Assembly (NCBI RefSeq): GCF_023806565.1
Contig: NZ_JAMTDV010000114.1
Span: forward strand, 6,057 to 70,056
DNA: 64,000 nucleotides
Direction of reading: 5' to 3'
Source: Accumulibacter sp.
GTDB lineage: Bacteria > Pseudomonadota > Gammaproteobacteria > Burkholderiales > Rhodocyclaceae
Shown: piece after piece, positions 1 to 64,000 of the stretch
Position numbering within the stretch: the first letter of the stretch is position 1
How the letters are laid out: every line of letters begins with the position of its first letter
The notes under the pieces: generated by a model
Told to the model about the DNA's origin: nothing
The model's input: the letters and a program-made list of their open reading frames with translations, nothing else
Database searches by the model: none
Program-made: the position numbers and the translations under genes

Positions 1-483
1 GAGCACCTTGCGCAGATCCTGGATCACCTGTTGCAGCCAGCGGTTGCCCGACATCTCCTGGATGCGCGCGTGAAACTCCTGGTTGGCAACGAAAAAACGT
101 TCGATCTGATTGCTGGCAGCAAAACGTTCGAGTTGCCGGTGGATCGCTTCGAGCTTCGCGATCTGTTCAGGCTGCGCCCTTCTCGTCGCCTCCAGCGCGC
201 CACGACCTTCGAGCATCGCCATCAATGGGAAAATGTCGTCCAGATCCTGGTCGGAGATTTCGGTGACGAAACATCCGCGCCGCGGCTTCAGTGTCACCAG
301 TCCTTCTGCGGCGAGAACTTTCAGGGCTTCGCGCAGCGGAGTCCGGCTGATGCCATAATCGACCGCCAGCACCTGCTCGTCGATGCGCGTCCCAGGGGGC
401 AGTTCATGCGCGAAGATCCGCTGCCGTAGTCTTTCCGCGACCTCCTGGTAGAGCGCTGTTTGGGCTATACGACCCGCAACCAT
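1..483 (-). CDS. GntR-family (FadR/FCD-type) transcriptional regulator; its 3' end runs off the window
   Basis: Absent from the ORF track because it has no stop in the window. My reverse-strand translation from the ATG (complement of 481-483) gives MVAGRIAQTALYQEVAERLRQRIFAHELPPGTRIDEQVLAVDYGISRTPLREALKVLAAEGLVTLKPRRGCFVTEIS... This is a GntR winged-HTH followed by an FCD-like helical region. It is divergent from the mutase operon. The listed ORF 31..429(+) is its antisense shadow. Confidence 0.8.
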   Translation of the reverse strand, partial: MVAGRIAQTALYQEVAERLRQRIFAHELPPGTRIDEQVLAVDYGISRTPLREALKVLAAEGLVTLKPRRGCFVTEISDQDLDDIFPLMAMLEGRGALEATRRAQPEQIAKLEAIHRQLERFAASNQIERFFVANQEFHARIQEMSGNRWLQQVIQDLRKVL

Positions 484-523
484 CGATCCTTTTCGCTGCC
501 TCGCGCACGGTTTCCAAGGAACC

Positions 524-553
524 TTGCTTTGATAATTATGGATACAGTATTAT
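524..553 (+). promoter_or_regulatory. Candidate sigma70 promoter with an AT-rich imperfect palindrome (possible GntR operator) upstream of the mutase operon
   Basis: TTGCTT(524-529)-18 nt-TATTAT(548-553). It overlaps the imperfect inverted repeat ATAATTATGGATACAGTATTAT, an AT-rich island in GC-rich DNA between the divergent regulator and the operon. Confidence 0.3.
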
Positions 554-688
554 TCGCGGAGCGGGGTGTCAAGCGGTAAAATAGTCGTTGCTAGTGGTGC
601 GACTCCCCTGATCAACATGACTTCGCTGTCGGGCGGCCGAGCCGCCTCAATCCACCGCAATCTACCGATTTTCTCGAAAGGTTCCGTC

Positions 689-2863
689 ATGTCCAACGCG
701 AACAATGCTCCAACAAGTGACTCCGCAAGTCTTGATGCCTGGAAAAAGGCCGCCAGCAAGTCGGCCCCGGGTGGCAACGTAGAAGCGCTGAACTGGGTTA
801 CGCCGGAAGGAATCGTCGTCAAGCCGCTGTATACCCGAGCCGACGTCGACGGTCTGCCGTACACCGATACGCTGCCGGGACTCCCGCCTTTCGTGCGTGG
901 CCCGCAGGCGACGATGTACGCCGTGCGACCGTGGACCATTCGCCAGTACGCCGGCTTTTCCACTGCGGAGGCGTCCAACGCCTTCTACCGCAAGGCCCTG
1001 GCCGCAGGTGGTCAGGGCGTTTCCGTGGCGTTCGACCTGGCGACACACCGGGGTTACGACTCCGATCATCCGCGCGTCACTGGTGACGTCGGCAAGGCCG
1101 GTGTCGCGATCGATTCGGTCGAGGACATGAAGATTCTGTTCGACGGCATCCCGCTCGAAAAGATTTCGGTGTCGATGACGATGAATGGTGCCGTATTGCC
1201 GATTCTCGCCGGCTACATCGTTGCCGCCGAAGAACAGGGGGTGCCACAGGACAAGCTCTCGGGGACGATCCAGAACGACATCCTCAAGGAGTTCATGGTC
1301 CGCAACACGTACATCTATCCGCCGAAACCGTCGATGCGGATCATCGCCGACATCATCGGCTACACGGCGCAACACATGCCGAAATTCAACTCAATTTCGA
1401 TTTCCGGTTATCACATGCAGGAAGCCGGTGCAACACAGGCGCTTGAACTGGCATTCACGCTGGCCGACGGCCGCGAATACGTGAAGACGGCAATCGCGTC
1501 CGGTCTCGACGTCGATGACTTCGCCGGTCGTCTGTCGTTCTTCTTCGCGATCGGCATGAACTTCTACCTCGAGGTGGCTAAGTTGCGCGCTGCCCGGCTG
1601 CTGTGGTGGAAGATCATGCAGGAGTTTTCGCCGAAGAAGGCGAAGTCGATGATGCTGCGTACCCACTGCCAGACCTCGGGCTGGTCGCTGACCGAGCAGG
1701 ATCCGTACAACAACGTCGTGCGCACGACGATCGAGGCGATGGCGGCAGTTTTCGGTGGTACGCAGTCACTGCATACCAACGCTCTGGACGAGGCGATCGC
1801 GCTGCCCACCGATTTTTCCTCCCGCATTGCACGCAATACGCAGCTGGTCATTCAGGAAGAAACGCACATCACCAACGTCATCGACCCGTGGGCCGGTTCG
1901 TACATGATGGAGCGGCTGACTCAGGATCTGGTCGATGAAGCGTGGAAGATCATCGAAGAGGTCGAGACCATGGGCGGCATGACGCACGCCGTCGAATCCG
2001 GCTGGGCCAAGATGAAGATCGAGGGTTGCGCGGCCGACAAGCAGGCGCGCATCGACTCGGGCAAGGACGTGATCGTCGGTGTGAACAAGTACAAGCTTGC
2101 CAAGGAGGAAATGATCGACATCCTCGACATCGACAACAACGCCGTGCGCGAGGCGCAGGTCGCGCGCCTCAAGTCGGTACGCGCGAGTCGCGACAGCGAC
2201 AAGGTCAATGCGGCGTTGACCGATCTGACCCGCTGCGCCGAAACCGGCGAAGGCAATTTGCTCGAGTTCACGGTGCGGGCGATGCGCCTGCGGGCGACGG
2301 TGGGCGAGGTTTCCGATGCCATGGAAAAGACTTTCGGTCGCTTCCGCGCGACGCAACAGACGGTATCCGGCGTCTATGCCGCGGTCGTCGACGGCATGGC
2401 CAGTTGGGAGACGCTGAAAGCCGAGATCGCCAGGTTCAGCGAAGAGGAAGGTCGTCGGCCGCGGATCATGATCGCCAAGCTCGGCCAGGATGGTCACGAT
2501 CGGGGGGCCAAGGTGGTCGCCACCGCCTTTGCCGACCTCGGCTTCGACATCGATGTCGGCCCGCTCTTCCAGACCCCGGAGGAAGCGGCCCGTCTCGCAA
2601 TCGAGAATGACGTTCATGCCATTGGTGTTTCTTCTCTCGCGGCCGGGCACAAGACCCTGCTGCCGGAACTGGTCCAGGCGCTCAAGGCGCAGGGTGCTGA
2701 CGACATCATCGTTTTTGCCGGTGGCGTGATCCCGCCGCAGGACTACGATTTCCTGTTCCAGGCTGGTGCCAAGGCGATTTTCGGCCCCGGAACGCGCATC
2801 GAGGATTCGGCGATGTCCGTTCTTGCGGAGATCCGCAAGGCTCGCTCGCAGGCCACCGTCTGA
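689..2863 (+). CDS. scpA: Methylmalonyl-CoA mutase, single-chain large form with a C-terminal B12-binding domain
   Basis: ORF 566..2863. I moved the start to ATG 689 ([24 protein letters not shown]...[15 protein letters not shown]), which gives a typical mutase N-terminus and length of about 724 aa. The C-terminal cobalamin-domain motif is [32 protein letters not shown]. Confidence 0.95.
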
Positions 2864-2886
2864 GCGATTCACCCATCCGGCAGGAA

Positions 2887-3891
2887 ATGGACATGAGCAG
2901 CGCGACCGCCGGTGGCCTGACGGCTGCCGACCAGCATCTCGTCGAAGGTGTCCTCGCGGGGCGCCGGCGAGCGCTGGCCAAGACCATTACCCTCGTCGAA
3001 TCGACGCACAGCGATCACCAGCGTCGTGCCCGGCAGGTGCTGGCCGCGCTCCTGCCACATACCGGCAGGACGATTCGTGTCGGCATTTCCGGTTCGCCGG
3101 GTGCGGGCAAGTCGACCTTCATCGAATCGCTGGGTCTTTATCTGATCGATGCCGGCAGGCGAGTGGCGGTGCTCGCCGTAGACCCGTCGTCGTCGGTCTC
3201 CGGCGGTTCGATTCTCGGTGACAAGACGCGCATGGAGTTGTTGTGCCGGCGCGACGAGGCGTTCATCCGGCCCAGCCCATCGGCCGGCTCGCTGGGTGGG
3301 GTCGCCGACAAGACGCGCGAAGCGATGCTGGTCTGCGAAGCGGCGGGTTTCGACGTGATCATCGTCGAGACGGTGGGGGTCGGACAGTCGGAAACGACCG
3401 TCGCCGGGATGGTCGACGCCTTCGTCCTGCTGCAGCTGCCCAATGCCGGCGACGACCTGCAAGCGATCAAGAAGGGGATCGTCGAGATTGCCGACCTGAT
3501 CGTTTTCAACAAGGCGGACATCGACGAGCGTGCCGCCGCTTTCGCGCGTGGACAGATGAGGGCGGCGCTGACCATGCTGCGCAGCAACAGTCCGAACTGG
3601 CGCCCGCCAGTGCTGACGGTCAGCGCGCTGGCCAAGCGAGGCATTGCCGAATTCTGGGCGGAAATCGAGCGCTATCGAAGCGTTCTGAGCGCCACCGGCG
3701 AATTCGACGAAAAGCGCCGCCGGCAGGCGGTCGACTGGATGTGGAGCCTGATCGATTCCGGACTGCGCCGTTATTTCCGCGCCCATCCAGCCGTGCGCTC
3801 GGCGCTGCCCGAACTTGTCCGCGACGTTGCCGAAGGGCACACGACACCCGGCGCCGCGGCTTCACGATTGCTCGCCTATCTCAAGCACTGA
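2887..3891 (+). CDS. meaB: Methylmalonyl-CoA mutase-associated G-protein chaperone MeaB/ArgK
   Basis: P-loop GISGSPGAGKSTFIE; SIMIBI-type motifs VIIVETVGVGQSE and FNKADI. It lies immediately downstream of the mutase. Confidence 0.93.
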   Translation: MDMSSATAGGLTAADQHLVEGVLAGRRRALAKTITLVESTHSDHQRRARQVLAALLPHTGRTIRVGISGSPGAGKSTFIESLGLYLIDAGRRVAVLAVDPSSSVSGGSILGDKTRMELLCRRDEAFIRPSPSAGSLGGVADKTREAMLVCEAAGFDVIIVETVGVGQSETTVAGMVDAFVLLQLPNAGDDLQAIKKGIVEIADLIVFNKADIDERAAAFARGQMRAALTMLRSNSPNWRPPVLTVSALAKRGIAEFWAEIERYRSVLSATGEFDEKRRRQAVDWMWSLIDSGLRRYFRAHPAVRSALPELVRDVAEGHTTPGAAASRLLAYLKH

Positions 3892-3961
3892 TTGCTGGTA
3901 CCAAGAATCTCCGACTTTATTCAGTAGTTCTGATTGACGCGACCGTTAGGGAGTAGAACAT

Positions 3962-5494
3962 ATGCACGACATCATTCGCCAGCTTGCAGACAAGCGCGCG
4001 GCCGCCTGTCTCGGTGGTGGTCAGAAACGCATCGACAACCAGCACCGGCAGGGAAAATTGGCTGCCCGCGAGCGCATCGAGCTGCTGCTCGACAGTGGCT
4101 CGTTCGAGGAATGGGACATGTTCAAGGAGCACCGTTGCAACGACTTCGGCATGGCGGAGCGCTCCGTGCCGGGCGACGGTGTGGTCATTGGCTGCGGCAC
4201 GATCAACGGTCGCCTGATGTTCGTTTTTTCGCAGGACTTCACGGTTTTCGGCGGCTCGCTATCTGAAGCGCATGCCGAGAAGATCTGCAAGGTCATGGAC
4301 CATGCGATCAAGGTCGGGGCGCCGGTGATCGGACTCAACGACTCGGGTGGTGCGCGCATCCAGGAGGGTGTGGCGTCGCTTGCCGGCTATGCCGACGTGT
4401 TCCAGCGCAACGTCCTTGCCTCGGGCGTCGTTCCACAAATCTCGCTGATCATGGGTCCGTGTGCTGGTGGCGCCGTTTATAGCCCATCGATGACCGACTT
4501 CATCTTCATGGTCAAGGACTCGTCGTACATGTTCGTCACCGGCCCGGAAGTGGTGAAGACGGTGACCCATGAGGACGTCACCGCCGAAGAACTGGGCGGA
4601 GCGATCACCCATACCAGCAAGTCGGGGGTGGCCGACCTCGCGTTCGAGAATGACGTCGAAGCGCTGATGATGATTCGCCGCTTCATCAGCTTCCTGCCGT
4701 CGAACAACCGCGAGAAGCCGCCACGTCTGCCGTCGCAGGATCCTGCCGATCGCCTCGACTTCTCGCTCGACACGCTGGTTCCGGACAATCCCAACAAACC
4801 GTACAACATCAAGGAACTGATCATCAAGATCGCTGACGATGGCGACTTCTTCGAGCTGCAACGCGAATACGCGAAGAACATCGTGATCGGTTTCGCGCGC
4901 ATGGACGGCTCGACGGTCGGCATCGTCGCCAACCAGCCTCTGGTTCTCGCCGGTTGTCTCGACATCAAGAGTTCGATCAAGGCCGCCCGCTTCGTGCGCT
5001 ATTGCGACGCATTCAACATCCCGGTGGTGACCTTCGTCGATGTGCCCGGTTTCATGCCTGGTACCGCGCAGGAATATGGCGGAATCATCAAGCACGGGGC
5101 CAAACTGCTCTACGCCTACGCCGAGTGCACGGTGCCGAAGATCACCGTGATCACGCGCAAGGCCTATGGTGGTGCCTACGACGTGATGGCTTCGAAGCAT
5201 CTGCGTGGCGACGTCAACTTCGCCTGGCCATCTGCCGAAATCGCGGTCATGGGTCCGAAGGGCGCGGTGGAGATCATTTTCCGCGAAGAAAAGAACGATC
5301 CGGCCAAGCTGGCGGCGCGCGAAGCGGAGTACAAGGCGAAATTCGCGAATCCCTTCGTCGCCGGCGCACGCGGCTTCATCGACGACGTGATCATGCCGAA
5401 CGAGACCCGCAAGCGCATCTGCCGCTCTCTCGCCATGTTGCGCAACAAGCAGCTGGAAAACCCGTGGCGCAAGCACGGCAACATTCCGCTTTGA
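3962..5494 (+). CDS. pccB: Propionyl-CoA carboxylase beta subunit (carboxyltransferase)
   Basis: 510 aa. Carboxyltransferase signatures: [60 protein letters not shown]. Confidence 0.92.
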
Positions 5495-5513
5495 TCCACG
5501 GGGAGATATAAAG

Positions 5514-7502
5514 ATGTTCAAGAAAATTCTGATCGCCAACCGGGGCGAAATTGCCTGCCGGGTGATGAAGACCGCCAAGAAGATGGGGATCAAGACGGTC
5601 GCAGTCTATTCGGAAGCCGACAAGGATTCGATGCACGTCCTGATGGCCGACGAGGGGGTGTGCATCGGGCCGCCGCCGTCCAAGGAGTCGTATCTGGTGA
5701 TCGACAAGATCATCGCCGCGTGCAAGCAGACCGGCGCCGAAGCCGTGCACCCGGGTTACGGATTTCTCTCCGAGAACGAGGAGTTCTCGCGCCGCCTCGA
5801 AGACGCGGGGATCGTCTTCATCGGGCCCAAGCATTATTCGGTGGCGGCGATGGGCGACAAGATCGCTTCGAAGAAGCTGGCGATGGAAGCGAAGGTCAAT
5901 ACCATCCCCGGTTACAATGCCGAAATCGCAGACTCTGCTCAGGCCGTCGAGATTGCCCGGGGGATCGGCTACCCGGTGATGATCAAGGCCTCTGCTGGCG
6001 GGGGCGGCAAGGGATTGCGCGTCGCATTCAACGACCAGGAAGCCGCCGAAGGTTTCGATGCCTGCCGCAACGAGGCGCGCAACAGCTTTGGCGACGATCG
6101 TGTGTTCATCGAGAAGTTCGTCGAAGGACCGCATCACATCGAGATTCAGGTGATCGCCGACTCCTTCGGCAACACGGTATATCTGCTCGAACGTGAGTGC
6201 TCGATTCAGCGGCGGCACCAGAAAGTGCTCGAGGAAGCTCCCTCGCCGTTCATCAATGACCAGATCCGCAAGGCGATGGGTGAGCAGGCGGTGGCACTGG
6301 CGAAGGCGGTGAATTACCAGAGCGCCGGCACCGTCGAGTTCGTCGTTGGCTCCGACAAGTCGTTCTATTTCCTTGAGATGAACACACGTCTGCAGGTCGA
6401 ACACCCGGTGACCGAAATGATCACCGGTGTCGACCTGGTCGAACTGATGATCCGCGTTGCCGCGGGCGAGAAGCTGCCATTCACCCAGGACGACATCAGG
6501 CCCAACGGCTGGGCGATCGAATGTCGGATCAACGCCGAGGACCCGTTCCGGGGCTTCCTGCCATCGGTCGGCCGCCTCGTGAAATACCGGCCACCGGCGA
6601 CGGCCGACGGACAGATCAGGGTGGATACCGGTGTTTTCGAGGGTGGCGAAATTTCGATGTATTACGATTCGATGATCGCCAAGCTGATCTGCCACGGCGC
6701 GACGCGCGACCAGGCGATTGGCCGGATGCGCGACGCCTTGAACGCTTTCGTCATCCGCGGCATCGATTCGAACATTCCGTTTCAGGCAGCCCTGATGCAG
6801 AATCCCCGCTTCCTGTCGGGAGTATTCACCACATCGTTCATCGCCGACGAGTTTCCCAACGGCTTCGATTCCTCCGACGTGGTTCACGACGACCCGGGAC
6901 TGCTTGCCGCTGTCGCCGCCTTCGGCCGTCGTCGCTACATCGATCGTGCGGTACAGATCAGTGGCCAGGTGCCGGGACACCAGCGCCGAGTAGGCAGCGA
7001 GTGGGTGGTCCAGATGGAGGGCAAGGATTATCCGGTGGTCGTCACGCCGATCTCCGGCGGCTACTCGGTGACGCACGGAAGCGATCGCTACGATCTCGTC
7101 TCCGACTGGAAATTCGGCGAACTGGTTTTCCACGGAACCTGCAACGGAGTGCCACTCTGTCTGCAACTCGAGCGCATCGGCCTGCTCTACCGTGTCGTCC
7201 ACTTCGGCAAGCAGGTCAAGGTGACGGTCATGACCGCCAATGCTGCGCGCATGCTTGCTCTGATGCCGAAAAAGGTGCCGCCGGACCTCTCGAAATTCCT
7301 GCTCTCGCCGATGCCCGGCTTGCTGCGCGAGGTATCTGTCGAAGCAGGGCAAGCAGTTGCAGCCGGCGAAAAGCTGGCGGTAATCGAGGCGATGAAGATG
7401 GAGAACGTCCTCAAGGCCGAGCGCGACTGCAAGGTGAAGAAGGTCGTCGCCGGTCCCGGAGAGAGTCTGTCGGTCGATCAGGTGATTCTCGAATTCGAGT
7501 AG
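5514..7502 (+). CDS. pccA: Propionyl-CoA (acyl-CoA) carboxylase alpha subunit: biotin carboxylase plus BCCP
   Basis: MFKKILIANRGEIACRV, ATP-grasp core, and a C-terminal biotinyl motif EAMKMEN. It is adjacent to pccB. Confidence 0.92.
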   Translation: MFKKILIANRGEIACRVMKTAKKMGIKTVAVYSEADKDSMHVLMADEGVCIGPPPSKESYLVIDKIIAACKQTGAEAVHPGYGFLSENEEFSRRLEDAGIVFIGPKHYSVAAMGDKIASKKLAMEAKVNTIPGYNAEIADSAQAVEIARGIGYPVMIKASAGGGGKGLRVAFNDQEAAEGFDACRNEARNSFGDDRVFIEKFVEGPHHIEIQVIADSFGNTVYLLERECSIQRRHQKVLEEAPSPFINDQIRKAMGEQAVALAKAVNYQSAGTVEFVVGSDKSFYFLEMNTRLQVEHPVTEMITGVDLVELMIRVAAGEKLPFTQDDIRPNGWAIECRINAEDPFRGFLPSVGRLVKYRPPATADGQIRVDTGVFEGGEISMYYDSMIAKLICHGATRDQAIGRMRDALNAFVIRGIDSNIPFQAALMQNPRFLSGVFTTSFIADEFPNGFDSSDVVHDDPGLLAAVAAFGRRRYIDRAVQISGQVPGHQRRVGSEWVVQMEGKDYPVVVTPISGGYSVTHGSDRYDLVSDWKFGELVFHGTCNGVPLCLQLERIGLLYRVVHFGKQVKVTVMTANAARMLALMPKKVPPDLSKFLLSPMPGLLREVSVEAGQAVAAGEKLAVIEAMKMENVLKAERDCKVKKVVAGPGESLSVDQVILEFE

Positions 7503-7533
7503 GTCTGTCGCCGGAGTCGGTCGGATGGCAGCG

Positions 7534-7561
7534 AAGCCCGCCTCCTGGCGGGCTTTTTTAT
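7534..7561 (+). terminator. Rho-independent terminator of the mutase/pcc operon
   Basis: AAGCCCGCC-TCCT-GGCGGGCTT followed by TTTTTA, starting 32 nt after the pccA stop. Confidence 0.7.
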
Positions 7562-7794
7562 CCTGTGTGCCGACGAGCGAGCGGCTCGCAGCGAAAGCGA
7601 TTGGGCGCATGCGCCGCGCGGGTTGCAAGCCGCCGTGTACACGCTGCGGCGTGGTGCCATGGCACTTGGCGCGAGCGTCGGCGAATCGCGACGTTGCTGA
7701 CGTGCCGAACGTTGGTGTCAGCTACGCTCGATCGCGTTCGCTGGATTGCTGCTATGGCGGCGGCGCAGAGGGTGGGTCGCCTCCGGCCGGACGC

Positions 7795-8106
7795 TCAGGC
7801 CGGCCTGCCCTGGGCAGCGGCGGGGGCGGCGACGTCGTAGATCAGTTGCAGATCGTTGTCTTCTGCGAAGTGCAGCACAAACCGGTATGCCATCGGCTCG
7901 ACTTCATACAGTCGGCCGTCAACGAATACTGCCTTTTCTCCCTTGTACGTGCGCGGGCCGACGTAGGGTGAATAGCGCATCTTCTTCTCGGCACCAAAAA
8001 CCGAAAGAACACCGCAAAGCCGTTCAGCCCAGTCACTCGGCCGGAACTTTTTGCCCGTGATGGTCAGACCGACGATGATGAAAGAGGAGTGCGATGAAGT
8101 GGTCAT
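7795..8106 (-). CDS. DUF3579-family small protein
   Basis: 103 aa. FIIVGLTITGKKFRPSDWAERLCGV...EPMAYRFVLHFAEDNDLQ matches my memory of the conserved DUF3579 core (FRPSDWAERLCG). Confidence 0.7.
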   Translation of the reverse strand: MTTSSHSSFIIVGLTITGKKFRPSDWAERLCGVLSVFGAEKKMRYSPYVGPRTYKGEKAVFVDGRLYEVEPMAYRFVLHFAEDNDLQLIYDVAAPAAAQGRPA

Positions 8107-8384
8107 ATCTCGTTGGGATGATGGCGAGGAGAACCGCGAATTGCCCCCTGGGATGGTCTTTGCGCACTTGCACTTGGCGACAAGTTCGACGCGCGGATTC
8201 TAACAGAAAGTGGAAGGATATGCCGGCTTCTTGCCCAAGCCCGCAGATTCGAGTGCCGTTCAATGCTACCGAGTAATGACCGACTCGATCGGTTCGGGCT
8301 TGTCTGCGGTGAACCAGGGGGCTCATCAGTGCCGCATCTGCCGCGATCAGTGGAAGCCGGCTCGAAGGCTTGGTGTGGTCTGGT

Positions 8385-8459
8385 TGGTGGGCGATAGTGG
8401 GTTCGAACCACTGACTTCCACCGTGTGAAGGTGGCACTCTACCACTGAGTTAATCGCCC
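8385..8459 (-). tRNA. tRNA-Val (anticodon CAC), CCA encoded
   Basis: Reverse complement: GGGCGAT-TA-ACTC-AGTGGTA-GAGT-G-CCACC-TTCACAC-GGTGG-AAGTC-AGTGG-TTCGAAC-CCACT-ATCGCCC-ACCA. It folds as a full cloverleaf with T33 and A37 flanking CAC. Confidence 0.85.
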
Positions 8460-8610
8460 AATCTGTCCGATGCATCGATGAATCCGGGTGGCGGGCCGAT
8501 CGTTCGTATCGGAGAAAATGACTGCCACACGTTGACTGCCACGCTCATCTCTGAGCGTGCGGTCCACTCAGCGACCGGAACGGAGATTACATCACAAGTC
8601 GATGATCGGG

Positions 8611-9459
8611 TCAATCGACGCGACCGGGAACGACGCCATTCGCTGGCCGGACCAGCAGTATGGGCAAGGGATTGACGCCGTTGCGATGCGTGTGCCGATG
8701 GTTGCCGTCGGGATTGATCGCAGCTCCGAAGTTGGCCCAGTCGGGGTCCGGCAAGTCGGTGAATGCTTGCCGCAGGCGCTCGCCCCAGAGCGTGCGGATG
8801 GTGTTGAAATAGGCATTCTGCGGGCCAATGCTGATGTGCTGGCGCACCTGCAGCGCGCCGCTGGCGTAAATCAGAAGATCGAGCGGCATGCCCACGGAAA
8901 GGTTCGAGCGGATTGTCGAATCCATCGAAATCAATGCGCACTTGGCAGCTTCCTCGAAGCTCGTGCGCCGGGTAACGACGCGGTCGATGATAGGTTTCCC
9001 GTACTTTGACTCTCCGATCTGGAAGTAGGGGGTGTCTTCGCTGGCTTCGATGAAATTGCCCGCAGCATAGATGTTGAACAGGCGTGGCGCTTCGCCCGCG
9101 ATCTGGCCACCAAAGATGATCGACGAGTTGAACTCGATACCGAATGCTTTCAATGCCGCCGCGTCGCGCTGATACACTTCGCGTACAACCGCACCGATGT
9201 GGCGTGCCGCTTCGAAGAGGTTCGGCAGATTGCAGAGATGTTCGCCACCGTCGGCGTCGATGCGCTCGCGCAGAATATTGACCACAGACTGGCTGACCGA
9301 CAGGTTGCCGGCGGTCATCAGCACCAGCACTCGCTCGCCTGTGCGTTCGATCACCGTCATCTTGCGGAACGTATTGATGTGATCGACGCCGGCATTGGTG
9401 CGCGCATCGGACAGAAACACCAGGCCGGCATCCAGCTGCATCGCGACGCAGTAGGTCAT
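8611..9459 (-). CDS. Anbu-type proteasome beta-subunit homologue (Ntn-hydrolase 'proteasome-type protease')
   Basis: Starts MTYCVAMQLDAGLVFLSDARTN. After Met removal this gives Thr1, Asp17 and Lys32, matching the proteasome Thr1/Asp17/Lys33 triad with no propeptide. It is the last gene of an ATP-grasp/alpha-E operon. Confidence 0.85.
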   Translation of the reverse strand: MTYCVAMQLDAGLVFLSDARTNAGVDHINTFRKMTVIERTGERVLVLMTAGNLSVSQSVVNILRERIDADGGEHLCNLPNLFEAARHIGAVVREVYQRDAAALKAFGIEFNSSIIFGGQIAGEAPRLFNIYAAGNFIEASEDTPYFQIGESKYGKPIIDRVVTRRTSFEEAAKCALISMDSTIRSNLSVGMPLDLLIYASGALQVRQHISIGPQNAYFNTIRTLWGERLRQAFTDLPDPDWANFGAAINPDGNHRHTHRNGVNPLPILLVRPANGVVPGRVD

Positions 9460-9529
9460 GGTTGCCCCGCCGGAGTTGACAGCATGGTTGGTGGCGTTTG
9501 CACAATCGCTGGAGATGTCATCGAGTGAG

Positions 9530-10465
9530 TCAACCCGGTATCAGGAAGTCGCGGCTGATTCCATCACCGATCTCGAAGATGCGGTCCATGAAATCGGTCA
9601 GATACTCGTGCAGTCCGCCGGCTAGCACGTCGTCGATCCGCGCGAAGTGCAGGCGCGCGTGCAGGACTCCGGCCTGCCGTTCGGTTTCGGCAGACGCGCC
9701 GTTGGCGATCAATTGCAGCATGCGCACGATGCCGTCGGCACAGGAATGCAGCGACCGTGGCAGATTCATGTTGAGGATCAGCAACTCAGCCACGCGACCC
9801 GGGGTGATCGCGTCGCGATATACCTTGCGATAGACTTGGAATGCCGAAAGCGAACGAAGCAGGGCTCCCCAACGATAGAAGTCGCTGACCTCCTCGTCGT
9901 CGTTCTGTCGCAGGATGTGGTATTGCATGTCGAGAATTCGCGCCGTATTGTCTCCGCGCTCGAGCAGTCCTCCGAGGCGGATGAAATGCAGAGCGTCGTC
10001 CTTGAGCATGGTCCCGAAGGTCACGCCGCGCGTTACCGCCGAACGAAGCTTGACCCAGTCGAAGAATTCGCTGACGCCGCGTGCCAGAATGTGCTCGAAG
10101 TTCTGCTGCCGCAATTCGATCCAGGTGGCGTTCACGCTTTCCCACATTTCCGCAGTCATTGTGCCGCGCACGGCATGTGCATTTTCGCGTGCCGCTCGCA
10201 GGCAACTGTAGATCGACGAAGGGTTGGACGCGTCGGAAACCATGAAACGCAGGACGTTTTCGACATTCACGGCCGGGTATTCCCGGGCAAAGGCCGCCTC
10301 CAGACTGTTGAGGGCGAGAATCGCGCGCCAGTTCTCGTTCTGCGCCGCAAGCGATTGCGGTACCAGCGACATCTGGTAGGAAACATCGAGCAGACGCGCG
10401 AGGTTTTCGGCACGCTCGGTGTAACGCGCCATCCAGTAAAGATGGTCGGCTGTACGGCTCAACAT
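9530..10465 (-). CDS. Alpha-E domain protein
   Basis: MLSRTADHLYWMARYTERAENLARLLDVSY is the characteristic alpha-E N-terminus. It is 19 nt downstream of the ATP-grasp gene. Confidence 0.85.
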   Translation of the reverse strand: MLSRTADHLYWMARYTERAENLARLLDVSYQMSLVPQSLAAQNENWRAILALNSLEAAFAREYPAVNVENVLRFMVSDASNPSSIYSCLRAARENAHAVRGTMTAEMWESVNATWIELRQQNFEHILARGVSEFFDWVKLRSAVTRGVTFGTMLKDDALHFIRLGGLLERGDNTARILDMQYHILRQNDDEEVSDFYRWGALLRSLSAFQVYRKVYRDAITPGRVAELLILNMNLPRSLHSCADGIVRMLQLIANGASAETERQAGVLHARLHFARIDDVLAGGLHEYLTDFMDRIFEIGDGISRDFLIPG

Positions 10466-10484
10466 TTGAAATCTCCCTGCATCT

Positions 10485-11903
10485 CTAGTTTTCCAACACC
10501 CAGGTATCCTTGGTTCCGCCGCCCTGTGACGAGTTCACCACCAGTGAGCCCTCGCGCAGCGCGACGCGCGTCAATCCGCCCGGTACCATGCCGATACCCC
10601 GCTTGCCGGAGAGCACGAAAGGGCGCAGGTCGAGATGGCGCGGAGCGATTCCCGACTCGACGAAAGTCGGGCAGTTGGACAGCGCCAGCGTCGGCTGTGC
10701 GATGTACTTCTCCGGCGAGGCGACGATCCGCGTCCGAAACTGCTCGATCTCGGCCCTGGTCGATGCCGGTCCCACCAGCATCCCGTAACCGCCGGCTCCA
10801 TGCACCTCCTTGACGACGAGTTCCGGCAGGTGCGCCAGTACGTAGCTAAGGTCCTCGGGTTTGCGCAACATCCAGGTCGGGACATTGTTGAGCTTCGGCT
10901 CTTCACCAAGGTAAAAGCGGATCATTTCCGGGACGTAGGGATAAATCGACTTGTCGTCGGCGACGCCGGTGCCAATGGCGTTGGCGAGCGTAACGTGGCC
11001 GGCGCGATAGGCGGCAAGCAGTCCCGGGACGCCGAGCATCGAGTCCTTGTTGAAAACGAGGGGGTCGAGAAAGTCGTCATCGAGCCGGCGGTAGATCACA
11101 TCGACCCGTTGTGGCCCCTGCGTGGTACGCATGAACACCGTTTCGTCGCGGACGAACAGATCCCGGCCCTCTACCAATTCGACGCCCATCTGCTGTGCCA
11201 GAAAAGTGTGCTCGAAGTACGCGCTGTTGTAGGCGCCCGGCGTCAGCAGCACGACTGTCGGATCGCTCACCCCCTTCGGTGCGACGCTGCGCAGGTTCTC
11301 GAACAGCATGTCGGGGTAGTGCTGGACCGGCGCGATCATTTGCCGCGAAAAGAGTTCGGGAAAGAGCCGCATCATCATCTTGCGGTCCTCGATCATGTAC
11401 GAGACGCCGGACGGGACGCGCAGATTGTCTTCCAGAACGTACGATTCGCCGGCCCCGGCGCGGACGATATCGACGCCGGCGATATGCGCGTAAATCCCGG
11501 AAGGCACGTCGACGCCGATCATCTCGGGCCGAAACTGCGCGTTGTGCAACACCTGCTCCGGTGGCAGGCGACCGCTCCTGAGGATCTCCTGCTCATGGTA
11601 GATGTCGTGCAGGAAGGCGTTGAGCGCTTTCACCCGCTGCCATAGTCCGGCCTGCAGCGCCTGCCACTCGGCCGCGGGAATGATGCGTGGAATGATGTCG
11701 AACGGGATCAGTCGTTCGGTGCCCGACTCCTCGCCATAGACGGCGAAGGTGATGCCGACGCGGTGAAATGCCGTATCCGCCTCGGTCCGCTTGCGTTCCA
11801 GGCGGTCGGCCGGCATCGCTGCCAGCCACTCGGCAAAAGTGCGGTAATGCGGCCGCAGCACACCGGCCGAATCGTACATCTCGTTATAGAAATGTGTACT
11901 CAT
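10485..11903 (-). CDS. Circularly permuted type-2 ATP-grasp protein (amidoligase-like)
   Basis: ORF 10485..11987. I moved the start to ATG 11903 ([20 protein letters not shown]...), which is preceded by GGTGAGGA. It is homologous over its length to the N-terminal half of ORF 18785..21346. Confidence 0.88.
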
Positions 11904-11937
11904 GGTCCTCACCATCAGTCTAGGTTTCAAAACGGCA

Positions 11938-11953
11938 AGCAGAAAGCGTGCCA
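11938..11953 (-). promoter_or_regulatory. Sigma54 (-24/-12) promoter for the ATP-grasp/alpha-E/Anbu operon
   Basis: The minus strand reads TGGCACG-CTTT-CTGCT, against the consensus TGGCACG-N4-TTGCW. The predicted transcription start is near 11927, about 24 nt upstream of ATG 11903. Confidence 0.55.
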
Positions 11954-12035
11954 CGCCATCGACTGGATCAAGGCCGAGCAAGCACAAGTCGGGTGATCAC
12001 TTTGCTGCCGGAAATGGTGCGATCTGCTGCCAGAA

Positions 12036-12052
12036 TGCACGCCATTGGTGCA
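12036..12052. promoter_or_regulatory. NtrC-type enhancer (UAS) palindrome
   Basis: TGCACGCCATTGGTGCA, against the consensus TGCACC-N5-GGTGCA (11 of 12 half-site positions). It is centred about 117 bp upstream of the predicted sigma54 start. A degenerate second site, TGCTGCCGGAAATGGTGCG, lies at 12003-12021, about 31 bp away. Confidence 0.45.
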
Positions 12053-12230
12053 TTTGCCTCGCGTTGCGAACGGTTCCGAAGAAGCAGAATACCTGTCGAG
12101 AGTCGGCACGAAGCTTGCTTGGAAACCAGGGGCAGCCGCAAGCGAAGACCGCTCTTCGTTGCGGTCGCGCTCGCTCGCCGGGATGGCTTTCCCAGCCAGG
12201 CACGTGCGGGTATCGTTGAAGAGGCGAAAC

Positions 12231-12569
12231 ATGAAGACACCGAAGATTCTTCCCTGGCTGGCACGTCGGACCGGAGTGAGCGATGAACGTGCCGAAGACC
12301 TGTGGCGCGCTGCCTGTCAGCAGGCGACAGCACTTACCGGCGAGCGGGACGGCCCGTGCTATTGGGGTGCAGCAGTGCAGACCCTGCTGGATCTGCTCGA
12401 AGCCGAGCGCTGGAAAGCCGGCACGGTGTTTGTGTGGCCCTGGCTCTTGCTGCCATACGGCATCGAGCAGTGGTCCTTGCTTGCCAGGCGCTGGCTGGCG
12501 CCCAGCGCATTGTTGCGTGGGCGGCCGGCCGCGGATTGCTGCCCGATGCAGGTCGGCGGGGCGCGATGA
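12231..12569 (+). CDS. Hypothetical Trp-rich 112-aa protein, translationally coupled to glnD
   Basis: ATG 12231 is preceded by GAGG at a 6-nt spacing. Third codon positions are mostly G/C. Its stop overlaps the glnD start (gcgATGAgg, 12566-12569). I recognise no family. Confidence 0.45.
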
Positions 12570-15154
12570 GGCCGACGCCTCACGGCGCTGCGCGTACCAA
12601 GAGTTGGCTGCAGGACGGGCAGAGGAAGATTCGTGAGGATTTCCTCGCCGACGGTGACGCAAAGCGCCTGCTGCGCAATCGCTGTTCCCTGATCGACGAG
12701 ATTCTCTGCGCCCTCTGGAGCGAGCTGGGATTGCCGGATTCGCTCGCGCTGATCGCTGTTGGCGGCTATGGCCGCGGCGAACTGTACCCCTCCTCGGACG
12801 TCGATCTGCTGATCCTGCTGCCGGAACAACCCGGCCACGCGTTGGCCGCGCAGCTCGAAGGGCTGGTGTGTGCATTCTGGGACATCGGACTCGAAACCGG
12901 TCATAGCGTGCGTACCATCGAGCAATGTCTGGAGGAGGCCGCTGGCGACATCACGGTGCAGACGGCAATGATCGAGGCGCGCCGGCTGGCTGGCAACGTC
13001 GAACTGTTCGAGGGTTTCTCGCGCATCTTCCAGCAGAGTGTCGATGCTCGCGCCTTCTTCCAGACGAAGAAGATGGAGCAGGAAGATCGCCATCAGCGCT
13101 TCAGCGACACGCCTTACAGTCTGGAAGCGAACTGCAAGGAAGGTCCGGGTGGGCTGCGCGACCTGCAGCTCATCCTGTGGATTGCGCAGGCAGCGGGCTA
13201 TGGCAGGTGCTGGAACGACCTCGAACGACACGGCTTCATCACCGTGGAAGAGGCGGCGCTTCTCGACCACAGCGAAGCCTTCCTGCGCCGCTTGCGCACG
13301 CAACTGCACCTGCACGTCGGTCGCCGGGAAGATCGCCTGCTGTTCGATTACCAGACGGCGTTGGCGGATAAGCTGGGATTTTCCGCCAGCGCCGAACGCC
13401 GCTCCAGTGAGCAAATGATGCAGCACTACTATCGGGTGGCGAAAACCATCACGCAGATCACCGGAATCCTTCTGCAGAACATCGGCGAGGCGTTGTTCCC
13501 GCCTCCGGACGAGCTTCCGCAAGCGATCAACGATCGTTTCCAGAATGCGCACGAGTTCCTCGACGTGGTAGACGAAAACGTGTTTCAGCGGACACCGTCC
13601 GCGCTGCTCGAGGCCTTTCTGCTCCTCCAGCAACATCCGGAGTTGAAAGGCATGAGTGCCCGCACGCAGCGCGCCCTGTGGCGCGCACGCAATCTGATCG
13701 ACGACGACTTCCGCCACGATCCGGGCAATCGCGCACGTTTTCTGGCAATTCTCAAACAGGGGAACCGCCTGGTCCAGGAATTCCGGCGGATGAACCAGCT
13801 TGGCGTTCTCGGTCGCTATCTGCCCAATTTCGGGCGCATCGTCGGCCAGATGCAGCATGACCTCTTTCACGTCTATACCGTCGACCAGCACATCCTGCAG
13901 GTGATCCGCCGCCTGCGTCGCTTCACGATGGAGGAGTTCGCTCACGAATATCCTTTCTGCAGCAGGCTGATCAGCGACCTCGGCAATCCCTGGATTCTCT
14001 ATATCGCCGCCCTGTTTCACGACATTGCCAAAGGCCGTGGCGGCGATCACTCGGAACTCGGGGCGGGCGACGCGCGCAGCTTTTGCGAGGTGCACGGTCT
14101 CGCCGATGAAGACACCGAACTGATCGTCTGGCTCGTTCGCCAGCACCTCCTGATGTCCCGGATCGCGCAGAAGGAGGATATCTCCGATCCTGGCGTTGTC
14201 GCCCGATTTGCCAAGGTCGTTGGCAACGAGCGCCGTCTGATCGCGCTTTATCTGTTGACCGTCGCCGACATTCGCGGGACCAGTCCGAAAGTTTGGAATG
14301 CATGGAAGGGGCAACTGCTCGAACAACTGTTCACGGCGACCCGACGCTTCCTGCTGTCTGGCGAAGATACGTTGATGACCCACGGTGTCATCGCCCAGCG
14401 TCAGCAAGAGGCGCTTCGGTTGATGCGCTACCTGGCTCTTCCGGAGAAGGCGCACGAAGAACTATGGCAGCAACTCGACACGGTGTACTTTCTACGTCAG
14501 TCGGCAGAGGAAATCGCCTGGCACGCCCGCGCCGTGCACGACTGCGTCGAGAGCGAGCGGCCCGTGGTCCGGGCGCGCCTCAATCCGCTCGGTGCGGGAC
14601 TCGAAGTGATGGTTTACACGCGCGATCAGGAAGACCTGTTCGTGCGCATGGTCGGCTTTTTCAGCCGTGCCGGCTACAGCATCGTCGACGCCAAGATCCA
14701 TACCACACGGCATGGCTATGCACTGGACACGTTCATGCTGCTCGACGTTTCCGGTCGCGACAGCGACCGAGCCATGATCAGCTATATCGAACACGAGCTT
14801 GCCGAACGGCTGCTCCACCCGGCACCGCCGGAAGTCCCGGCCAACGGACGAATCTCGCGTCAGGTCAGGCATTTCCCGATACAACCGCTGGTCAGCATTC
14901 AGCCCCTGGTCAGTCTGGAAGCCGACGAAACCGGCACATTGTTCGTATTGACCGTGGTCGCCGCCGACCGTCCCGGTCTGCTGTTCCTTGTTGCCAACGA
15001 ACTGGCCCGGCATGATGCCAATCTGCACACCGCCAAGATCGCCACCCTGGGCGAACGGGTCGAGGATACCTTTCTGATCAGTGGTGACCACCTGGACGAG
15101 AGCGCCGGGCGAGTCAAACTGGAAACCGATCTGCTGAAACAGCTGCAAGCCTGA
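12566..15154 (+). CDS. glnD: [Protein-PII] uridylyltransferase / uridylyl-removing enzyme GlnD
   Basis: ORF 12302..15154. I moved the start to ATG 12566 ([26 protein letters not shown]...), giving about 862 aa. It has the nucleotidyltransferase motif [17 protein letters not shown], the HD-domain segment [16 protein letters not shown], and two C-terminal ACT-like regions. Confidence 0.92.
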
Positions 15155-15313
15155 ACGTCCGTGTACGAGTCTTCGCGAGGAGTCCAGAAATGGGATACGC
15201 AAACAAGCAGCGTTCCGGATCGGCGGCGGGTGGTCTCGTCGGGAATCGCTGATTCGCGCAATTTCCCCTATGGTCGCCATCGCGACTGGCCGGGCGGAAT
15301 GGCTTCGTCGTTA

Positions 15314-15329
15314 TGGCGCGGTTCTTGCT
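15314..15329 (+). promoter_or_regulatory. Sigma54 (-24/-12) promoter for the large transglutaminase operon
   Basis: TGGCGCG-GTTC-TTGCT, against the consensus TGGCACG-N4-TTGCW. The predicted start is near 15340. GGAG lies at 15355-15358, 6 nt before GTG 15365. Confidence 0.5.
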
Positions 15330-15364
15330 CTTCCAATTTCTGATTTTTTGCTCCGGAGCTGACT

Positions 15365-18300
15365 GTGTCCATTCATGTTGCCCTCAATCACCTTACCCGT
15401 TATCGCTACGATCGTCTGGTCAATCTTTCGCCACAGGTTGTCCGCCTGCGCCCGGCACCTCATTCGCGAACGCCGATACTCAGCTACTCGCTGAAAATCA
15501 CCCCGGCGCAGCATTTCATCAATTGGCAGCAGGATCCGCAGGCGAATTACCTGGCTCGTCTGGTGTTTCCGGAAAAGACGCGCGAGTTTTGCATCGAAGT
15601 GGATCTGGTCGCCAACGTCTCGGTAATCAATCCTTTCGATTTCTTTCCCGAGCCGTACGCGACCACCTTTCCTTTCTCGTACGAAGCATGGCAGCAGGAG
15701 GAGCTCGAACCGTATCTGCATTGCCTGCCGCTGACGGCACAGGTGCGCCAGTTTCTGGCGACGATTCCGCGCGAGCCGCGGGGGAGCGTCGACTTTCTCG
15801 TCGACCTCAACCGGCAGGTGCAAAGCGCGGTGAGTTACGTAATCCGCCTCGAACCGGGCGTGCAGACGCCCGAAGAAACGCTCACGCTGGGCCGGGGCTC
15901 GTGCCGGGATTCCGCCTGGCTGCTGGTGCAGTTGTTGCGACATCTGGGGCTCGCTGCGCGCTTCGTTTCCGGTTACCTGATTCAGCTCGTTCCCGACGTG
16001 AAATCGCTGGACGGACCTTCGGGAACCGATCACGACTTCACCGACCTGCACGCCTGGTGCGAAGTCTACCTGCCAGGCGCTGGCTGGATCGGCCTCGACC
16101 CCACCTCGGGCCTCTTCGCCGGCGAAGGTCACATACCACTGGCCTGCTCGCCGCAACCGTCGTCGGCGGCGCCAATCACCGGCTTCACCGAAAAGTGCGA
16201 ATGCGAGTTCGAGCATCACATGAAGATCGAACGCGTCTGGGAGGCGCCGCGGGTCACCAAACCTTATGACGAGGAGCAGTGGGCGGCGATCGAAGCCATT
16301 GGGCACCGGATCGACGCGGATCTGAGCAGCGGCGACGTCCGTCTGACGATGGGGGGCGAGCCGACCTTCGTCTCGATCGACGATCATGACGGGGCCGAAT
16401 GGAACGTCGACGCCCTCGGTCCGACCAAGCGGGCGCGGGCGGCGGACCTCTTTCAACGCCTGCGCGCGAAGTACGCGCCGCAGGGGCTGCAGCACTTCGG
16501 CCAGGGCAAATGGTATCCCGGCGAGCAGTTGCCGCGCTGGTCGCTGAACTGCTTCTGGCGGCGCGACGGTCAGCCGGTGTGGAAGAATCCGGGGCTGTAT
16601 GCCGACGAAACCTGCAATTACGGAGCCGACGAGGCGCTCGCCGGGCACTTTCTGCGCAGTCTCGCCGAACGGCTGGCAATCGACCCGGGGTATGTCTTTC
16701 CGGCCTTCGAAGACGTCTATTACTATCTCTGGCGCGAACACCGCCTGCCGATCAACGTCGACCCCTTGAACTCGCGACTCGATGATCCGATCGAACGCGA
16801 GCGACTGGTGAAGATCTTTCGCCAGGGGCTGGACACGGTGGCCGGCCATGTGCTGCCGCTGCGACGTCACGCGCAGGGCGGCTGGCAGAGTGGCAAGTGG
16901 TTCCTGCGAGCCGGCCGCTGCCATCTGATTCCGGGCGATTCTCCGATCGGCTATCGCCTGCCGCTCGACTCGCAGCCTTGGGTGGCCAAGACCGACTATC
17001 CGTACATCCACACGCCCGATCCGACGCAGTACTTTCCGCCGTTGCCCGACTATGCCGAAATCCGCGCCCAAAGTGCGGTCAGCCGCAGTCAGAGTGCGAG
17101 CGACGAAGCCGCAGCGGTGACCGGCGAACACTTTGCCGAACGGGCGCTCGAGCGAGTCGCCGAGTCGCTGGCGCACGCGGCCGACGGTTCGCGCGAAGGG
17201 CTGCCAGCGGATGCAGCGGCGGCGGTCATCCGCACCTCCCTGTCGGCACAGGCGCGTGACGGAGTTCTGTACCTCTTCATGCCGCCAACGGAGACACTGG
17301 ACGACTATCTGGAACTGGTCGCCGCCGTCGAGGCGACCGCCGAAGCACTGACCACGCCGGTTATCATCGAAGGCTACGAGCCGCCGTCCGACCCTCGCCT
17401 GACCAACTTCCGTGTCACGCCTGATCCCGGGGTGATCGAAGTCAATATTCAGCCGTCGGCCAGTTGGGATGAACTCGTCGAACGCACTACGCACCTCTAT
17501 GAAGCGGCGCGCCTGTCGCGCCTGTGTACCGAGAAATTCATGCTCGACGGTCGACATACCGGTACCGGCGGCGGCAACCATTTCGTGTTTGGTGGCGCCA
17601 CCGTTCTCGACTCACCTTTCCTTCGCCGTCCCGACCTGCTGCGCAGCCTGATCAGTTACTGGCACAACCACCCGTCGCTTTCGTACCTCTTTTCCGGCCT
17701 GTTCATCGGTCCGACGAGCCAGTCGCCACGGGTAGACGAGGCGCGCAACGACTCGGTATACGAGCTCGAGATCGCCTTCGGCCAGTTTCCGCCGGTCGGC
17801 GACGCTGAAGAGTACGTCGCACCATGGATCATCGACCGTGTGCTGCGCAACCTGTTGATCGACTCCACCGGCAACACGCACCGCGCCGAGTTCTGCATCG
17901 ACAAGCTCTATTCGCCCGAGGGCCCGAGCGGGCGCCTCGGGCTGCTCGAAATGCGCGCCTTCGAAATGCCGCCGCACGCGCGCATGTCGCTGGCACAGCA
18001 GCTTCTGCTGCGCGCGCTGATCGCGCGCTTCTGGCGGACCCCTTACGCGCCCGAGCGACTGGTCCGCTGGGGCACAGAGCTGCACGACCGCTTCATGCTG
18101 CCGTATTTCGTGCAGCAGGATTTCGACGACGTCATCAGCGAATTGCGCGCTGCCGGTTATCCCCTCGAAAGCGCGTGGTTCGCGCCGCATTTCGAATTCC
18201 GCTTTCCCCTGCACGGCCGCATCGCAGTGAAAGGTATCGAGCTGGAACTGCGGCATGCGCTCGAACCCTGGCATGTGATGGGCGAGCAGGCAACGGCGGG

Positions 18301-18742
18301 AGCGACCGTGCGCTACGTCGACTCCTCGCTCGAACGCGTACAGATCAGGGTCACGGGCATGGCCAGCGATCGCTACGTGGTGGGTTGCAATGGTTGTGCG
18401 CTGCCGATGCGCTCGACCGGCAAGGTTGGCGAGTTTGTCGCCGGCGTGCGCTACCGCGCCTGGCATCCGCCGTCGGCGCTGCATCCGACGATCGGCGTCC
18501 ATGTGCCGCTGGTCTTCGACCTGGTCGATAGCTGGATGAAACGCTCTCTCGGCGGTTGCCAGTATCACGTCGAGCATCCCGGTGGGCGCAACCCCGATCG
18601 CTATCCGGTCAATGCCAACGAGGCGGAAGGTCGTCGGCTGGCACGCTTCACACCGTTCGGTCACACCCCCGGCGCGATCGACTTGCAGCCACCGCCGGCG
18701 AATGCCGGCTTCCCGTTTACGTTAGACTTGCGGCGACCCTGA
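15365..18742 (+). CDS. Large transglutaminase-family protein (N-terminal bacterial transglutaminase region, Cys-His-Asp core, long DUF2126-like C-terminal region)
   Basis: 1125 aa with a GTG start. The N-terminus MSIHVALNHLTRYRYDR is typical. Catalytic motifs: GSCRDSAWLL, DLHAWCEVY, GLDPTSG. Confidence 0.9.
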   Translation: MSIHVALNHLTRYRYDRLVNLSPQVVRLRPAPHSRTPILSYSLKITPAQHFINWQQDPQANYLARLVFPEKTREFCIEVDLVANVSVINPFDFFPEPYATTFPFSYEAWQQEELEPYLHCLPLTAQVRQFLATIPREPRGSVDFLVDLNRQVQSAVSYVIRLEPGVQTPEETLTLGRGSCRDSAWLLVQLLRHLGLAARFVSGYLIQLVPDVKSLDGPSGTDHDFTDLHAWCEVYLPGAGWIGLDPTSGLFAGEGHIPLACSPQPSSAAPITGFTEKCECEFEHHMKIERVWEAPRVTKPYDEEQWAAIEAIGHRIDADLSSGDVRLTMGGEPTFVSIDDHDGAEWNVDALGPTKRARAADLFQRLRAKYAPQGLQHFGQGKWYPGEQLPRWSLNCFWRRDGQPVWKNPGLYADETCNYGADEALAGHFLRSLAERLAIDPGYVFPAFEDVYYYLWREHRLPINVDPLNSRLDDPIERERLVKIFRQGLDTVAGHVLPLRRHAQGGWQSGKWFLRAGRCHLIPGDSPIGYRLPLDSQPWVAKTDYPYIHTPDPTQYFPPLPDYAEIRAQSAVSRSQSASDEAAAVTGEHFAERALERVAESLAHAADGSREGLPADAAAAVIRTSLSAQARDGVLYLFMPPTETLDDYLELVAAVEATAEALTTPVIIEGYEPPSDPRLTNFRVTPDPGVIEVNIQPSASWDELVERTTHLYEAARLSRLCTEKFMLDGRHTGTGGGNHFVFGGATVLDSPFLRRPDLLRSLISYWHNHPSLSYLFSGLFIGPTSQSPRVDEARNDSVYELEIAFGQFPPVGDAEEYVAPWIIDRVLRNLLIDSTGNTHRAEFCIDKLYSPEGPSGRLGLLEMRAFEMPPHARMSLAQQLLLRALIARFWRTPYAPERLVRWGTELHDRFMLPYFVQQDFDDVISELRAAGYPLESAWFAPHFEFRFPLHGRIAVKGIELELRHALEPWHVMGEQATAGATVRYVDSSLERVQIRVTGMASDRYVVGCNGCALPMRSTGKVGEFVAGVRYRAWHPPSALHPTIGVHVPLVFDLVDSWMKRSLGGCQYHVEHPGGRNPDRYPVNANEAEGRRLARFTPFGHTPGAIDLQPPPANAGFPFTLDLRRP

Positions 18743-18750
18743 AACCACTC

Positions 18751-18774
18751 GGCGCGGGAGCATGTTCCCGCGCC
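18751..18774 (+). other. Intra-operon GC-rich hairpin between the large transglutaminase gene and the ATP-grasp fusion gene
   Basis: GGCGCGGGA-GCATGT-TCCCGCGCC: a 9-bp stem with no U-tract. It sits in the 42-nt gap before ATG 18785. Confidence 0.35.
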
Positions 18775-18784
18775 CGCTTGCTTC

Positions 18785-21346
18785 ATGCCGCAATCGCTGC
18801 TCGCGAACTATCCGAGGAAGACCGACCGTTTCGACGAAATGCTCGCCGAAGATGGGAGCGTTCGTCCGTCCTGGAAACCGTTTTTCGCTCACCTCGATGT
18901 GGTGACCCCCGAGCAGATGCGGCACCGGCTCGACTTCGTTCGCCGCAGCATCCTCGAGAACGGCGTCACCTACAACGTCTACGCCGACCCGAAGGGCGCC
19001 GACCGACCGTGGGAACTCGACCCCTTGCCGCTGATCCTCTCTTCTGCCGAATGGCAGGAGCTGGCTGGCGCGGTGATGCAGCGCGCGCGCCTGCTCAACG
19101 CGGTGCTCCAGGATCTCTACGGCCCACAGGATCTGCTCCGCGACGGCAGTCTGCCGCCCGCCCTGGTTTTCGGCCACAACAATTTTCTCTGGCCGTGCCA
19201 GGGGGTCCGTCCCCCCGGTGATACCTACCTGCACCTCTACGCCGCCGACCTCGCGCGTTCGCCCGACGGTCGCTGGTGGGTGATCGCCGACCGCACGCAA
19301 GGGCCGTCCGGTGCGGGTTACGCGCTGGAAAACCGGACCATCGTCGCGCGCGTTTTTCCAGAGCAATTTCGCGACCTGCACGTGCAGCATCTGGCGTTCT
19401 TCTTTCGGGAGCTGCAGGACAGTCTGGCCTGCTGGGCGCCGCGCGGTGAAGATCCACCGCTGACCGTACTGCTCACTCCAGGTCCCTACAACGAGACCTA
19501 CTTCGAGCATGCTTACCTCGCGCGCTACCTCGGTTTCCCGCTGGTCGAGGGGCAGGATCTGACGGTGCGCAGCGATTGTGTCTACCTGCGGACACTGAGC
19601 GGCTTGCGCCGCGTGCATGCGATTCTGCGCCGGCTCGACGACGACTACTGTGACCCGCTCGAACTGCGCGGCGATTCTGCGCTCGGCGTTCCCGGTCTCC
19701 TGCAGGCGGTTCGTGCGGGCAATGTCCTGGTTGCCAACGCGCTCGGCAGCGGCCTGATCGAATCGGCGGCGCTGCCGGGCTTCCTCCCCGGTATCTGCAA
19801 GAGAATGCTCGGCGAGCCGCTGGCGATGCCATCGGTTGCTACCTGGTGGTGCGGCGAGCAGGCCGCGCTTGAGTTTACCATCGAGCATCTCGACCAACTG
19901 GTGATCAAGGGTTCGTACCCCTCGCAGCGTTTCGATCCGATCTTTGGCAACGAGCTCGCCGGTGGTAGACGCCAGGAAATGATCGATCGCCTGCGCGCCC
20001 GCCCGCAAGCCTATGTCGCCCAGGAACTGGTCAACTTTTCGGAAGCCCCGACCTGGAGCACGAAGCATGGGCGGCAACTCGTGCCACGCGGCGTCGGCCT
20101 GCGTGTTTTCGTTGCCGCCACTCCGACAGGTCACGTGGTGATGCCGGGCGGCTTGACGCGCGTCTCGGCAGCTTCGAATGCGCGAGTGATCTCGATGCAG
20201 CGTGGTGGCTCGAGCAAGGACACCTGGGTGCTCACTACCGACGCGGCGGTCAATACCTTCAGCCTGCTCAAACCGTCGGTCGGGAAGGCCGATCTCGTCC
20301 GCGGCGGTCGCAATCTGTCGTCGCGCGTGGTGGAAAACCTGTACTGGTTCGGCCGGTACGCAGAACGCTGCGACAAGACGTCCCGCCTGCTGCGCGTCGC
20401 CCTTTCGCGTCTCGTCGACGCCGGTGCCGACACGCTGCCGGCGCTGATTTCGGCTATCGATCTATGCCGTGTCCTGCAGCTCCTGGTTACCGCCGAGGGC
20501 GAAACCAACGGCTCCCCCAAGGGCAAGGGGGGCGCCTCCGGGTTGCCGCGTGAGACGCTGATTCTCTCCGCCATTTGCGGTGCGGACGCAAACGACGGCT
20601 TGGCCGGCGACCTTCGCCGCCTGTTGTGGGTGGCCACCCAGGTACGCGAGCGATTCTCGCTCGACAACTGGCACGCGATCAATCGCCTGCAGCACCAGTT
20701 GCAGCAGTACTGCGCGGCGGTGCGCGAAAACGCGAATCCGGAGTTGGGGGAGGCGCTCGCCTTTCTCGATCAGGTACTCCTTGCATCATCGTCGCTGGCG
20801 GGTTTCGCCATGGATAACATGACCCGCGACGACGGCTGGCGTTTTCTGATCATCGGCCGACGGATCGAGCGACTGGTGTTCCTCGCCAACGCCGTCTCGG
20901 GTTTTCTGCGCCTCGAATCGACGCGCGCTCCGGGCAGTCTCGAATGGCTGCTCGAACTCACCGACAGCATCATCACCTATCGCTCGCGCTACATGATCCA
21001 GCCGCAGGTGTTGCCGACGCTCGACCTGATCGTTTTCGACGAGGGCAACCCGCATTCGGTTGCGTTCCAACTGCAAATCCTCGTTCGTTACCTCGACAAC
21101 CTTACGCGCCTGCTCGGTGGACCACGCGACGACGCGTTGCCGCAGGCACTCTCGCGTCTGCAAGGCTTCGACCTCGCCCGCTTCGAGGGACAGAGCTTCC
21201 GCGAATGCCGAATCTGCGATCCGTGCATCGCACTCGCCAGCCTGCTCGGCGAGATTTCCATCGCTGCGGCGACGCTCTCGGATCGCCTGGCGATGCGCTA
21301 TTTCAGTCATGTCGGCGACGTCAGCCGACAAACCTTTACTTCCTGA
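18785..21346 (+). CDS. Fusion protein: circularly permuted type-2 ATP-grasp plus alpha-E domain
   Basis: 853 aa. The N-terminal half parallels the 472-aa ATP-grasp protein at 10485..11903 (for example AEWQELAGAVMQRARLLNAVLQDLYG against [26 protein letters not shown]). The C-terminal half contains SSRVVENLYWFGRYAERCDKTSRLLRV, the alpha-E signature. Confidence 0.9.
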   Translation: MPQSLLANYPRKTDRFDEMLAEDGSVRPSWKPFFAHLDVVTPEQMRHRLDFVRRSILENGVTYNVYADPKGADRPWELDPLPLILSSAEWQELAGAVMQRARLLNAVLQDLYGPQDLLRDGSLPPALVFGHNNFLWPCQGVRPPGDTYLHLYAADLARSPDGRWWVIADRTQGPSGAGYALENRTIVARVFPEQFRDLHVQHLAFFFRELQDSLACWAPRGEDPPLTVLLTPGPYNETYFEHAYLARYLGFPLVEGQDLTVRSDCVYLRTLSGLRRVHAILRRLDDDYCDPLELRGDSALGVPGLLQAVRAGNVLVANALGSGLIESAALPGFLPGICKRMLGEPLAMPSVATWWCGEQAALEFTIEHLDQLVIKGSYPSQRFDPIFGNELAGGRRQEMIDRLRARPQAYVAQELVNFSEAPTWSTKHGRQLVPRGVGLRVFVAATPTGHVVMPGGLTRVSAASNARVISMQRGGSSKDTWVLTTDAAVNTFSLLKPSVGKADLVRGGRNLSSRVVENLYWFGRYAERCDKTSRLLRVALSRLVDAGADTLPALISAIDLCRVLQLLVTAEGETNGSPKGKGGASGLPRETLILSAICGADANDGLAGDLRRLLWVATQVRERFSLDNWHAINRLQHQLQQYCAAVRENANPELGEALAFLDQVLLASSSLAGFAMDNMTRDDGWRFLIIGRRIERLVFLANAVSGFLRLESTRAPGSLEWLLELTDSIITYRSRYMIQPQVLPTLDLIVFDEGNPHSVAFQLQILVRYLDNLTRLLGGPRDDALPQALSRLQGFDLARFEGQSFRECRICDPCIALASLLGEISIAAATLSDRLAMRYFSHVGDVSRQTFTS

Positions 21347-21351
21347 TCGCC

Positions 21352-22269
21352 GTGAGTCCGTCCATCGCCCGCTATCACATCGTTCACGAGACGACGTACA
21401 GCTACGAAAGTCCGGTGTCGCTATCGCGGCAATTGCTGCACCTGACGCCGCGTACTTGCGCGTGGCAGCGTTGCCTCGGGCACCGGATCACGGTTGCGCC
21501 AGAGGCGAGCGCGGGACGCGAGCGTCTCGACAGTTTCGGCAATCCGGTGACCGAACTGGCGATCGAGTTTCCACATGAGAGTCTCAGCGTTCGCGCCGAA
21601 GGCACCATCGAGGTGCTGCCACACTTGCCTTCCGAGCATCTGGACAGTGCCTCGCCGGCGTGGGAAATCGTACGCGACGCGCTGACCTACGGAGCTCGTC
21701 CGGTGCTGCTAGACGCCAGTTGTTTTCAGTTCGAATCACCCTATGTGCGCGTCAAGCACGAATTTGCCGCTTATGCGAAGGCCTGCTTTCCCAGCGGCCG
21801 GCCGCTGCTGGACGCAGTGCATGCACTGATGAGCCGCATTCACAGCGAGTTCGAATTCGACCCCGAGGCAACCACGGTCGCCACTCCGGTGCTCACGGTG
21901 CTTGCCGAAAGACGTGGCGTCTGTCAGGACTTCGCGCACCTGATGCTTTCCTGCCTGCGGTCGCAAGGACTCGCCGCGCGCTACGTCAGTGGCTATCTGC
22001 TCACCCACCCGCCACCCGGGCGACCGCGAATGGTCGGCGCCGATGCTTCGCACGCCTGGGTATCGGTGTATTGCCCGGAGCGCGAAGGCGGTCGCTGGGT
22101 GGACTTCGACCCGACCAACAACCTGCTGCCCGATACGCAGCACATCACTCTGGCCTGGGGACGCGATTTCGCCGACGTTTCGCCACTGCGCGGGGTCATT
22201 CTCGGTGGCGACGCGCATGAACTCGCGGTGGCGGTGACGGTCACCCCGGTCACAACCGCCGGCACCTAG
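21352..22269 (+). CDS. Transglutaminase-family protein (small form, about 305 aa)
   Basis: ORF 20944..22269. I moved the start to GTG 21352, 5 nt after the upstream stop (VSPSIARYHIVHETTYSYESPV, a typical N-terminal domain). Catalytic motifs: GVCQDFAHLM, SHAWVSVY, DFDPTNN. Confidence 0.88.
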   Translation: MSPSIARYHIVHETTYSYESPVSLSRQLLHLTPRTCAWQRCLGHRITVAPEASAGRERLDSFGNPVTELAIEFPHESLSVRAEGTIEVLPHLPSEHLDSASPAWEIVRDALTYGARPVLLDASCFQFESPYVRVKHEFAAYAKACFPSGRPLLDAVHALMSRIHSEFEFDPEATTVATPVLTVLAERRGVCQDFAHLMLSCLRSQGLAARYVSGYLLTHPPPGRPRMVGADASHAWVSVYCPEREGGRWVDFDPTNNLLPDTQHITLAWGRDFADVSPLRGVILGGDAHELAVAVTVTPVTTAGT

Positions 22270-22284
22270 GTACGACGTGCCCGC

Positions 22285-23916
22285 TCAGGGCGATGGCGGC
22301 GGCGGCACGTCCGGTTCCGCTGGCGCCGCGTACCATTGTTCGCGCGGCACGACGACGTTGTTGCTGGGCTGTACGACGAAGTGCGGCGACATGATCTGCA
22401 CGCCGTAAGTATTGAACTGATCCTGGATGTTGGCGTGCAGCGCGGAGAGCACCGGTACGCGCTCCAGGGGCTGGTCCATGTACGCGAACAGCTCGTACTC
22501 GACGTACCAGTCGCCCAGGCTGCGCTGGAAAACGAAGGGCTTGGGAGTAACCCGCAAGCCGGGAGTCTGCTCGGCGGCGGCGATCAGCATGGCGTGCACC
22601 TGGCGCCACGGCGTATCGTAGCCGATCGTCACCTTGGTGGACACCAGCGTGCCGCGGGCACCTGCGAGTCGCGAGTAGTTCTTGATCGGGTTGCCGACCA
22701 GAACCGCGTTCGGGATCGTCACCTCTTCATTGCGCATGTTGATGACCTTGGTCGATAGCGCGCCAACTTCGCTGACCACACCGACGTTCTGGCCGATATC
22801 GACAAAGTCGCCTACCGACAGGGCGCGTGAATAGACCAATACCAGGCCGCTCATCAACTGATTGACGATTCCTGCCGAACCGAGCGTCAGCATGAAGCCG
22901 AACATCACCGACAGACCCTTGAATGCGTCGCTGTCGGACATCGGAATGAACGGATAGGCGATGGCGAATCCCAGGCCCCAGACGAGTATGGAGACAATTC
23001 GGTGGGTCGCGGTAACCGTCTCCGGATGCAGGCCGGGCACCTGCACGCGGCCTTCCTTCGCGGCGCGGAAGAAATTGCCGAGTGCATCATTGAAGGCCTT
23101 GGTCAGAAAGAGGATGATCAAGGCGGTGCTCAGTGCCGGCATGGCCTCGATCAGACCCGTCCCGATCATGTAGAGCACGCCGAACAGAAAATCGGTGAGG
23201 CGTTCGCCAAGCGCCTCGGTGAGCGGAAAGCGTGCCAGAACGTAGGTCAGCCAGAGGTACGCGACGGTCAACCAGAGGAAACCCATCACCAGTTGCGCAA
23301 TCCGCTGTACCAGCAGCCACCAGTGACGCGCCCAGCCGAGCCTGCCCACGTTGCGTTCGGCGGCGATGACCTCTTCCAGGTGGTGGACCATCAGCGCGGT
23401 GGCGCGCCGAATGAGCCAGAACAGGGTCAGCGCGATCATGGTCGCGAGTACCGACAGCCCGATTCCCGTCACCAGGACGATCGGGCGCCGCTGCTCCGCA
23501 GCCGCGTGCAGGGCGGCGGAGAGCACGCTCGCCGCACGCTGGGCGACTTCTTCGAGCGAAGCTTTCTCCTCGGGATCGAGGTCGCCTTCGACGACGTTGA
23601 ACAGCACGAACTCGCCGATGTGCAAACCGATGCCACGCGTCGTACCGACGATGAACGGCGTTTGCTCGATCGCCTGCGTCATCCGGTCAGACGGCAGGCT
23701 GTCGATGCGTTCCCAGGCTCGCCGCACGCGATGCTCCGGCGATGCGCCGATGAAGCTTGCCCGGAAAGTGAAGATCGGCCGAAAGTGGTAGCGCAGAGTC
23801 GCTTCCGGTGGTTTCGCGGCATCGGCCGCAAGCGCCGGAAGCATGCCGAGAAACAGGCAACTTGCCAGCCACAGCAGTGCCTTGGACGATCGAGAGGACA
23901 GAGCGGTCAGGATCAT
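22285..23916 (-). CDS. MscS-family mechanosensitive channel with a signal peptide and an N-terminal periplasmic extension
   Basis: ORF 22285..24339. I moved the start to ATG 23916 (MILTALSSRSSKALLWLASCLFLGMLPALAADA). It has multiple TM helices and an MscS beta-domain motif (VGDFVDIGQNVGVVSEVGALSTKV...TIPN). Confidence 0.85.
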   Translation of the reverse strand: MILTALSSRSSKALLWLASCLFLGMLPALAADAAKPPEATLRYHFRPIFTFRASFIGASPEHRVRRAWERIDSLPSDRMTQAIEQTPFIVGTTRGIGLHIGEFVLFNVVEGDLDPEEKASLEEVAQRAASVLSAALHAAAEQRRPIVLVTGIGLSVLATMIALTLFWLIRRATALMVHHLEEVIAAERNVGRLGWARHWWLLVQRIAQLVMGFLWLTVAYLWLTYVLARFPLTEALGERLTDFLFGVLYMIGTGLIEAMPALSTALIILFLTKAFNDALGNFFRAAKEGRVQVPGLHPETVTATHRIVSILVWGLGFAIAYPFIPMSDSDAFKGLSVMFGFMLTLGSAGIVNQLMSGLVLVYSRALSVGDFVDIGQNVGVVSEVGALSTKVINMRNEEVTIPNAVLVGNPIKNYSRLAGARGTLVSTKVTIGYDTPWRQVHAMLIAAAEQTPGLRVTPKPFVFQRSLGDWYVEYELFAYMDQPLERVPVLSALHANIQDQFNTYGVQIMSPHFVVQPSNNVVVPREQWYAAPAEPDVPPPPSP

Positions 23917-24004
23917 GACGGAATTCGGTAGGCGGTGACGGAGCGACGAATTATAGCCGTCGACACGTCCGGTGGGCGCCACGCATGGCGACCGCAGCCG
24001 TCGC

Positions 24005-24796
24005 CTACTTGGTTTGCTTTTCGTACTGCCCGACGACGTTCTCCATGGTTTCGAGAATGCGTTCGCTGGTCGTCGCAACGACAGTTGCCTGGCGCTTGTC
24101 GGTACTGCCAAGCTGGCCCAGCGCGTTCTCGAAGAACAGCCATTGCTGCCGGACGAGTTCGAGATCTTCGCGCAGCGCCGGGGTATTGTTCGGTGCGGCA
24201 GCGAGTTCCTGCAGCCCGGCGGCAAATTCCCGGCGCGCCCTGTCGATTTCCGCTGCGGCCTGTTCGACCCCGATCTTCCACGCCGCTGCCTGGTAAAATT
24301 TCGCCATGCGTTGCGAGAGCATGCGCTGGCGACCGGCAAGGTTTACCAGCCGGGCACTGCTCGTCGTCGACCGATTTTCGAGTTGTTGCGTTCCCTTTTG
24401 CGCGAGTGCCAGCACCTCGTCGGAGAGGGCGAGGATTCTGGCGCCGTCTGCCAGGTTGGGCGCGCTGGCAGTGAGTGCCTGGCGATAGGTCTGCCAAGTA
24501 CGTTCGAGTTTCTGGTAGGTTTCCCTGATTTCCTGTGACGGTGCGAAAGCCTTCAGTTCCGCGAGTTGTCGATCGAACAGGGCAACAGAACCATCGAGCA
24601 CCTTGCGCGAGCGATCGACGTCTACGCCGAGACCGAGCTGGAAATAGGCCTTGGCCATGCGCTGCGAGAGCATTCGCTGCCGGCCGGCCTTGTTGATTGC
24701 CGAATTCAGGTCGCTCACCTCTGCCCGGGCGACGACGGCCAATGACAGAAGCAGCAGCAGGAGGATAGTGTGACGGATCGAAACCGGGCTCAGCAT
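24005..24796 (-). CDS. Secreted PilJ/NarX-type N-terminal sensor-domain protein (stand-alone, internally duplicated)
   Basis: Signal peptide MLSPVSIRHTILLLLLLSLAVVARA. There are two P-box-like repeats, AGRQRMLSQRMAKAY and AGRQRMLSQRMAKFY. I see no transmitter or MCP domain. Confidence 0.7.
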   Translation of the reverse strand: MLSPVSIRHTILLLLLLSLAVVARAEVSDLNSAINKAGRQRMLSQRMAKAYFQLGLGVDVDRSRKVLDGSVALFDRQLAELKAFAPSQEIRETYQKLERTWQTYRQALTASAPNLADGARILALSDEVLALAQKGTQQLENRSTTSSARLVNLAGRQRMLSQRMAKFYQAAAWKIGVEQAAAEIDRARREFAAGLQELAAAPNNTPALREDLELVRQQWLFFENALGQLGSTDKRQATVVATTSERILETMENVVGQYEKQTK

Positions 24797-24943
24797 GGCA
24801 AGTCTCCACTCCGGCAGGCCGGTCGGGTGCCGACTGCCGATGATGAATCAAGGGGGTAAGTCTAGTCGAGCGGCGGGCGTAGTGGATGATCTGCGTCAAG
24901 CCGGTTGCAGGTGACGGGGCAGGATACGATTCGCCAAGCTGAC

Positions 24944-26392
24944 TTAGCCCGTCCCGCCCACTGTCAGTCCGTCGATGCGCAGGGTCGGCTGGCCGACGCC
25001 CACCGGCACGCTTTGTCCTTCCTTGCCACAGGTGCCGACGCCCGGGTCGAGGCGCAGGTCGTTGCCAATCAGCGAAACCTGCTGCATCGCCTCGGGTCCG
25101 CTGCCGATCAGCGTCGCCCCCTTGACCGGCGAGGTCACCTTGCCGTCCTCGATCAAGTACGCCTCGGACATCGAAAAGACGAACTTGCCATTGGTGATGT
25201 CGACCTGTCCGCCACCGAAATTGACCGCGTAAATTCCCTTCTTGACCGACTGGATGATTTCCTCGGCGGTCCGCTCACCGTTCAGCATCGTGGTGTTGGT
25301 CATGCGTGGCAACGGCAGATGGGCAAAAGACTCGCGCCGGCCATTGCCGGTCGGCGCGACGCCCATCAGGCGAGCGTTGAGACCATCCTGCATGTAGCCC
25401 TTGAGGATCCCGTCTTCGATCAGCACGGTGCGTTGCGTCGGGTTCCCCTCATCGTCGATGTTCAACGATCCGCGTCGCTCGGCGATCGTGCCGTCGTCGA
25501 TGACTGTCACTCCGCGGGCGGCCACGCGGCTGCCGATGCGGCCGGCAAAGGTCGAGCTTCCCTTGCGATTGAAGTCTCCCTCCAATCCGTGGCCGACTGC
25601 CTCGTGCAGCAGGATGCCCGGCCAGCCTGGACCGAGGACGACGGTCATCGTGCCGGCCGGCGCCGGTCGGGCGACGAGATTGGTGAGCGCCTGATGAACC
25701 GCTTCGCTGGCGTACGCCTGCAGCACAGCGTCGCTGAAAGCGGCATAGTCGGTACGGCCGCCGCCGCCAGCCGAGCCCTGTTCGCGCTGCCCGCCCTCCT
25801 CGACGATCACCGTCAATGAGACGCGCACCAGTGGTCGGATGTCGGCCGCCAAGCGGCCGTCGCTGCCGGCGACCAGGATCACTTCGTATTCGCCGGCGAG
25901 GTGTGCCATGACCTGCGTCACGCGCGGATCCTCGGCGCGGGCCAGGGCTTCGAGCCGTTCGAGCATTGCAACCTTGCTGGCCGCGTCGAGCGAGGCGATC
26001 GGATCCTGCGGCAGGTAGAGGTGACGCCCGCTCCTCCTTCGCAGCGCCGGTACCCGTCGTTCCTGCCCGGCAGCGGCGATTGCCCGTACGGCCGTGGCGG
26101 CAACGTCCAGCGCCTGCGCACCAATGTCATCGGAATAAGCGAAGGCGGTCTTTTCGCCCGCCAGCGCACGCACGCCGACGCCTTCGTCGATGCTGAAACT
26201 CCCCGCCTTGACAATGCCCTCTTCGAGGCTCCATGCCTCCGAGCGGCTGTATTGAAAATAGACGTCGGCGTAATCGACCTGGTGCGTCATGATCTTGCCG
26301 ATTACACGTGTGAGATCGCCGACGTCGAGTCCGTAGGGCGTGAGCAGGGTCTTGCGAGCCTGCGTGAGAAGTGTTTGCGCTTTTGCGGTCAT
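24944..26392 (-). CDS. tldD: Metalloprotease TldD
   Basis: ORF 24944..26902. I moved the start to ATG 26392 ([17 protein letters not shown]...), giving 482 aa. Zn-site motif [11 protein letters not shown]; C-terminal [18 protein letters not shown]. Confidence 0.92.
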
Positions 26393-26478
26393 TGCATGTC
26401 CATGATTACTGCCGTTGTGGCGTGTCTCGGCGACCGGGGAATCCGGTTCCGGGCGCGGTGGTAAGGGTGAGCGGCAAC

Positions 26479-27324
26479 TCACATGACGCGGTGGCTTAGC
26501 GCCGGCAGCCTGGCGCGGACTTCGGCGAGGCATGCCCGTTCGAGATTGCCGATGACGATGCCGGGTCCTTTCTGCTTGCGATCGAGGATGTTTCCCCAGG
26601 GATCGATCAACATGCTGTTGCCGTGCGTTTCGCGTCCGTTCTCGTGGCGGCCTCCTTGCGCCGCAGCCAGAACATAGCACTGATTCTCGATCGCCCGCGC
26701 GCGCAGCAGGATTTCCCAGTGCGCCCGGCCGGTGGTTTCGGTGAAAGCGGCCGGAATGACCAACAGGTCTGCGCCGCCGAGCGCACGATACAGTTCCGGG
26801 AACCTCAGGTCGTAGCAGATCGACAGCCCGATCCTGCCGAAAGGCATGGCGAAGGAGACGGGTCGACGACCTGCTTCGATCGTGGCGCTCTCGTCGTAGC
26901 ACTCGACTCCCTGCCTGAAACCGAAGAGGTGAATCTTGTCATAGCGTGCGACCCGTTGGCCGTTCGGGCCGTAGACCAGGCTCGTATTCAGCACCTTTCC
27001 CGCCTGCTCTGTCCACAACGGCAGCGAGCCGCCGATCAACCAGATGCCGTGCGCTTTCGCGCTTGCCGCGAGGAAGTCCTGCAGTGGGCCATGTCCATCG
27101 GCCTCGCGCAGCTGGACCTTGTCGCGCTCGCTCATACCCATGATCGCGAAATACTCGGGCAGCGCGAGCAGTTCGGCGCCCTGTGCGACGGCTTCGTCAA
27201 TCAGGGCACTGGCGGCGTGCAGGTTGTCCTCGACGCGCGGGGTGGAAACCATCTGCAAGGCGGCGACACGCAGCGTTGCGGCCGGTGGCGCGGCACCTGG
27301 CGGTTCATTGACGGGCGGCTTCAT
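26479..27324 (-). CDS. Carbon-nitrogen hydrolase family protein (nitrilase superfamily)
   Basis: I moved the start to ATG 27324, preceded by GGAGGA. Motifs: [13 protein letters not shown] (Glu), YDKIHLF (Lys), [11 protein letters not shown] (Cys). It overlaps the yhdP-like stop by 20 nt. Confidence 0.85.
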
Positions 27325-30300
27325 TGCTTCCTCCAGTCGGGTTGGCAGACTTCGCTGGCCCGGAATTGGCTGTCGGGCTCGCACTGTGGGAGATTTTTTC
27401 GACCTTCGGGTCGTCCCATTTTCCGGTCACCAGATACTCGAACGCGAACACCTTGTTGAGCGGACCCTGCAGCAGCTTGTCGGCGAGCAAGGTGGCGACG
27501 CCGGCCAGCGGATGGATCACTGCGACTCCCAGGGCGGCGCTGCTGCCCAGTTCGGGCTGCACCGTCACGTGCAGATTCTGCGTTTCATTCTTCAGGTCGG
27601 CGTCGCCACGCATTACCACGTGCGCCGCGGGGCCGTCGATCTGCAGACGCCGCGTGTGCATCAGGCCGCTGTTGACGGTGATCCGGCCCTGAATGCTGTC
27701 GAAAGCAAAACCCTCGCTGAACACATCGCCAAAGTCGAAACTGAGCCGACGGGGCAGGCCCTGCAGGCTGATCAAGCCGAGCAGCTTGCCGGCGCCGGGA
27801 TCGAGCTTGAGGAACTGCCCCTTGCTCGCTTCGAGCGTCATTTCGCCACTCAGAGTTGCGTAGTCCAGCCGGTCCGGTGGTCCGTTCCAGCCGATCTTGC
27901 CCTGCATGGTCGCTTTGCCCGAACGAACGGCACCGGGGTAGCCGATCCGGTCGAGCAGTTTGCCAATGTCGCTGCTGTCGAGCGCGAAGTTGAGCTGCGT
28001 GCGGTTGGCGGCGCTGACCTGCCACTGTCCACTTCCGGAAAGCTTGCCAAACGGGTTGGCCAGTTCGATCTTGTCGATTCGCCAGATGCCTTTGTCGTTA
28101 TGTGCCTGGACATCGAGGCGTCCGAAGCGGTGATCGCCGACGGCAAAATCATCGACCACGATGTCGAGTGCCGGCAGTTCCTTGATGGCTTCGGCTGGCG
28201 GGCCATCCTTGCTCACCTTTTCCGGACGGCTCCATTTGGTGAAATGCGCCGCCAGCCTGCCGCCTCCCGATCCGTCCCATTGAAAATCGCCCTCCGCCTC
28301 GCGCGACCTGAGCGCGCCCCGCCACTGGGAACTTGCCCCGGAAACCCGCAACTTTGCTGCATTGTAGCGACCGCCGAGGAAGATAAGTCTGTCGGTCTCC
28401 AGATCGACTGCGACCGGAAGGCCGGAACCCGATCCGGCGATTCCCTGCAGTGAATTCTGCCAGGAATCCACGTCCAGCGTCGGCACGGAAATCCCGACAT
28501 TGACCCCGCGTTCCGGCAAGGGTGTCATCGGTCTGCCAATCATGATTGCGCCACGTTCGGGCAAGCTTCCCTCTGTCTGCCTACGGCGGATCAACTGCAT
28601 GCTGACGATGCCGCCCAAACTGGCGCGCAACTGGTCGCGCACGATCGCATCGCCGTTACGCGGCGCGGCGCCGGGGAGCAGCGTGTTCTCGAAATGCAGG
28701 GGGAGAGGGTCACTGATCCCCTTGCCCAGTGGTGCCGGCAAGGTGGAAGCGATGCCGAGCAGATTCGAGTCGAGCAGGAGTTCGACGTCACGTTTGCGGA
28801 CTCGCACCTCGGCGCGATAGCCAGTGGTGCCGGACAGCTTGTCGAAAAGCGGCAATTCCGTTCGCCGACGCAACTCGTCCATTGCCAGGGTTCCGTCGGC
28901 GACGATCAGTACCTTGCCACCCTGTGCGCCGCCGCCGATGCGTACGGGGCCACCAAACAGCAAGGCGTTGATTTGCTGCAGATGCAGGTCCTTTTCGGAG
29001 AACTGCAGGCTGCCTTTGACCTGGCGCAAGGGGGGCAAGGCCGGATCGACAGTCACCTCGTTGTTGAGAAACGTGTAGATTCCCTCGACCTTCGAATCGC
29101 CGAGTCGTGCTTCCTCCAACGGAATCACCAGAGAAATCTCGAGATGCCCTTTGCCCACGGCACTCATGCTGTCGGTGAAATGGTCGATTTGCGTCGCCAC
29201 CGGGCTCTGCCTGATGAAGCCGAGAAACTCCCTGGTATCCCCTTCGACCCGTCCTTTCACCTTCAGCGTCGATAGCGGCGCGTCGAAATCGGGAATCTCG
29301 GCGAGTGTCTCCAGCAGCCTGGTGCCGAGAATCGAACCGTGTCTCGTCTGTATGACCATGCCGGCGCCTGCGAAACGCAGATCGGCGTCCAGGCCGGTGA
29401 TTGGCGGCCAGCCGGTGGCATAATCGAGAGTCACTGCGTGCGCTTTGACGGTGACGAGAAACTGCCCGTCCCTGTGGTCGACAAAGGGAAACTTCGCCAG
29501 ATCGCCCTTCAGGATAAGCCTGGTCTCGCTGGCGGTCCCCGTCTTGATTGCGTCGCGAAGCCAGTGGCGCGCTCCGACATTGACTGTCGCCGGCAGGTAA
29601 CGCCAGACGGCGCGTGCGTCGGCCCGGCTCAGCGCTCCCGTCAGATCGATGCTGCCCGGCCCATCGCCGACCTTGTGATAGCTTCCTTGCGCCGATCCGC
29701 TGGCGTCGGGTCCAGCGAATTCGAGGCGTGACAAATGGAGGTCCAGCGCTTGCCCGCTGATCTTCCATCTGGCCTGTGCCTGCAGCGTATCCAGCGCGAT
29801 CGCCGACTCGGGAAAAACATCCGGCAGCTCGATAGCCACCTTGCGCGAGTTCAACTGAGCGGATCCTCCCTGCTCGCTGGCCTCGAGCGAGCCGCTCAAG
29901 CCCGCTATTCCCGGGAACCGCCCCTGTGGTCTGAGTGCCAGGTCCGCAAAGCGCCCGCTCAGCGAGTAGGTCTGCAAGTGCTCGCCATTGCCCCGCCAAC
30001 TGGTGCGCAAGCCACTGATGTGGCCACGTGGAGCAAAGTCGTCGAGCAAGCGGCGTGAGTCGTCATCGAGCGGCAGATAGGCTGCCAGACTGGCGAGGGC
30101 ACCGAGGTCGAGCGCGCTGGCCGTGGCGCTGCCGCCGACGATGCCGCCTTCGCTGGCGGAGTTCTGCCACTCGACGTGGAAATCGGTCGGATCGATATGG
30201 ACGCCGTGCGCCGGAGCGTCGCGGCCACCTGCCGGCCGTCGCGTCACCAGAGCGACGTGGCGTCCATCGACACTCATTTCCGAGGCGGAAAGGCGCGCGC

Positions 30301-31354
30301 CGATGCGGCCGGACATGTGGTCCAGTTGGAGCTCTGGCAGACCCCTTGCCAGGCGCAGTTTCACGTCGTCGAGCGACAGGTCGGCCGTCAGCTCCCGCAG
30401 CCCGCCATCGACGATGCCCATCCAGGCGCGCACTGCGCCCCGCCCATGTGGCAAGGCCACCGGGTAGTCGAGCCAGGTACGCCAGACGGCCAGATCGGCG
30501 TAGTCAATCTGCACGAAGGCCTGTCCTTTCCAGGCCGCGAGATGCTCGACGTCCTGGCCGCGAAAATCGCCCCGCAGATCGATGCGCGACGCCAGTTCGG
30601 CGGGTGGCAGTCCAGTCAGGCCGAAGCGATGCCGGTGTCCATCATTGTCGAGCGCCAGATCGACGTCATCGAGCACCAGCGGCGGTGCATCACGCTGCGC
30701 GTCTTCCCAGACCACGGTCGCGCCATGGATGCGAATGCGCCTTTGCGCCAGCAGCCAGTCTGCCACGCCGCTGTCGCTCTCCTGTTGGCCGATGGCGATG
30801 CCCGCCACAAAGAGGTGACCGGAGGCATCGCGCCGGATATGCAAGGTCGGCTCCGCGATGCGCAATGAGCGCAGGCGGAGTTGCAGGTGCGGCAGCGACG
30901 ACCACGAGAGCACGCTCTCGACGCGAGTGAAGGTCAGCGCCGGCAGTCCTTGCGCGTCGGCGATGCGGACGTCGGAGAGGACAAGGTCGGGATGGATGCC
31001 GTCCCAACTCGCTTCGATGTGCCCGATGGCGATCGCGAGGCCGAGTGCCTGACTGACCTGCCGCTCGATTTCCGGTCGATAGCTCTCGATGTTCGGCAAG
31101 AGCAGGTAACGAAGGGCGAGAATCAGCAGGACGAAAGCGAAATAGAGCAGCCAGCAGGCGCGCAGGGCAAGCCGTCCGAGGCAACGCGTTGCCGGATGCG
31201 AGATGACCGGCAGCAGATGATGCAGGCGATGGTAGATCGCCGGGCGCAACTCTTCCTGGCGCATCACACCGAGCCAGCGCACGGAGACTTTTGCCAACGG
31301 CCGGCGAGCGTCACTAGAATGTCGGGATACCTGAGGAAACGATGGAATCGACAA
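27305..31354 (-). CDS. YhdP-family (AsmA-like) giant envelope protein
   Basis: About 1300 aa, with an N-terminal TM helix (CWLLYFAFVLLILALRYLLLPNIESYRPEIE) and a long beta-rich body. The conserved neighbourhood is glnE / yhdP-like / C-N hydrolase / tldD. The start is uncertain: 31354 or ATG 31264. Confidence 0.8.
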   Translation of the reverse strand: MSIPSFPQVSRHSSDARRPLAKVSVRWLGVMRQEELRPAIYHRLHHLLPVISHPATRCLGRLALRACWLLYFAFVLLILALRYLLLPNIESYRPEIERQVSQALGLAIAIGHIEASWDGIHPDLVLSDVRIADAQGLPALTFTRVESVLSWSSLPHLQLRLRSLRIAEPTLHIRRDASGHLFVAGIAIGQQESDSGVADWLLAQRRIRIHGATVVWEDAQRDAPPLVLDDVDLALDNDGHRHRFGLTGLPPAELASRIDLRGDFRGQDVEHLAAWKGQAFVQIDYADLAVWRTWLDYPVALPHGRGAVRAWMGIVDGGLRELTADLSLDDVKLRLARGLPELQLDHMSGRIGARLSASEMSVDGRHVALVTRRPAGGRDAPAHGVHIDPTDFHVEWQNSASEGGIVGGSATASALDLGALASLAAYLPLDDDSRRLLDDFAPRGHISGLRTSWRGNGEHLQTYSLSGRFADLALRPQGRFPGIAGLSGSLEASEQGGSAQLNSRKVAIELPDVFPESAIALDTLQAQARWKISGQALDLHLSRLEFAGPDASGSAQGSYHKVGDGPGSIDLTGALSRADARAVWRYLPATVNVGARHWLRDAIKTGTASETRLILKGDLAKFPFVDHRDGQFLVTVKAHAVTLDYATGWPPITGLDADLRFAGAGMVIQTRHGSILGTRLLETLAEIPDFDAPLSTLKVKGRVEGDTREFLGFIRQSPVATQIDHFTDSMSAVGKGHLEISLVIPLEEARLGDSKVEGIYTFLNNEVTVDPALPPLRQVKGSLQFSEKDLHLQQINALLFGGPVRIGGGAQGGKVLIVADGTLAMDELRRRTELPLFDKLSGTTGYRAEVRVRKRDVELLLDSNLLGIASTLPAPLGKGISDPLPLHFENTLLPGAAPRNGDAIVRDQLRASLGGIVSMQLIRRRQTEGSLPERGAIMIGRPMTPLPERGVNVGISVPTLDVDSWQNSLQGIAGSGSGLPVAVDLETDRLIFLGGRYNAAKLRVSGASSQWRGALRSREAEGDFQWDGSGGGRLAAHFTKWSRPEKVSKDGPPAEAIKELPALDIVVDDFAVGDHRFGRLDVQAHNDKGIWRIDKIELANPFGKLSGSGQWQVSAANRTQLNFALDSSDIGKLLDRIGYPGAVRSGKATMQGKIGWNGPPDRLDYATLSGEMTLEASKGQFLKLDPGAGKLLGLISLQGLPRRLSFDFGDVFSEGFAFDSIQGRITVNSGLMHTRRLQIDGPAAHVVMRGDADLKNETQNLHVTVQPELGSSAALGVAVIHPLAGVATLLADKLLQGPLNKVFAFEYLVTGKWDDPKVEKISHSASPTANSGPAKSANPTGGSNEAARQ

Positions 31355-31426
31355 TTGTAACCACTTTGCCAGGGCTCTTCAGTGCCGCCGGCAGCCGGTT
31401 CCGCTCGATCACGCGAAGATAAGGCA

Positions 31427-34165
31427 ATGGACCCCACAGATACTCCCGACGCCATCGACGGCGCGCTAGGTTCGCCCTGGCAGGCTGCCCGGGCGCACAG
31501 CCGCTACCTGGACAACCTGCTGCTCAACCGTCCGGACATTGCCTCCTGGCTTGGTGAGCATGTTGCGCAGCCGCTCACCGCCGGTGAGATGCGCGACTTT
31601 CTCGACGCTGCGGCGCCACACGACGATGCCGGCGTCAAGCGTGTGCTGCGCCGCCTGCGCCAACGGGTGATGGCGACGCTGATCGTTCGCGATCTCGCCG
31701 ATGTGGCGCCATTGAGCGAAGTCGTCGAGAGCATGACCCGGCTTGCCGACGTCACCACGAACTTCGCCCTGGATTTCGTACATCGGCAACTTTGCGAGCT
31801 GTACGGAGAGCCGCTCGACAGCCAGGGACGGTCGCAACGGCTGATGGTCATCGGCATGGGAAAACTCGGCGGGCGCGAGCTCAATGTCTCTTCGGACGTC
31901 GATTTCATTTTCGTCTACCCGGAGGAAGGGCAGACGGCTGGCGGCCGCTGCATCGACAACTACGATTTCTTTCTGCGTCTCGGCAAGCGCTTGATCAGCG
32001 CACTTGGCGATCTCACCGAAGACGGCCAGGTCTTTCGGGTGGATATGCGCCTGCGCCCCAATGGCGATTCCGGACCACTGGTAGGATCGCTCGGTTCACT
32101 CGAGAACTATTTCATCGCACAGGGCCGCGAATGGGAACGTTACGCCTGGATCAAGGCGAGGGTGATGAACGAGGGCGTCAATCTGCAGCCGCAATGGAAC
32201 AGGATGCTGCACGACATCGTCCGCCCCTTCGTTTTTCGCAAGTACCTCGACTTCGGTGCAATCAACGCCATGCGCGATCTGCACGCCCAGATTCGCCGGG
32301 AAGTGGTGCGCAAGGACATGGCCGATCACATCAAGCTCGGACCCGGCGGCATCCGCGAAATCGAGTTCATCGCGCAGGTGTTCCAGTTGATTCGCGGTGG
32401 CCGCGATCCCGCATTGCAGATCCGGCCGACGCTCGAGGTGCTCGCCCTGCTCGCCGAGCGTCGTCTGCTGCCGCCGGAAAGCGAGCGGGAACTGGCGGCG
32501 GCGTATGAGTTCCTGCGCCGTCTGGAGCATCGTCTGCAGTACGTGGGCGACGCTCAGACACACCGTCTGCCAGGCACGCAGGGAGATCGCTTGCAGATCG
32601 CACATTCGCTGGGCTGCGCCGATTGGCCCGCTTTTCTGGCGATTCTCGACGCGCACCGTGCGATCGTCGGCCGGCATTTCGAACAGGTTTTCTCCGAGCC
32701 GGAAGAGGGGCGACATCCGCTGGCTGCGATCTGGGAAGGATCCGCTGCAGGCGACGATGCGCTCGATCAATTGTCGAGGCGCGGCTTCCGTCAGCCGCAA
32801 CTGATGCTCGAACGTTTGCAGAGCTTCCGTCGCAGCGGCCGTTACCTGCAACTGCCGGCGAGCAACCGCGAGCGCCTCGATGCCCTTGGCCCCCGTCTGA
32901 TCGATGCCGCTGCAACGACTGCCATGCCCGACGCCACCTGGCAGCGAGGTCTCGACTTTCTCGACACGATCAGCCGTCGCGGCGCCTATCTGGCCCTCCT
33001 GCAGCAGTATCCGCAGGCGCTGCAGAAGCTTGCAGAGCTGATCGGCAGTTCGTCGTGGGCTGCCGATTACCTGACCCGCCACCCGATCCTCCTCGACGAA
33101 CTGCTGGATTCGAGAATCTTCGACGTCGCCACGGATTGGCAGGAATTTCGGCAGCAGTTGCAGGAACAACTCGGGCAACATGTGGATGATACCGAGCGCG
33201 AGATGGACATTCTGCGCGAGTTCCATCACGCGCAGGTCTTTCGCTTTCTCGCACAGGACATCGCCGGGCTGCACACCGTCGAACACCTCGCCGACCGGCT
33301 CAGCGAACTCGCCGACATCATGGTCCAGACCACCATGGAACTCTGCTGGCAAAAACTGAAGCATCGACACACGCACCCCGACCGTCCGCCGCGCTTCGCG
33401 GTCATCGCGTACGGCAAGCTCGGTGGCAAGGAGCTCGGTTTCGCGTCGGACCTCGACCTGGTCTATGTGCACGACGATCCCGAGCCTGGCGCTGGCGAGC
33501 TGTACGCCCGCCTGGCACAACGCATGAGCACCTGGATGACGACCCAGACGCCCGCCGGAATGCTGTTCGACGTCGACCTGCGCCTGCGTCCGAACGGCGA
33601 TTCGGGAATGCTCGTCTCGCCGATCGAAGCATTTCGCGACTATCAATTGCAGCACGCCTGGGTGTGGGAGCATCAGGCGCTGACCCGTGCCCGTTTCTGT
33701 GCCGGCGATCCGGCACTCGGCGAGCAGTTCGAAGCGATCCGCAGCGAAATCCTGCGGCAGCCGCGCGACCGTGGAAAGCTGCGCGGCGAGGTACTGGCGA
33801 TGCGCCAGCGCATGCTTGACCAGCACGCCTCGCGCAGCGAAGAACTGTTCGACATCAAGCACGATCGCGGCGGCCTGATCGACGTCGAGTTCATCGTCCA
33901 GTACCTCGTGCTCGGGCACGCACACGCCCATGCTCGCCTCTGCGGCAACCTCGGCAACATCGCCTTGCTCGGCATCGCCGCCGAAATCGGTCTGATCCCG
34001 CAGGCCCTGGCGGACGCGGTACGTGGCGCGTACCGTGAATTCCGCCGCATGCAGCATGTCCTGCGACTCAACGCCAACCGTCGCGCACGCGTCGGACGCG
34101 TTACGGTCAGTCGGCGCATCGAAGCCGTGCGCACCCTTTGGGAAGAAGTTTTCGGAGTTCGCTGA
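31427..34165 (+). CDS. glnE: Bifunctional glutamine synthetase adenylyltransferase / adenylyl-removing enzyme GlnE
   Basis: ORF 31382..34165. The likely start is ATG 31427 (MDPTDTPDAI). It has two nucleotidyltransferase modules: GMGKLGGRELNVSSDVDFIFVY and AYGKLGGKELGFASDLDLVYVH. Confidence 0.92.
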   Translation: MDPTDTPDAIDGALGSPWQAARAHSRYLDNLLLNRPDIASWLGEHVAQPLTAGEMRDFLDAAAPHDDAGVKRVLRRLRQRVMATLIVRDLADVAPLSEVVESMTRLADVTTNFALDFVHRQLCELYGEPLDSQGRSQRLMVIGMGKLGGRELNVSSDVDFIFVYPEEGQTAGGRCIDNYDFFLRLGKRLISALGDLTEDGQVFRVDMRLRPNGDSGPLVGSLGSLENYFIAQGREWERYAWIKARVMNEGVNLQPQWNRMLHDIVRPFVFRKYLDFGAINAMRDLHAQIRREVVRKDMADHIKLGPGGIREIEFIAQVFQLIRGGRDPALQIRPTLEVLALLAERRLLPPESERELAAAYEFLRRLEHRLQYVGDAQTHRLPGTQGDRLQIAHSLGCADWPAFLAILDAHRAIVGRHFEQVFSEPEEGRHPLAAIWEGSAAGDDALDQLSRRGFRQPQLMLERLQSFRRSGRYLQLPASNRERLDALGPRLIDAAATTAMPDATWQRGLDFLDTISRRGAYLALLQQYPQALQKLAELIGSSSWAADYLTRHPILLDELLDSRIFDVATDWQEFRQQLQEQLGQHVDDTEREMDILREFHHAQVFRFLAQDIAGLHTVEHLADRLSELADIMVQTTMELCWQKLKHRHTHPDRPPRFAVIAYGKLGGKELGFASDLDLVYVHDDPEPGAGELYARLAQRMSTWMTTQTPAGMLFDVDLRLRPNGDSGMLVSPIEAFRDYQLQHAWVWEHQALTRARFCAGDPALGEQFEAIRSEILRQPRDRGKLRGEVLAMRQRMLDQHASRSEELFDIKHDRGGLIDVEFIVQYLVLGHAHAHARLCGNLGNIALLGIAAEIGLIPQALADAVRGAYREFRRMQHVLRLNANRRARVGRVTVSRRIEAVRTLWEEVFGVR

Positions 34166-34417
34166 GTGACTCGTTCGCCCGCCGCGGGCGACCGCGGCGA
34201 GCCGGTGATCGCAACGCGTCACGCGGAAATCTTGTCCTGACGGAAAGAGTTGCTTGCTGGCAGGGCGGGCCGCCAGCAGCGCCGCCATTGCGTTTTCCCT
34301 CGTCGGGGTTCACGATGTCCATCGATTGGGAATTCACGAACGTCGGCGCCGAGAGCGACCCGCGTGCCGATTTCGCGATTCCCGGCCTTGCTGCATTTCG
34401 CCTCGTGCCGACGCCTG

Positions 34418-35338
34418 ATGGAAATTGCCCACGTCATCCAGACCTTGCAAGACGATGCACTTGCGGTCGTTTTCTTGAATGTTCTGTTGCAACAGGTCGG
34501 TCTGCCGGTGCCGGCGGTGCCGACCCTGCTGCTGGGCGGCAGCCTCGCCGCCGGCCCGGGACAGTTGGGCGAAATGCTGGCCACCGCTGTCGTTGCGTCA
34601 CTGATCGCCGACTGGCTCTGGTACGGTGTGGGAAGGATGTTCGGCTATCGGGTGCTGACCGGCCTGTGCAAGCTCTCGATCAATCCGGGTTCGTGCGTCA
34701 GCCAGACCGAAGCGCGGTTCGTTCGCTGGGGTGTCTCGTCATTGGTGGCGGCGAAGTTCATCCCCGGTTTCTCCACGGTTGCCCCGCCGATCGCAGGCGC
34801 TTTGCGGATGTCCTTGCCCGGATTCCTGATTGCTTCCGGCAGCGGCGCCGGCCTATGGGCCGGGCTGGCGCTGGTCACCGGCTGGCTGTTGCGGGACACC
34901 GTGCAGGAGGCAATCGCCGTTCTCGATCAGCATTCGGGTGGGGCAATGCTGGTCGCGACTGCCATCGTGGTGCTGTGGCTGGGATGGAAGTTTTGGCAGA
35001 GATACCGTTTCCGGAAATTTTCTGCGGTTCCCCACATCACTGCCGATGAGCTGATCGCGACGCTGGCCACCGATCAACCGCCGCTGCTGCTCGACCTGCG
35101 TGGGGCCACGATGATCGCGGAGACCGGCCCGGTTCCGGGTGCGACCGTTGCCGAGCACGATCATCTGCAGCGGGCCGTCGACGGCTGGCCGAAGAACCGG
35201 CCGATCGTGACCCTGTGTGCCTGTCCGGAGGATGCGGGCGCGATCCAGGCCGCGCGCGCCTTGCTGAATCAAGGTTATCTATCGGTGCGGCCGCTGCGCG
35301 GCGGTTACGAAGCGTGGATCGCGGCAGTCAGGCGTTAG
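34418..35338 (+). CDS. DedA-family membrane protein fused to a C-terminal rhodanese-like domain
   Basis: I moved the start to ATG 34418 (MEIAHVIQTLQDD). DedA/VTT region: VGLPVPAVPTLLLGGSLA...AAKFIPGFSTVAPPIAG. The C-terminal 100 aa is rhodanese-like (LLLDLRG...IVTLCACPEDAG...RPLRGGYEAW). Confidence 0.75.
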   Translation: MEIAHVIQTLQDDALAVVFLNVLLQQVGLPVPAVPTLLLGGSLAAGPGQLGEMLATAVVASLIADWLWYGVGRMFGYRVLTGLCKLSINPGSCVSQTEARFVRWGVSSLVAAKFIPGFSTVAPPIAGALRMSLPGFLIASGSGAGLWAGLALVTGWLLRDTVQEAIAVLDQHSGGAMLVATAIVVLWLGWKFWQRYRFRKFSAVPHITADELIATLATDQPPLLLDLRGATMIAETGPVPGATVAEHDHLQRAVDGWPKNRPIVTLCACPEDAGAIQAARALLNQGYLSVRPLRGGYEAWIAAVRR

Positions 35339-35531
35339 ACTGCCCGCTGGCGCCAGTTTCCCGCTCGGCATCTCTGGTACGGCGGAAAGGAGGCAGGTGT
35401 CGCTTCGCGAAGCACTCGCGAACCAGTCCGGCTCGGGCTGGACAACTCCGCACCGAGGTCGCTCGGGTCGACAAGATGGCGACCGTATCGATCGCCACCT
35501 CGGGTCCGGTGCGCGGCGCTCCGTCCGGATT

Positions 35532-36188
35532 TCACCCACCCATTCTGCGGCGACCAAGGCCCAGTCCGGTCAAGCCCAGGCCCAGCAGGGCAAGCGTACC
35601 TGGGACCGGCACTGCCGCGCTACTTACTACCAATGTACCGACGGCTTGCGTCTCTTCGAACGCATCGCCCGTGTCACGTCCAAAGGGATCGCCGCCCTGC
35701 AGCACATAATTGTCAAGATTGATCCCGAAAGGGTTGGTGCGGAAGACGCCGGAATGGATGTCCTTGTCGAACACATCCACATTCACCGCCACGTCAGCAG
35801 TCCCTACCAGCGTAAACTCCAGACCATTGTCCGGGTTGCCGCCGGCCTGCTTGTTGAAACCACCCTGATTGGAGCTCTCGGGTCCGGCGTTGAAAACCCA
35901 GGATTGACCGAGGCCCAAGGTACCAACGATGCTCAGGTTGATGGTCTGCCCCGGGGCAACACCCGACAGCGTGCCGGTGCCGGTAAACGCCGAGGTACCC
36001 GTATTCTGCACTTGAAGCCAACCCGTATCCGGGCTGCCACACGTCCCGACCGTCGCACTTCCTCCTCCACAGCCGCCGGTGTAATGGGTGGTAATCGTCA
36101 ACTGATAAGCCGAAGCCGTGGCGGACGCGGCCAGCAAGCTGGCGGTCAATGCCAGCAATCGTAGTTTCTTGCTCCCAATGCTTTGCAT
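35532..36188 (-). CDS. PEP-CTERM sorting-domain secreted protein
   Basis: I moved the start to ATG 36188, preceded by GAGGAGAA. Signal peptide: MQSIGSKKLRLLALTASLLAASATASA. The C-terminus VPVPGTLALLGLGLTGLGLGRRR has the PEP-CTERM architecture. Confidence 0.8.
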   Translation of the reverse strand: MQSIGSKKLRLLALTASLLAASATASAYQLTITTHYTGGCGGGSATVGTCGSPDTGWLQVQNTGTSAFTGTGTLSGVAPGQTINLSIVGTLGLGQSWVFNAGPESSNQGGFNKQAGGNPDNGLEFTLVGTADVAVNVDVFDKDIHSGVFRTNPFGINLDNYVLQGGDPFGRDTGDAFEETQAVGTLVVSSAAVPVPGTLALLGLGLTGLGLGRRRMGG

Positions 36189-36535
36189 CGTGGTTCTCCT
36201 CGTATAGTCAGGATCAAGTGGAACTCCCCCGGGGGCGAGTAGAAGCAAATATTGGGCCTGCCGTTGCAACATGTTGCTTTAATGGATGGTGCTTTGCCAT
36301 GAGTGGCGCGGCGAAGAGGCCGATGTAATCTTTTCCGACACGTCCCATTTCTGCGCGGAATTTCGCCCCCGTTTACCGATGATCAAGCTGGCGTGTGTGC
36401 TTTCAGGCGCGTGACCGTGCTAGAGTCGCAAGCGTGTCGTCGCCGTAAACCGCTCGGTGGTCCGTCCGCGGTGAGCAATCGAACTTGCTTGGTGAGTTGA
36501 ATCGTGAACACCGATCTGCTGTTGTTGGATTGAAC

Positions 36536-37303
36536 ATGGCCTTCGTCGACATTGACGGGCAACCGATCGAGTACCAATTCCTATCCGCCGCGCGGCGCGA
36601 TCGGCCGACGCTGGTCCTGCTCCACGAAGGGCTGGGGAGTGTGGCGTTTTGGCGCGAATTCCCGGCACGGCTGGCGCAGGCCAGCGGCTGTCGGACGCTG
36701 TGCTGGTCGCGACGCGGTTACGGTGATTCGGCTCCGCTTACCGCCCCGCGCACGGCTTGCTACCTGCACGAAGAGGCGTCGCAGCAGCTGCCGTCCTTGC
36801 TCACTGCCCTCGCCATCGAGCGGCCGCTGCTGATCGGACACAGCGACGGGGGATCGATCGCACTGCTCTACGCCGCCGCCTGGCCGGATCGGGCGGCCGG
36901 CATCGTCGTGCTGGCGCCGCACGAGTTCGTCGAGGAAAAGGCACTGCTTGGCATTCGTCTGGCGGGCGAGACCTACGCCAACAGCGACTGGCCACGGAAA
37001 CTGGGTCGCTACCACCGTGATCCCGATGCCGTTTTCCGGGCCTGGCACGATACCTGGCTGTCACCGGAGTTCCGTTCCTGGGACATCACCGGTTGCCTGT
37101 CGAAGATCACCTGCCCGATCCTGGCGATCCAGGGCGAAGACGACGAATACGCGACGATGCGCCAGATCGAGTGCATTGCCGAAGCTGCGCCCGACGTCGA
37201 TCTGCTCAAACTCGCCGACTGTCGGCATTCGCCCCACCGGGATCAGCCGCAGGCGGTGATCGAAGCGATCGTCGGTTTCGTCGATCGGCTTGCCGTCGGC
37301 TGA
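36536..37303 (+). CDS. Alpha/beta-fold hydrolase
   Basis: I moved the start to ATG 36536 (MAFVDIDGQPIEY). It has LVLLHEGLGS, the nucleophile elbow GHSDGG, and a C-terminal His (CRHSPH). Confidence 0.8.
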   Translation: MAFVDIDGQPIEYQFLSAARRDRPTLVLLHEGLGSVAFWREFPARLAQASGCRTLCWSRRGYGDSAPLTAPRTACYLHEEASQQLPSLLTALAIERPLLIGHSDGGSIALLYAAAWPDRAAGIVVLAPHEFVEEKALLGIRLAGETYANSDWPRKLGRYHRDPDAVFRAWHDTWLSPEFRSWDITGCLSKITCPILAIQGEDDEYATMRQIECIAEAAPDVDLLKLADCRHSPHRDQPQAVIEAIVGFVDRLAVG

Positions 37304-37327
37304 CTGGGCGCGCCGACCTTGCGGCGC

Positions 37328-38116
37328 TTACGGCCGGCCGCGGTGCGGGCGCAGGCGGGCGGCCGGGTCCTGGCGATAGAAACGGGCGAACTGATCGTAG
37401 AGCTCAGGATATGCACTGCGCAGTGTCGCTGGAGTCTCAAAGAATGCCTCGCTCATGACGGCGAAGAACTCGCCCGGATTTTCGCTGGCGTAAGGGTCGA
37501 ACTGCGCTTCCCGGCCGAGCGCTTCGGCCGTGTCCACGCGCTCGCAGAAATCGTGGTAGCTGGTTTCCAGGATGCGCTGCCAGTGGCTGCGCGGGATGTC
37601 CGGCGGTAGCGGCGGGATGCCGTCGGTTTCGCCATCGAGCATGTCGAGCTTGTGGGCAAACTCGTGGATGACGACGTTGTAGCCGCTGCCGGCCATCTGC
37701 GCGTCGCGCCACGAAACCAGCAATGGCCCTCCGCTCCAGGCTTCTCCGGAAGCGAGCTCCTGATACTCATGAACGACGCCGAATTCATCCTCGACGCTGC
37801 GCGGGATGAGGAACTCGTCGGCGTAGACCACTACCCCTACCCAGCCGCGGTAATAATCGAGGCCGAGTTCGAGGATCGGCAGGCAACCCTGCGCGGCGAT
37901 CGAGACGCAGATCTCGTCGGAGAGCGTGAGCCCGCCGGCGGCGGCAAACTCCTTCTCGGCCAGGAAATCTTCGGCGAGGTGACGCAGTCGGTTCTGCTCC
38001 GCGTCGTCGAGCGCGGCGAGAAAAGGCAGTGCCGAGACCACCGACTGCCAAAGGCAATCCGGTATCGGTGCCGGTTCCCGGCGACCACGCAACCAGCCGA
38101 GCAACTTGCCGATCAT
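37328..38116 (-). CDS. mtfA: MtfA-family zinc-dependent peptidase (M90)
   Basis: I moved the start to ATG 38116 (MIGKLLGWLRGRRE). It has the HEXXH motif VIHEFAHKLD and a downstream EFFAVMSEAFF. Confidence 0.85.
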   Translation of the reverse strand: MIGKLLGWLRGRREPAPIPDCLWQSVVSALPFLAALDDAEQNRLRHLAEDFLAEKEFAAAGGLTLSDEICVSIAAQGCLPILELGLDYYRGWVGVVVYADEFLIPRSVEDEFGVVHEYQELASGEAWSGGPLLVSWRDAQMAGSGYNVVIHEFAHKLDMLDGETDGIPPLPPDIPRSHWQRILETSYHDFCERVDTAEALGREAQFDPYASENPGEFFAVMSEAFFETPATLRSAYPELYDQFARFYRQDPAARLRPHRGRP

Positions 38117-38405
38117 GCCGCCTCGACGGCCGGCGGCGCAGCCACGGTCCGGCCGACTCGGCTGCCCATCGGCTCGATTCGAGGGCACTGACCGGCTTGT
38201 GGATGGTCGGCGAGGGGGACCGGAGAAAACATCGTTGCGCAGCGCGTTGGGCGGACTTCGCGGCTGACCCTGCCGTACCTGGGCAGCCGCCGCTGCGCAA
38301 CCGGCTGCGGCGGCTGATGGCATTGCAGGGGATCGGGCATGGCCGGCGAGAAACACGGAAAGGAGCATTATGCACGAAGCTTGGGCCTGACCTTATAATG
38401 GGCCG

Positions 38406-40631
38406 ATGGTCTCGGTCATTCATTCGGTCGCTGCGCAGAGCGACCTGGAACAGTCCCTGGCGACGCTCGCGGAAGGGCTTTCCACAACCGAAGTCGATCG
38501 GCTCCGGCTGGCCGTCGATTTCGCGCGAGGGAGCTACGCTGGCGGTCTGCTCGGCAGTGGCGAAACAATCTGGGGGCATGCCCTGGGAATGGCACTGGTC
38601 GTCGCCGGCCTCAAGCTGGACGCCGATGCCCGTGTGGCAGCACTGCTCTTCGCCGTGCCGGCGCAGCACGAACATGGTCTGGCTCGCGTCGAGCGCGATT
38701 TCGGTCACAGTGTCGCGCAACTCGTCGGCGGAATTTCACGGCTGAACCGCATGCGCCCGATCACGCGCGGCTTCGTCGCGCATTCCGTCGACAGCAGCGA
38801 CAAGAATCCGCACGAGATGAAAGCGCAGATCGAAGTCCTGCGCAAGATGCTGCTGGCGATGGTCGAGGACATCCGCGTCGTCTTGCTGCGCCTGGCTTCG
38901 CGCACACAGACCCTGCGCCACTTCGCGATTGCTCCCAATGAACTGCGGGTGTCGGTGGCGCGCGAGACGCTCGAGCTTTATTCGCCGCTGGCCAACCGGC
39001 TCGGTGTCTGGGAACTGAAGTGGGAGCTGGAGGACCTTTCCTTCCGCTTTCTCCATCCGGCGATCTACAAGGAAATTGCGCAGCATCTCGACGAGAAGCG
39101 CACCGAGCGCGAACAGTTCATCGGTCAGGCAATCGCCATCGTGCGGCGTGAACTCGAGGTTGCCGGTGTCGTCGGCGCCGAGATCTACGGCCGTCCCAAG
39201 CACATCTACAGCATCTGGAACAAGATGCGGAAGAAGGATGTCCCGTTTTCCGAGGTGTACGACGTGCGTGCGCTACGCATCATCGTCGACCAGGTGAAGG
39301 ATTGCTACACCGCTCTGGGGGTCGTGCATCACATCTGGTCGCCGATCGCCAAGGAGTTCGACGACTATATTACGCACCCCAAGGGCAATCACTACCGTTC
39401 GCTGCATACCGCCGTGCACTGCGCCGACGGGCGCGCAATCGAGGTGCAGATTCGCACGCGCGAGATGCACAGCCACGCCGAGTTGGGGGTCGCTGCGCAT
39501 TGGCGCTACAAGGAAGGAAGCAGGGCAGCGCCGGAAGATCGCTACGATGAGAAGATCGCCTGGTTGCGACAGCTCCTGGCCTGGCGCGACGAAGTTGGCG
39601 GTTCGTCGGACTGGGTCCGGCACTATAAGCAGGCGGCGTTTGACGAGACGGTGTACGTCCTGACGCCGCAGGGCAGGGTCATCGACTTGCCGCGCGGTGC
39701 GACGCCGGTCGATTTCGCCTATCGAGTGCACACCGACATCGGACACCGCTGTCGCGGCGCCAAGGTCGACGGGGCGCTGGTGCCGCTCAATACACCACTG
39801 AGCACCGGCCAGCGCGTGGAGATCATTCTCGCGAAGCACGGAGGTCCGTCACGTGACTGGCTGAATCCCTCGCTGGCCTACCTGTTCACCCATCGCTCGC
39901 GGCTCAAGGTGAGGCAATGGTTCGCCAGTCTGGCGCTCGAGGATACCCTCGCCGAGGGGCGCTCCGTGGTCATTCGCGAATTGCAGCGGATGGGCCAGGC
40001 CGGGATCAATCTCGACGATCTTGCCGCGCGACTAGGTTTTGCGCGCAGCGACGATCTGTTCATCGCCGTCGCGCGCGCCAAGCTCAACATGCGCCAACTG
40101 CAGGTGGCGGTGCGTGGCAGCGAGATGCCGGTCGACGAGCGCGTGCTCGGCGATGTGCCGGTGCGCAGGCAGCGGGAGAGTGACGTTGCGGAGAAGGGAA
40201 TTCTCATCGTCGGCGTCGGTCGCCTGCTGACCCAGCTCGCAGGTTGCTGCAAACCGGCTCCGCCCGACGAGATCATCGGCTTCGTCACGCGCGGCAAGGG
40301 AGTCTCGGTGCATCGCGCCGACTGCAGCAACTTCTCGAACATGCAGACGATGCATCCCGAGCGGGTGATCGAAACGACCTGGGGTGGCCGTACCGACGGC
40401 GTCTTTGCCGTCGATCTGGTGATCGACGCCTACGACCGGCAGGGCCTGCTGCGTGATGTGTCGGACGTCCTCGCGCGCGAAAAAATCAATGTGATCGCCG
40501 TCAACACCCAGTCCAGGCAGGGCAACGCGCACATGCGCTTCACCGCCGAAGTCGGCAGCATTCCGCAACTCAACCGCACCCTGACCCTGCTGCACGAGGT
40601 CCACGGCGTCGTCGGTGCGCGCCGCGCCTGA
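38406..40631 (+). CDS. relA: GTP pyrophosphokinase RelA ((p)ppGpp synthetase I)
   Basis: 741 aa. The HD hydrolase motif is degenerate (WGHALGMALV...ALLFAV, no HD pair). Synthetase motifs YGRPKHIYSIWNKM and YRSLHT are present, with TGS and ACT-like C-terminal domains. Confidence 0.9.
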   Translation: MVSVIHSVAAQSDLEQSLATLAEGLSTTEVDRLRLAVDFARGSYAGGLLGSGETIWGHALGMALVVAGLKLDADARVAALLFAVPAQHEHGLARVERDFGHSVAQLVGGISRLNRMRPITRGFVAHSVDSSDKNPHEMKAQIEVLRKMLLAMVEDIRVVLLRLASRTQTLRHFAIAPNELRVSVARETLELYSPLANRLGVWELKWELEDLSFRFLHPAIYKEIAQHLDEKRTEREQFIGQAIAIVRRELEVAGVVGAEIYGRPKHIYSIWNKMRKKDVPFSEVYDVRALRIIVDQVKDCYTALGVVHHIWSPIAKEFDDYITHPKGNHYRSLHTAVHCADGRAIEVQIRTREMHSHAELGVAAHWRYKEGSRAAPEDRYDEKIAWLRQLLAWRDEVGGSSDWVRHYKQAAFDETVYVLTPQGRVIDLPRGATPVDFAYRVHTDIGHRCRGAKVDGALVPLNTPLSTGQRVEIILAKHGGPSRDWLNPSLAYLFTHRSRLKVRQWFASLALEDTLAEGRSVVIRELQRMGQAGINLDDLAARLGFARSDDLFIAVARAKLNMRQLQVAVRGSEMPVDERVLGDVPVRRQRESDVAEKGILIVGVGRLLTQLAGCCKPAPPDEIIGFVTRGKGVSVHRADCSNFSNMQTMHPERVIETTWGGRTDGVFAVDLVIDAYDRQGLLRDVSDVLAREKINVIAVNTQSRQGNAHMRFTAEVGSIPQLNRTLTLLHEVHGVVGARRA

Positions 40632-40702
40632 GCTGGTTCCTGTCCGCCCGCGGTTGCACCGCCCACCAGTGCTCCGTCAGGCGGGAACGCACAAACCCCT
40701 CG

Positions 40703-42823
40703 TCAGGACTGCAGCAGTTCGATCAGTTCGGTCTGCGAGGCGTGCGGGCTGGTGCGAGAGCCGCGTCGCTGGTGGTAGCTGCCGTCAGGGCCAAGTTCCC
40801 AGGCCAGCACATTGTCGCTCAGGTAGATCTGCAGACCTTCGTTGATCACCCGCCGTTTGAGCTTGCGGTCGAGCACCGGGAAAGCAAGTTCGATCCGCCG
40901 GAAGAAATTCCGCTCCATCCAGTCGGCGCTCGACAGATACACCTTTTCCTCGCCACCGGCGTAGAAATAGAACACCCGGTGATGCTCCAGCTGGCGGCCG
41001 ATGATCGAGCGGACGCTGATGTTTTCCGAGAGATCCTTGACTCCCGCGCGCAGGCCACAGACGCCGCGCACGATGAGATCGATCTTGACCCCGGCCTGCG
41101 AGGCCTCGTATAGCGTGGCGATGGTTTCCGGTTCGAGCAGCGAGTTCATCTTGGCGATGATGCGCGCGCGCTTGCCTGCACGCGCCGCTTCGGCCTCGGC
41201 GCGAATCGCTGCGACGACGTTTGGTTGCAGCGTGAACGGTGCCTGCCAGAGATGTGTCAGCGTCTGCGCGCGGCCGAGGCCAGTGAGCTGCTTGAATACT
41301 TCGTTGGTATCGGCGCCGATCTCCTCGTTGCAGGTCAGCAGGCCAAAGTCGGAGTAGAGGCGGGCGGTCTTCGGGTGATAGTTGCCGGTGCCGAGGTGCA
41401 CGTAGCGCCGCAGCAGGCTGCTGCCGGCCTTGCCTTCCTCTCGGCGGACGATCATCAGCATCTTGGCATGGGTCTTGTAGCCGACCACGCCATAGACGAC
41501 ATGCGCGCCGACCTCTTCCAGCTTGGTCGCCCAGCCGATGTTGGCCTCTTCGTCGAAGCGCGCCATCAGCTCGACGACGACGGTGACTTCCTTGCCGTTC
41601 TGCGCCGCGCGCAGCAGCGACTGCATCAATACCGAGTCGGTGCCGGTGCGATAGACGGTCATCTTGATGGCCACCACCTGCGGGTCGTCCGCCGACTGTT
41701 CGAGCAGATCGATCACCGGATTGAAGCTCTGGTAGGGATGGTGCAGGAGGATGTCGCCGCCGCGGATGCTGTCTACCACGCTGTGGCATTTCTGCAGGGC
41801 TTTCGGTATTCCCGGGGTGAACGGCACGAACTTGAGGTCATTGCGCACGACCCAGTCGGGTACCTGCATCAGGCGAACGAGATTCACCGGGCCTGCCACC
41901 CGGTAGAGGTCGCTTTCGGTGAGGTTGAACTGTCCGAGCAGGAACTGGGTCATCGCTTCGGAGCAACTGTTTGCCACCTCGAGGCGGACGGCGTCGCCGA
42001 AGTGGCGCTGCGGCAACTCGCCCTGGATCTTTGCGCGCAGATTCTTGACCTCTTCCTCGTCGACGAAAAGGTCGCTGTTGCGCGTCACCCGGAACTGGTA
42101 GCAGCCGAGCACCTTCATGCCGGCGAACAGTTCGTGCACGAACTCGTGCAGGATCGAAGAGAGGAATACGAAGGAGTATTCGGCTTCGCCGAGTTCGCGC
42201 GGCAGCCTGATCACGCGCGGCAGGACGCGCGGCGCCTGGACGATGGCAGCACCGGAGCTGCGACCGAAGGCGTCGCGACCTTCCAGCTCGACGGCGAAGT
42301 TGAGACTCTTGTTGAGCACGCGCGGGAACGGGTGCGACGGATCGAGCCCGATCGGGGTGATCACCGGCATCACTTCGCGGAAGAAGAAGTCGCGAATCCA
42401 TTCCCGCTGGTCGACGTTCCAGTCGCCACGCTTGAGGAAGCGAATCCCTTCGGCGGCAAGCTGCGGCAGGATTTCATCGTTGAGCAGCGCGTACTGTTCC
42501 TTGACAATGGCATGCACCTCGTCGCTCACCAGGCGATAGACTTCCCGTGCCGTCTTGCCGTCGGTGGTGATCGCCACCGAGTTCAGCTTGAGCTGTTCCT
42601 TGATGCCAGCCTCGCGAATCTCGAAGAATTCGTCCAGATTGCTGCTCACGATGCACAGGAAGCGAAGCCGCTCGAGCAAGGGAGTACGCGGGTTTTTCGC
42701 CTGCCACAGGACACGCCGATTGAAAGCCAGCAGGCTCATTTCACGATTCTGGAAATACTCGGGCGGGAAGCCCGTGGCAGGCTGGGGGGGCGGCATTTCG
42801 GTGGTGGTGGCGACTATGTTCAT
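40703..42823 (-). CDS. ppk1: Polyphosphate kinase 1
   Basis: ORF 40703..42889. I moved the start to ATG 42823 (MNIVATTTEM...YFQNREMSLLAFNRRVL). PPK1 motifs are present throughout, including YKTHAKMLMIVR (phospho-His) and HLGTGNYH. Confidence 0.93.
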   Translation of the reverse strand: MNIVATTTEMPPPQPATGFPPEYFQNREMSLLAFNRRVLWQAKNPRTPLLERLRFLCIVSSNLDEFFEIREAGIKEQLKLNSVAITTDGKTAREVYRLVSDEVHAIVKEQYALLNDEILPQLAAEGIRFLKRGDWNVDQREWIRDFFFREVMPVITPIGLDPSHPFPRVLNKSLNFAVELEGRDAFGRSSGAAIVQAPRVLPRVIRLPRELGEAEYSFVFLSSILHEFVHELFAGMKVLGCYQFRVTRNSDLFVDEEEVKNLRAKIQGELPQRHFGDAVRLEVANSCSEAMTQFLLGQFNLTESDLYRVAGPVNLVRLMQVPDWVVRNDLKFVPFTPGIPKALQKCHSVVDSIRGGDILLHHPYQSFNPVIDLLEQSADDPQVVAIKMTVYRTGTDSVLMQSLLRAAQNGKEVTVVVELMARFDEEANIGWATKLEEVGAHVVYGVVGYKTHAKMLMIVRREEGKAGSSLLRRYVHLGTGNYHPKTARLYSDFGLLTCNEEIGADTNEVFKQLTGLGRAQTLTHLWQAPFTLQPNVVAAIRAEAEAARAGKRARIIAKMNSLLEPETIATLYEASQAGVKIDLIVRGVCGLRAGVKDLSENISVRSIIGRQLEHHRVFYFYAGGEEKVYLSSADWMERNFFRRIELAFPVLDRKLKRRVINEGLQIYLSDNVLAWELGPDGSYHQRRGSRTSPHASQTELIELLQS

Positions 42824-43034
42824 GGATTCGTTCCGTCGGAAAGGATGGCTCGGGAAAGGGTGAATTGCGGACGAGCATATTACAACCATCGCTCGCGTGC
42901 TTGTAGCCCGGGGACCGCTTTTCTCGGTCTACGAATTCGAGCCGTTCCCGGTCACGGTAATGATGCGTCTTTCGCCAATGCTAAAATGACTGGCCTGAAA
43001 AGCACTCTTCGCCGTAAGGTCGAAAAGAAACCCT

Positions 43035-44567
43035 ATGAGCTACGAACTAATTGCCGGTGTCGATCTCGGTTCCAACAGTTTCCGCGTGCAGATCGGACGC
43101 ATCGTCGGCGACCAGATTCATCCGCTCGATACGCTGAAGGAGACGGTTCGGCTCGGTTCGGGTCTGACCCGCGAAAAGCTTCTCGACCATGCCTCGCAAC
43201 AGCGGGCGATCGAGACCCTGCGCCGTTTTGGCGAACGGCTGCGCGGTTTTGATCGGGAAACGGTCCGTGCAGTGACCACCGACGCGATGCGGGTGGCGAG
43301 GAATTCGCGCATGGTTCTGCTGCAGGCGGAAGCAGCTCTCGGGTTTCCGATCGAGATCATCGGCGGCCGCGAGGAGGCGCGCCTGATCTTCATCGGCGCC
43401 GCCAACGCATTGCCGCCAGCCAGTCACCGCCGCCTGGTGGTCGACATCGGCGGTGGTTCGACCGAATTCATCATCGGCGAGCGGACCGAGCCGCTGCTGA
43501 TGGAGTCGCTGTTCATGGGCGGCATCAGCTATCGGCAGCGCTTCTTCCCCGAGGGCAGGGTGGACAAGAAGCGCTTCTACGCAGCCGAGGTGTCCGCTGC
43601 GCGCGAGGTCGAAGCGATCGCCGTAGACTATCAGCGCTTCGGCTGGCAGGAAGCGGTGGGGTCTTCCGGTTCGGCACAGGAAATTGCGACGATTCTGGAA
43701 TCGAACGATCTCAACCCCGATGGCGGTCGCGGCATCAGTCGGGAAGGTCTGAGCAGGCTACGCCAGCTCCTCATCCGGGCCGGCTCGGCCGAGGCGCTGA
43801 ACCTCAAGGGGATGCGGGACGAACGCTACATGATCCTGCCGGGTGCCATCGCGATCATGTCGGCCGTGTTTTCCGAACTGGCCATCGAGCACATGACCTA
43901 CTCCGATGGCGCGCTGCCGCTCGGCGTCCTCTACGATCTGCTCGGGCGCTTCGAGCATCACGACACGCGCGACGAGACCGTCGGTCAGTTCATGCGCCGC
44001 TACCAGGTTGACGAGATGCAGGTCCGGCGCGTCGAGCGGACCGCCTTGCTGCTTCTCGGGCAGATGATCAAGCTCGATTCGCCTGAGCACGAGAACGATG
44101 TTCACTTTCTGCGATGGGCCGTTTCCCTTCACGAAATCGGCGTTTCGGTGGCGCATACCGAGTTCCACAAACACGGTGCGTACATTCTGGGACACGCCGA
44201 CATGCCGGGGTTTTCCAAACGCGACCAGGCGCGCCTCGCGCTGCTGGTGCTGGGCCAGCGCGGCAAGCTGCAGAAGCTCGCCTCGATGCCGGCGGGTGAC
44301 CCGAACTGGCGCCTGGTCTTTTGTCTTCGCCTGGCAGCGCTGTTGCATCGCGCGCGCGAAGATCAGGCGTTGCCCGAACTGGCGGTCAGGGAGTCGCCGG
44401 TGGGTTTTCAGCTCGACGTACCGGTCGACTGGCCGGATGCCAATCCGATGACTGCCGCCGCACTGAACGACGAAACACTGCTCTGGCGACGCATCGGCAT
44501 CAAGGTGAAGATCAGGCCGGTTCCCGATGAGGAGGCGGTACAACTGGAGCTGTTGCGGAAATCGTAG
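43035..44567 (+). CDS. ppx: Exopolyphosphatase / guanosine pentaphosphate phosphohydrolase (Ppx/GppA family)
   Basis: AGVDLGSNSFRVQIG and DIGGGSTEF (ASKHA fold), with a C-terminal HD-like region. It is divergent from ppk1. Confidence 0.9.
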   Translation: MSYELIAGVDLGSNSFRVQIGRIVGDQIHPLDTLKETVRLGSGLTREKLLDHASQQRAIETLRRFGERLRGFDRETVRAVTTDAMRVARNSRMVLLQAEAALGFPIEIIGGREEARLIFIGAANALPPASHRRLVVDIGGGSTEFIIGERTEPLLMESLFMGGISYRQRFFPEGRVDKKRFYAAEVSAAREVEAIAVDYQRFGWQEAVGSSGSAQEIATILESNDLNPDGGRGISREGLSRLRQLLIRAGSAEALNLKGMRDERYMILPGAIAIMSAVFSELAIEHMTYSDGALPLGVLYDLLGRFEHHDTRDETVGQFMRRYQVDEMQVRRVERTALLLLGQMIKLDSPEHENDVHFLRWAVSLHEIGVSVAHTEFHKHGAYILGHADMPGFSKRDQARLALLVLGQRGKLQKLASMPAGDPNWRLVFCLRLAALLHRAREDQALPELAVRESPVGFQLDVPVDWPDANPMTAAALNDETLLWRRIGIKVKIRPVPDEEAVQLELLRKS

Positions 44568-44624
44568 CGGGCCGCCCGCAATCGGGCGGGCGAACAGAGA
44601 CCAACTGCATGCGGCGAGAGGCGA

Positions 44625-45788
44625 ATGGGAACAATCGGTCACGCAAGGGTTGTCGATGCGGATACGGAAGCGGGGCCGGAATCGGCTACGGTGGACGCCG
44701 TCGACCATGCCGACTCGCGGCAGATCCGGCTCGCCGGAGACTGGACGCTGTCGACGATGCCGACGCCGATTGCTGCATTCGAGCGGCGACTAAGCGAGCT
44801 GCGCGCGAGCAGCGCGGGATGGGACCTGCGCTCGATCTCGCGCATGGACAGCGCCGGTGCAATCGTGCTCTGGCGCGCCTGGGGGAGGCAGTGGCCGGTG
44901 TCGCTGCTGGTTTCTCCCGGGCACCGGGCGATGCTCGAACGGGTCGAGCCGATCCGCCTTGCGGTCGAACCGCCACGGCAGCGCGACCGGCTGGCCGGGG
45001 TGCTCAGCCTGGGGCGAGCGACTGTGGCTGCCGCCGACCACCTCCTCGGGATGATCGCACTGGTCGGGCAACTGGTTCTCGACGTCGCCTATCTGTGCAC
45101 GCGGCCGCGCGACCTGCCATGGCGCGAGTTCTCGGCCAACCTGTACCGCAGCGGTGCGCAGGCGCTTCCGGTGACCGCGCTGATCGGCTTTCTCATCGGC
45201 ATCGTTCTCTCCTACCTCAGCGCCCTGCAACTCAAGGCCTTCGGTGCCGACGTCTTCATCGTCAATCTGCTGGGCATCAGCATCGTGCGCGAACTCGGCC
45301 CGGTGCTGGTCGCGGTACTCGTCGCCGGCCGCTCCGGATCGGCGATGACCGCCCAGATCGGCGTCATGCGGGTGACCGAGGAGATTGACGCACTGGCGAC
45401 GATGGGTGTCTCGCAAAGTCAGCGCCTGGTGCTGCCCAAGGTGCTTGCGCTCGCGGTGGCGTTGCCGTTGCTGGTGATCTGGTGTTCGGCGGCAGGAATC
45501 GTCGGTGGCATGGTTTCCGCGAAGCTGCAGATGGATTTGGCCTACGGCTTCTTCATCGACACGCTGTCGCGGGTCGTACCGGTGGCCAACGTCTGGATCG
45601 GTTTGAGCAAGGGCTTGGTATTCGGCCTGCTGATCGCGCTCATCGCCTGTCATTTCGGTCTCCGGGTCAAGCCGAACACCGAAAGTCTGTCGGCGCTGAC
45701 AACCACTTCGGTGGTCACCTCGATCACCGTCGCGATACTCGTCGACGCGGTTTTCGCGGTCATGACGCGAAACTTAGGGATCCCGTAG
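44625..45788 (+). CDS. MlaE-family ABC permease with a roughly 120-aa N-terminal STAS-like extension
   Basis: The C-terminal 260 aa is MlaE-like (VRELGPVLVAVLVAGRSGSAMTAQIGVMRVTEEIDAL). The N-terminal region (IRLAGDWTL...MDSAGAIVLWRAW) resembles an anti-sigma antagonist/STAS fold. The start is uncertain. Confidence 0.82.
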   Translation: MGTIGHARVVDADTEAGPESATVDAVDHADSRQIRLAGDWTLSTMPTPIAAFERRLSELRASSAGWDLRSISRMDSAGAIVLWRAWGRQWPVSLLVSPGHRAMLERVEPIRLAVEPPRQRDRLAGVLSLGRATVAAADHLLGMIALVGQLVLDVAYLCTRPRDLPWREFSANLYRSGAQALPVTALIGFLIGIVLSYLSALQLKAFGADVFIVNLLGISIVRELGPVLVAVLVAGRSGSAMTAQIGVMRVTEEIDALATMGVSQSQRLVLPKVLALAVALPLLVIWCSAAGIVGGMVSAKLQMDLAYGFFIDTLSRVVPVANVWIGLSKGLVFGLLIALIACHFGLRVKPNTESLSALTTTSVVTSITVAILVDAVFAVMTRNLGIP

Positions 45789-46585
45789 TGAGCGGGCCGC
45801 CTGATGCCTGCCCGAAGGAGCCGCCAGCGATCGAGATTCGCGGCTTGTGGACGCAGTTTGGCGACCAGATCATTCACCGCGGCATCGATCTTGAGGTCGA
45901 GGCAGGTCAGATGCTCGGCCTGGTCGGTGGCTCGGGCAGCGGCAAGACGACCTTGCTGCGCGAGATCGTCGGCCTGCTGGCACCCAACCGGGGGACGGTC
46001 AGGCTCTTTGGCCAGGCGGTACTCGATCCCGACCCGCAGCGTCGTCGCGCACTGCATCGTCGCTTCGGCATGCTCTTTCAGCAGGGAGCACTCTTCTCTG
46101 CACTCTCGGTGCATGACAACATTGCCTTTCCGCTGCGCGAACTGCACATGCTCGACGAGTCGATGATCACCGATCTGGTACTCCTCAAGCTCGCCATGGT
46201 CGAGCTCGAGCCACGACACGCGCGCATGATGCCCGCCGAACTGTCGGGTGGCATGGTCAAGCGGGTGGCGCTGGCGCGCGCCCTGTCGCTGGAGCCCGAG
46301 CTCCTGGTGCTTGATGAGCCGACCGCCGGTCTCGACCCCGATCGCAGCGAGAACTTCGTCAGGCTGCTCCGCATGCTGCAGAGGGAACTCGGTTTCACGG
46401 TGGTGATGGTGACGCACGACCCCGAGACGCTGGCCGGCCTGGCCACACGCCTTGCCGTGCTCGCCGATCAGCGACTGGTCGCCTGCGGCAGCGCCGCCGA
46501 GGTGTGTGCTGTCGATCACCCGTTCATCCGCAACTTCTTCAGCTCCGGGCGTGCTGCGGCAGCTATCCGGCAGGAGGCGAACTAG
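45788..46585 (+). CDS. ABC transporter ATP-binding protein (MlaF-like)
   Basis: GTG 45788 overlaps the permease stop by 1 nt (taGTG). Walker A GGSGSGKTT, signature LSGGMVKRVALARAL, Walker B LLVLDEPTAGLD. Confidence 0.88.
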   Translation: MSGPPDACPKEPPAIEIRGLWTQFGDQIIHRGIDLEVEAGQMLGLVGGSGSGKTTLLREIVGLLAPNRGTVRLFGQAVLDPDPQRRRALHRRFGMLFQQGALFSALSVHDNIAFPLRELHMLDESMITDLVLLKLAMVELEPRHARMMPAELSGGMVKRVALARALSLEPELLVLDEPTAGLDPDRSENFVRLLRMLQRELGFTVVMVTHDPETLAGLATRLAVLADQRLVACGSAAEVCAVDHPFIRNFFSSGRAAAAIRQEAN

Positions 46586-46587
46586 CC

Positions 46588-47523
46588 ATGGAAAACCGTG
46601 CGCATGCCCTGACGGCAGGGCTTTTCACCCTCCTTCTCGGTCTCGCGGGAGCGCTCTCGATCTGGTGGTTTGGTGGCCGACACGAAGCGACGACGGATTA
46701 CACGGTAGTTACTCGCCGCAACGTCACCGGCCTCAGCCTGCAGGGGCAGGTACGCTATCGCGGTATCCGGGTCGGCAAGGTGCAGGCGATTGAACTCGAT
46801 CCGCAGGATGCGCGCAACATCCTGATTCGCATCAGCGTGGACAGTGGCGTGCCGCTTACCCGTGCGACCATCGCCAGGCTCGGTTACCAGGGGGTGACCG
46901 GTATTGCCCACGTTCTGCTCGAGGACAGCGGCGACAACCCGACGCGTCTCACGGGCGGTGACGACGGTGCGCGCATCGAGATGAAGCCGTCCCTGATCGA
47001 GGAGCTGTCGGACACTGGCGGGGACGCTCTCGGCCAGGCGCGAGACTTCCTGGTCAGCGCCAATCATGTGCTCGACCTCGAGAATCGGCAGCATCTGGCA
47101 AGGATTCTCGCCAACCTGGAGGCAGCCAGCGGCAACGCCAATGAGGTAACGGTTCAGCTTCGCCAATTGCTCTCGCCGGAGAATATTCAACGGTGGCACG
47201 CCATCCTCGCGCACGCCGAACGGGCAGCCGCCGAGGCAGCGCCACTGCTTGCCGAATCGCGTTCCTTGCTGGCGCGCTGGCAGCCGATCGGCGACAGGGT
47301 CGAGCGCCTGATCGGCGAGCCGGCACCCGGTGGCATCGCGACCCTGGTTTTTCACTTCAACGAAGTCGCCAGCGACCTGTCGGCGAACTCGCGACAGCTT
47401 GATCGCTTGTTGCAACTGCTCGAACAATCGCCACAGAGTTTCCTGTTTGGCCCTCCACGGCGCGCTGCCGGGCCTGGTGAGGCAGGTTTTCGGGCGCCGC
47501 CCGGCGAAGGAGGAGCACCATGA
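46588..47523 (+). CDS. MlaD/MCE-domain substrate-binding protein
   Basis: ATG 46588 (MENRAHALTAGLFTLLLGLAG TM anchor). MCE domain: GLSLQGQVRYRGIRVGKVQAIELD. Confidence 0.85.
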   Translation: MENRAHALTAGLFTLLLGLAGALSIWWFGGRHEATTDYTVVTRRNVTGLSLQGQVRYRGIRVGKVQAIELDPQDARNILIRISVDSGVPLTRATIARLGYQGVTGIAHVLLEDSGDNPTRLTGGDDGARIEMKPSLIEELSDTGGDALGQARDFLVSANHVLDLENRQHLARILANLEAASGNANEVTVQLRQLLSPENIQRWHAILAHAERAAAEAAPLLAESRSLLARWQPIGDRVERLIGEPAPGGIATLVFHFNEVASDLSANSRQLDRLLQLLEQSPQSFLFGPPRRAAGPGEAGFRAPPGEGGAP

Positions 47524-48128
47524 ACAGGTTGCTGATTGCCACCTGCCTGCTCGCTGGTTGCGCCGGCGGTGGGCACAACGCATCGCCGCCCGAAGTTTAC
47601 GATTTCGGCTTGCCCGTCGCGCGGCTGGCAGTCGACGCTCGCTGGGCGAACGTCGCACTCGAGGTCAGCGCGTCACCGTGGCTCGACTCGCGGGAGATCG
47701 AATATCGCCTGCTCTACGAAGACCCGCTCAAGTTGCGGAGCTACAGCGCAAGCCGGTGGGCGGCGGCACCGAGACTGTTGCTGTCGCAGCGTCTGCGCCA
47801 GCAACTCGGCCTTGTCGGCGCCGGCGCCCCGGCCGCGTGCCTGCTGCGACTGGATCTGCAGGAATTCTCGCAGGTGTTCGCCACGCCAGCCAGCAGCCGT
47901 GCCATGCTGCTCGGTCGCGCGAGCCTGGTCGATGCCAGGCGCCAACTGATCGGCGAGCGCCCGCTAGCCATCGAGCAGCCGGCGCCGACCGCCGACGCGC
48001 GCGGTGGCGTCGTTGCGCTGGTTGCGGCCAGCGACGATCTCGGCCGGCAATTCGCTGCCTGGTTGAATGATCTGGAGAAACATGGCAGGCTGCAGGGCTG
48101 CCGGTCGAAGGCAGGGGAAAGCCAATGA
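47520..48128 (+). CDS. ABC-type transport auxiliary lipoprotein
   Basis: Lipobox MNRLLIATCLLAGCAG. Its start overlaps the upstream stop (ATGA at 47520-47523). This is the usual fourth gene of this Mla/MCE-type system. Confidence 0.75.
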   Translation: MNRLLIATCLLAGCAGGGHNASPPEVYDFGLPVARLAVDARWANVALEVSASPWLDSREIEYRLLYEDPLKLRSYSASRWAAAPRLLLSQRLRQQLGLVGAGAPAACLLRLDLQEFSQVFATPASSRAMLLGRASLVDARRQLIGERPLAIEQPAPTADARGGVVALVAASDDLGRQFAAWLNDLEKHGRLQGCRSKAGESQ

Positions 48129-48157
48129 TGTTCATCACTTGAGAGGAGAAGCTGGGG

Positions 48158-49795
48158 ATGCCAAATATCTACCGAGAAGGTCTCGACAAGAATACGGCCA
48201 ACTACACGCCGCTGACGCCGCTGACTTTCATTGCCCGTTCCGCCTACGTGCATCCGCAGCGGACGGCAGTGATCCATGGTCAGCGGCGTTACAACTGGCT
48301 GGAGACCTTCACGCGGGCTCGCCGCCTGGCGTCGGCCCTGAGCAACTGCGGTGTCGGGGAGGGCGATACCGTCGCGGTGATGCTCAACAACACGCCGGAG
48401 ATGGTCGAGTGCCACTTTGGCGTACCAGTGACCGGCGCCGTGCTGAACACCCTCAATACCCGCCTGGATGCCGAAACCATTGCCTTCATGCTGGACCACG
48501 GTGAGGCCAAGGTCCTGATCACCGACCGCGAATACTCGCCGACCGTGAAAAAGGCGCTGGCTCTCGTACAGCACCCGATCCTGGTGATCGACGTCGACGA
48601 TCCAGAGTACGATGGTCCGGGCGAACGTCTGGCCAGTCAGGAGTACGAGCAGTTCATTGCCGCTGGCAGCCCCGACTTTCCCTGGAGTGGCCCGGCCGAC
48701 GAGTGGGACGCCATCTCGCTCAATTACACGTCGGGAACTACCGGCAATCCGAAGGGTGTCGTCTACCATCACCGTGGTGCCTACCTGAATTCGATGAGCA
48801 ACATCGTCAGTTGGGGAATGCCGCCGCATTCGGTTTACCTGTGGACACTGCCGATGTTTCACTGCAACGGCTGGTGCTTCGTCTGGACGATGGCGGCCAA
48901 CGCCGGAACCAACGTCTGTCTGCGCCGCGTCGATCCGAAGCTGATTTTCGCTGCCATCCGCGAGCATGGCGTCACCCATTACTGCGGCGCGCCGATCGTG
49001 CACAGCCTGATGGCGAATGCCCCCGCCGAGCTGCGCGCCGGCATCACGCAGACGGTTTCCGGCCTGATCGCGGCGGCGCCGCCGCCGGCGGCGGTCATCG
49101 AGGCAATGGCGAAGATCGGCGTTGATCTCACTCATGTCTATGGTTTGACCGAAACCTACGGGCCGGCCGCGGTCTGTGCCAAGCACAGCCACTGGGCCAG
49201 TCTGCCGCTGGCCGAACAGGTGGACCTGAACGGCCGTCAGGGCGTGCGCTATCATGCCCAGGAAGCGATCACCGTGCTCGATCCGGCGACCATGGAGCCG
49301 GTTCCCTGGGATCACGAGACGATGGGCGAAATCATGTTCCGTGGCAATCTGGTCATGAAGGGTTATCTCAAGAACGCGAAGGCGACCGAGGAATCGTTCG
49401 CCGGTGGCTGGTATCACACCGGCGACCTGGCCGTGATGCACAGCGACGGCTATGTGAAGATCAAGGATCGCTCGAAGGACGTGATCATCTCCGGCGGCGA
49501 AAACATTTCGTCGATCGAGGTGGAGGATGTCCTCTACAAGCATCCGGCGGTGATCGCTGCGGCCGTCGTCGCGACTCCCGATCCGACCTGGGGTGAGGTT
49601 CCCTGTGCCTTCCTCGAGTTGCGCGAGGGAGCGTCGGTCAGCGAGGCAGAGGTGATCGATTTTTGTCGCCAGAACATGGCACGCTTCAAGATTCCCAAGC
49701 GGGTGATCTTCTGCACTCTGCCGAAGACCTCGACCGGAAAGATCCAGAAGTACGTGTTGCGCGAACAGGCAAAGTCGTCTGCCGCGATCGAATAA
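48158..49795 (+). CDS. Acyl-CoA synthetase (AMP-forming, ANL superfamily)
   Basis: AMP-binding motif YTSGTTGNPKGV, plus YGLTET, GWYHTGD and a C-terminal PKTSTGKIQK. Confidence 0.88.
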   Translation: MPNIYREGLDKNTANYTPLTPLTFIARSAYVHPQRTAVIHGQRRYNWLETFTRARRLASALSNCGVGEGDTVAVMLNNTPEMVECHFGVPVTGAVLNTLNTRLDAETIAFMLDHGEAKVLITDREYSPTVKKALALVQHPILVIDVDDPEYDGPGERLASQEYEQFIAAGSPDFPWSGPADEWDAISLNYTSGTTGNPKGVVYHHRGAYLNSMSNIVSWGMPPHSVYLWTLPMFHCNGWCFVWTMAANAGTNVCLRRVDPKLIFAAIREHGVTHYCGAPIVHSLMANAPAELRAGITQTVSGLIAAAPPPAAVIEAMAKIGVDLTHVYGLTETYGPAAVCAKHSHWASLPLAEQVDLNGRQGVRYHAQEAITVLDPATMEPVPWDHETMGEIMFRGNLVMKGYLKNAKATEESFAGGWYHTGDLAVMHSDGYVKIKDRSKDVIISGGENISSIEVEDVLYKHPAVIAAAVVATPDPTWGEVPCAFLELREGASVSEAEVIDFCRQNMARFKIPKRVIFCTLPKTSTGKIQKYVLREQAKSSAAIE

Positions 49796-49889
49796 GCCGC
49801 CGCGGCGGCTGCCGTCGACCGGCGACACAGCCGGTCGAGCGGCGGCGCCGGCTGGCCAGTCGGCTACGATTAGTACAAAGGAGAGCAGG

Positions 49890-50690
49890 ATGAATACCGT
49901 GACGTCCAACCCCGATGAGCCCTACGTGCTGCGCGCCGATCGCGACGGCATTGCCACGCTGACGCTGAATCGCGCCGGCCAGTTCAACGCCCTCTCGCAG
50001 GCAATGATCGACGCGCTGCAATGTGAGCTCGACGCCATCGCCGCGGATCCGGCGGTTCGTGTGCTGGTCATCGCTGGCGCCGGCAAGGCTTTCTGCGCCG
50101 GACACGATCTCAAGGAGATGCGTGCCAATCACGAGAAGGCGTTCCTGCGGGATCTGTTCCGCCGCTGCGGCAGGATGATGATGACGCTCATCGAAATGCC
50201 ACAGCCGGTCATTGCGCGGGTGCACGGCATCGCCACGGCCGCTGGTTGCCAACTGGTGTCGATGTGCGACCTGGCGGTCGCGGTCGAGAGCGCCCGCTTT
50301 GCCACCTCGGGGATCAACGTCGGGTTGTTCTGCGCCACCCCCGCAGTCGGACTGTCGCGCAACCTGGGGCGTAAGCAGGCGCTGGAGATGCTGCTCACCG
50401 GCGATTTCATTGACGCCCGCAGTGCGCTGCAACAAGGCCTGGTGAATCGGGTCGTTGCCGCCGATGCCCTCGATGCCGAGGTCGAGAGTCTTGCGCGTTC
50501 GATCGTGGCGAAGTCTTCGGTGGCCATCGGCATGGGCAAGCAGATGTTCTACAAGCAGCTCGAAATGGGGCTGGAAGCGGCGTACCAGTACGCTTCCGAA
50601 GTAATGGCCTGCAACATGATGACCGACGATGCCGGCGAGGGGATCGACGCTTTCATCGGCAAACGCAAGGCGGAGTGGAAGGGAAGGTAA
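49890..50690 (+). CDS. Enoyl-CoA hydratase/isomerase (crotonase) family protein
   Basis: Crotonase fold motifs: VIAGAGKAFCAGHDLKEM, VHGIATAAGCQLV, FIGKRK. Confidence 0.88.
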   Translation: MNTVTSNPDEPYVLRADRDGIATLTLNRAGQFNALSQAMIDALQCELDAIAADPAVRVLVIAGAGKAFCAGHDLKEMRANHEKAFLRDLFRRCGRMMMTLIEMPQPVIARVHGIATAAGCQLVSMCDLAVAVESARFATSGINVGLFCATPAVGLSRNLGRKQALEMLLTGDFIDARSALQQGLVNRVVAADALDAEVESLARSIVAKSSVAIGMGKQMFYKQLEMGLEAAYQYASEVMACNMMTDDAGEGIDAFIGKRKAEWKGR

Positions 50691-50849
50691 GTCTGCGCGG
50701 CGTCGGCATCCCGCCGTGGCACTGTCCAAGGGTGGGGCGCCCGCCGGCTACGGCCGTGCTGAGGCCCATCAGGTGGTCGCTGTCGTCCGATGCTGCGCTC
50801 ATCGGCACCGTGGTCGACCGGTGCCCGCTGTCGGGACAGATCGAAGCCC

Positions 50850-50873
50850 GGAGCCCCGCCATGGCGGGGCTCC
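50850..50873. repeat. Perfect 24-nt palindrome between convergent genes (possible bidirectional hairpin)
   Basis: GGAGCCCCGCCATGGCGGGGCTCC is its own reverse complement. It has no adjacent U-tract. Confidence 0.4.
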
Positions 50874-50903
50874 ACGAGCTTGCAGCAGGTGCTTTCTGCC
50901 GGA

Positions 50904-51599
50904 TCAGGCCTTTCGCTGCCGTACGGCAGCCAACGCTGCGACACCCAGCCAGACCAGTGCCATTGACCCTGGCTCGGGGACTTCGCCGCCGATGGCCCCC
51001 CCGATGCCCCATGACGAACCGATCGCGGCGTTCAGCGCCGAAAGCGCGTTGCCGTTCAGATTGATCACGACCTGCATGTTCACGTCGGCTGCAGTGGCGT
51101 TGAACACGCCGTACGACACGCCCGAGCCGAGGTCTGCGTAAATATCGGTGCGGCCCACGCCGCTGGCGGCGACGTCGTTCAGGTCGGTGAAAACGTCAAA
51201 GAAGCTCACCGGCAGAAAAGCGCCGCCATAGTAGCCGGAGGGCCCATTGCCGATGTTCAGCGCGGCCGACAGGATGGAACCGCGGACCGTCGACAGATCG
51301 AAAATGAAAAAATCGCGGTGGTCCAGATTATCGCCAGAGCAGGTGTCGCTGCTGCCACAGACACCGACGATGTAGTTGGGGTTGAAAGAACTGTGCGCGC
51401 CGTTTTGGTCCCACCAGCCAGTACTGCTGGCACCGATCGAGACCGACCCGGTGGTGGTGGTCAGCTCGAGCGTTTGCGTGCCGAACGGGCTGTACGAGAA
51501 GAAAGCGTTGGACAAGCCTGCGTGGCTCGGCATGGCGGCCGCCATCAGGCCAAGAGCCAGGGAAACGCTGGGGAGTAGCTTCGGGAAGTTCGGTTTCAT
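50904..51599 (-). CDS. PEP-CTERM sorting-domain secreted protein
   Basis: Signal peptide MKPNFPKLLPSVSLALGLMAAAMPSHA. C-terminus: VPEPGSMALVWLGVAALAAVRQRKA. Confidence 0.8.
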   Translation of the reverse strand: MKPNFPKLLPSVSLALGLMAAAMPSHAGLSNAFFSYSPFGTQTLELTTTTGSVSIGASSTGWWDQNGAHSSFNPNYIVGVCGSSDTCSGDNLDHRDFFIFDLSTVRGSILSAALNIGNGPSGYYGGAFLPVSFFDVFTDLNDVAASGVGRTDIYADLGSGVSYGVFNATAADVNMQVVINLNGNALSALNAAIGSSWGIGGAIGGEVPEPGSMALVWLGVAALAAVRQRKA

Positions 51600-51905
51600 A
51601 GGATTTCTCTCTTTCGTGAGCGTGAACTGTGTGTGTGAATTGATTCCTCACCCGCAGTGAGAAGAGTCCAAAACGGATGCGGTATTCACATAAGCATAGT
51701 TTATACCAATGCCGTACCATGCTGGTTTAAAAACATTTTATGGGGTGCGTTTCACACTTTGCCCGCAACGTGTCAAATTCTTCGACACGCGAGTCTGTCG
51801 GCGTTCCCTGCTTCGACCTGCTTCCCGCTAACGGTCATGGTTCTTGCAGGCACCCCGATCATGAAAGCCCTCCTGGCCTTGGTCATCATCGGCTGTGGAT
51901 TCTTC

Positions 51906-52511
51906 CTACGCTGGTACGTCAATCACGCCGGTGAAGAACTCGATGGCCGTGCGGGCAACCCGCGAGGTATCGTAGTAGGCGTAAGCGCCGGCGCCAAGCG
52001 CGCCGACCACCGGGATCCAGCGCGAAATTCCCTTGCCGATAAGGCGTTGCGAAATGTGCAGGCCGATCTTCAGCGCCACCGACCGGGTGTCGGGACGCGC
52101 GGCGCGCTGGACGACATAGCGCTTGCCGATCTCGGCTACCAGATCGCGCACGGCCTGTGGGTCGGTATGCCGGAACAGGCAATAGAGCATCTCTGCGCGC
52201 TTCAACTCGGCGGTCTTGCCATAGCAGGCGGCGATGTCGGCGACCATCTGCGTCTGCAACTTCCACAGCGAACGCAGTTCCGGGAGCAGGGTCAGCCAGC
52301 CGAGCGGGCCGGGCGGCAGCGTCAGGCTGCCGGCCGTCAGGGCTGCGTGTCGGGTGGCATGGCGGGCAATTGCACGCGCCCTCCTCGCGGGTTTCCGTCG
52401 CACCTGCTCGGTGCTGGCCGGTGTCTGACCGACATAGTCGAGAATCACCTCGGCGATTCGTTGGCTGGCGCTGAGGTCAGCGTTATTTTCTTCGGAGGAT
52501 CTGTCGGGCAT
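51906..52511 (-). CDS. EcsC-family protein (tentative)
   Basis: 201 aa. The region LPPGPLGWLTLLPELRSLWKLQTQMVADIAACYG...IPVVGALGAGAYAYYDT resembles my memory of the EcsC family. Confidence 0.55.
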   Translation of the reverse strand: MPDRSSEENNADLSASQRIAEVILDYVGQTPASTEQVRRKPARRARAIARHATRHAALTAGSLTLPPGPLGWLTLLPELRSLWKLQTQMVADIAACYGKTAELKRAEMLYCLFRHTDPQAVRDLVAEIGKRYVVQRAARPDTRSVALKIGLHISQRLIGKGISRWIPVVGALGAGAYAYYDTSRVARTAIEFFTGVIDVPA

Positions 52512-52550
52512 GCTCGACTGCCTGCGGATAATCAGTGGCGTAGGGGATGA

Positions 52551-53204
52551 CTAGCGGTCGGTATTGCCTTCGTTGGCTGCGGACCGGCGCCAGACGCTGG
52601 CGAGCCAGGGTTGCTGCGCTCGTGGCAGACCGGCTGGTCGATAGTAGTGCTCGAGTTCGACGAAGGCGGCAGCGGAGAGCAGGCGACGCCAGGCCGAGAA
52701 GTCGTGATGGACCGCATAGCGTTCTTCGGCCCAGCCTTCCTCGTTGTTGCCGCGTGGGTTCGAGCAAAACAGCACGCCGTCCGGCTTGAGCGTTGCATGC
52801 AGTTGCCGGAGAACGCGTGGCAATTCCTGGCTGGGGACGTGAAACAGCGACGCATTGGCGAATATTCCGTCGAAGTGGCACGGTGGCAGCTCCAGTTTGA
52901 GGAAATCCTGCAGCCAGACGGTGCAGCCGCTTTCGGCACGGGCCATGGCAACGAAGGACGGCGTCCCGTCCAGCCCGATCGCCCGATGCCCGAGGCGGGT
53001 AAAGGCCTTCAGGTCGCGACCCGGACCACAGCCGAAATCGAGAATGGTGAAAGGCGCCTGGCCACGGAGATGGTGCAGCAGCGCCGCGATGTTCTGGCTC
53101 ACGTCGTGGTCGCGCGTGCCCTCGCGGAAACCCTCGGCGCGCCGGTCGTAGTACGCCAGCGTGCGGGCGCTGATCTGTTCGAGTTGGTCAGGATCGATGG
53201 GCAC
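52551..53204 (-). CDS. Class I SAM-dependent methyltransferase
   Basis: Motif I ILDFGCGPGRD, then post-I GLDG and motif II/III DGIFANASLFHV...LKPDGVLF. Confidence 0.8.
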   Translation of the reverse strand: MPIDPDQLEQISARTLAYYDRRAEGFREGTRDHDVSQNIAALLHHLRGQAPFTILDFGCGPGRDLKAFTRLGHRAIGLDGTPSFVAMARAESGCTVWLQDFLKLELPPCHFDGIFANASLFHVPSQELPRVLRQLHATLKPDGVLFCSNPRGNNEEGWAEERYAVHHDFSAWRRLLSAAAFVELEHYYRPAGLPRAQQPWLASVWRRSAANEGNTDR

Positions 53205-53559
53205 GTCTCACGCCCCGTGGCAGCAAGGAAAATGGCGAAATCGCCTGAGTGCGATGGTAAACCATTGCCCGCAAGTCATGCGCGCGATGTCGCCTCGCTC
53301 GCTTTGCCGCCGTGCGCCTGCGGCCGACCACACGCAGTCGTCCTGTCGCAATTCGCCCGCTGACGCCGCCGACCACCCGCTCGTTCGGCTCCGATACGCT
53401 GCAGCCACCGCCCGGTGCACCGCGGTGGTGGTGGACAATCGTTTCCGGATGTGCGAATCTCGCCCAATCAGCATAAACATGGCCGCGCTTACTGGTAGCC
53501 TGATCGTGCCCTTGCAAGCCACATGTCCATGACCATCAGAGCCCAATCAGACTCCTCGC

Positions 53560-54651
53560 ATGCGCGATAGCAAGCGGGGAGAGCAGCGGCAGCGCCTTCT
53601 TCGGCTGCAGGAAGCAGACGTGCGCGTGGTGACGTCATTGCAGAGAATCGTTCTGCGCATCGTCTGGGCAGGTCTTGCGGTGCTCGCCCTGATCGGCATC
53701 GGGACGATCGGCTTCTATCAGATTGGTGGCGATACCGGCAACTGGTCCGATGCGCTGTACATGACGCTGATCACGATCTCGACGGTGGGCTACGGCGAGA
53801 TCATTCCGCTCCACTCGCTGGAGGATCGCCTTTTCGCCGGTTTCATTGCCATTTCCGGTCTGGGCGCGCTGACGTTCTTGTTCACCAGCCTGTCGGTGTT
53901 CTTCCTCGAGAAGGACCTCGATCATTCCCTTCGGAGGCGACGGATGGAAAAACGCATCCAGAAGCTGCGGCAGCATTTCATCATTTGCGGTTTCGGCCGG
54001 GTCGGACGTAGTGTCGGACGCGAGCTGCAGAATACCGGCCGTCATTTTGTCGCCATCGATACCGAGGAGCAGCGATTCGAGGAGAGTCTCGAAAAGTTCC
54101 CGGCGCTCCTGTATCTGCAGGGTGACGCATCCGATGACGATCTTCTCGAAGCGGCGGACATCGAGGATGCCAGAGGACTGTTTGCGGTCACCGGCGACGA
54201 TTCGCGAAATCTGATGATCATCATCACCGCCAGGCAGCTCAACGCTGGGTTGCGCATCGTGGCGCGTGCCCAGGAGCAGAGGAACATAGAGAAAATGCGC
54301 AAGGCGGGGGCCAACGAAGTCATCTCGCCCGACTTCACCGGCGGCATCCGCCTGGCGTCGGCGATGGTCAGGCCGCATGTCGTCGGATTTCTCGACGAGA
54401 TGATTCGGTCGGACAAGAATGTGCGCATCGAGGAAGTGCCGGTACCGGCCAATTTTCCGCAGACGCGAGTCGGCGACCTGCGCCTGCGCAGTCCCGACTA
54501 CATCTTGCTGGCGGTGCGCGAAAAGGATGGCGCCTGGGTATTCAATCCGAAGGTGGACGACATCGTCCAGGCCGGCGCCACGATCATCGCGCTGGCCAAT
54601 CCGTCGGGACGCGCCCAGCTCAAGGCGCATCTGATCGAAAAGATGTCCTGA
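53560..54651 (+). CDS. Potassium channel with RCK/TrkA-N domains
   Basis: Selectivity filter TISTVGYGE between two TM helices. Rossmann motif IICGFGRVGRSVGREL. A second RCK_C-like region follows. Confidence 0.85.
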   Translation: MRDSKRGEQRQRLLRLQEADVRVVTSLQRIVLRIVWAGLAVLALIGIGTIGFYQIGGDTGNWSDALYMTLITISTVGYGEIIPLHSLEDRLFAGFIAISGLGALTFLFTSLSVFFLEKDLDHSLRRRRMEKRIQKLRQHFIICGFGRVGRSVGRELQNTGRHFVAIDTEEQRFEESLEKFPALLYLQGDASDDDLLEAADIEDARGLFAVTGDDSRNLMIIITARQLNAGLRIVARAQEQRNIEKMRKAGANEVISPDFTGGIRLASAMVRPHVVGFLDEMIRSDKNVRIEEVPVPANFPQTRVGDLRLRSPDYILLAVREKDGAWVFNPKVDDIVQAGATIIALANPSGRAQLKAHLIEKMS

Positions 54652-54830
54652 AGCAATGCGTGATGGCGGCGGCGCGCAGGGTGTTGCCGGCATTCTTTCC
54701 TGTGCTACTCTTGACAAGCGCTACAGATCGGCAAGCTGCCCGCAGTGCGTGGCTCGCTGACCGGCCGGAACCAAGGGAAGTGTCCGACTGACCCGGGAGT
54801 CTGCACTCTCCCCCAGCACGAGGCTTCGCG

Positions 54831-56306
54831 ATGGCGACTGAAACCGAGATCAAGCTGTCCCTGTCCGCCCGCTCGGCAAACGAACTGGCGAAACACGCCC
54901 TGCTGAATGGCGTTGCGCCGCAGCGGCAATTGCTGGTCAACACCTATTACGAGACTCCGGACAATCGCCTGCGAAATCAGGGAGTGGTTGTTCGCCACCG
55001 TCAGAAAGGCAAGCAGTGCCTGCTGACCGTCAAGACGGCCCCGGAGCTGACCGCCGGCTTGGCCCGGCGCAGCGAATGGGAGTTTCCCAGCCGGGCGGGA
55101 GAATTCGATTTCTCGCAGGTGGATAACGGCAGCATCCGCACGCTGCTCGAATCGGCGCGAAGCGAGCTGCGCCCCGTTTCCACCACGCGTTTCCGTCGCG
55201 ATAGCTGGTTGCTCGATCCGCGTACCGGCGTCCGCATCGAGCTGGCCCTTGACCGCGGCTGGATTGAGGCGGGCGGTCGGCGCGAGGCGGTTCGCGAGAT
55301 CGAGCTGGAACTGCTCACCGGCTCCCTCGCCGATCTGTTCGCGCTGGTCGCCGATTTGCAGGCAAGCGTGCCGTTGCACCCCGAAGTGCTCAGCAAGTCC
55401 GAGCGCGCGCACCGTTTGCTGCTCGCGCAGCCGTTGACTGCGGTAAAGTCGCTGCCCGTGCCGCTTGCCGCAGAGATGCCGAGCATCGCCGCATTTCGTA
55501 CGATCGTCCTGGCCTGTCTCGGCCACCTGCAGAGCAACGAAAAAGGTGTCTGCGAGAGCGAGGATCCGGAATTCGTGCACCAGGCACGAGTCGCCATCCG
55601 CCGCCTGCGGTCGGCGATCCGCCTCTGGCAGCCGCTGTTGCCAGAAGAGTTCGTCGCACGCTTCGATCCGCTCTGGCGGGATCTCGGGACGAAACTCGGC
55701 GAGACGCGGAACTGGGATGTCTTTCGCGACGAAACGCTGCCGATTCTGGGCGAGGCTTTTCCCGGCAGCGATCTCGACAGACTTGCCCGGCATGCCGTCA
55801 AGAGCTGCGCGAACAGTCGCCGGGATACGCGGAAGGCGCTCAGGTCGCCAGAGTACAGCCGCCTGCTGATCGGCTTTACGGCAGCGGTGCTCGGGTTGAC
55901 CGCGGCCGGCGCCGGGAAGCTCGGGGTCTTCGTGCCACCGTGCCTCAAGCGGCGTGCGAAGCGGGTCAAGGAGCGCGCACGGGCTGCGGCCGGGCCTGAC
56001 GTTGCGGCACGCCATCGGTTGCGCGTGGCGTTCAAGCAGTTGCGTTACGCGGTGGAGTTCTTCAGCCCGATTCTTTCCGCTCCGCACCTGAACAGGTACC
56101 TGCAGGCGGCAACCGCCCTGCAGGAATTGCTCGGCCGTCTGAACGACCTGGCGGTTGCTTCACAACTGATTTCCGAAGCGCTTCCCGGGAGAAAAGGCGA
56201 GGCGATCGTGCACTGGCTGGCGATCCGCAGTGAGTCGCTCCTCCCGGAATTCGGCAGGCTGCTCGACGAGTTCCAGCAACAGCGGGCGCCCTGGAAAGTG
56301 CCTTAG
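54831..56306 (+). CDS. CYTH plus CHAD domain protein (triphosphate tunnel metalloenzyme fused to a polyphosphate-granule-associated CHAD domain)
   Basis: N-terminal ExExK motif (MATETEIKLSL) and REIELEL. The C-terminal helical region has the conserved CHAD motifs HQARVAIRRLRSAIRLW and HRLRVAFKQLRYAVEFF. Confidence 0.85.
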   Translation: MATETEIKLSLSARSANELAKHALLNGVAPQRQLLVNTYYETPDNRLRNQGVVVRHRQKGKQCLLTVKTAPELTAGLARRSEWEFPSRAGEFDFSQVDNGSIRTLLESARSELRPVSTTRFRRDSWLLDPRTGVRIELALDRGWIEAGGRREAVREIELELLTGSLADLFALVADLQASVPLHPEVLSKSERAHRLLLAQPLTAVKSLPVPLAAEMPSIAAFRTIVLACLGHLQSNEKGVCESEDPEFVHQARVAIRRLRSAIRLWQPLLPEEFVARFDPLWRDLGTKLGETRNWDVFRDETLPILGEAFPGSDLDRLARHAVKSCANSRRDTRKALRSPEYSRLLIGFTAAVLGLTAAGAGKLGVFVPPCLKRRAKRVKERARAAAGPDVAARHRLRVAFKQLRYAVEFFSPILSAPHLNRYLQAATALQELLGRLNDLAVASQLISEALPGRKGEAIVHWLAIRSESLLPEFGRLLDEFQQQRAPWKVP

Positions 56307-56430
56307 ACCGCCGCCATCCGGCGAGCCCGGCACCCGTTTGGCGGCTGTCGCGGCGGGCCAGAAGCAGTTCCTTCCACTCCGGATGACGTCATACCGCTCC
56401 TCAGAGGACTTTTATTCAGGAGTCATGCAA

Positions 56431-58149
56431 ATGAAATCTTTCCTTACCTACCTGGAATCTGGTCTGCCGCTGATCGCGACCCTGAAGGAGTACCGGATGG
56501 CCTGGCTGAGCAAGGATGCCGTTGCCGGACTCTCGGCCTGTGTGGTGTCGATTCCATCGGTCATCGCCTACGCCGAGCTCGTCCGCCTGCCGGCGATTAC
56601 CGGTCTCTACGCGGCACTGGCAGCGGCCATCGGCTACGCGCTGTTTTCCAGCTCGCGGCACGTCATCGCTGGACCAGACGCCGCCATCGGTCTGCTCGCC
56701 GGTTCTGCCATCGTTCCCCTGGCAGCCGGCGAACCGTCGCGAATCGTCATGCTGGCTGCGGTGCTCGGCATCCTCTCGGGTGTGGTGCTGCTGCTCGCCG
56801 CGCGCCTGAAACTTGGCCTGATCGCCGATCTGCTGTCGCGCCCGGTGCTGATCGGCTATCTCAACGGTGCTTCGTTGGTGCTGATCTCGACCCAGTTGGG
56901 CAAGATGTTCCGCATCAAGACCGAAGGCGAGGAATTCTTCGAGCTGGTATATACCGTGGTCGAGCAATTGCCACAAACGCACCTGCCGACTTTCGTGTTC
57001 GGCCTGTTGCTGGTCGCTCTGCTGATTGCCCTGGCGCGCTGGTTGCCTCGCGTTCCCGGTGCGCTGGCGGTCTGTGGCGTGGCGATCGCCGTCACCTTCG
57101 TTTTTGACCTCGGCAGCCACGGCGTCGATCTGGTCGGCAAGGTACCTTCCGGCGTGCCACGACCGGTGATCCCCGAATTTCATTGGACCGACATTTCGGC
57201 GCTCGCTCCGGCGGCGGTCGCGATTGCCTTTCTCGCCTTTTCCGACGGCATCCTGCTGGCACAGACCTTTGCCGAAAAGAACGGCTACGAGGTGCGTCCG
57301 AACCGCGAACTGGTGGCGCTTGGATCGGCAAACATCCTGGCTGGTCTGTGGCAGGGTTTTCCCGTTTCGGCCAGCCAGTCGCGCACCTCGATCGTCGATT
57401 CGGCGGGCGGCAGGTCGCAGGTGGCGCAGTTGGTGGTGGCGGCCGGCTTGCTGCTCTTCCTGTTCTTCCTGACCGGCCTGGTCGCCTTGCTGCCGAAAGT
57501 CGCGCTCGGTGCGATCCTCATCGTCGCCGCCATCGGGATGCTGGAAGTGGCGTCGCTGTCGGCCCTGTACAAGATCGATCGGGTCGAGTTCGGCATTGCC
57601 ATGGGCGTGATGCTGGCGATCCTGGTCGCCGGTGTCGTTCCGGGAATCATCCTCGGCTTGCTGCTGTCGCTGATCTCGGTGCTCGTCGAAATTTCGCGTC
57701 CGGACGACGCGGTTCTACGCCGCCTGGTCAGCGACGGCAAGTTCCACCATTGCCTGGACGACGACGAATCGGAAACCGTTCCCGGCCTGCTCGTCTACCG
57801 GCTCTACGCACCGTTGATCTTTGCCAACGCACGGCACGTGATGACGCGCATCCGGACGCTGGTCGACCAGGCGGATCCTCCGGTCAAGTGGCTGGTGATC
57901 GACGCGCAGGCGATTCACGACATGGACGTCACCGCCGCGCAGCGCTTTGCCGAATTGCATCAGGAGCTGAGCGATGAGGGGATCGCGGTGAAGATCGCCG
58001 ATGCGCCGCGGCCATTCCTCGACGAGCTCGCGCGGGTTGGACTTTCCGAAGAGATCGGTCGGTCGGACTTTTTCATCTCGGTCAAGAAGGCGGCCGAAGC
58101 CTTCGAGCAGGCCCACGGCGCGCAGGCGCACAGTTCCGGCGGCGGATAG
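56431..58149 (+). CDS. SulP-family anion transporter with a C-terminal STAS domain
   Basis: Start ATG 56431 (AGGAG at 7 nt) or 56425. It has a multi-TM SLC26 core (AGLSACVVSIPSVIAYAEL) and a STAS tail (VYRLYAPLIFANA...WLVIDAQAIHDMDVTAA). Confidence 0.87.
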   Translation: MKSFLTYLESGLPLIATLKEYRMAWLSKDAVAGLSACVVSIPSVIAYAELVRLPAITGLYAALAAAIGYALFSSSRHVIAGPDAAIGLLAGSAIVPLAAGEPSRIVMLAAVLGILSGVVLLLAARLKLGLIADLLSRPVLIGYLNGASLVLISTQLGKMFRIKTEGEEFFELVYTVVEQLPQTHLPTFVFGLLLVALLIALARWLPRVPGALAVCGVAIAVTFVFDLGSHGVDLVGKVPSGVPRPVIPEFHWTDISALAPAAVAIAFLAFSDGILLAQTFAEKNGYEVRPNRELVALGSANILAGLWQGFPVSASQSRTSIVDSAGGRSQVAQLVVAAGLLLFLFFLTGLVALLPKVALGAILIVAAIGMLEVASLSALYKIDRVEFGIAMGVMLAILVAGVVPGIILGLLLSLISVLVEISRPDDAVLRRLVSDGKFHHCLDDDESETVPGLLVYRLYAPLIFANARHVMTRIRTLVDQADPPVKWLVIDAQAIHDMDVTAAQRFAELHQELSDEGIAVKIADAPRPFLDELARVGLSEEIGRSDFFISVKKAAEAFEQAHGAQAHSSGGG

Positions 58150-58219
58150 CAGCCGCTCTCGTAGCTCTCAGGTGTCGAGGGGCCGCGCGCTGTTGCCGCG
58201 CAGTCGCGGGTTGCCGGCG

Positions 58220-59293
58220 TCAGCCGGCGCGAGCGGGCAGCACCTCACGCAGTAGCTGGGCGGCATCGCGGATCATCCGTTCGGTGGTGTCCCAGTCGAT
58301 ACACGAGTCGGTGACCGAGCAACCGTACCTGAGCTGCGAGAGATCCTCGGGGATTGCCTGATTGCCGGCGACGATGTTCGACTCGATCATCATTCCGACC
58401 AGCGACTGGTTGCCGAGGCGCACCTGGTTGACCACGTCGGACATCACCAGCGGTTGCCATTCGTGCTTCTTGTAGCTGTTGGCGTGCGAGCAGTCGACCA
58501 CGATGTTGGCCGGCAGTCCTGCTTTCGCCAGCACCTGCTCGGCGATCTGCACGCTGACCGTGTCGTAATTCGGGCGGCCATCGCCGCCGCGCAGGACCAG
58601 GTGACCGTAGCGGTTGCCGCGCGTGCGGACGATGGCAGTATGTCCCTGGTCGTTGATGCCGAGAAAACTGTGCGGCCGTGAAGCCGAGAGGATGGCGTTG
58701 ACAGCGATGCCGACGTCGCCGTTGGTGCCGTTCTTGAAGCCGACCGGAGTGGACAGGCCGGATGACATCTCGCGGTGAGTCTGCGACTCGCTGGTGCGGG
58801 CGCCGATCGCCGTCCACGAAATCAAGTCGCCGAGATACTGAGGCGAGATCGGGTCGAGAGCTTCGGTGCCCGCGGGCAGTCCGAGTTCGGCGAGTTGCAG
58901 GAGGAACTCGCGAGCCTTGTGCATGCCCCGGTCGACGTGGAAGGAATCGTCCATGTCAGGGTCATTGATGTAGCCCTTCCAGCCAGTGGTCGTGCGTGGT
59001 TTTTCGAAATAGACGCGCATTACCAGATACAGAGTCTCGCTGACCTCTGCGGCGAGAGCTCGCAGGCGGTGCGCGTAATCGAGCCCCGCCACGGGGTCGT
59101 GGATCGAGCATGGGCCGACGACGACGAACAGACGGCGATCCTTGCGGTCGAGAATGTTGCGCAGGACCTCTCGGCTGCGCAGGATCATCCGCGCAGCGTT
59201 CGGCGAGAGCGGCAGCTGGGCGAGGATTTCCTCCGGCGAAGGCATCGGGTCGAAGGCGCTGACGTTGATGTTGTCGATGTCGAGGGTGGTCAT
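58220..59293 (-). CDS. aroG: 3-deoxy-7-phosphoheptulonate (DAHP) synthase, class I; the feedback isozyme cannot be assigned from sequence alone
   Basis: I moved the start to ATG 59293 (MTTLDIDNINV...). Class I motifs: VVVGPCSIHD, KPRTTTGWKG, DCSHANS. The start overlaps the mfd stop (ATGA). Confidence 0.9.
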   Translation of the reverse strand: MTTLDIDNINVSAFDPMPSPEEILAQLPLSPNAARMILRSREVLRNILDRKDRRLFVVVGPCSIHDPVAGLDYAHRLRALAAEVSETLYLVMRVYFEKPRTTTGWKGYINDPDMDDSFHVDRGMHKAREFLLQLAELGLPAGTEALDPISPQYLGDLISWTAIGARTSESQTHREMSSGLSTPVGFKNGTNGDVGIAVNAILSASRPHSFLGINDQGHTAIVRTRGNRYGHLVLRGGDGRPNYDTVSVQIAEQVLAKAGLPANIVVDCSHANSYKKHEWQPLVMSDVVNQVRLGNQSLVGMMIESNIVAGNQAIPEDLSQLRYGCSVTDSCIDWDTTERMIRDAAQLLREVLPARAG

Positions 59294-62200
59294 GGTCGTG
59301 ATTGACGGCTCAGTTGATGAATGATGTCCTTGACCGCGGCAACACGGTCGGCGGGCGTCGTGCAATGGCGTTTGAGGACCAGCTTGTCGTTTCCGGTGAG
59401 GCGGTAGTTGCGGTCCCGTTGAATCAGCTCGATGATCCGTAGTGGATCGATCGGCGGATTGGGCTCGAATTGAACGACGATCTGCTCAGTGCCGGCGTCC
59501 AGCTTGCTGATGCCGAAGGGCTTGCAGAGCAGTCGCAGGCGGTGGCTGTCGAGCAGTGCACGCGCCTGTGGCGGCAGATCGCCAAAGCGATCGATCAGTT
59601 CTTCCTGCAGATCGGCGAGGCCTTCGACATCGGCGCAGTCGGCCAGCCGCTTGTACAGCGTCAACCTCTCGTGGACGTCAGGGGCGTAGTCGTCGGGAAG
59701 CAGCGCCGGGGTATGCAGCTTGATCTCGGTGGCAATCGCCAGCGGCTGCAGTAATTCCGGTTCCTTGCCCTGTTTGAGCGCCGAGACGGCACGGTCGAGC
59801 ATCTGGGCATACAGGTGGAAGCCGACTTCCTGCATCTCTCCGGACTGATTGGCGCCCAGCACTTCGCCGGCCCCGCGAATTTCGAGATCGTGCATGGCCA
59901 GATAAAAACCGGCGCCGAGTTCGTCCATCATCTGAATCGCTTCCAGCCGCTGTCGCGCCTGCTTGTTCAACACTGCCTCGTCATGCGTCAGCAGGTAGGC
60001 GTACGCCTGGTGGTGCGATCGTCCGACCCGGCCACGCAACTGATGCAACTGCGCCAGGCCGAATTTTTCGGCACGATTGATCACGATCGTATTGGCGTGC
60101 GGGTTGTCGATACCGGTCTCGATGATCGTCGTGCACAGCAGCAGGTTGGCTCGCTGCTGTGTGAAGTCGCGCATCACGCGTTCGAGCTCACGTTCCTTCA
60201 TCTGGCCGTGGCCGACGACGATGCGCGCTTCCGGCAACAGTTTGCCGAGCCTGGCGCGCATGTTCTCGATGGTGTCGACCTCGTTGTGCAGAAAATAGAC
60301 CTGGCCGCCGCGCTTGAACTCGCGCAACAGAGCTTCCCGGATGATGCCGTCAGAGAAGCGGCTGACGAAGGTCTTGATCGCCAGACGCTTCTGTGGCGCG
60401 GTGGCGATCACGGAAAAGTCGCGCAGGCCCTCGATCGACATGGCCAGCGTGCGCGGGATCGGTGTCGCGGTCAGCGTCAGCACGTCGACCTCGGCGCGCA
60501 GCGCTTTCAATGCCTCCTTCTGGCGAACGCCGAAACGGTGTTCCTCGTCGATCACCACCAGCCCGAGACGGTTGAAACGCACGTCCTTCTGCAGCAGCCG
60601 GTGGGTTCCGATGACGATGTCGAGCCTGCCATCGGCCAGTTCGGCGAGCGCCTGCGCGGCTTCCCTGGCGGTCCTGAAGCGGGACAACTCGGCGATTCTG
60701 ACCGGCCACTCGGCGAAGCGGTCGCTGAAGGTCTGGAAATGTTGCTCGCAAAGCAGCGTGGTGGGCGACAGCACGGCCACTTGACGGCCGCCGGCTACCG
60801 CACAGAAAGCGGCACGCAGCGCGACCTCGGTCTTGCCGAAGCCGACGTCGCCACAGACCAGACGGTCCATCGGACGGCCGGACTGCATGTCGGCGATCAC
60901 TGCGGCGATCGCTGCGGTCTGATCCTGCGTCTCTTCAAAGCCGAATCCGTCCGCAAAGGCAGCGTAGTCGTGGGCACCAAACTCGCAGGCGTGTCCTTGC
61001 CGTGCCGCCCGCAGGGCGTAGAGCGCGAGCAGTTCCGCGGCCGTGTCACGTGCCTGCACGGCCGCCCGTCGCTTGGCCTTATCCCACTGCGGTGAGCCGA
61101 GGGTGTGCAATGGGGCCTGGTCGGGATCGGATGCCGAGTATCGCTGAATGACATGTAGCTGCGATACGGGAACGTAGAGCTTGGCCTCATTGGCGTAGTG
61201 CAGTTCGAGGAACTCCATCTCGCCTTCACCGAGATTGAGATGAATCAGTCCTCGATAGCGTCCGATGCCGTGTTGCTCGTGCACCACCGGCGAACCCGGT
61301 TTGAGTTCGGTGAGGTCGCGCAGCCAGTTGTCGACCGAAAGCTTGCGTTGCGGCGGCTGCCGGCTGCGCTGTGAAGGGCTGTCGGCGAAGAGTTCCGCCT
61401 CGCTGACCAGCGCCAGGTGATCGAGCCGGAAGCCGTAGTGCAGCGGCGACACGGCCAGTGCAAGAGGGCCGTTGCTGGCCGTGAAGTCGGCAAAGCTGGC
61501 ACACACCTGTGGCTTGAGTCCGTACTCGGCCAACAACTCCAACATGGTTTCACGGCGGCCGGCCGTTTCGGCGAGCAGCAATACACGGCCGGGAAAGGCG
61601 TCGAGGAATGCCTTGAGACGCCGCAGCGGGTCGTCTGCACGCCGCTCGATCGCCAGCGCTGGCAAACCCTGCGCCGGATTGCCGGGAGTCAGGCTTAGCC
61701 GCGTATACGCCTTGGCCGCGACGAAGAACGCTTCTTCGCTGAGAAACAGCTCGGCCGGCGGCAGCAGCGGACGGCAGCGCTCGCCGGCGAGCATGGTGTA
61801 GCGCGACTGCGCTTCGCGCCAGAAGTCGCGAATGGCGTCGCCCACCTTGCCATGCAGGAAGAGTGCCGTCGTTCCCGGCAGGTAGTCGAACAGTGTCGCG
61901 GTCTGCTCGAAGAACAGCGGCAACCAGTATTCGATACCGGCCGACGGCACCCCGTTGGAAACGTCGCGGTAGATTCCCGAGCGACCCGGGTCGCCTTCGA
62001 AGCGTTCGCGAAAGCGCTGGCGAAAGCGCGTGCGACCGTGCTCGTCGAGCGGAAACTCGCGCGCCGGCAGCAGCCGGATTTCGGGCACCGGGTAGAGTGT
62101 TCGCTGGCTGTCGACGTCGAAAGTCTTGATGCTCTCGATTTCGTTGTCGAAGAGATCGAACCGGTAAGGCAGTTGCGCGCCCATTGGATAGAGGTCGACG

Positions 62201-62721
62201 AGACCTCCGCGAATCGAGTACTCCCCCGGTGCCACGACCTTGGTCACGTGCGCATAGCCGGCGAGCTTCAACTGGGCGCGCAACTGCGCCGCGTCGAGCT
62301 TGTCGCGCGGTTTGAAGAAGAAGGTGTAGGCGGCCAGATAGGCCGGCGGTGCGAGACGATAGACAGCGGTACCGGCAGGTACCAGCAGCACGTCACATTC
62401 GCCACGCGTCACCGCGTAGAGTGTCGCCAGTCGTTCGGAGATCAGATCGTGGTGCGGCGAAAAGCTGTCGTAGGGGAGCGTTTCCCAGTCGGGCAGCAGG
62501 CGTACCCGCAGGCGGGGGACGAACCAGGGAATTTCCTGGAGCAGACGGTGGGCGTCGCCAGCGCTCGCAGTGAGTACTACCAGGATCCGCCGTCTGGCGC
62601 CGGCAACCGCATCCGACGCTGCGCGGGCGATCAGGAGAGCGTCGGCTGAACCCGCGAACGAAGGGAACTCGAGCCTTTCGCCGGCTTCGGGCATTGGCGA
62701 CCAGGGAAGCGATAATGACAA
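59290..62721 (-). CDS. mfd: Transcription-repair coupling factor Mfd
   Basis: 1143 aa. It has a UvrB-homology N-terminus, an RNAP-interaction domain (VVHEQHGIGRY), and an SF2 translocase (GDVGFGKTEVALRAAF, DEEHRFGV, TATPIPRT). Confidence 0.95.
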   Translation of the reverse strand: MSLSLPWSPMPEAGERLEFPSFAGSADALLIARAASDAVAGARRRILVVLTASAGDAHRLLQEIPWFVPRLRVRLLPDWETLPYDSFSPHHDLISERLATLYAVTRGECDVLLVPAGTAVYRLAPPAYLAAYTFFFKPRDKLDAAQLRAQLKLAGYAHVTKVVAPGEYSIRGGLVDLYPMGAQLPYRFDLFDNEIESIKTFDVDSQRTLYPVPEIRLLPAREFPLDEHGRTRFRQRFRERFEGDPGRSGIYRDVSNGVPSAGIEYWLPLFFEQTATLFDYLPGTTALFLHGKVGDAIRDFWREAQSRYTMLAGERCRPLLPPAELFLSEEAFFVAAKAYTRLSLTPGNPAQGLPALAIERRADDPLRRLKAFLDAFPGRVLLLAETAGRRETMLELLAEYGLKPQVCASFADFTASNGPLALAVSPLHYGFRLDHLALVSEAELFADSPSQRSRQPPQRKLSVDNWLRDLTELKPGSPVVHEQHGIGRYRGLIHLNLGEGEMEFLELHYANEAKLYVPVSQLHVIQRYSASDPDQAPLHTLGSPQWDKAKRRAAVQARDTAAELLALYALRAARQGHACEFGAHDYAAFADGFGFEETQDQTAAIAAVIADMQSGRPMDRLVCGDVGFGKTEVALRAAFCAVAGGRQVAVLSPTTLLCEQHFQTFSDRFAEWPVRIAELSRFRTAREAAQALAELADGRLDIVIGTHRLLQKDVRFNRLGLVVIDEEHRFGVRQKEALKALRAEVDVLTLTATPIPRTLAMSIEGLRDFSVIATAPQKRLAIKTFVSRFSDGIIREALLREFKRGGQVYFLHNEVDTIENMRARLGKLLPEARIVVGHGQMKERELERVMRDFTQQRANLLLCTTIIETGIDNPHANTIVINRAEKFGLAQLHQLRGRVGRSHHQAYAYLLTHDEAVLNKQARQRLEAIQMMDELGAGFYLAMHDLEIRGAGEVLGANQSGEMQEVGFHLYAQMLDRAVSALKQGKEPELLQPLAIATEIKLHTPALLPDDYAPDVHERLTLYKRLADCADVEGLADLQEELIDRFGDLPPQARALLDSHRLRLLCKPFGISKLDAGTEQIVVQFEPNPPIDPLRIIELIQRDRNYRLTGNDKLVLKRHCTTPADRVAAVKDIIHQLSRQSRP

Positions 62722-62880
62722 GGAATGCGACTCGCGACTCGATGGCTGCAGTGGACGGGCCTAGCCTTGCCGGTCGAGGCAAGGCAGCGAAAGGGCGGCA
62801 TTATAGCCGATCGGCTCGCGGCCACGGCGCCCTTGGCTGCCTTGATCGTGATCCGGCAACGAGCTCCCGGGAACATCGCC

Positions 62881-63636
62881 TCAGCGGCCAACGGCCTCGA
62901 GGTTGGCGCACAGCGCAGCAAAAAATGGGGAAGCGCCGCTACGAATCGCGTAATCGGCAGCTTCCGAAAGTGGAGTCGGGTGTGGGTTGACCTCGATCAC
63001 CACGGCGCCCGCCCGTTTCGCCCACAACGGCAGGCGGGCGGCAGGCTGCACGGTGAACGAGGTGCCGACCGCGAAGAAGACATCGGCGGTCAGGCTGCGC
63101 AGTTGGGCATTGGCGAAGACCTCCTCATCGAGTGCCTCGCCGAACATGACCAGATCGGGCCGGACCGGTGCGCCGCACGCCGGGCACGCGTAAGGGTCGA
63201 GGGAACTTTCGTCCCAGCCGGCAACGAAGCCGCAATGTCGGTGGCAACGTACGCGATGGATCGTGCCATGCACTTCGAGCACATTCTCGTTCCCGGCGCG
63301 CGCATGGTAACCGTCGATGTTCTGGGTAATGACCGTCACCTGCTTGGCCACGCAGAGTTCCTCGAGACGGGCGATCGCGTAGTGGCCGGCGTTCGGACGC
63401 CGATCGTCGATCAGATTGCGCAGTCCCAGCAGCCAGCTCCAGGCGCGCTGCGGGTTGCGCAGGAACCCTTCGATGCTGGCGACCTCGTCCGGATCGACGT
63501 TGTTCCACAAGCCCGTCGCCCCATCGCGAAAGGTGGGAATTCCGCTATCGGCGGAAAGTCCGGCTCCGGAAAATATGACGACTTCGCTCGCCGCACGCAC
63601 GATTTCGGCGATCGATTCCAGTTTCATTGATTGCAT
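62881..63636 (-). CDS. cobB: NAD-dependent protein deacylase (Sir2/CobB family)
   Basis: I moved the start to ATG 63636, preceded by AGGAG. Motifs: FSGAGLSADSGIPTFRD, TQNIDGYH, EVHG, and the Zn ribbon CHRHC...CPAC. Confidence 0.88.
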   Translation of the reverse strand: MQSMKLESIAEIVRAASEVVIFSGAGLSADSGIPTFRDGATGLWNNVDPDEVASIEGFLRNPQRAWSWLLGLRNLIDDRRPNAGHYAIARLEELCVAKQVTVITQNIDGYHARAGNENVLEVHGTIHRVRCHRHCGFVAGWDESSLDPYACPACGAPVRPDLVMFGEALDEEVFANAQLRSLTADVFFAVGTSFTVQPAARLPLWAKRAGAVVIEVNPHPTPLSEAADYAIRSGASPFFAALCANLEAVGR

Positions 63637-63988
63637 GACGGGCTCCTTTCGCGCAGGACGCGGCGGATGCTCACCGCCGTCGCTGCGGCGCAGGCGGGCC
63701 CCGGCCGAAGCAATTGTCGCACGTCTGCTGGCGAGAAGCCGCTGGCAATGCAGTACCGCCCCACGCACAGGATTGCGCCGCCTGCATTCGCCGATGGGCA
63801 GTCACGTCGGCGGTCGCGCTGCATGCCTGCGCGGTCGCCGTCCGGCCGGTGCCGGGGCATATTCGTTGTATAATTGCCACACAATGCCAGGCTGCTGCTT
63901 GAAGCAAATCAAGTTTGTATGCTTAAATGCCCCGACTGCGCAAAAATCGCATCGCGTTACACGCATTCGGACCCAACAGAGATTAATC

Positions 63989-63995
63989 GAGGAGG
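63989..63995 (+). promoter_or_regulatory. Shine-Dalgarno sequence for a plus-strand gene that starts just beyond the window end
   Basis: GAGGAGG lies 5 nt from the last base of the window. A possible sigma70 promoter, TTGAAG-18-TTAAAT, lies at 63899-63928 in an AT-rich stretch. Confidence 0.35.
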
Positions 63996-64000
63996 AATAT

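Follow-up and report, generated by a model that had tools for sequence, protein, structure and literature searches.

Two gene sets encoding predicted amidoligases and peptidases lie on either side of glnD in Accumulibacter, which raises the question of whether the gene of the glutamine sensor is the organising centre of this region or whether the two sets primarily belong with each other. In the 64-kb stretch of DNA that was analysed (hereafter the window), the first set, module A, extends from 11903 to 8611 on the minus strand and is composed of the genes for a circularly permuted ATP-grasp ligase, an alpha-E protein and the Anbu peptidase. The second, module B, extends from 15365 to 22269 on the plus strand and contains the genes for a transglutaminase (TGase)-DUF2126 protein, an ATP-grasp-alpha-E fusion and a small TGase, with glnD in between. 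Profile and sequence searches recovered all genes named in the sequence-only reading at essentially the same coordinates, and the family assignments of the six flanking proteins were upheld by Pfam profiles and by matches to solved structures. The window locus is denoted W and the compared loci carry L-numbers (L001 etc.).

The first gene of module A (10485-11903, minus strand) encodes the circularly permuted ATP-grasp ligase of 472 aa (PF14403 and PF04174, E 2e-168), and its ATG at 11903 agrees with the N-termini of the homologues. The alpha-E protein of 311 aa (9530-10465, minus strand) matches positions 1-294 of the 294 of PF04168 (E 1.9e-96), and its ER motifs E17-R18 and E169-R170 are invariant across 40 homologues. 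Its AF2 model is entirely helical (pLDDT 83.8) and gave no match in a fold search of the PDB. The last gene (8611-9459, minus strand) encodes Anbu, a proteasome-like Ntn hydrolase of 282 aa, whose residues 2-241 match the solved Anbu chains 5LOY, 5NYW, 5LOX, 5NYJ and 5NYF at E 1e-94 to 1e-72, the Pfam Proteasome match being weak. The N-terminus MTYCVAMQLDAGLVFLSDARTNAGVDHINTFRK (M-T-Y-C) places Thr1 directly after the initiator Met, and the catalytic Thr1/Asp17/Lys32 (T2/D18/K33 in the numbering of the ORF) are invariant in a 10-sequence alignment (A2).

The canonical Anbu operon, known from P. putida (PP_2688-2685), P. aeruginosa and Yersinia bercovieri, consists of ATP-grasp (COG2308), alpha-E (COG2307), transglutaminase (COG1305) and Anbu genes, and its induction by nitrogen limitation is documented in Pseudomonas. 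Module A shares with it the three families, their order, the active-site residues of Anbu and a sigma54-type promoter. It differs in having no transglutaminase gene between alpha-E and Anbu, where the gap is 70 nt (from the Anbu start at 9459 to the alpha-E end at 9530), in being paired with a DUF2126 operon, and in an Anbu C-terminal tail of ~40 aa, which is common in this betaproteobacterial clade.

Module B begins with a protein of 1125 aa (15365-18742, plus strand; PF08379, PF01841 and PF09899), in which an N-terminal transglutaminase-like domain is followed by DUF2126, a predicted amidoligase. The latter matches all model positions (1-826 of 826) of PF09899 with 1327.8 bits, and sequence and profile searches with it against the PDB gave no match. 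The fold of the N-terminal domain matches 3ISR (E 3e-8), with its Cys-His-Asp triad in register with 3ISR and 6G49. Since the AF2 model of the large protein reaches a pLDDT of only 61.9, with a fold match for the TGase domain only, the amidoligase fold of DUF2126 is regarded as a prediction. The fusion protein of 853 aa (18785-21346, plus strand; PF14403, PF04174 and PF04168) matches the ATP-grasp family at E 5e-153, and its residues 12-483 match PDB 3N6X (E 3e-94). The small transglutaminase-like protein of 305 aa (21352-22269, plus strand; PF08379 and PF01841) starts at the GTG at 21352 and not further upstream, and its Cys (RRGVCQDF), His (SHAWVSVY) and Asp (VDFDPT) align with those of 3ISR and 6G49. 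The same gene content and order and a sigma54 promoter are found in B. cenocepacia (I35_5080-83 / BCAM1233-36), where dependence on NtrC and sigma54 was shown by experiment. Rv2566-Rv2569c of M. tuberculosis is presumably another three-gene operon of the DUF2126 type. The position directly downstream of glnD distinguishes the operon of the window from the known DUF2126 operons.

The two operons had been described as paralogous, which holds only in the sense of a distant relation (identities of 36%, 25% and 27%). They had also been taken for functional copies, with intact Thr1/Asp17/Lys32 in Anbu and Cys-His-Asp in both TGase domains, and here the earlier description was borne out. The opposite explanation, that they are decaying relics in this genome, could draw on the missing TGase of module A and on the losses among relatives, namely Anbu in L001 and L002, the DUF2126 gene in L004 and the whole of module A in L004 and L005. 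It is hardly credible, as the six ORFs are full length in respect to their Pfam models, their catalytic residues are in place, they share 80-94% identity with their orthologues and their promoters are conserved.

The gene between the modules (12566-15154, plus strand) encodes the [protein-PII] uridylyltransferase / uridylyl-removing enzyme, as indicated by the NCBIfam equivalog PRK03059 (1313.5 bits against a cut-off of 1010) and by the NTase-HD-ACT architecture of its Pfam domains (GlnD_UR_UTase, HD, ACT and NTP_transf_2). Its true start is most likely the ATG at 12566. A conserved ORF of 112 aa (12231-12569, plus strand), overlooked in the sequence-only reading, lies between the Anbu operon and glnD, and its stop codon overlaps the glnD ATG (ATGA), an overlap that is kept in four genomes. 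On the other side, the DUF2126 gene follows glnD on the same strand after 210 nt, and no terminator-like site was found in this gap. The modules do stand on either side of glnD, but the DUF2126 operon is in tandem with it and not divergent from it.

The distribution of the arrangement was examined at 80 glnD loci, 49 of which had adequate flanks on both sides. Either operon was found beside glnD in the arrangement of the window only in L001-L005 (5/80), all of the Accumulibacter type with GlnD at least 72% identical. The only further case is an unrelated Burkholderiales MAG (L038), in which the Anbu operon is convergent with glnD. The juxtaposition is absent from a more distant 'Accumulibacter' (L006), from Propionivibrio and from Dechloromonas. 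The expectation that it would be general among relatives has largely failed. The placement of glnD between the modules is peculiar to one Accumulibacter lineage, where it probably results from common membership of the Ntr regulon and not from a general mechanistic requirement.

The juxtaposition varies even inside the Accumulibacter subclade. A citrate synthase gene intervenes between module A and glnD in L001-L003, L085 and L093, though not in the window, and in other Accumulibacter contigs (L087, L089 and L091) the Anbu operon is located away from glnD; in Dechloromonas and Propionivibrio, module B has unrelated neighbourhoods. Together with the lineage-restricted distribution, these observations favour a neutral rearrangement, by which both modules, as members of the Ntr regulon, came to lie next to glnD in a single ancestor without any consequence for regulation or function, an explanation to which we give slightly less than an even chance. 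What speaks against it is the glnD-DUF2126 tandem, which is retained in seven loci (W, L001, L002, L003, L005, L085 and L093; gaps of 53-210 nt) although the surrounding genes have been reshuffled, as well as the second, independent adjacency in L038.

The same tandem, the lack of a terminator-like site after glnD and the adjacency in L038 are in favour of a functional wiring, in which the small ORF, glnD and the DUF2126 operon would be one unit driven by NtrC and sigma54. As one transcription unit, it would co-induce the glutamine sensor with the ligase/peptidase system in a positive feedback or feed-forward loop, and the system may even act on the Ntr signalling proteins. Such wiring seems rather unlikely to us. 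The arrangement is limited to one subclade and absent from 74/80 glnD loci, the genes were lost in relatives as described above, and in L038 the Anbu operon and glnD are convergent, so that their co-transcription is impossible.

The comparison of the loci showed that the recurrent association is the one of module A with module B, and not with glnD. Superclusters in Burkholderiales MAGs contain the same six genes, with a TGase-less Anbu module and without glnD, in either co-directional (L104, L114, L117 and L118) or divergent order (L115, with an intergenic region of 124 nt, and L098), the divergent layout being common to the latter two and the window. In these superclusters the modules abut (97-300 nt), whereas in the window the small ORF and glnD keep them 3.4 kb apart. 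L120 represents a seven-gene intermediate which retains the TGase of module A, and in Propionivibrio (L122) module B is followed by ATP-grasp and alpha-E genes.

The TGase of module A is present in L100, L102, L103, L106-L108, L110, L111, L116 and L119-L121. A DUF2126 gene was found within 5.1 kb in 11/15 TGase-less Anbu operons with usable flanks, against 1/10 of the TGase-containing ones; this association is significant at the level of loci (Fisher p=0.004) and not significant when independent lineages are counted (p=0.22). That the modules have repeatedly been joined, and that the Anbu module tends to lose its TGase when joined, argues for one pathway. We therefore consider it fairly probable that the region is one composite amidoligase/peptidase system of two modules, of a type recurrent in many Betaproteobacteria, with a glnD unit between the modules in one Accumulibacter lineage. 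L038 and the Accumulibacter contigs L087, L089 and L091 are exceptions that count against this composite system.

Candidate promoters were sought with the sigma54 motif TGGCAC-N5-TTGCW, allowing one mismatch, and three of the five matches in the whole window belong to this locus. As the sequence-only reading had placed them, each operon has a motif of its own, with correctly spaced -24 GG and -12 GC elements upstream of its first gene. The first, TGGCACGCTTTCTGCT (11938-11953, minus strand), lies 34 nt upstream of the ATP-grasp ATG; it is found at equal distance in L002, L003 and Propionivibrio L122 and is enriched over the background. The second, TGGCGCGGTTCTTGCT (15314-15329, plus strand), lies 35 nt upstream of the DUF2126 gene and has near-identical counterparts, likewise at 35 nt, in Propionivibrio (L082 and L122) and Dechloromonas (L081), while the respective elements of L098 and L115 are located 57-61 nt upstream; among the Accumulibacter loci, W and L003 are the only ones in which this site is clear. 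The position of the motifs is conserved across Accumulibacter, Propionivibrio and Dechloromonas. With a chance of 0.018 for at least one sigma54-type site per 100-nt window as background, such sites within 100 nt of the start codon occur in 8/13 module-A lineages (binomial p ~1e-11) and at 6/10 module-B loci (binomial p ~7e-9).

The third element, CGGCACGAAGCTTGCT (12104-12119, plus strand), is sigma54-like and precedes the small ORF and glnD by 111 nt. When the upstream intergenic regions of four genomes were aligned (A1), this element was the one block to be conserved, which is a point for the functional wiring; on the other hand, three of the six genomes (L001, L002 and L005) have an imperfect -24 GG. 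An NtrC-type enhancer palindrome, TGCACGCCATTGGTGCA (12036-12052), with one mismatch to the consensus TGCACC-N5-GGTGCA, is separated by 83 to ~100 bp from the sigma54 site that points leftward and by 52 bp from the one that points rightward. In W, L002 (a perfect match) and L003, an NtrC-like palindrome precedes the ATP-grasp ATG by 149-150 nt. Before module B, NtrC-type sites are absent in the window and all Accumulibacter loci, unlike in Dechloromonas and Propionivibrio. Loss of these sites only where module B follows glnD is a further point for the wiring and one against a neutral rearrangement.

Control of both modules by nitrogen through NtrC and sigma54 is plausible from these motifs, and this part of the earlier proposal of a nitrogen-controlled module around glnD is supported, while glnD as its organising centre is not. 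Nitrogen control is not new for either operon type, because both are published NtrC/sigma54 targets in other species. In P. putida, NtrC/sigma54-dependent induction of the Anbu operon was found by transcriptomics, where PP_2685-2688 belong to the genes with the strongest response to nitrogen limitation and are assigned to NtrBC (PMC3235984, PMC7801951). In B. cenocepacia, the 'large transglutaminase-like' cluster is induced in dependence on NtrC and sigma54, I35_5082/5083 being down by log2 9.4 and 6.0 in an ntrC mutant (PMC5491218).

A possible course of regulation can be drawn from the motifs, as which the promoters and the enhancer are recognised here, and from published data in other species. 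Under low glutamine, GlnD would uridylylate PII and NtrB would phosphorylate NtrC. Phosphorylated NtrC on the palindrome at 12036-12052 would activate sigma54 RNA polymerase at 11938-11953 and thereby the transcription of module A, and probably also the element at 12104-12119, from which the small ORF and glnD would be transcribed as a translationally coupled two-gene unit between the divergent modules. For module B, transcription may start at its ancestral sigma54 promoter (15314-15329), continue from glnD by read-through, or do both. Read-through is made plausible by the gap of 210 nt, by the lack of a terminator and by the fact that module B in Accumulibacter has lost the NtrC sites which it retains in the sister genera.

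The biochemical steps are deduced solely from the protein families. ATP-dependent carboxylate-amine ligases of two kinds, together with alpha-E, may couple an amino acid or a short peptide to a substrate that is itself a protein or peptide, and the Cys-His-Asp enzymes of the TGase fold and the Thr1 hydrolase Anbu may then cleave or deamidate (iso)peptide or amide bonds, module A presumably relying on the TGases of module B in place of its own. The net outcome would be the remobilisation of nitrogen from proteins or peptides in starvation; a role in nitrogen scavenging or protein turnover has already been suggested in print (PMC6376114). The full combination, with the small ORF, glnD and the DUF2126 operon as one NtrC/sigma54 transcript that shares an enhancer with the Anbu operon and the six enzymes as a tag-and-cleave pathway whose targets include proteins of nitrogen signalling or assimilation, is quite improbable.

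The published prediction of a tagging system is based on the analogy to pupylation, in which an ATP-dependent amidoligase (the glutamine-synthetase-like PafA/Dop) similarly accompanies a proteasome-family hydrolase, the 20S proteasome. Unlike in pupylation, the ligases belong to other families, and neither a Pup-like tag gene nor an AAA+ unfoldase is present. In contrast to the 20S proteasome, Anbu forms an open split ring without demonstrated protease activity. Anbu and its partners have a wide distribution and show strong induction in nitrogen starvation, and we know of no substrate or activity reported since their description in 2008-2009. For the purified Anbu, neither peptidase activity nor stable complexes with its operon partners were obtained (PMC6376114, PMC5666114), and phosphate release from ATP is the sole reported activity of the Yersinia ATP-grasp orthologue (PMC6376114). 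The published attempts at reconstitution included the four proteins of the Anbu operon only.

The failure of purified Anbu to cleave proteasome substrates is also compatible with small molecules as substrates, which would be ligated during starvation in a manner similar to gamma-glutamylation and then hydrolysed, so that amines, polyamines or short peptides are recycled. Such a route would resemble the gamma-glutamyl-polyamine pathways or glutathionylspermidine synthetase/amidase, and the closest solved relative of the ATP-grasp, 3N6X, was deposited as 'putative glutathionylspermidine synthase'. In marine metagenomes, the abundance of these domains co-varies with that of urea-metabolism domains (PMC3597751), which speaks for the nitrogen-controlled composite system as well. 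Related ATP-grasp enzymes can form unexpected small-molecule conjugates, but the one metabolite tried was not made by Rv2411c or Rv2567 (bioRxiv 10.64898/2026.04.15.718621). As the compared loci have no genes for transporters, oxidases or dehydrogenases that are conserved alongside the cluster, and Anbu assembles like a self-compartmentalising protease (PMC5666114), we hold small-molecule substrates to be doubtful.

The locus adds candidate members of the Ntr regulon in Accumulibacter, which is a key organism of biological phosphorus removal, and raises the possibility of a sigma54-controlled glnD. If the tag-and-cleave reading were true, the composite system would be a bacterial counterpart of tag-dependent proteasomal turnover under the control of glutamine, with the gene of the glutamine sensor hard-wired in. 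As for the 112-aa ORF preceding glnD, it gave no match in a Pfam search; its family comprises 160 clusters at E<1e-3, and the third codon position is over-represented among its differences.

The two operons beside glnD in the window are modules of one recurrent supercluster, a point added by this analysis. Pfam, PDB and NCBIfam matches confirmed the Anbu operon and the DUF2126 operon around glnD, and the profile searches upheld the families named in the sequence-only reading. The source is a Candidatus Accumulibacter-type betaproteobacterium, with a GlnD 72-82% identical to that of Accumulibacter MAGs, and glnD itself (12566-15154, +) scored 1313 bits against an NCBIfam equivalog cut-off of 1010. 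The minus-strand operon consists of a circularly permuted ATP-grasp (10485-11903) and an alpha-E protein (9530-10465), both placed by Pfam and PDB searches, and of Anbu (8611-9459), which matched solved Anbu chains with E values of 1e-94 to 1e-72. Three genes follow glnD on the plus strand. The first (15365-18742) encodes 1125 aa and joins a transglutaminase-like N-domain to a DUF2126 domain, the second (18785-21346) is an ATP-grasp-alpha-E fusion, and the third (21352-22269) codes for a small transglutaminase-like protein. The catalytic residues, previously read as intact, are all present, that is, Thr1, Asp17 and Lys32 in Anbu and a Cys-His-Asp triad in both transglutaminase domains, in register with 3ISR and 6G49.

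The earlier description missed three details, namely the tandem position of the DUF2126 operon, the absence of one gene from the Anbu operon and a small ORF ahead of glnD. The operons lie one on each side of glnD, but they do not both diverge from it, as the DUF2126 operon is in tandem with glnD on the same strand, across a 210-nt gap in which no terminator-like site was found. The counterpart proteins of the two operons are related, but only as distant paralogues (36%, 25% and 27% identity). The canonical Anbu operon carries a transglutaminase gene between alpha-E and Anbu (PMC5666114, PMC6376114, PMC3235984); in contrast, the window's Anbu operon lacks it.

Anbu extends by a C-terminal tail of about 40 residues (8611-8733) past the part that aligns with solved structures. 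Tails of similar length are common in betaproteobacterial homologues (proteins of 286-294 aa), and their sequence is poorly conserved. A tRNA-Val(CAC) gene (8385-8459, -) comes directly after the Anbu stop codon and is the sole match in an Rfam scan of 7000-23500; it is followed by a DUF3579 gene (7795-8106, -), which in L002, a compared glnD locus without Anbu, comes after alpha-E. Two further candidate operon genes, orf134 (8033-8437) and orf148 (7525-7971), were rejected because their cross-species matches are the tRNA-Val and DUF3579 genes in other frames.

Directly ahead of glnD there is a small ORF of 112 aa (12231-12569, +), the stop codon of which overlaps the glnD ATG. Both the ORF and its ATGA/GTGA overlap are conserved in the glnD loci L001, L003 and L005. 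Differences among the orthologues number 220 at third, 145 at first and 114 at second codon positions. The family comprises about 160 clusters with proteins of 100-130 aa and has no Pfam model; an HMM search of the other 76 glnD loci gave matches in L001, L003 and L005 only. The ORF at 11997-12875 (-), which lies over the glnD start, is spurious, being arginine-rich and antisense to this conserved small ORF.

The generality of the glnD adjacency was surveyed in 80 loci, one genome per species, 49 of which had adequate flanks on both sides. In L001, L002 and L003, glnD has the ATP-grasp/alpha-E(-Anbu) operon on its upstream side and the DUF2126 operon on its downstream side, with Anbu missing from L001 as well as from L002. 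L005 has the DUF2126 operon only, and in L004 nothing but the fusion and small transglutaminase genes is present. A citrate synthase gene separates the ATP-grasp operon from the small ORF/glnD in L001-L003 and in two additional loci, L085 and L093 (e.g., L003, 7851-9146, -), but not in the window. Neither operon is found beside glnD in 74 loci, including the distant "Accumulibacter" L006 and Propionivibrio L008. Furthermore, the Accumulibacter contigs L087, L089 and L091, some from EBPR sludge, have ATP-grasp/alpha-E/Anbu but neither glnD nor a DUF2126 gene within 5-10 kb of it, and the DUF2126 operon of Dechloromonas and Propionivibrio, with all three genes intact, lies in unrelated neighbourhoods.

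The sequence-only reading had taken glnD as the organising principle and had named absence of the juxtaposition from related genomes as speaking against this; the juxtaposition is largely absent from them, which speaks against such a role of glnD. The glnD link is confined to one Accumulibacter lineage. A second, independent glnD adjacency is seen in L038, an unrelated Burkholderiales MAG, where an ATP-grasp/alpha-E/Anbu operon without transglutaminase (10001-15814) lies directly downstream of glnD in convergent orientation, with no DUF2126 gene within flanks of 6.8-12.6 kb.

The union of the two operons outside the glnD setting was followed in Anbu-centred loci obtained from a metagenome scan and eight context look-ups. 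Co-directional six-gene clusters are present in L104, L114, L117 and L118, and partial ones in L099 and L101. Divergent clusters with a window-like layout are found in L115, with an intergenic region of 124 nt, and in L098. In the case of Propionivibrio L122, the DUF2126 operon is followed by ATP-grasp and alpha-E. Locus L120 (6746-18139) contains a seven-gene co-directional cluster in which the transglutaminase of the Anbu operon is kept beside the DUF2126 operon, and it resembles an evolutionary intermediate preceding transglutaminase loss. Some DUF2126 operons are accompanied by extra small transglutaminase-like genes, divergent in Propionivibrio L082/L083 (8843-9727, -) and inserted in L115 (2915-3757, -), showing that transglutaminase copy number is fluid in these systems.

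Also added by this analysis is a tendency of the Anbu module to lose its transglutaminase within the supercluster. Stand-alone Anbu operons retain the gene in L100, L102/103, L106/107, L108, L110, L111, L116, L119 and L121. Among closely related Anbu proteins, linked in chains by identities of 80% or more, operons with and without the gene are both found, and flanking synteny ties L119 (with the gene) to L115 (without) and L120 (with) to L117 and L114 (without); thus, the loss looks recent and repeated. At the level of loci, a DUF2126 gene lies within 5.1 kb of 11 of the 15 Anbu operons without transglutaminase, versus one of the ten containing it (p=0.004), but counted as independent lineages, with small numbers, the association is not significant (p=0.22). 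L038 and part of Accumulibacter are exceptions to the pattern. The idea of a shared transglutaminase is a supported lead and not a result.

Nitrogen control of both operon types is already known from other bacteria. In P. putida, the genes most strongly induced under nitrogen limitation include the Anbu operon, and its control has been ascribed to NtrBC (PMC3235984, note added in proof; PMC7801951). The large transglutaminase-like (DUF2126-type) cluster of B. cenocepacia is sigma54- and NtrC-dependent, and loss of ntrC lowers its expression by log2 6.0 to 9.4 (PMC5491218). The abundance of these domains in marine metagenomes varies together with that of urea-metabolism domains (PMC3597751).

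The promoter motifs of the window agree with such control. The window holds five matches to TGGCAC-N5-TTGCW with one mismatch, and three of them fall in the two intergenic regions adjoining glnD. The sigma54-type site at 11938-11953 (-) is 34 nt before the ATP-grasp ATG; its counterparts in L002 and L003 share this spacing, and the one in Propionivibrio L122 is at 35 nt. An NtrC-type palindrome is positioned 149-150 nt before this ATG in the window (12036-12052, one mismatch), in L002 (perfect) and in L003; in L001, site and palindrome are displaced together. The site at 15314-15329 (+), 35 nt before the start codon of the DUF2126 gene, has near-identical counterparts, which are 35 nt from the start codon in Propionivibrio (L082, L122) and Dechloromonas (L081) and 57-61 nt from it in L098 and L115. 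Among the loci examined, sigma54-type sites within 100 nt of the start codon are far above the background of 0.018 per 100 nt (binomial p of about 1e-11 and 7e-9). Control of both operons by nitrogen, as the sequence-only reading had proposed, is therefore likely, given these motifs and the documented NtrC/sigma54 control elsewhere.

Dechloromonas and Propionivibrio have NtrC-like palindromes upstream of the DUF2126 operon. The Accumulibacter DUF2126 loci, where the operon comes after glnD with a gap of 53-210 nt, are without them: a search allowing up to three mismatches before the DUF2126 gene in the window and L001-L005 gave a single weak match, in L002. Since the DUF2126 module of this subclade has lost its own NtrC sites, its co-transcription with glnD is possible.

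A sigma54-like block, xGCAy-N5-yTTGCT (window 12104-12119, +, with equivalents in L001-L005), 111-170 nt upstream of the small ORF, is the sole conserved block of that intergenic region in a four-genome alignment, although the GG of its -24 element is imperfect in three of six genomes. As the only conserved block there, it suggests that glnD itself may be transcribed from a predicted sigma54 promoter in Accumulibacter. Sigma54-driven transcription would be unusual for glnD. Because the citrate synthase gene is missing from the window, the NtrC site of the Anbu operon is only 52 bp from this element. Another addition of this analysis is that, in one Accumulibacter subclade, the small ORF and glnD form a unit which carries a sigma54-like element of its own and is placed between the modules.

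Taken together, the modules would form a system induced through NtrC and sigma54 which, by ATP-dependent ligation and cleavage, may remobilise nitrogen from proteins or peptides. The induction is the probable part of this scheme; the ligation, cleavage and remobilisation, deduced purely from family membership, are a tentative suggestion. A role in nitrogen scavenging, by proteolysis and by ammonia that transglutaminases release, has been put forward previously (PMC6376114). Neither peptidase activity nor a stable complex with its operon partners has been seen for purified Anbu (PMC6376114, PMC5666114), and its function was still called unknown in 2021 (PMC8665760). A literature search on the name "DUF2126" returned no papers, and a 2026 M. 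tuberculosis preprint was set aside as functional evidence, since Rv2411c and Rv2567 served there only as negative candidates.

In structure modelling, alpha-E gave a confident (pLDDT 83.8), all-helical model, with no significant match in a PDB fold search (best E 0.44, all TM scores <0.35). The model of the DUF2126 protein is of low confidence (pLDDT 61.9) and only its transglutaminase domain was matched (3ISR, E 3e-8); a PDB profile search with the DUF2126 domain gave no match. The designation of DUF2126 as a predicted amidoligase thus comes solely from its Pfam description. For the ATP-grasp there is a solved relative, 3N6X, of unknown function.

Within 45 kb of glnD, the window also encodes glnE (glutamine synthetase adenylyltransferase; 31382-34165, +), relA/spoT (38406-40631, +), a divergent ppk1-ppx pair (40703-44567) and a CYTH-CHAD protein (54831-56306, +). 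Genes connected with nutrient status and polyphosphate are densely packed here, in an organism that accumulates polyphosphate.

Follow-up and report, generated by a model that had tools for sequence, protein, structure and literature searches.

A sigma-54 promoter with an NtrC-type enhancer probably drives the ATP-grasp/alpha-E/Anbu operon of Accumulibacter

Which promoter drives the Anbu operon of Accumulibacter, and to which signal would it respond? The question is raised by a 64-kb stretch of Accumulibacter DNA (the window), in which genes for a circularly permuted ATP-grasp protein, an alpha-E protein and the proteasome-like peptidase Anbu follow each other on the minus strand (Table 1). 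The alpha-E start is located 19 nt past the ATP-grasp stop codon. The Anbu protein is recognized by its matches in the PDB (E = 1e-94 for 5LOY and 5e-74 for 5LOX), the match to the Pfam Proteasome family being weak, and its N-terminus MTYC makes threonine residue 1 after removal of the methionine. NCBIfam provided no name for the ATP-grasp, alpha-E and Anbu proteins, nor for the product of a small ORF on the divergent side. Of the genes that characterize Anbu operons (Valas and Bourne 2008; Fuchs et al. 2017), ATP-grasp, alpha-E and Anbu are present. A transglutaminase-like gene is absent from the 70-nt gap between the end of the alpha-E gene (9530) and the start of the Anbu gene (9459); the transglutaminase genes of the window are found on the opposite strand (15365-18742 and 21349-22269).

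Table 1. Features of the Anbu operon, its upstream region and the divergent side (window coordinates)
Feature	Position	Strand	Basis or remark
Anbu gene (proteasome-like peptidase)	8611-9459	minus	PDB sequence matches 5LOY, 5LOX, 5NYF
Alpha-E domain gene	9530-10465	minus	Pfam Alpha-E, E = 2e-96
ATP-grasp gene (circularly permuted)	10485-11903	minus	Pfam CP_ATPgrasp_2, E = 2e-168
Shine-Dalgarno sequence GGTGAGGA	11906-11913	minus	ahead of ATG at 11903; direct reading
Predicted transcription start	11925-11929 (near 11927)	minus	inferred from standard sigma-54 promoter geometry
Sigma-54 -24/-12 element TGGCACGCTTTCTGCT	11938-11953	minus	consensus match and conservation
Proximal NtrC-type half-site	12003-12021 (GCACCA at 12020-12015)		left half intact, right half degenerate
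Distal NtrC-type dyad TGCACGCCATTGGTGCA	12036-12052		11/12 dyad positions; minus-strand reading TGCACC-AATGG-CGTGCA
Divergent sigma-54-like element CGGCACGAAGCTTGCT	12104-12119	plus	GG-N10-GC intact; function uncertain
Small ORF, 112 aa	12231-12569	plus	conserved; stop overlaps glnD start (ATGA)
glnD, PII uridylyltransferase	12566-15154	plus	NCBIfam NF002837, 1313 bits; Pfam GlnD_UR_UTase, HD, ACT

The original prediction placed a sigma-54 promoter on the minus strand at 11953-11938, and both sequence and coordinates are correct to the base. The element TGGCACGCTTTCTGCT matches the consensus TGGCACG-N4-TTGCW at 11 of 12 specified positions, with CTGCT in place of TTGCW as the single deviation. 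Between the GG (11952-11951) and the GC (11940-11939) of the minus strand lie exactly 10 nt. The element points toward the gene start and its 3' end is located 34 nt ahead of the ATP-grasp ATG (11903-11901), which bears out the proposed placement about 35-50 nt upstream of this codon. Transcription is predicted to begin about 11-12 nt past the -12 GC, which would result in a 5' UTR of about 24 nt carrying the Shine-Dalgarno sequence GGTGAGGA; the GGTGA of the latter is kept in the alignment of Accumulibacter-type loci. Scans of the 328-nt intergenic region revealed no sigma-70-like promoter (hexamer pair scan), no Rfam element and no IHF-like site (IHF consensus search).

Upstream of the promoter, the predicted NtrC palindrome could be confirmed with its 11 of 12 half-site positions. 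The centre of this distal dyad, TGCACGCCATTGGTGCA, is found at 12044, which puts it 91 nt upstream when counted from the T of TGG and at about -117 relative to the predicted start. It falls into the range expected of NtrC sites, roughly 60-150 bp ahead of a sigma-54 promoter. The degenerate second site that had been proposed is indeed located 32 bp away, its centre at 12012 lying 59 nt ahead of the same T (about -85); it is a half-site and not a full site, with 6 mismatches if scored as a complete dyad.

How readily such motifs arise by chance was assessed within the window. Allowing up to 2 mismatches, 15 sigma-54 matches were found against 13.2 expected and 8 NtrC dyads against 4.0, which is background level, and these counts were set aside as evidence. 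In their place, tighter thresholds, pair statistics and conservation were used. With at most 1 mismatch, the window contains 3 sigma-54 sites (0.89 expected) and 2 dyads (0.21 expected), and the pairing in which a dyad is located 40-200 nt ahead of a sigma-54 site appeared in none of 1000 dinucleotide shuffles of the window. The motif counts within the window are weakly significant; it is the conservation that is decisive.

The -24/-12 element is present in all 81 orthologous upstream regions from Rhodocyclaceae, compared to 0.8% of shuffled regions, and shows the form TGGCA(C/T)(G/A)-N4-nnGCT in front of the ATP-grasp gene. In 77 of these loci it is positioned 30-62 nt before the gene start. 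Dyads with at most 2 mismatches occur in 61/81 regions (0.7% by chance) and conform to the consensus TGCACC-N5-GGTGC(G/A). Within the slot of 86-108 nt, such a dyad is found in 30 of 32 Accumulibacter-type loci, with about 0.2% expected by chance. Most Accumulibacter-type loci have it at 91-94 nt; in Propionivibrio and Zoogloea it is found at 58-60 nt. In these two genera a full dyad occupies the proximal slot, and in Accumulibacter-type loci the left half of the proximal site is at least 90% conserved. Taken as a whole, this promoter is conserved in 80 related genomes.

Phylogenetic footprinting revealed four constrained islands, namely the -24/-12 element, the NtrC-type dyad, the proximal half-site and the ribosome-binding site, and left the remainder of the intergenic region unconstrained. 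Since the flanking intergenic DNA shows an identity of only about 40% and the upstream neighbour gene varies between genomes, the sites travel with the ATP-grasp operon. The cis-elements and their geometry are under strong evolutionary constraint. Anbu itself is missing from the operons of most relatives, and the conserved regulated core of this operon family is the pair of ATP-grasp and alpha-E genes, with Anbu often absent. Neither rpoN nor ntrC is located within the 64-kb window, nor are the core Ntr loci glnA, glnK-amtB and ntrBC, and classical Ntr genes, sought as a control for the pairing of dyad and sigma-54 site, were not present in 700 kb of flanks.

Sigma-54 sites also precede the homologous operon in Caballeronia, Aeromonas and Acinetobacter, and weaker ones do so in Klebsiella and Methylobacterium. 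A canonical site was not found at the operons of Ralstonia, Paracoccus, Azospirillum and S. meliloti, nor at the true Anbu-type operon of B. cenocepacia, which differs in this respect from that of the window. Because the Anbu operons of Ralstonia, B. cenocepacia and Paracoccus lack the site, a universal sigma-54 wiring of Anbu operons was rejected.

The region probably represents a sigma-54 (RpoN) promoter of the ATP-grasp/alpha-E/Anbu operon that is driven by the upstream NtrC-type enhancer. When nitrogen becomes limiting, phosphorylated NtrC would bind the dyad (about -117) and the half-site (about -85), which are three helical turns apart, oligomerise and, by looping of the DNA, contact the closed complex of sigma-54 holoenzyme at -24/-12. 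Opening of the promoter by NtrC at the expense of ATP would then allow transcription from near 11927 through the ATP-grasp, alpha-E and Anbu genes. Activator, nitrogen signal and start site are deduced here from the canonical NtrC dyad and from orthologous or paralogous clusters of P. putida and B. cenocepacia.

At glnAp2 of E. coli, NtrC acts on a sigma-54 promoter from dyads located about 100-140 bp upstream. Its two main sites share one face of the helix, with 32 bp between them, and an IHF site is not required. The locus of the window shares the 32-bp spacing and the lack of an IHF-like site. However, glnAp2 possesses two strong and three weak sites, whereas one strong dyad and a half-site are found here, nearer to the promoter than in E. 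coli. An enhancer of this type should offer at least two sites on one helical face, from which the oligomer nucleates. With one strong site and a half-site, the original description as a textbook glnAp2-like architecture goes too far. The regulated genes differ as well, a peptide-ligase/protease module in the window taking the place of glutamine synthetase.

A cluster from another betaproteobacterium, I35_5080-83 of B. cenocepacia H111 (BCAM1233-1236 region), was shown by RNA-seq to depend on sigma-54 and NtrC (PMC5491218). Like the operon of the window, it opens with ATP-grasp and alpha-E genes. It then runs on into transglutaminase and DUF2126 genes without Anbu, and is closer to the plus-strand cluster of the window than to its Anbu operon. 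On chromosome 2 of another B. cenocepacia strain, AGGCACGTTCCTTGCA and TGCACCGTTGTGGTGCG precede the orthologous ATP-grasp/alpha-E/transglutaminase/DUF2126 cluster, NtrC dyads being located 72 and 115 nt upstream of the -24/-12 element; in B. multivorans a dyad is found at 58 nt.

The operon PP_2688-PP_2685 of P. putida KT2440 belongs to the same operon family and likewise starts with a circularly permuted ATP-grasp gene. It comprises four genes including a transglutaminase, in contrast to the three genes without transglutaminase in the window. P. putida is a gammaproteobacterium and the window stems from the Rhodocyclaceae, the likeness being drawn from genes and expression reports. PP_2685-2688 is reported to be induced by nitrogen limitation, and this induction is attributed to NtrBC (PMC3235984, PMC5666114, PMC7801951). 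The operon is counted with the most strongly induced genes of nitrogen-limited P. putida (note added in proof of PMC3235984; PMC5666114), and the statement in the original prediction that nitrogen limitation induces the Anbu operon in pseudomonads is correct. Moreover, a reporter carrying a fragment of about 200-300 bp from upstream of PP_2688 responds to nitrogen depletion, while the fragment upstream of PP_2685 is nitrogen-agnostic (PMC8050072). In an rpoN mutant, PP_2686-2688 are still induced 14-20-fold (PMC7801951), which sits badly with strict sigma-54 dependence in P. putida. In P. aeruginosa, Anbu was reported to be constitutive at a moderate level (PMC5666114). The predicted membership of the Accumulibacter Anbu operon in the Ntr regulon gains support from the phylogenetic footprint, and by analogy from the P. 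putida and B. cenocepacia data.

Two other explanations of the upstream region have to be weighed. The sigma-54 promoter might be real and its enhancer bound by a different enhancer-binding protein, for example an NtrC paralogue with a different signal. Rhodocyclaceae encode many enhancer-binding proteins, the NtrC identity is derived from motif resemblance and analogy to other species, and the proximal site is a half-site. On the other hand, the family consensus corresponds to the canonical NtrC dyad, the B. cenocepacia cluster displays the same dyad, and a response to nitrogen and NtrC is known for orthologous or paralogous clusters of P. putida (PMC8050072) and B. cenocepacia (PMC5491218), which renders another activator improbable. 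Far more remote is the explanation that GC-rich DNA produced the motifs by chance and that transcription of the operon relies on a sigma-70 promoter which escaped recognition. The background-level counts at up to 2 mismatches would agree with it, as would constitutive Anbu in P. aeruginosa (PMC5666114) and the nitrogen-agnostic PP_2685 fragment (PMC8050072). Yet the intergenic region offered no sigma-70-like hexamer pair, the promoter recurs in every orthologous region and the dyad keeps its position amid strongly diverged DNA; by these conservation data, chance is effectively refuted.

On the divergent side, a second sigma-54-like element, CGGCACGAAGCTTGCT, precedes the small ORF and glnD, and the centre of the distal dyad is located 60 nt upstream of it. 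The small ORF has no Pfam match. In tblastn searches it was found with 48-67% identity in at least 10 Accumulibacter loci, always just upstream of glnD. A shared enhancer could be envisaged, in which the dyad serves the promoter of the Anbu operon together with this back-to-back sigma-54 promoter, from which transcription would cover the small ORF and glnD and might extend into the downstream genes for DUF2126, ATP-grasp-alpha-E and transglutaminase. Such a dual use would add to the NtrC-driven sigma-54 promoter of the Anbu operon, both readings being compatible. The intact GG-N10-GC of the element argues for it, and the 60-nt distance is the slot used by other genera. In 9 other aligned Accumulibacter-type loci, the core GCACG-N4-TTGCTTG and about 25 nt upstream are conserved ahead of the small ORF and glnD; most of those genomes carry a GCAC-N7-GTGC dyad a further 150-184 nt upstream, and the near-identical CGGCACGAACCTTGCTTGA precedes a DUF2126 gene of Ralstonia. 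However, 7 of 10 other loci scanned have C or T in place of the first G in the -24 GG, which is very unusual in functional sigma-54 promoters. In addition, the divergent leader is long (about 110 nt), and glnD is classically constitutive in enterobacteria, which leaves the shared enhancer possible but rather doubtful. A further sigma-54-like site at 15314 is not conserved in locus L028, and the best match to a dyad upstream of it has 4 mismatches. A search of the literature on the glnD promoter and glnD expression yielded nothing useful.

More tentative still is the proposal that one NtrC dyad and two back-to-back sigma-54 promoters let nitrogen starvation co-induce the ATP-grasp/alpha-E/Anbu module and the opposite-strand unit, starting with the small ORF and glnD and possibly extending into the DUF2126, ATP-grasp/alpha-E fusion and transglutaminase genes. 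The small ORF would here be translationally coupled to glnD. If this were true, the primary nitrogen sensor GlnD would be under positive feedback by NtrC, and two peptide-ligase/protease systems would form the island in which it is embedded.

Nitrogen control of the Anbu operon is already known from Pseudomonas, and the Accumulibacter locus is a solid, fairly ordinary new example; a literature search combining Accumulibacter and NtrC returned nothing relevant. Existing knowledge of the sigma-54 and NtrC mechanisms is unchanged by the result. Its relevance lies with the operon itself: control by nitrogen starvation is the best physiological clue available to what Anbu and its ATP-grasp/alpha-E partners do biochemically. 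The sigma-54/NtrC wiring is conserved across a whole betaproteobacterial family and accompanies the ATP-grasp/alpha-E pair also in genomes that have lost Anbu. This breadth adds weight to the nitrogen clue and suggests that the response centres on the ligase pair. Accumulibacter, the uncultured workhorse of phosphorus removal, gains a candidate member of its Ntr regulon and a candidate nitrogen-responsive promoter.

The region in front of the minus-strand ATP-grasp/alpha-E/Anbu operon carries a -24/-12 element that agrees with TGGCACG-N4-TTGCW at 11 of 12 specified positions and has the canonical GG-to-GC gap of 10 nt (see table). Its 3' end lies 34 nt from the ATG at 11903, which is assigned as the ATP-grasp start because homologue alignments begin at its residue 1 and because the ATG and its ribosome-binding sequence are conserved; a TTG further upstream, at 11987, was rejected as the start. 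The NtrC-type dyad is centred 91 nt 5' of the T in TGG, at about -117 relative to the predicted transcription start near 11927. For both elements, a promoter match well placed before the ATP-grasp gene and a palindrome agreeing at 11 of 12 half-site positions, the sequence is exactly as described in the original prediction. A degenerate second site, likewise predicted, is located at 12003-12021, its centre 32 bp nearer the promoter; however, the resemblance to the dyad is confined to the left half (GCACCA). Within an MscS-family channel gene, a further element, TGGCACGCTTTCCGCT, is identical to the operon promoter over its first 12 bases; it is probably a chance match or a cryptic sigma-54 site inside the gene.

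Features of the window, ordered by position
Feature	Position	Strand	Remarks
Methylmalonyl-CoA mutase gene	536-2863		left end of window
Propionyl-CoA carboxylase genes	3962-7502		left end of window
DUF3579 gene	7795-8106		beyond tRNA-Val(CAC)
tRNA-Val(CAC) gene	8385-8459	minus	directly 3' of Anbu, before DUF3579 gene
Anbu gene	8611-9459	minus	Pfam; structures 5LOY, 5LOX, 5NYF (E = 1e-94 to 1e-72)
alpha-E gene	9530-10465	minus	Pfam
Circularly permuted ATP-grasp gene	10485-11903	minus	Pfam
Ribosome-binding sequence GGTGAGGA	before ATG at 11903	minus	
-24/-12 element TGGCACGCTTTCTGCT	11953-11938	minus	direct reading of sequence
NtrC-type dyad TGCACGCCATTGGTGCA	12036-12052		1 mismatch to TGCACC-N5-GGTGCA
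Sigma-54-like element CGGCACGAAGCTTGCT	12104-12119	plus	directed away from Anbu operon
Conserved 112-aa ORF	12231-12569	plus	stop overlaps glnD start (ATGA)
glnD	12566-15154	plus	NCBIfam equivalog
Third sigma-54-like site TGGCGCGGTTCTTGCT	15314-15329	plus	35 nt before DUF2126 GTG start
DUF2126 gene	15365-18742	plus	
ATP-grasp/alpha-E fusion gene	18743-21346	plus	
Transglutaminase gene	21349-22269	plus	
MscS-family channel gene	22285-24342		
Element TGGCACGCTTTCCGCT	23222-23237	minus	sense orientation within MscS-family gene
glnE	31361-34165		
RelA/SpoT homologue	38391-40631		
ppk1 (polyphosphate kinase)	40703-42928		
ppx (exopolyphosphatase)	42999-44567		

At up to two mismatches, both the sigma-54 motif and the NtrC dyad occur in the window at background frequency. 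At one mismatch or fewer, three sigma-54 sites (0.89 expected) and two dyads (0.21 expected) are found, and none of 1000 dinucleotide-preserving shuffles of the window placed a dyad 40-200 nt upstream of a sigma-54 site. This in-window evidence against chance is modest; the comparative evidence we judge to be decisive. The window belongs to a Candidatus Accumulibacter-like bacterium of the Rhodocyclaceae, and the comparison took in 80 further loci with orthologues (81 with the window), found in Accumulibacter, Propionivibrio, Azovibrio, Azospira, Zoogloea and relatives; the best orthologues share 93% protein identity. A -24/-12 element with intact GG and GC and at most two mismatches is present in all 81 upstream regions, compared with 0.8% of shuffled regions, and in 77 it lies 30-62 nt 5' of the gene start. 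The anchored consensus reads TGGCA(C/T)(G/A)-N4-nnGCT, with spacer and flanks free of constraint. A dyad with no more than two mismatches occurs in 61/81 loci (0.7% by chance) and, in the Accumulibacter group, within the slot of 86-108 nt in 30/32 (about 0.2% by chance). MAFFT alignment of 32 Accumulibacter-type upstream regions, only 37-48% identical to the window in pairwise comparison, leaves four conserved islands: the dyad, a half-site GCGCACCA about 32 bp downstream of it, the -24/-12 element, and the ribosome-binding sequence with the ATG. Propionivibrio and Zoogloea possess a strong dyad at 58-60 nt, the slot of the window's half-site, and more sites near 78 and 102 nt. Since the gene 5' of the operon varies from genome to genome, the sites belong to the operon and not to its neighbour. 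Scans of the intergenic region for sigma-70-like promoters, Rfam elements and IHF-like sites were negative. In two Accumulibacter loci (L002, L003), an insertion of ~100-120 bp separates the element from the ATP-grasp ATG, leaving the promoter 131-153 nt upstream of the start codon.

Whereas the published four-gene Anbu operon includes a transglutaminase, the operon of the window consists of three genes; no transglutaminase gene lies between alpha-E and Anbu, and one defining member is thus missing. Of 62 Rhodocyclaceae loci in which the sequence continues for 2 kb or more past alpha-E, only 15 carry Anbu after it, and therefore the unit invariably coupled to the sigma-54/NtrC promoter in this family is the ATP-grasp/alpha-E pair, not Anbu. 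In many Accumulibacter genomes alpha-E is followed directly by the DUF3579 gene; the gene after Anbu in Azovibrio and Azospira is DUF2126, on the same strand. Global nutrient-status regulators (glnD, glnE, the RelA/SpoT homologue, ppk1 and ppx) are concentrated in the window.

Induction of an Anbu operon under nitrogen limitation, mentioned for pseudomonads in the original prediction, is on record: the Anbu operon PP_2685-2688 of P. putida belongs to the most upregulated set according to a note added in proof (PMC3235984) and a passage in PMC5666114, both citing Hervas 2008. The operon has been attributed to NtrBC, and induction persisted in an rpoN mutant in one study (PMC7801951). The fragment upstream of PP_2688 was induced 3.7-fold upon nitrogen depletion, and that upstream of PP_2685 (Anbu) was constitutive (PMC8050072). 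In B. cenocepacia H111, RNA-seq showed that cluster I35_5080-83 requires sigma-54 and NtrC (PMC5491218). Another B. cenocepacia strain has the orthologous cluster (ATP-grasp, alpha-E, transglutaminase, DUF2126) on chromosome 2, preceded by the sigma-54-type element AGGCACGTTCCTTGCA, with dyads 72 nt (TGCACCGTTGTGGTGCG) and 115 nt upstream; in B. multivorans a dyad lies at 58 nt. That this same cis-architecture precedes a cluster of demonstrated NtrC/sigma-54 dependence is, taken with the canonical dyad, the chief ground for identifying NtrC as the likely activator of the window promoter.

The dyad could also serve a second promoter. Its centre lies 60 nt upstream of the divergent element CGGCACGAAGCTTGCT, which is itself 111 nt 5' of the small ORF and glnD, so that one enhancer might be common to both promoters and glnD be nitrogen-regulated. 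In 10 or more Accumulibacter-type loci this ORF, without Pfam or NCBIfam match, lies directly 5' of glnD (48-67% identity). Alignment of window positions 11960-12245 with nine Accumulibacter-type loci shows that the core GCACG-N4-TTGCTTG and ~25 nt upstream of it are kept in all nine, and most of 10 other loci scanned have a GCAC-N7-GTGC dyad 150-184 nt upstream. However, in 7/10 loci scanned C or T replaces the first G of the -24 GG, a substitution not typical of functional sigma-54 promoters, and we therefore consider a shared enhancer and nitrogen regulation of glnD possible but unproven, and rather doubtful. An element near-identical to CGGCACGAAGCTTGCT, CGGCACGAACCTTGCTTGA, precedes a DUF2126 gene in Ralstonia (L093:1421). 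Before the DUF2126 gene of the window, TGGCGCGGTTCTTGCT has no NtrC dyad upstream and is not conserved in L028, the sole Accumulibacter locus spanning this junction; two Azospira loci (L052:8474, L055:8444) have a sigma-54-like site at the same distance, with NtrC-like dyads 70-80 nt upstream.

Beyond the Rhodocyclaceae, the sigma-54 site before the ATP-grasp gene is a perfect match in Caballeronia, present in Aeromonas and Acinetobacter, and weaker in Klebsiella and Methylobacterium; no canonical site precedes this gene in Ralstonia, the Anbu-type operon of B. cenocepacia, Paracoccus, Azospirillum or S. meliloti. Since the canonical four-gene operons of Ralstonia (L081), B. cenocepacia (L090) and Paracoccus (L086) have no recognisable sigma-54 site, lineages wire the same operon differently, and sigma-54 wiring of ATP-grasp operons is widespread, not universal. 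Within the family, conservation of promoter and dyad supports the original prediction of sigma-54/NtrC control of the Anbu operon and the assignment of a well-constrained sigma-54 promoter with a putative NtrC-type enhancer. The nitrogen-starvation link of this module is already known in Pseudomonas and Burkholderia, to which the promoter would add a new, family-wide instance; novelty could lie only in the possible shared enhancer with feedback through glnD.
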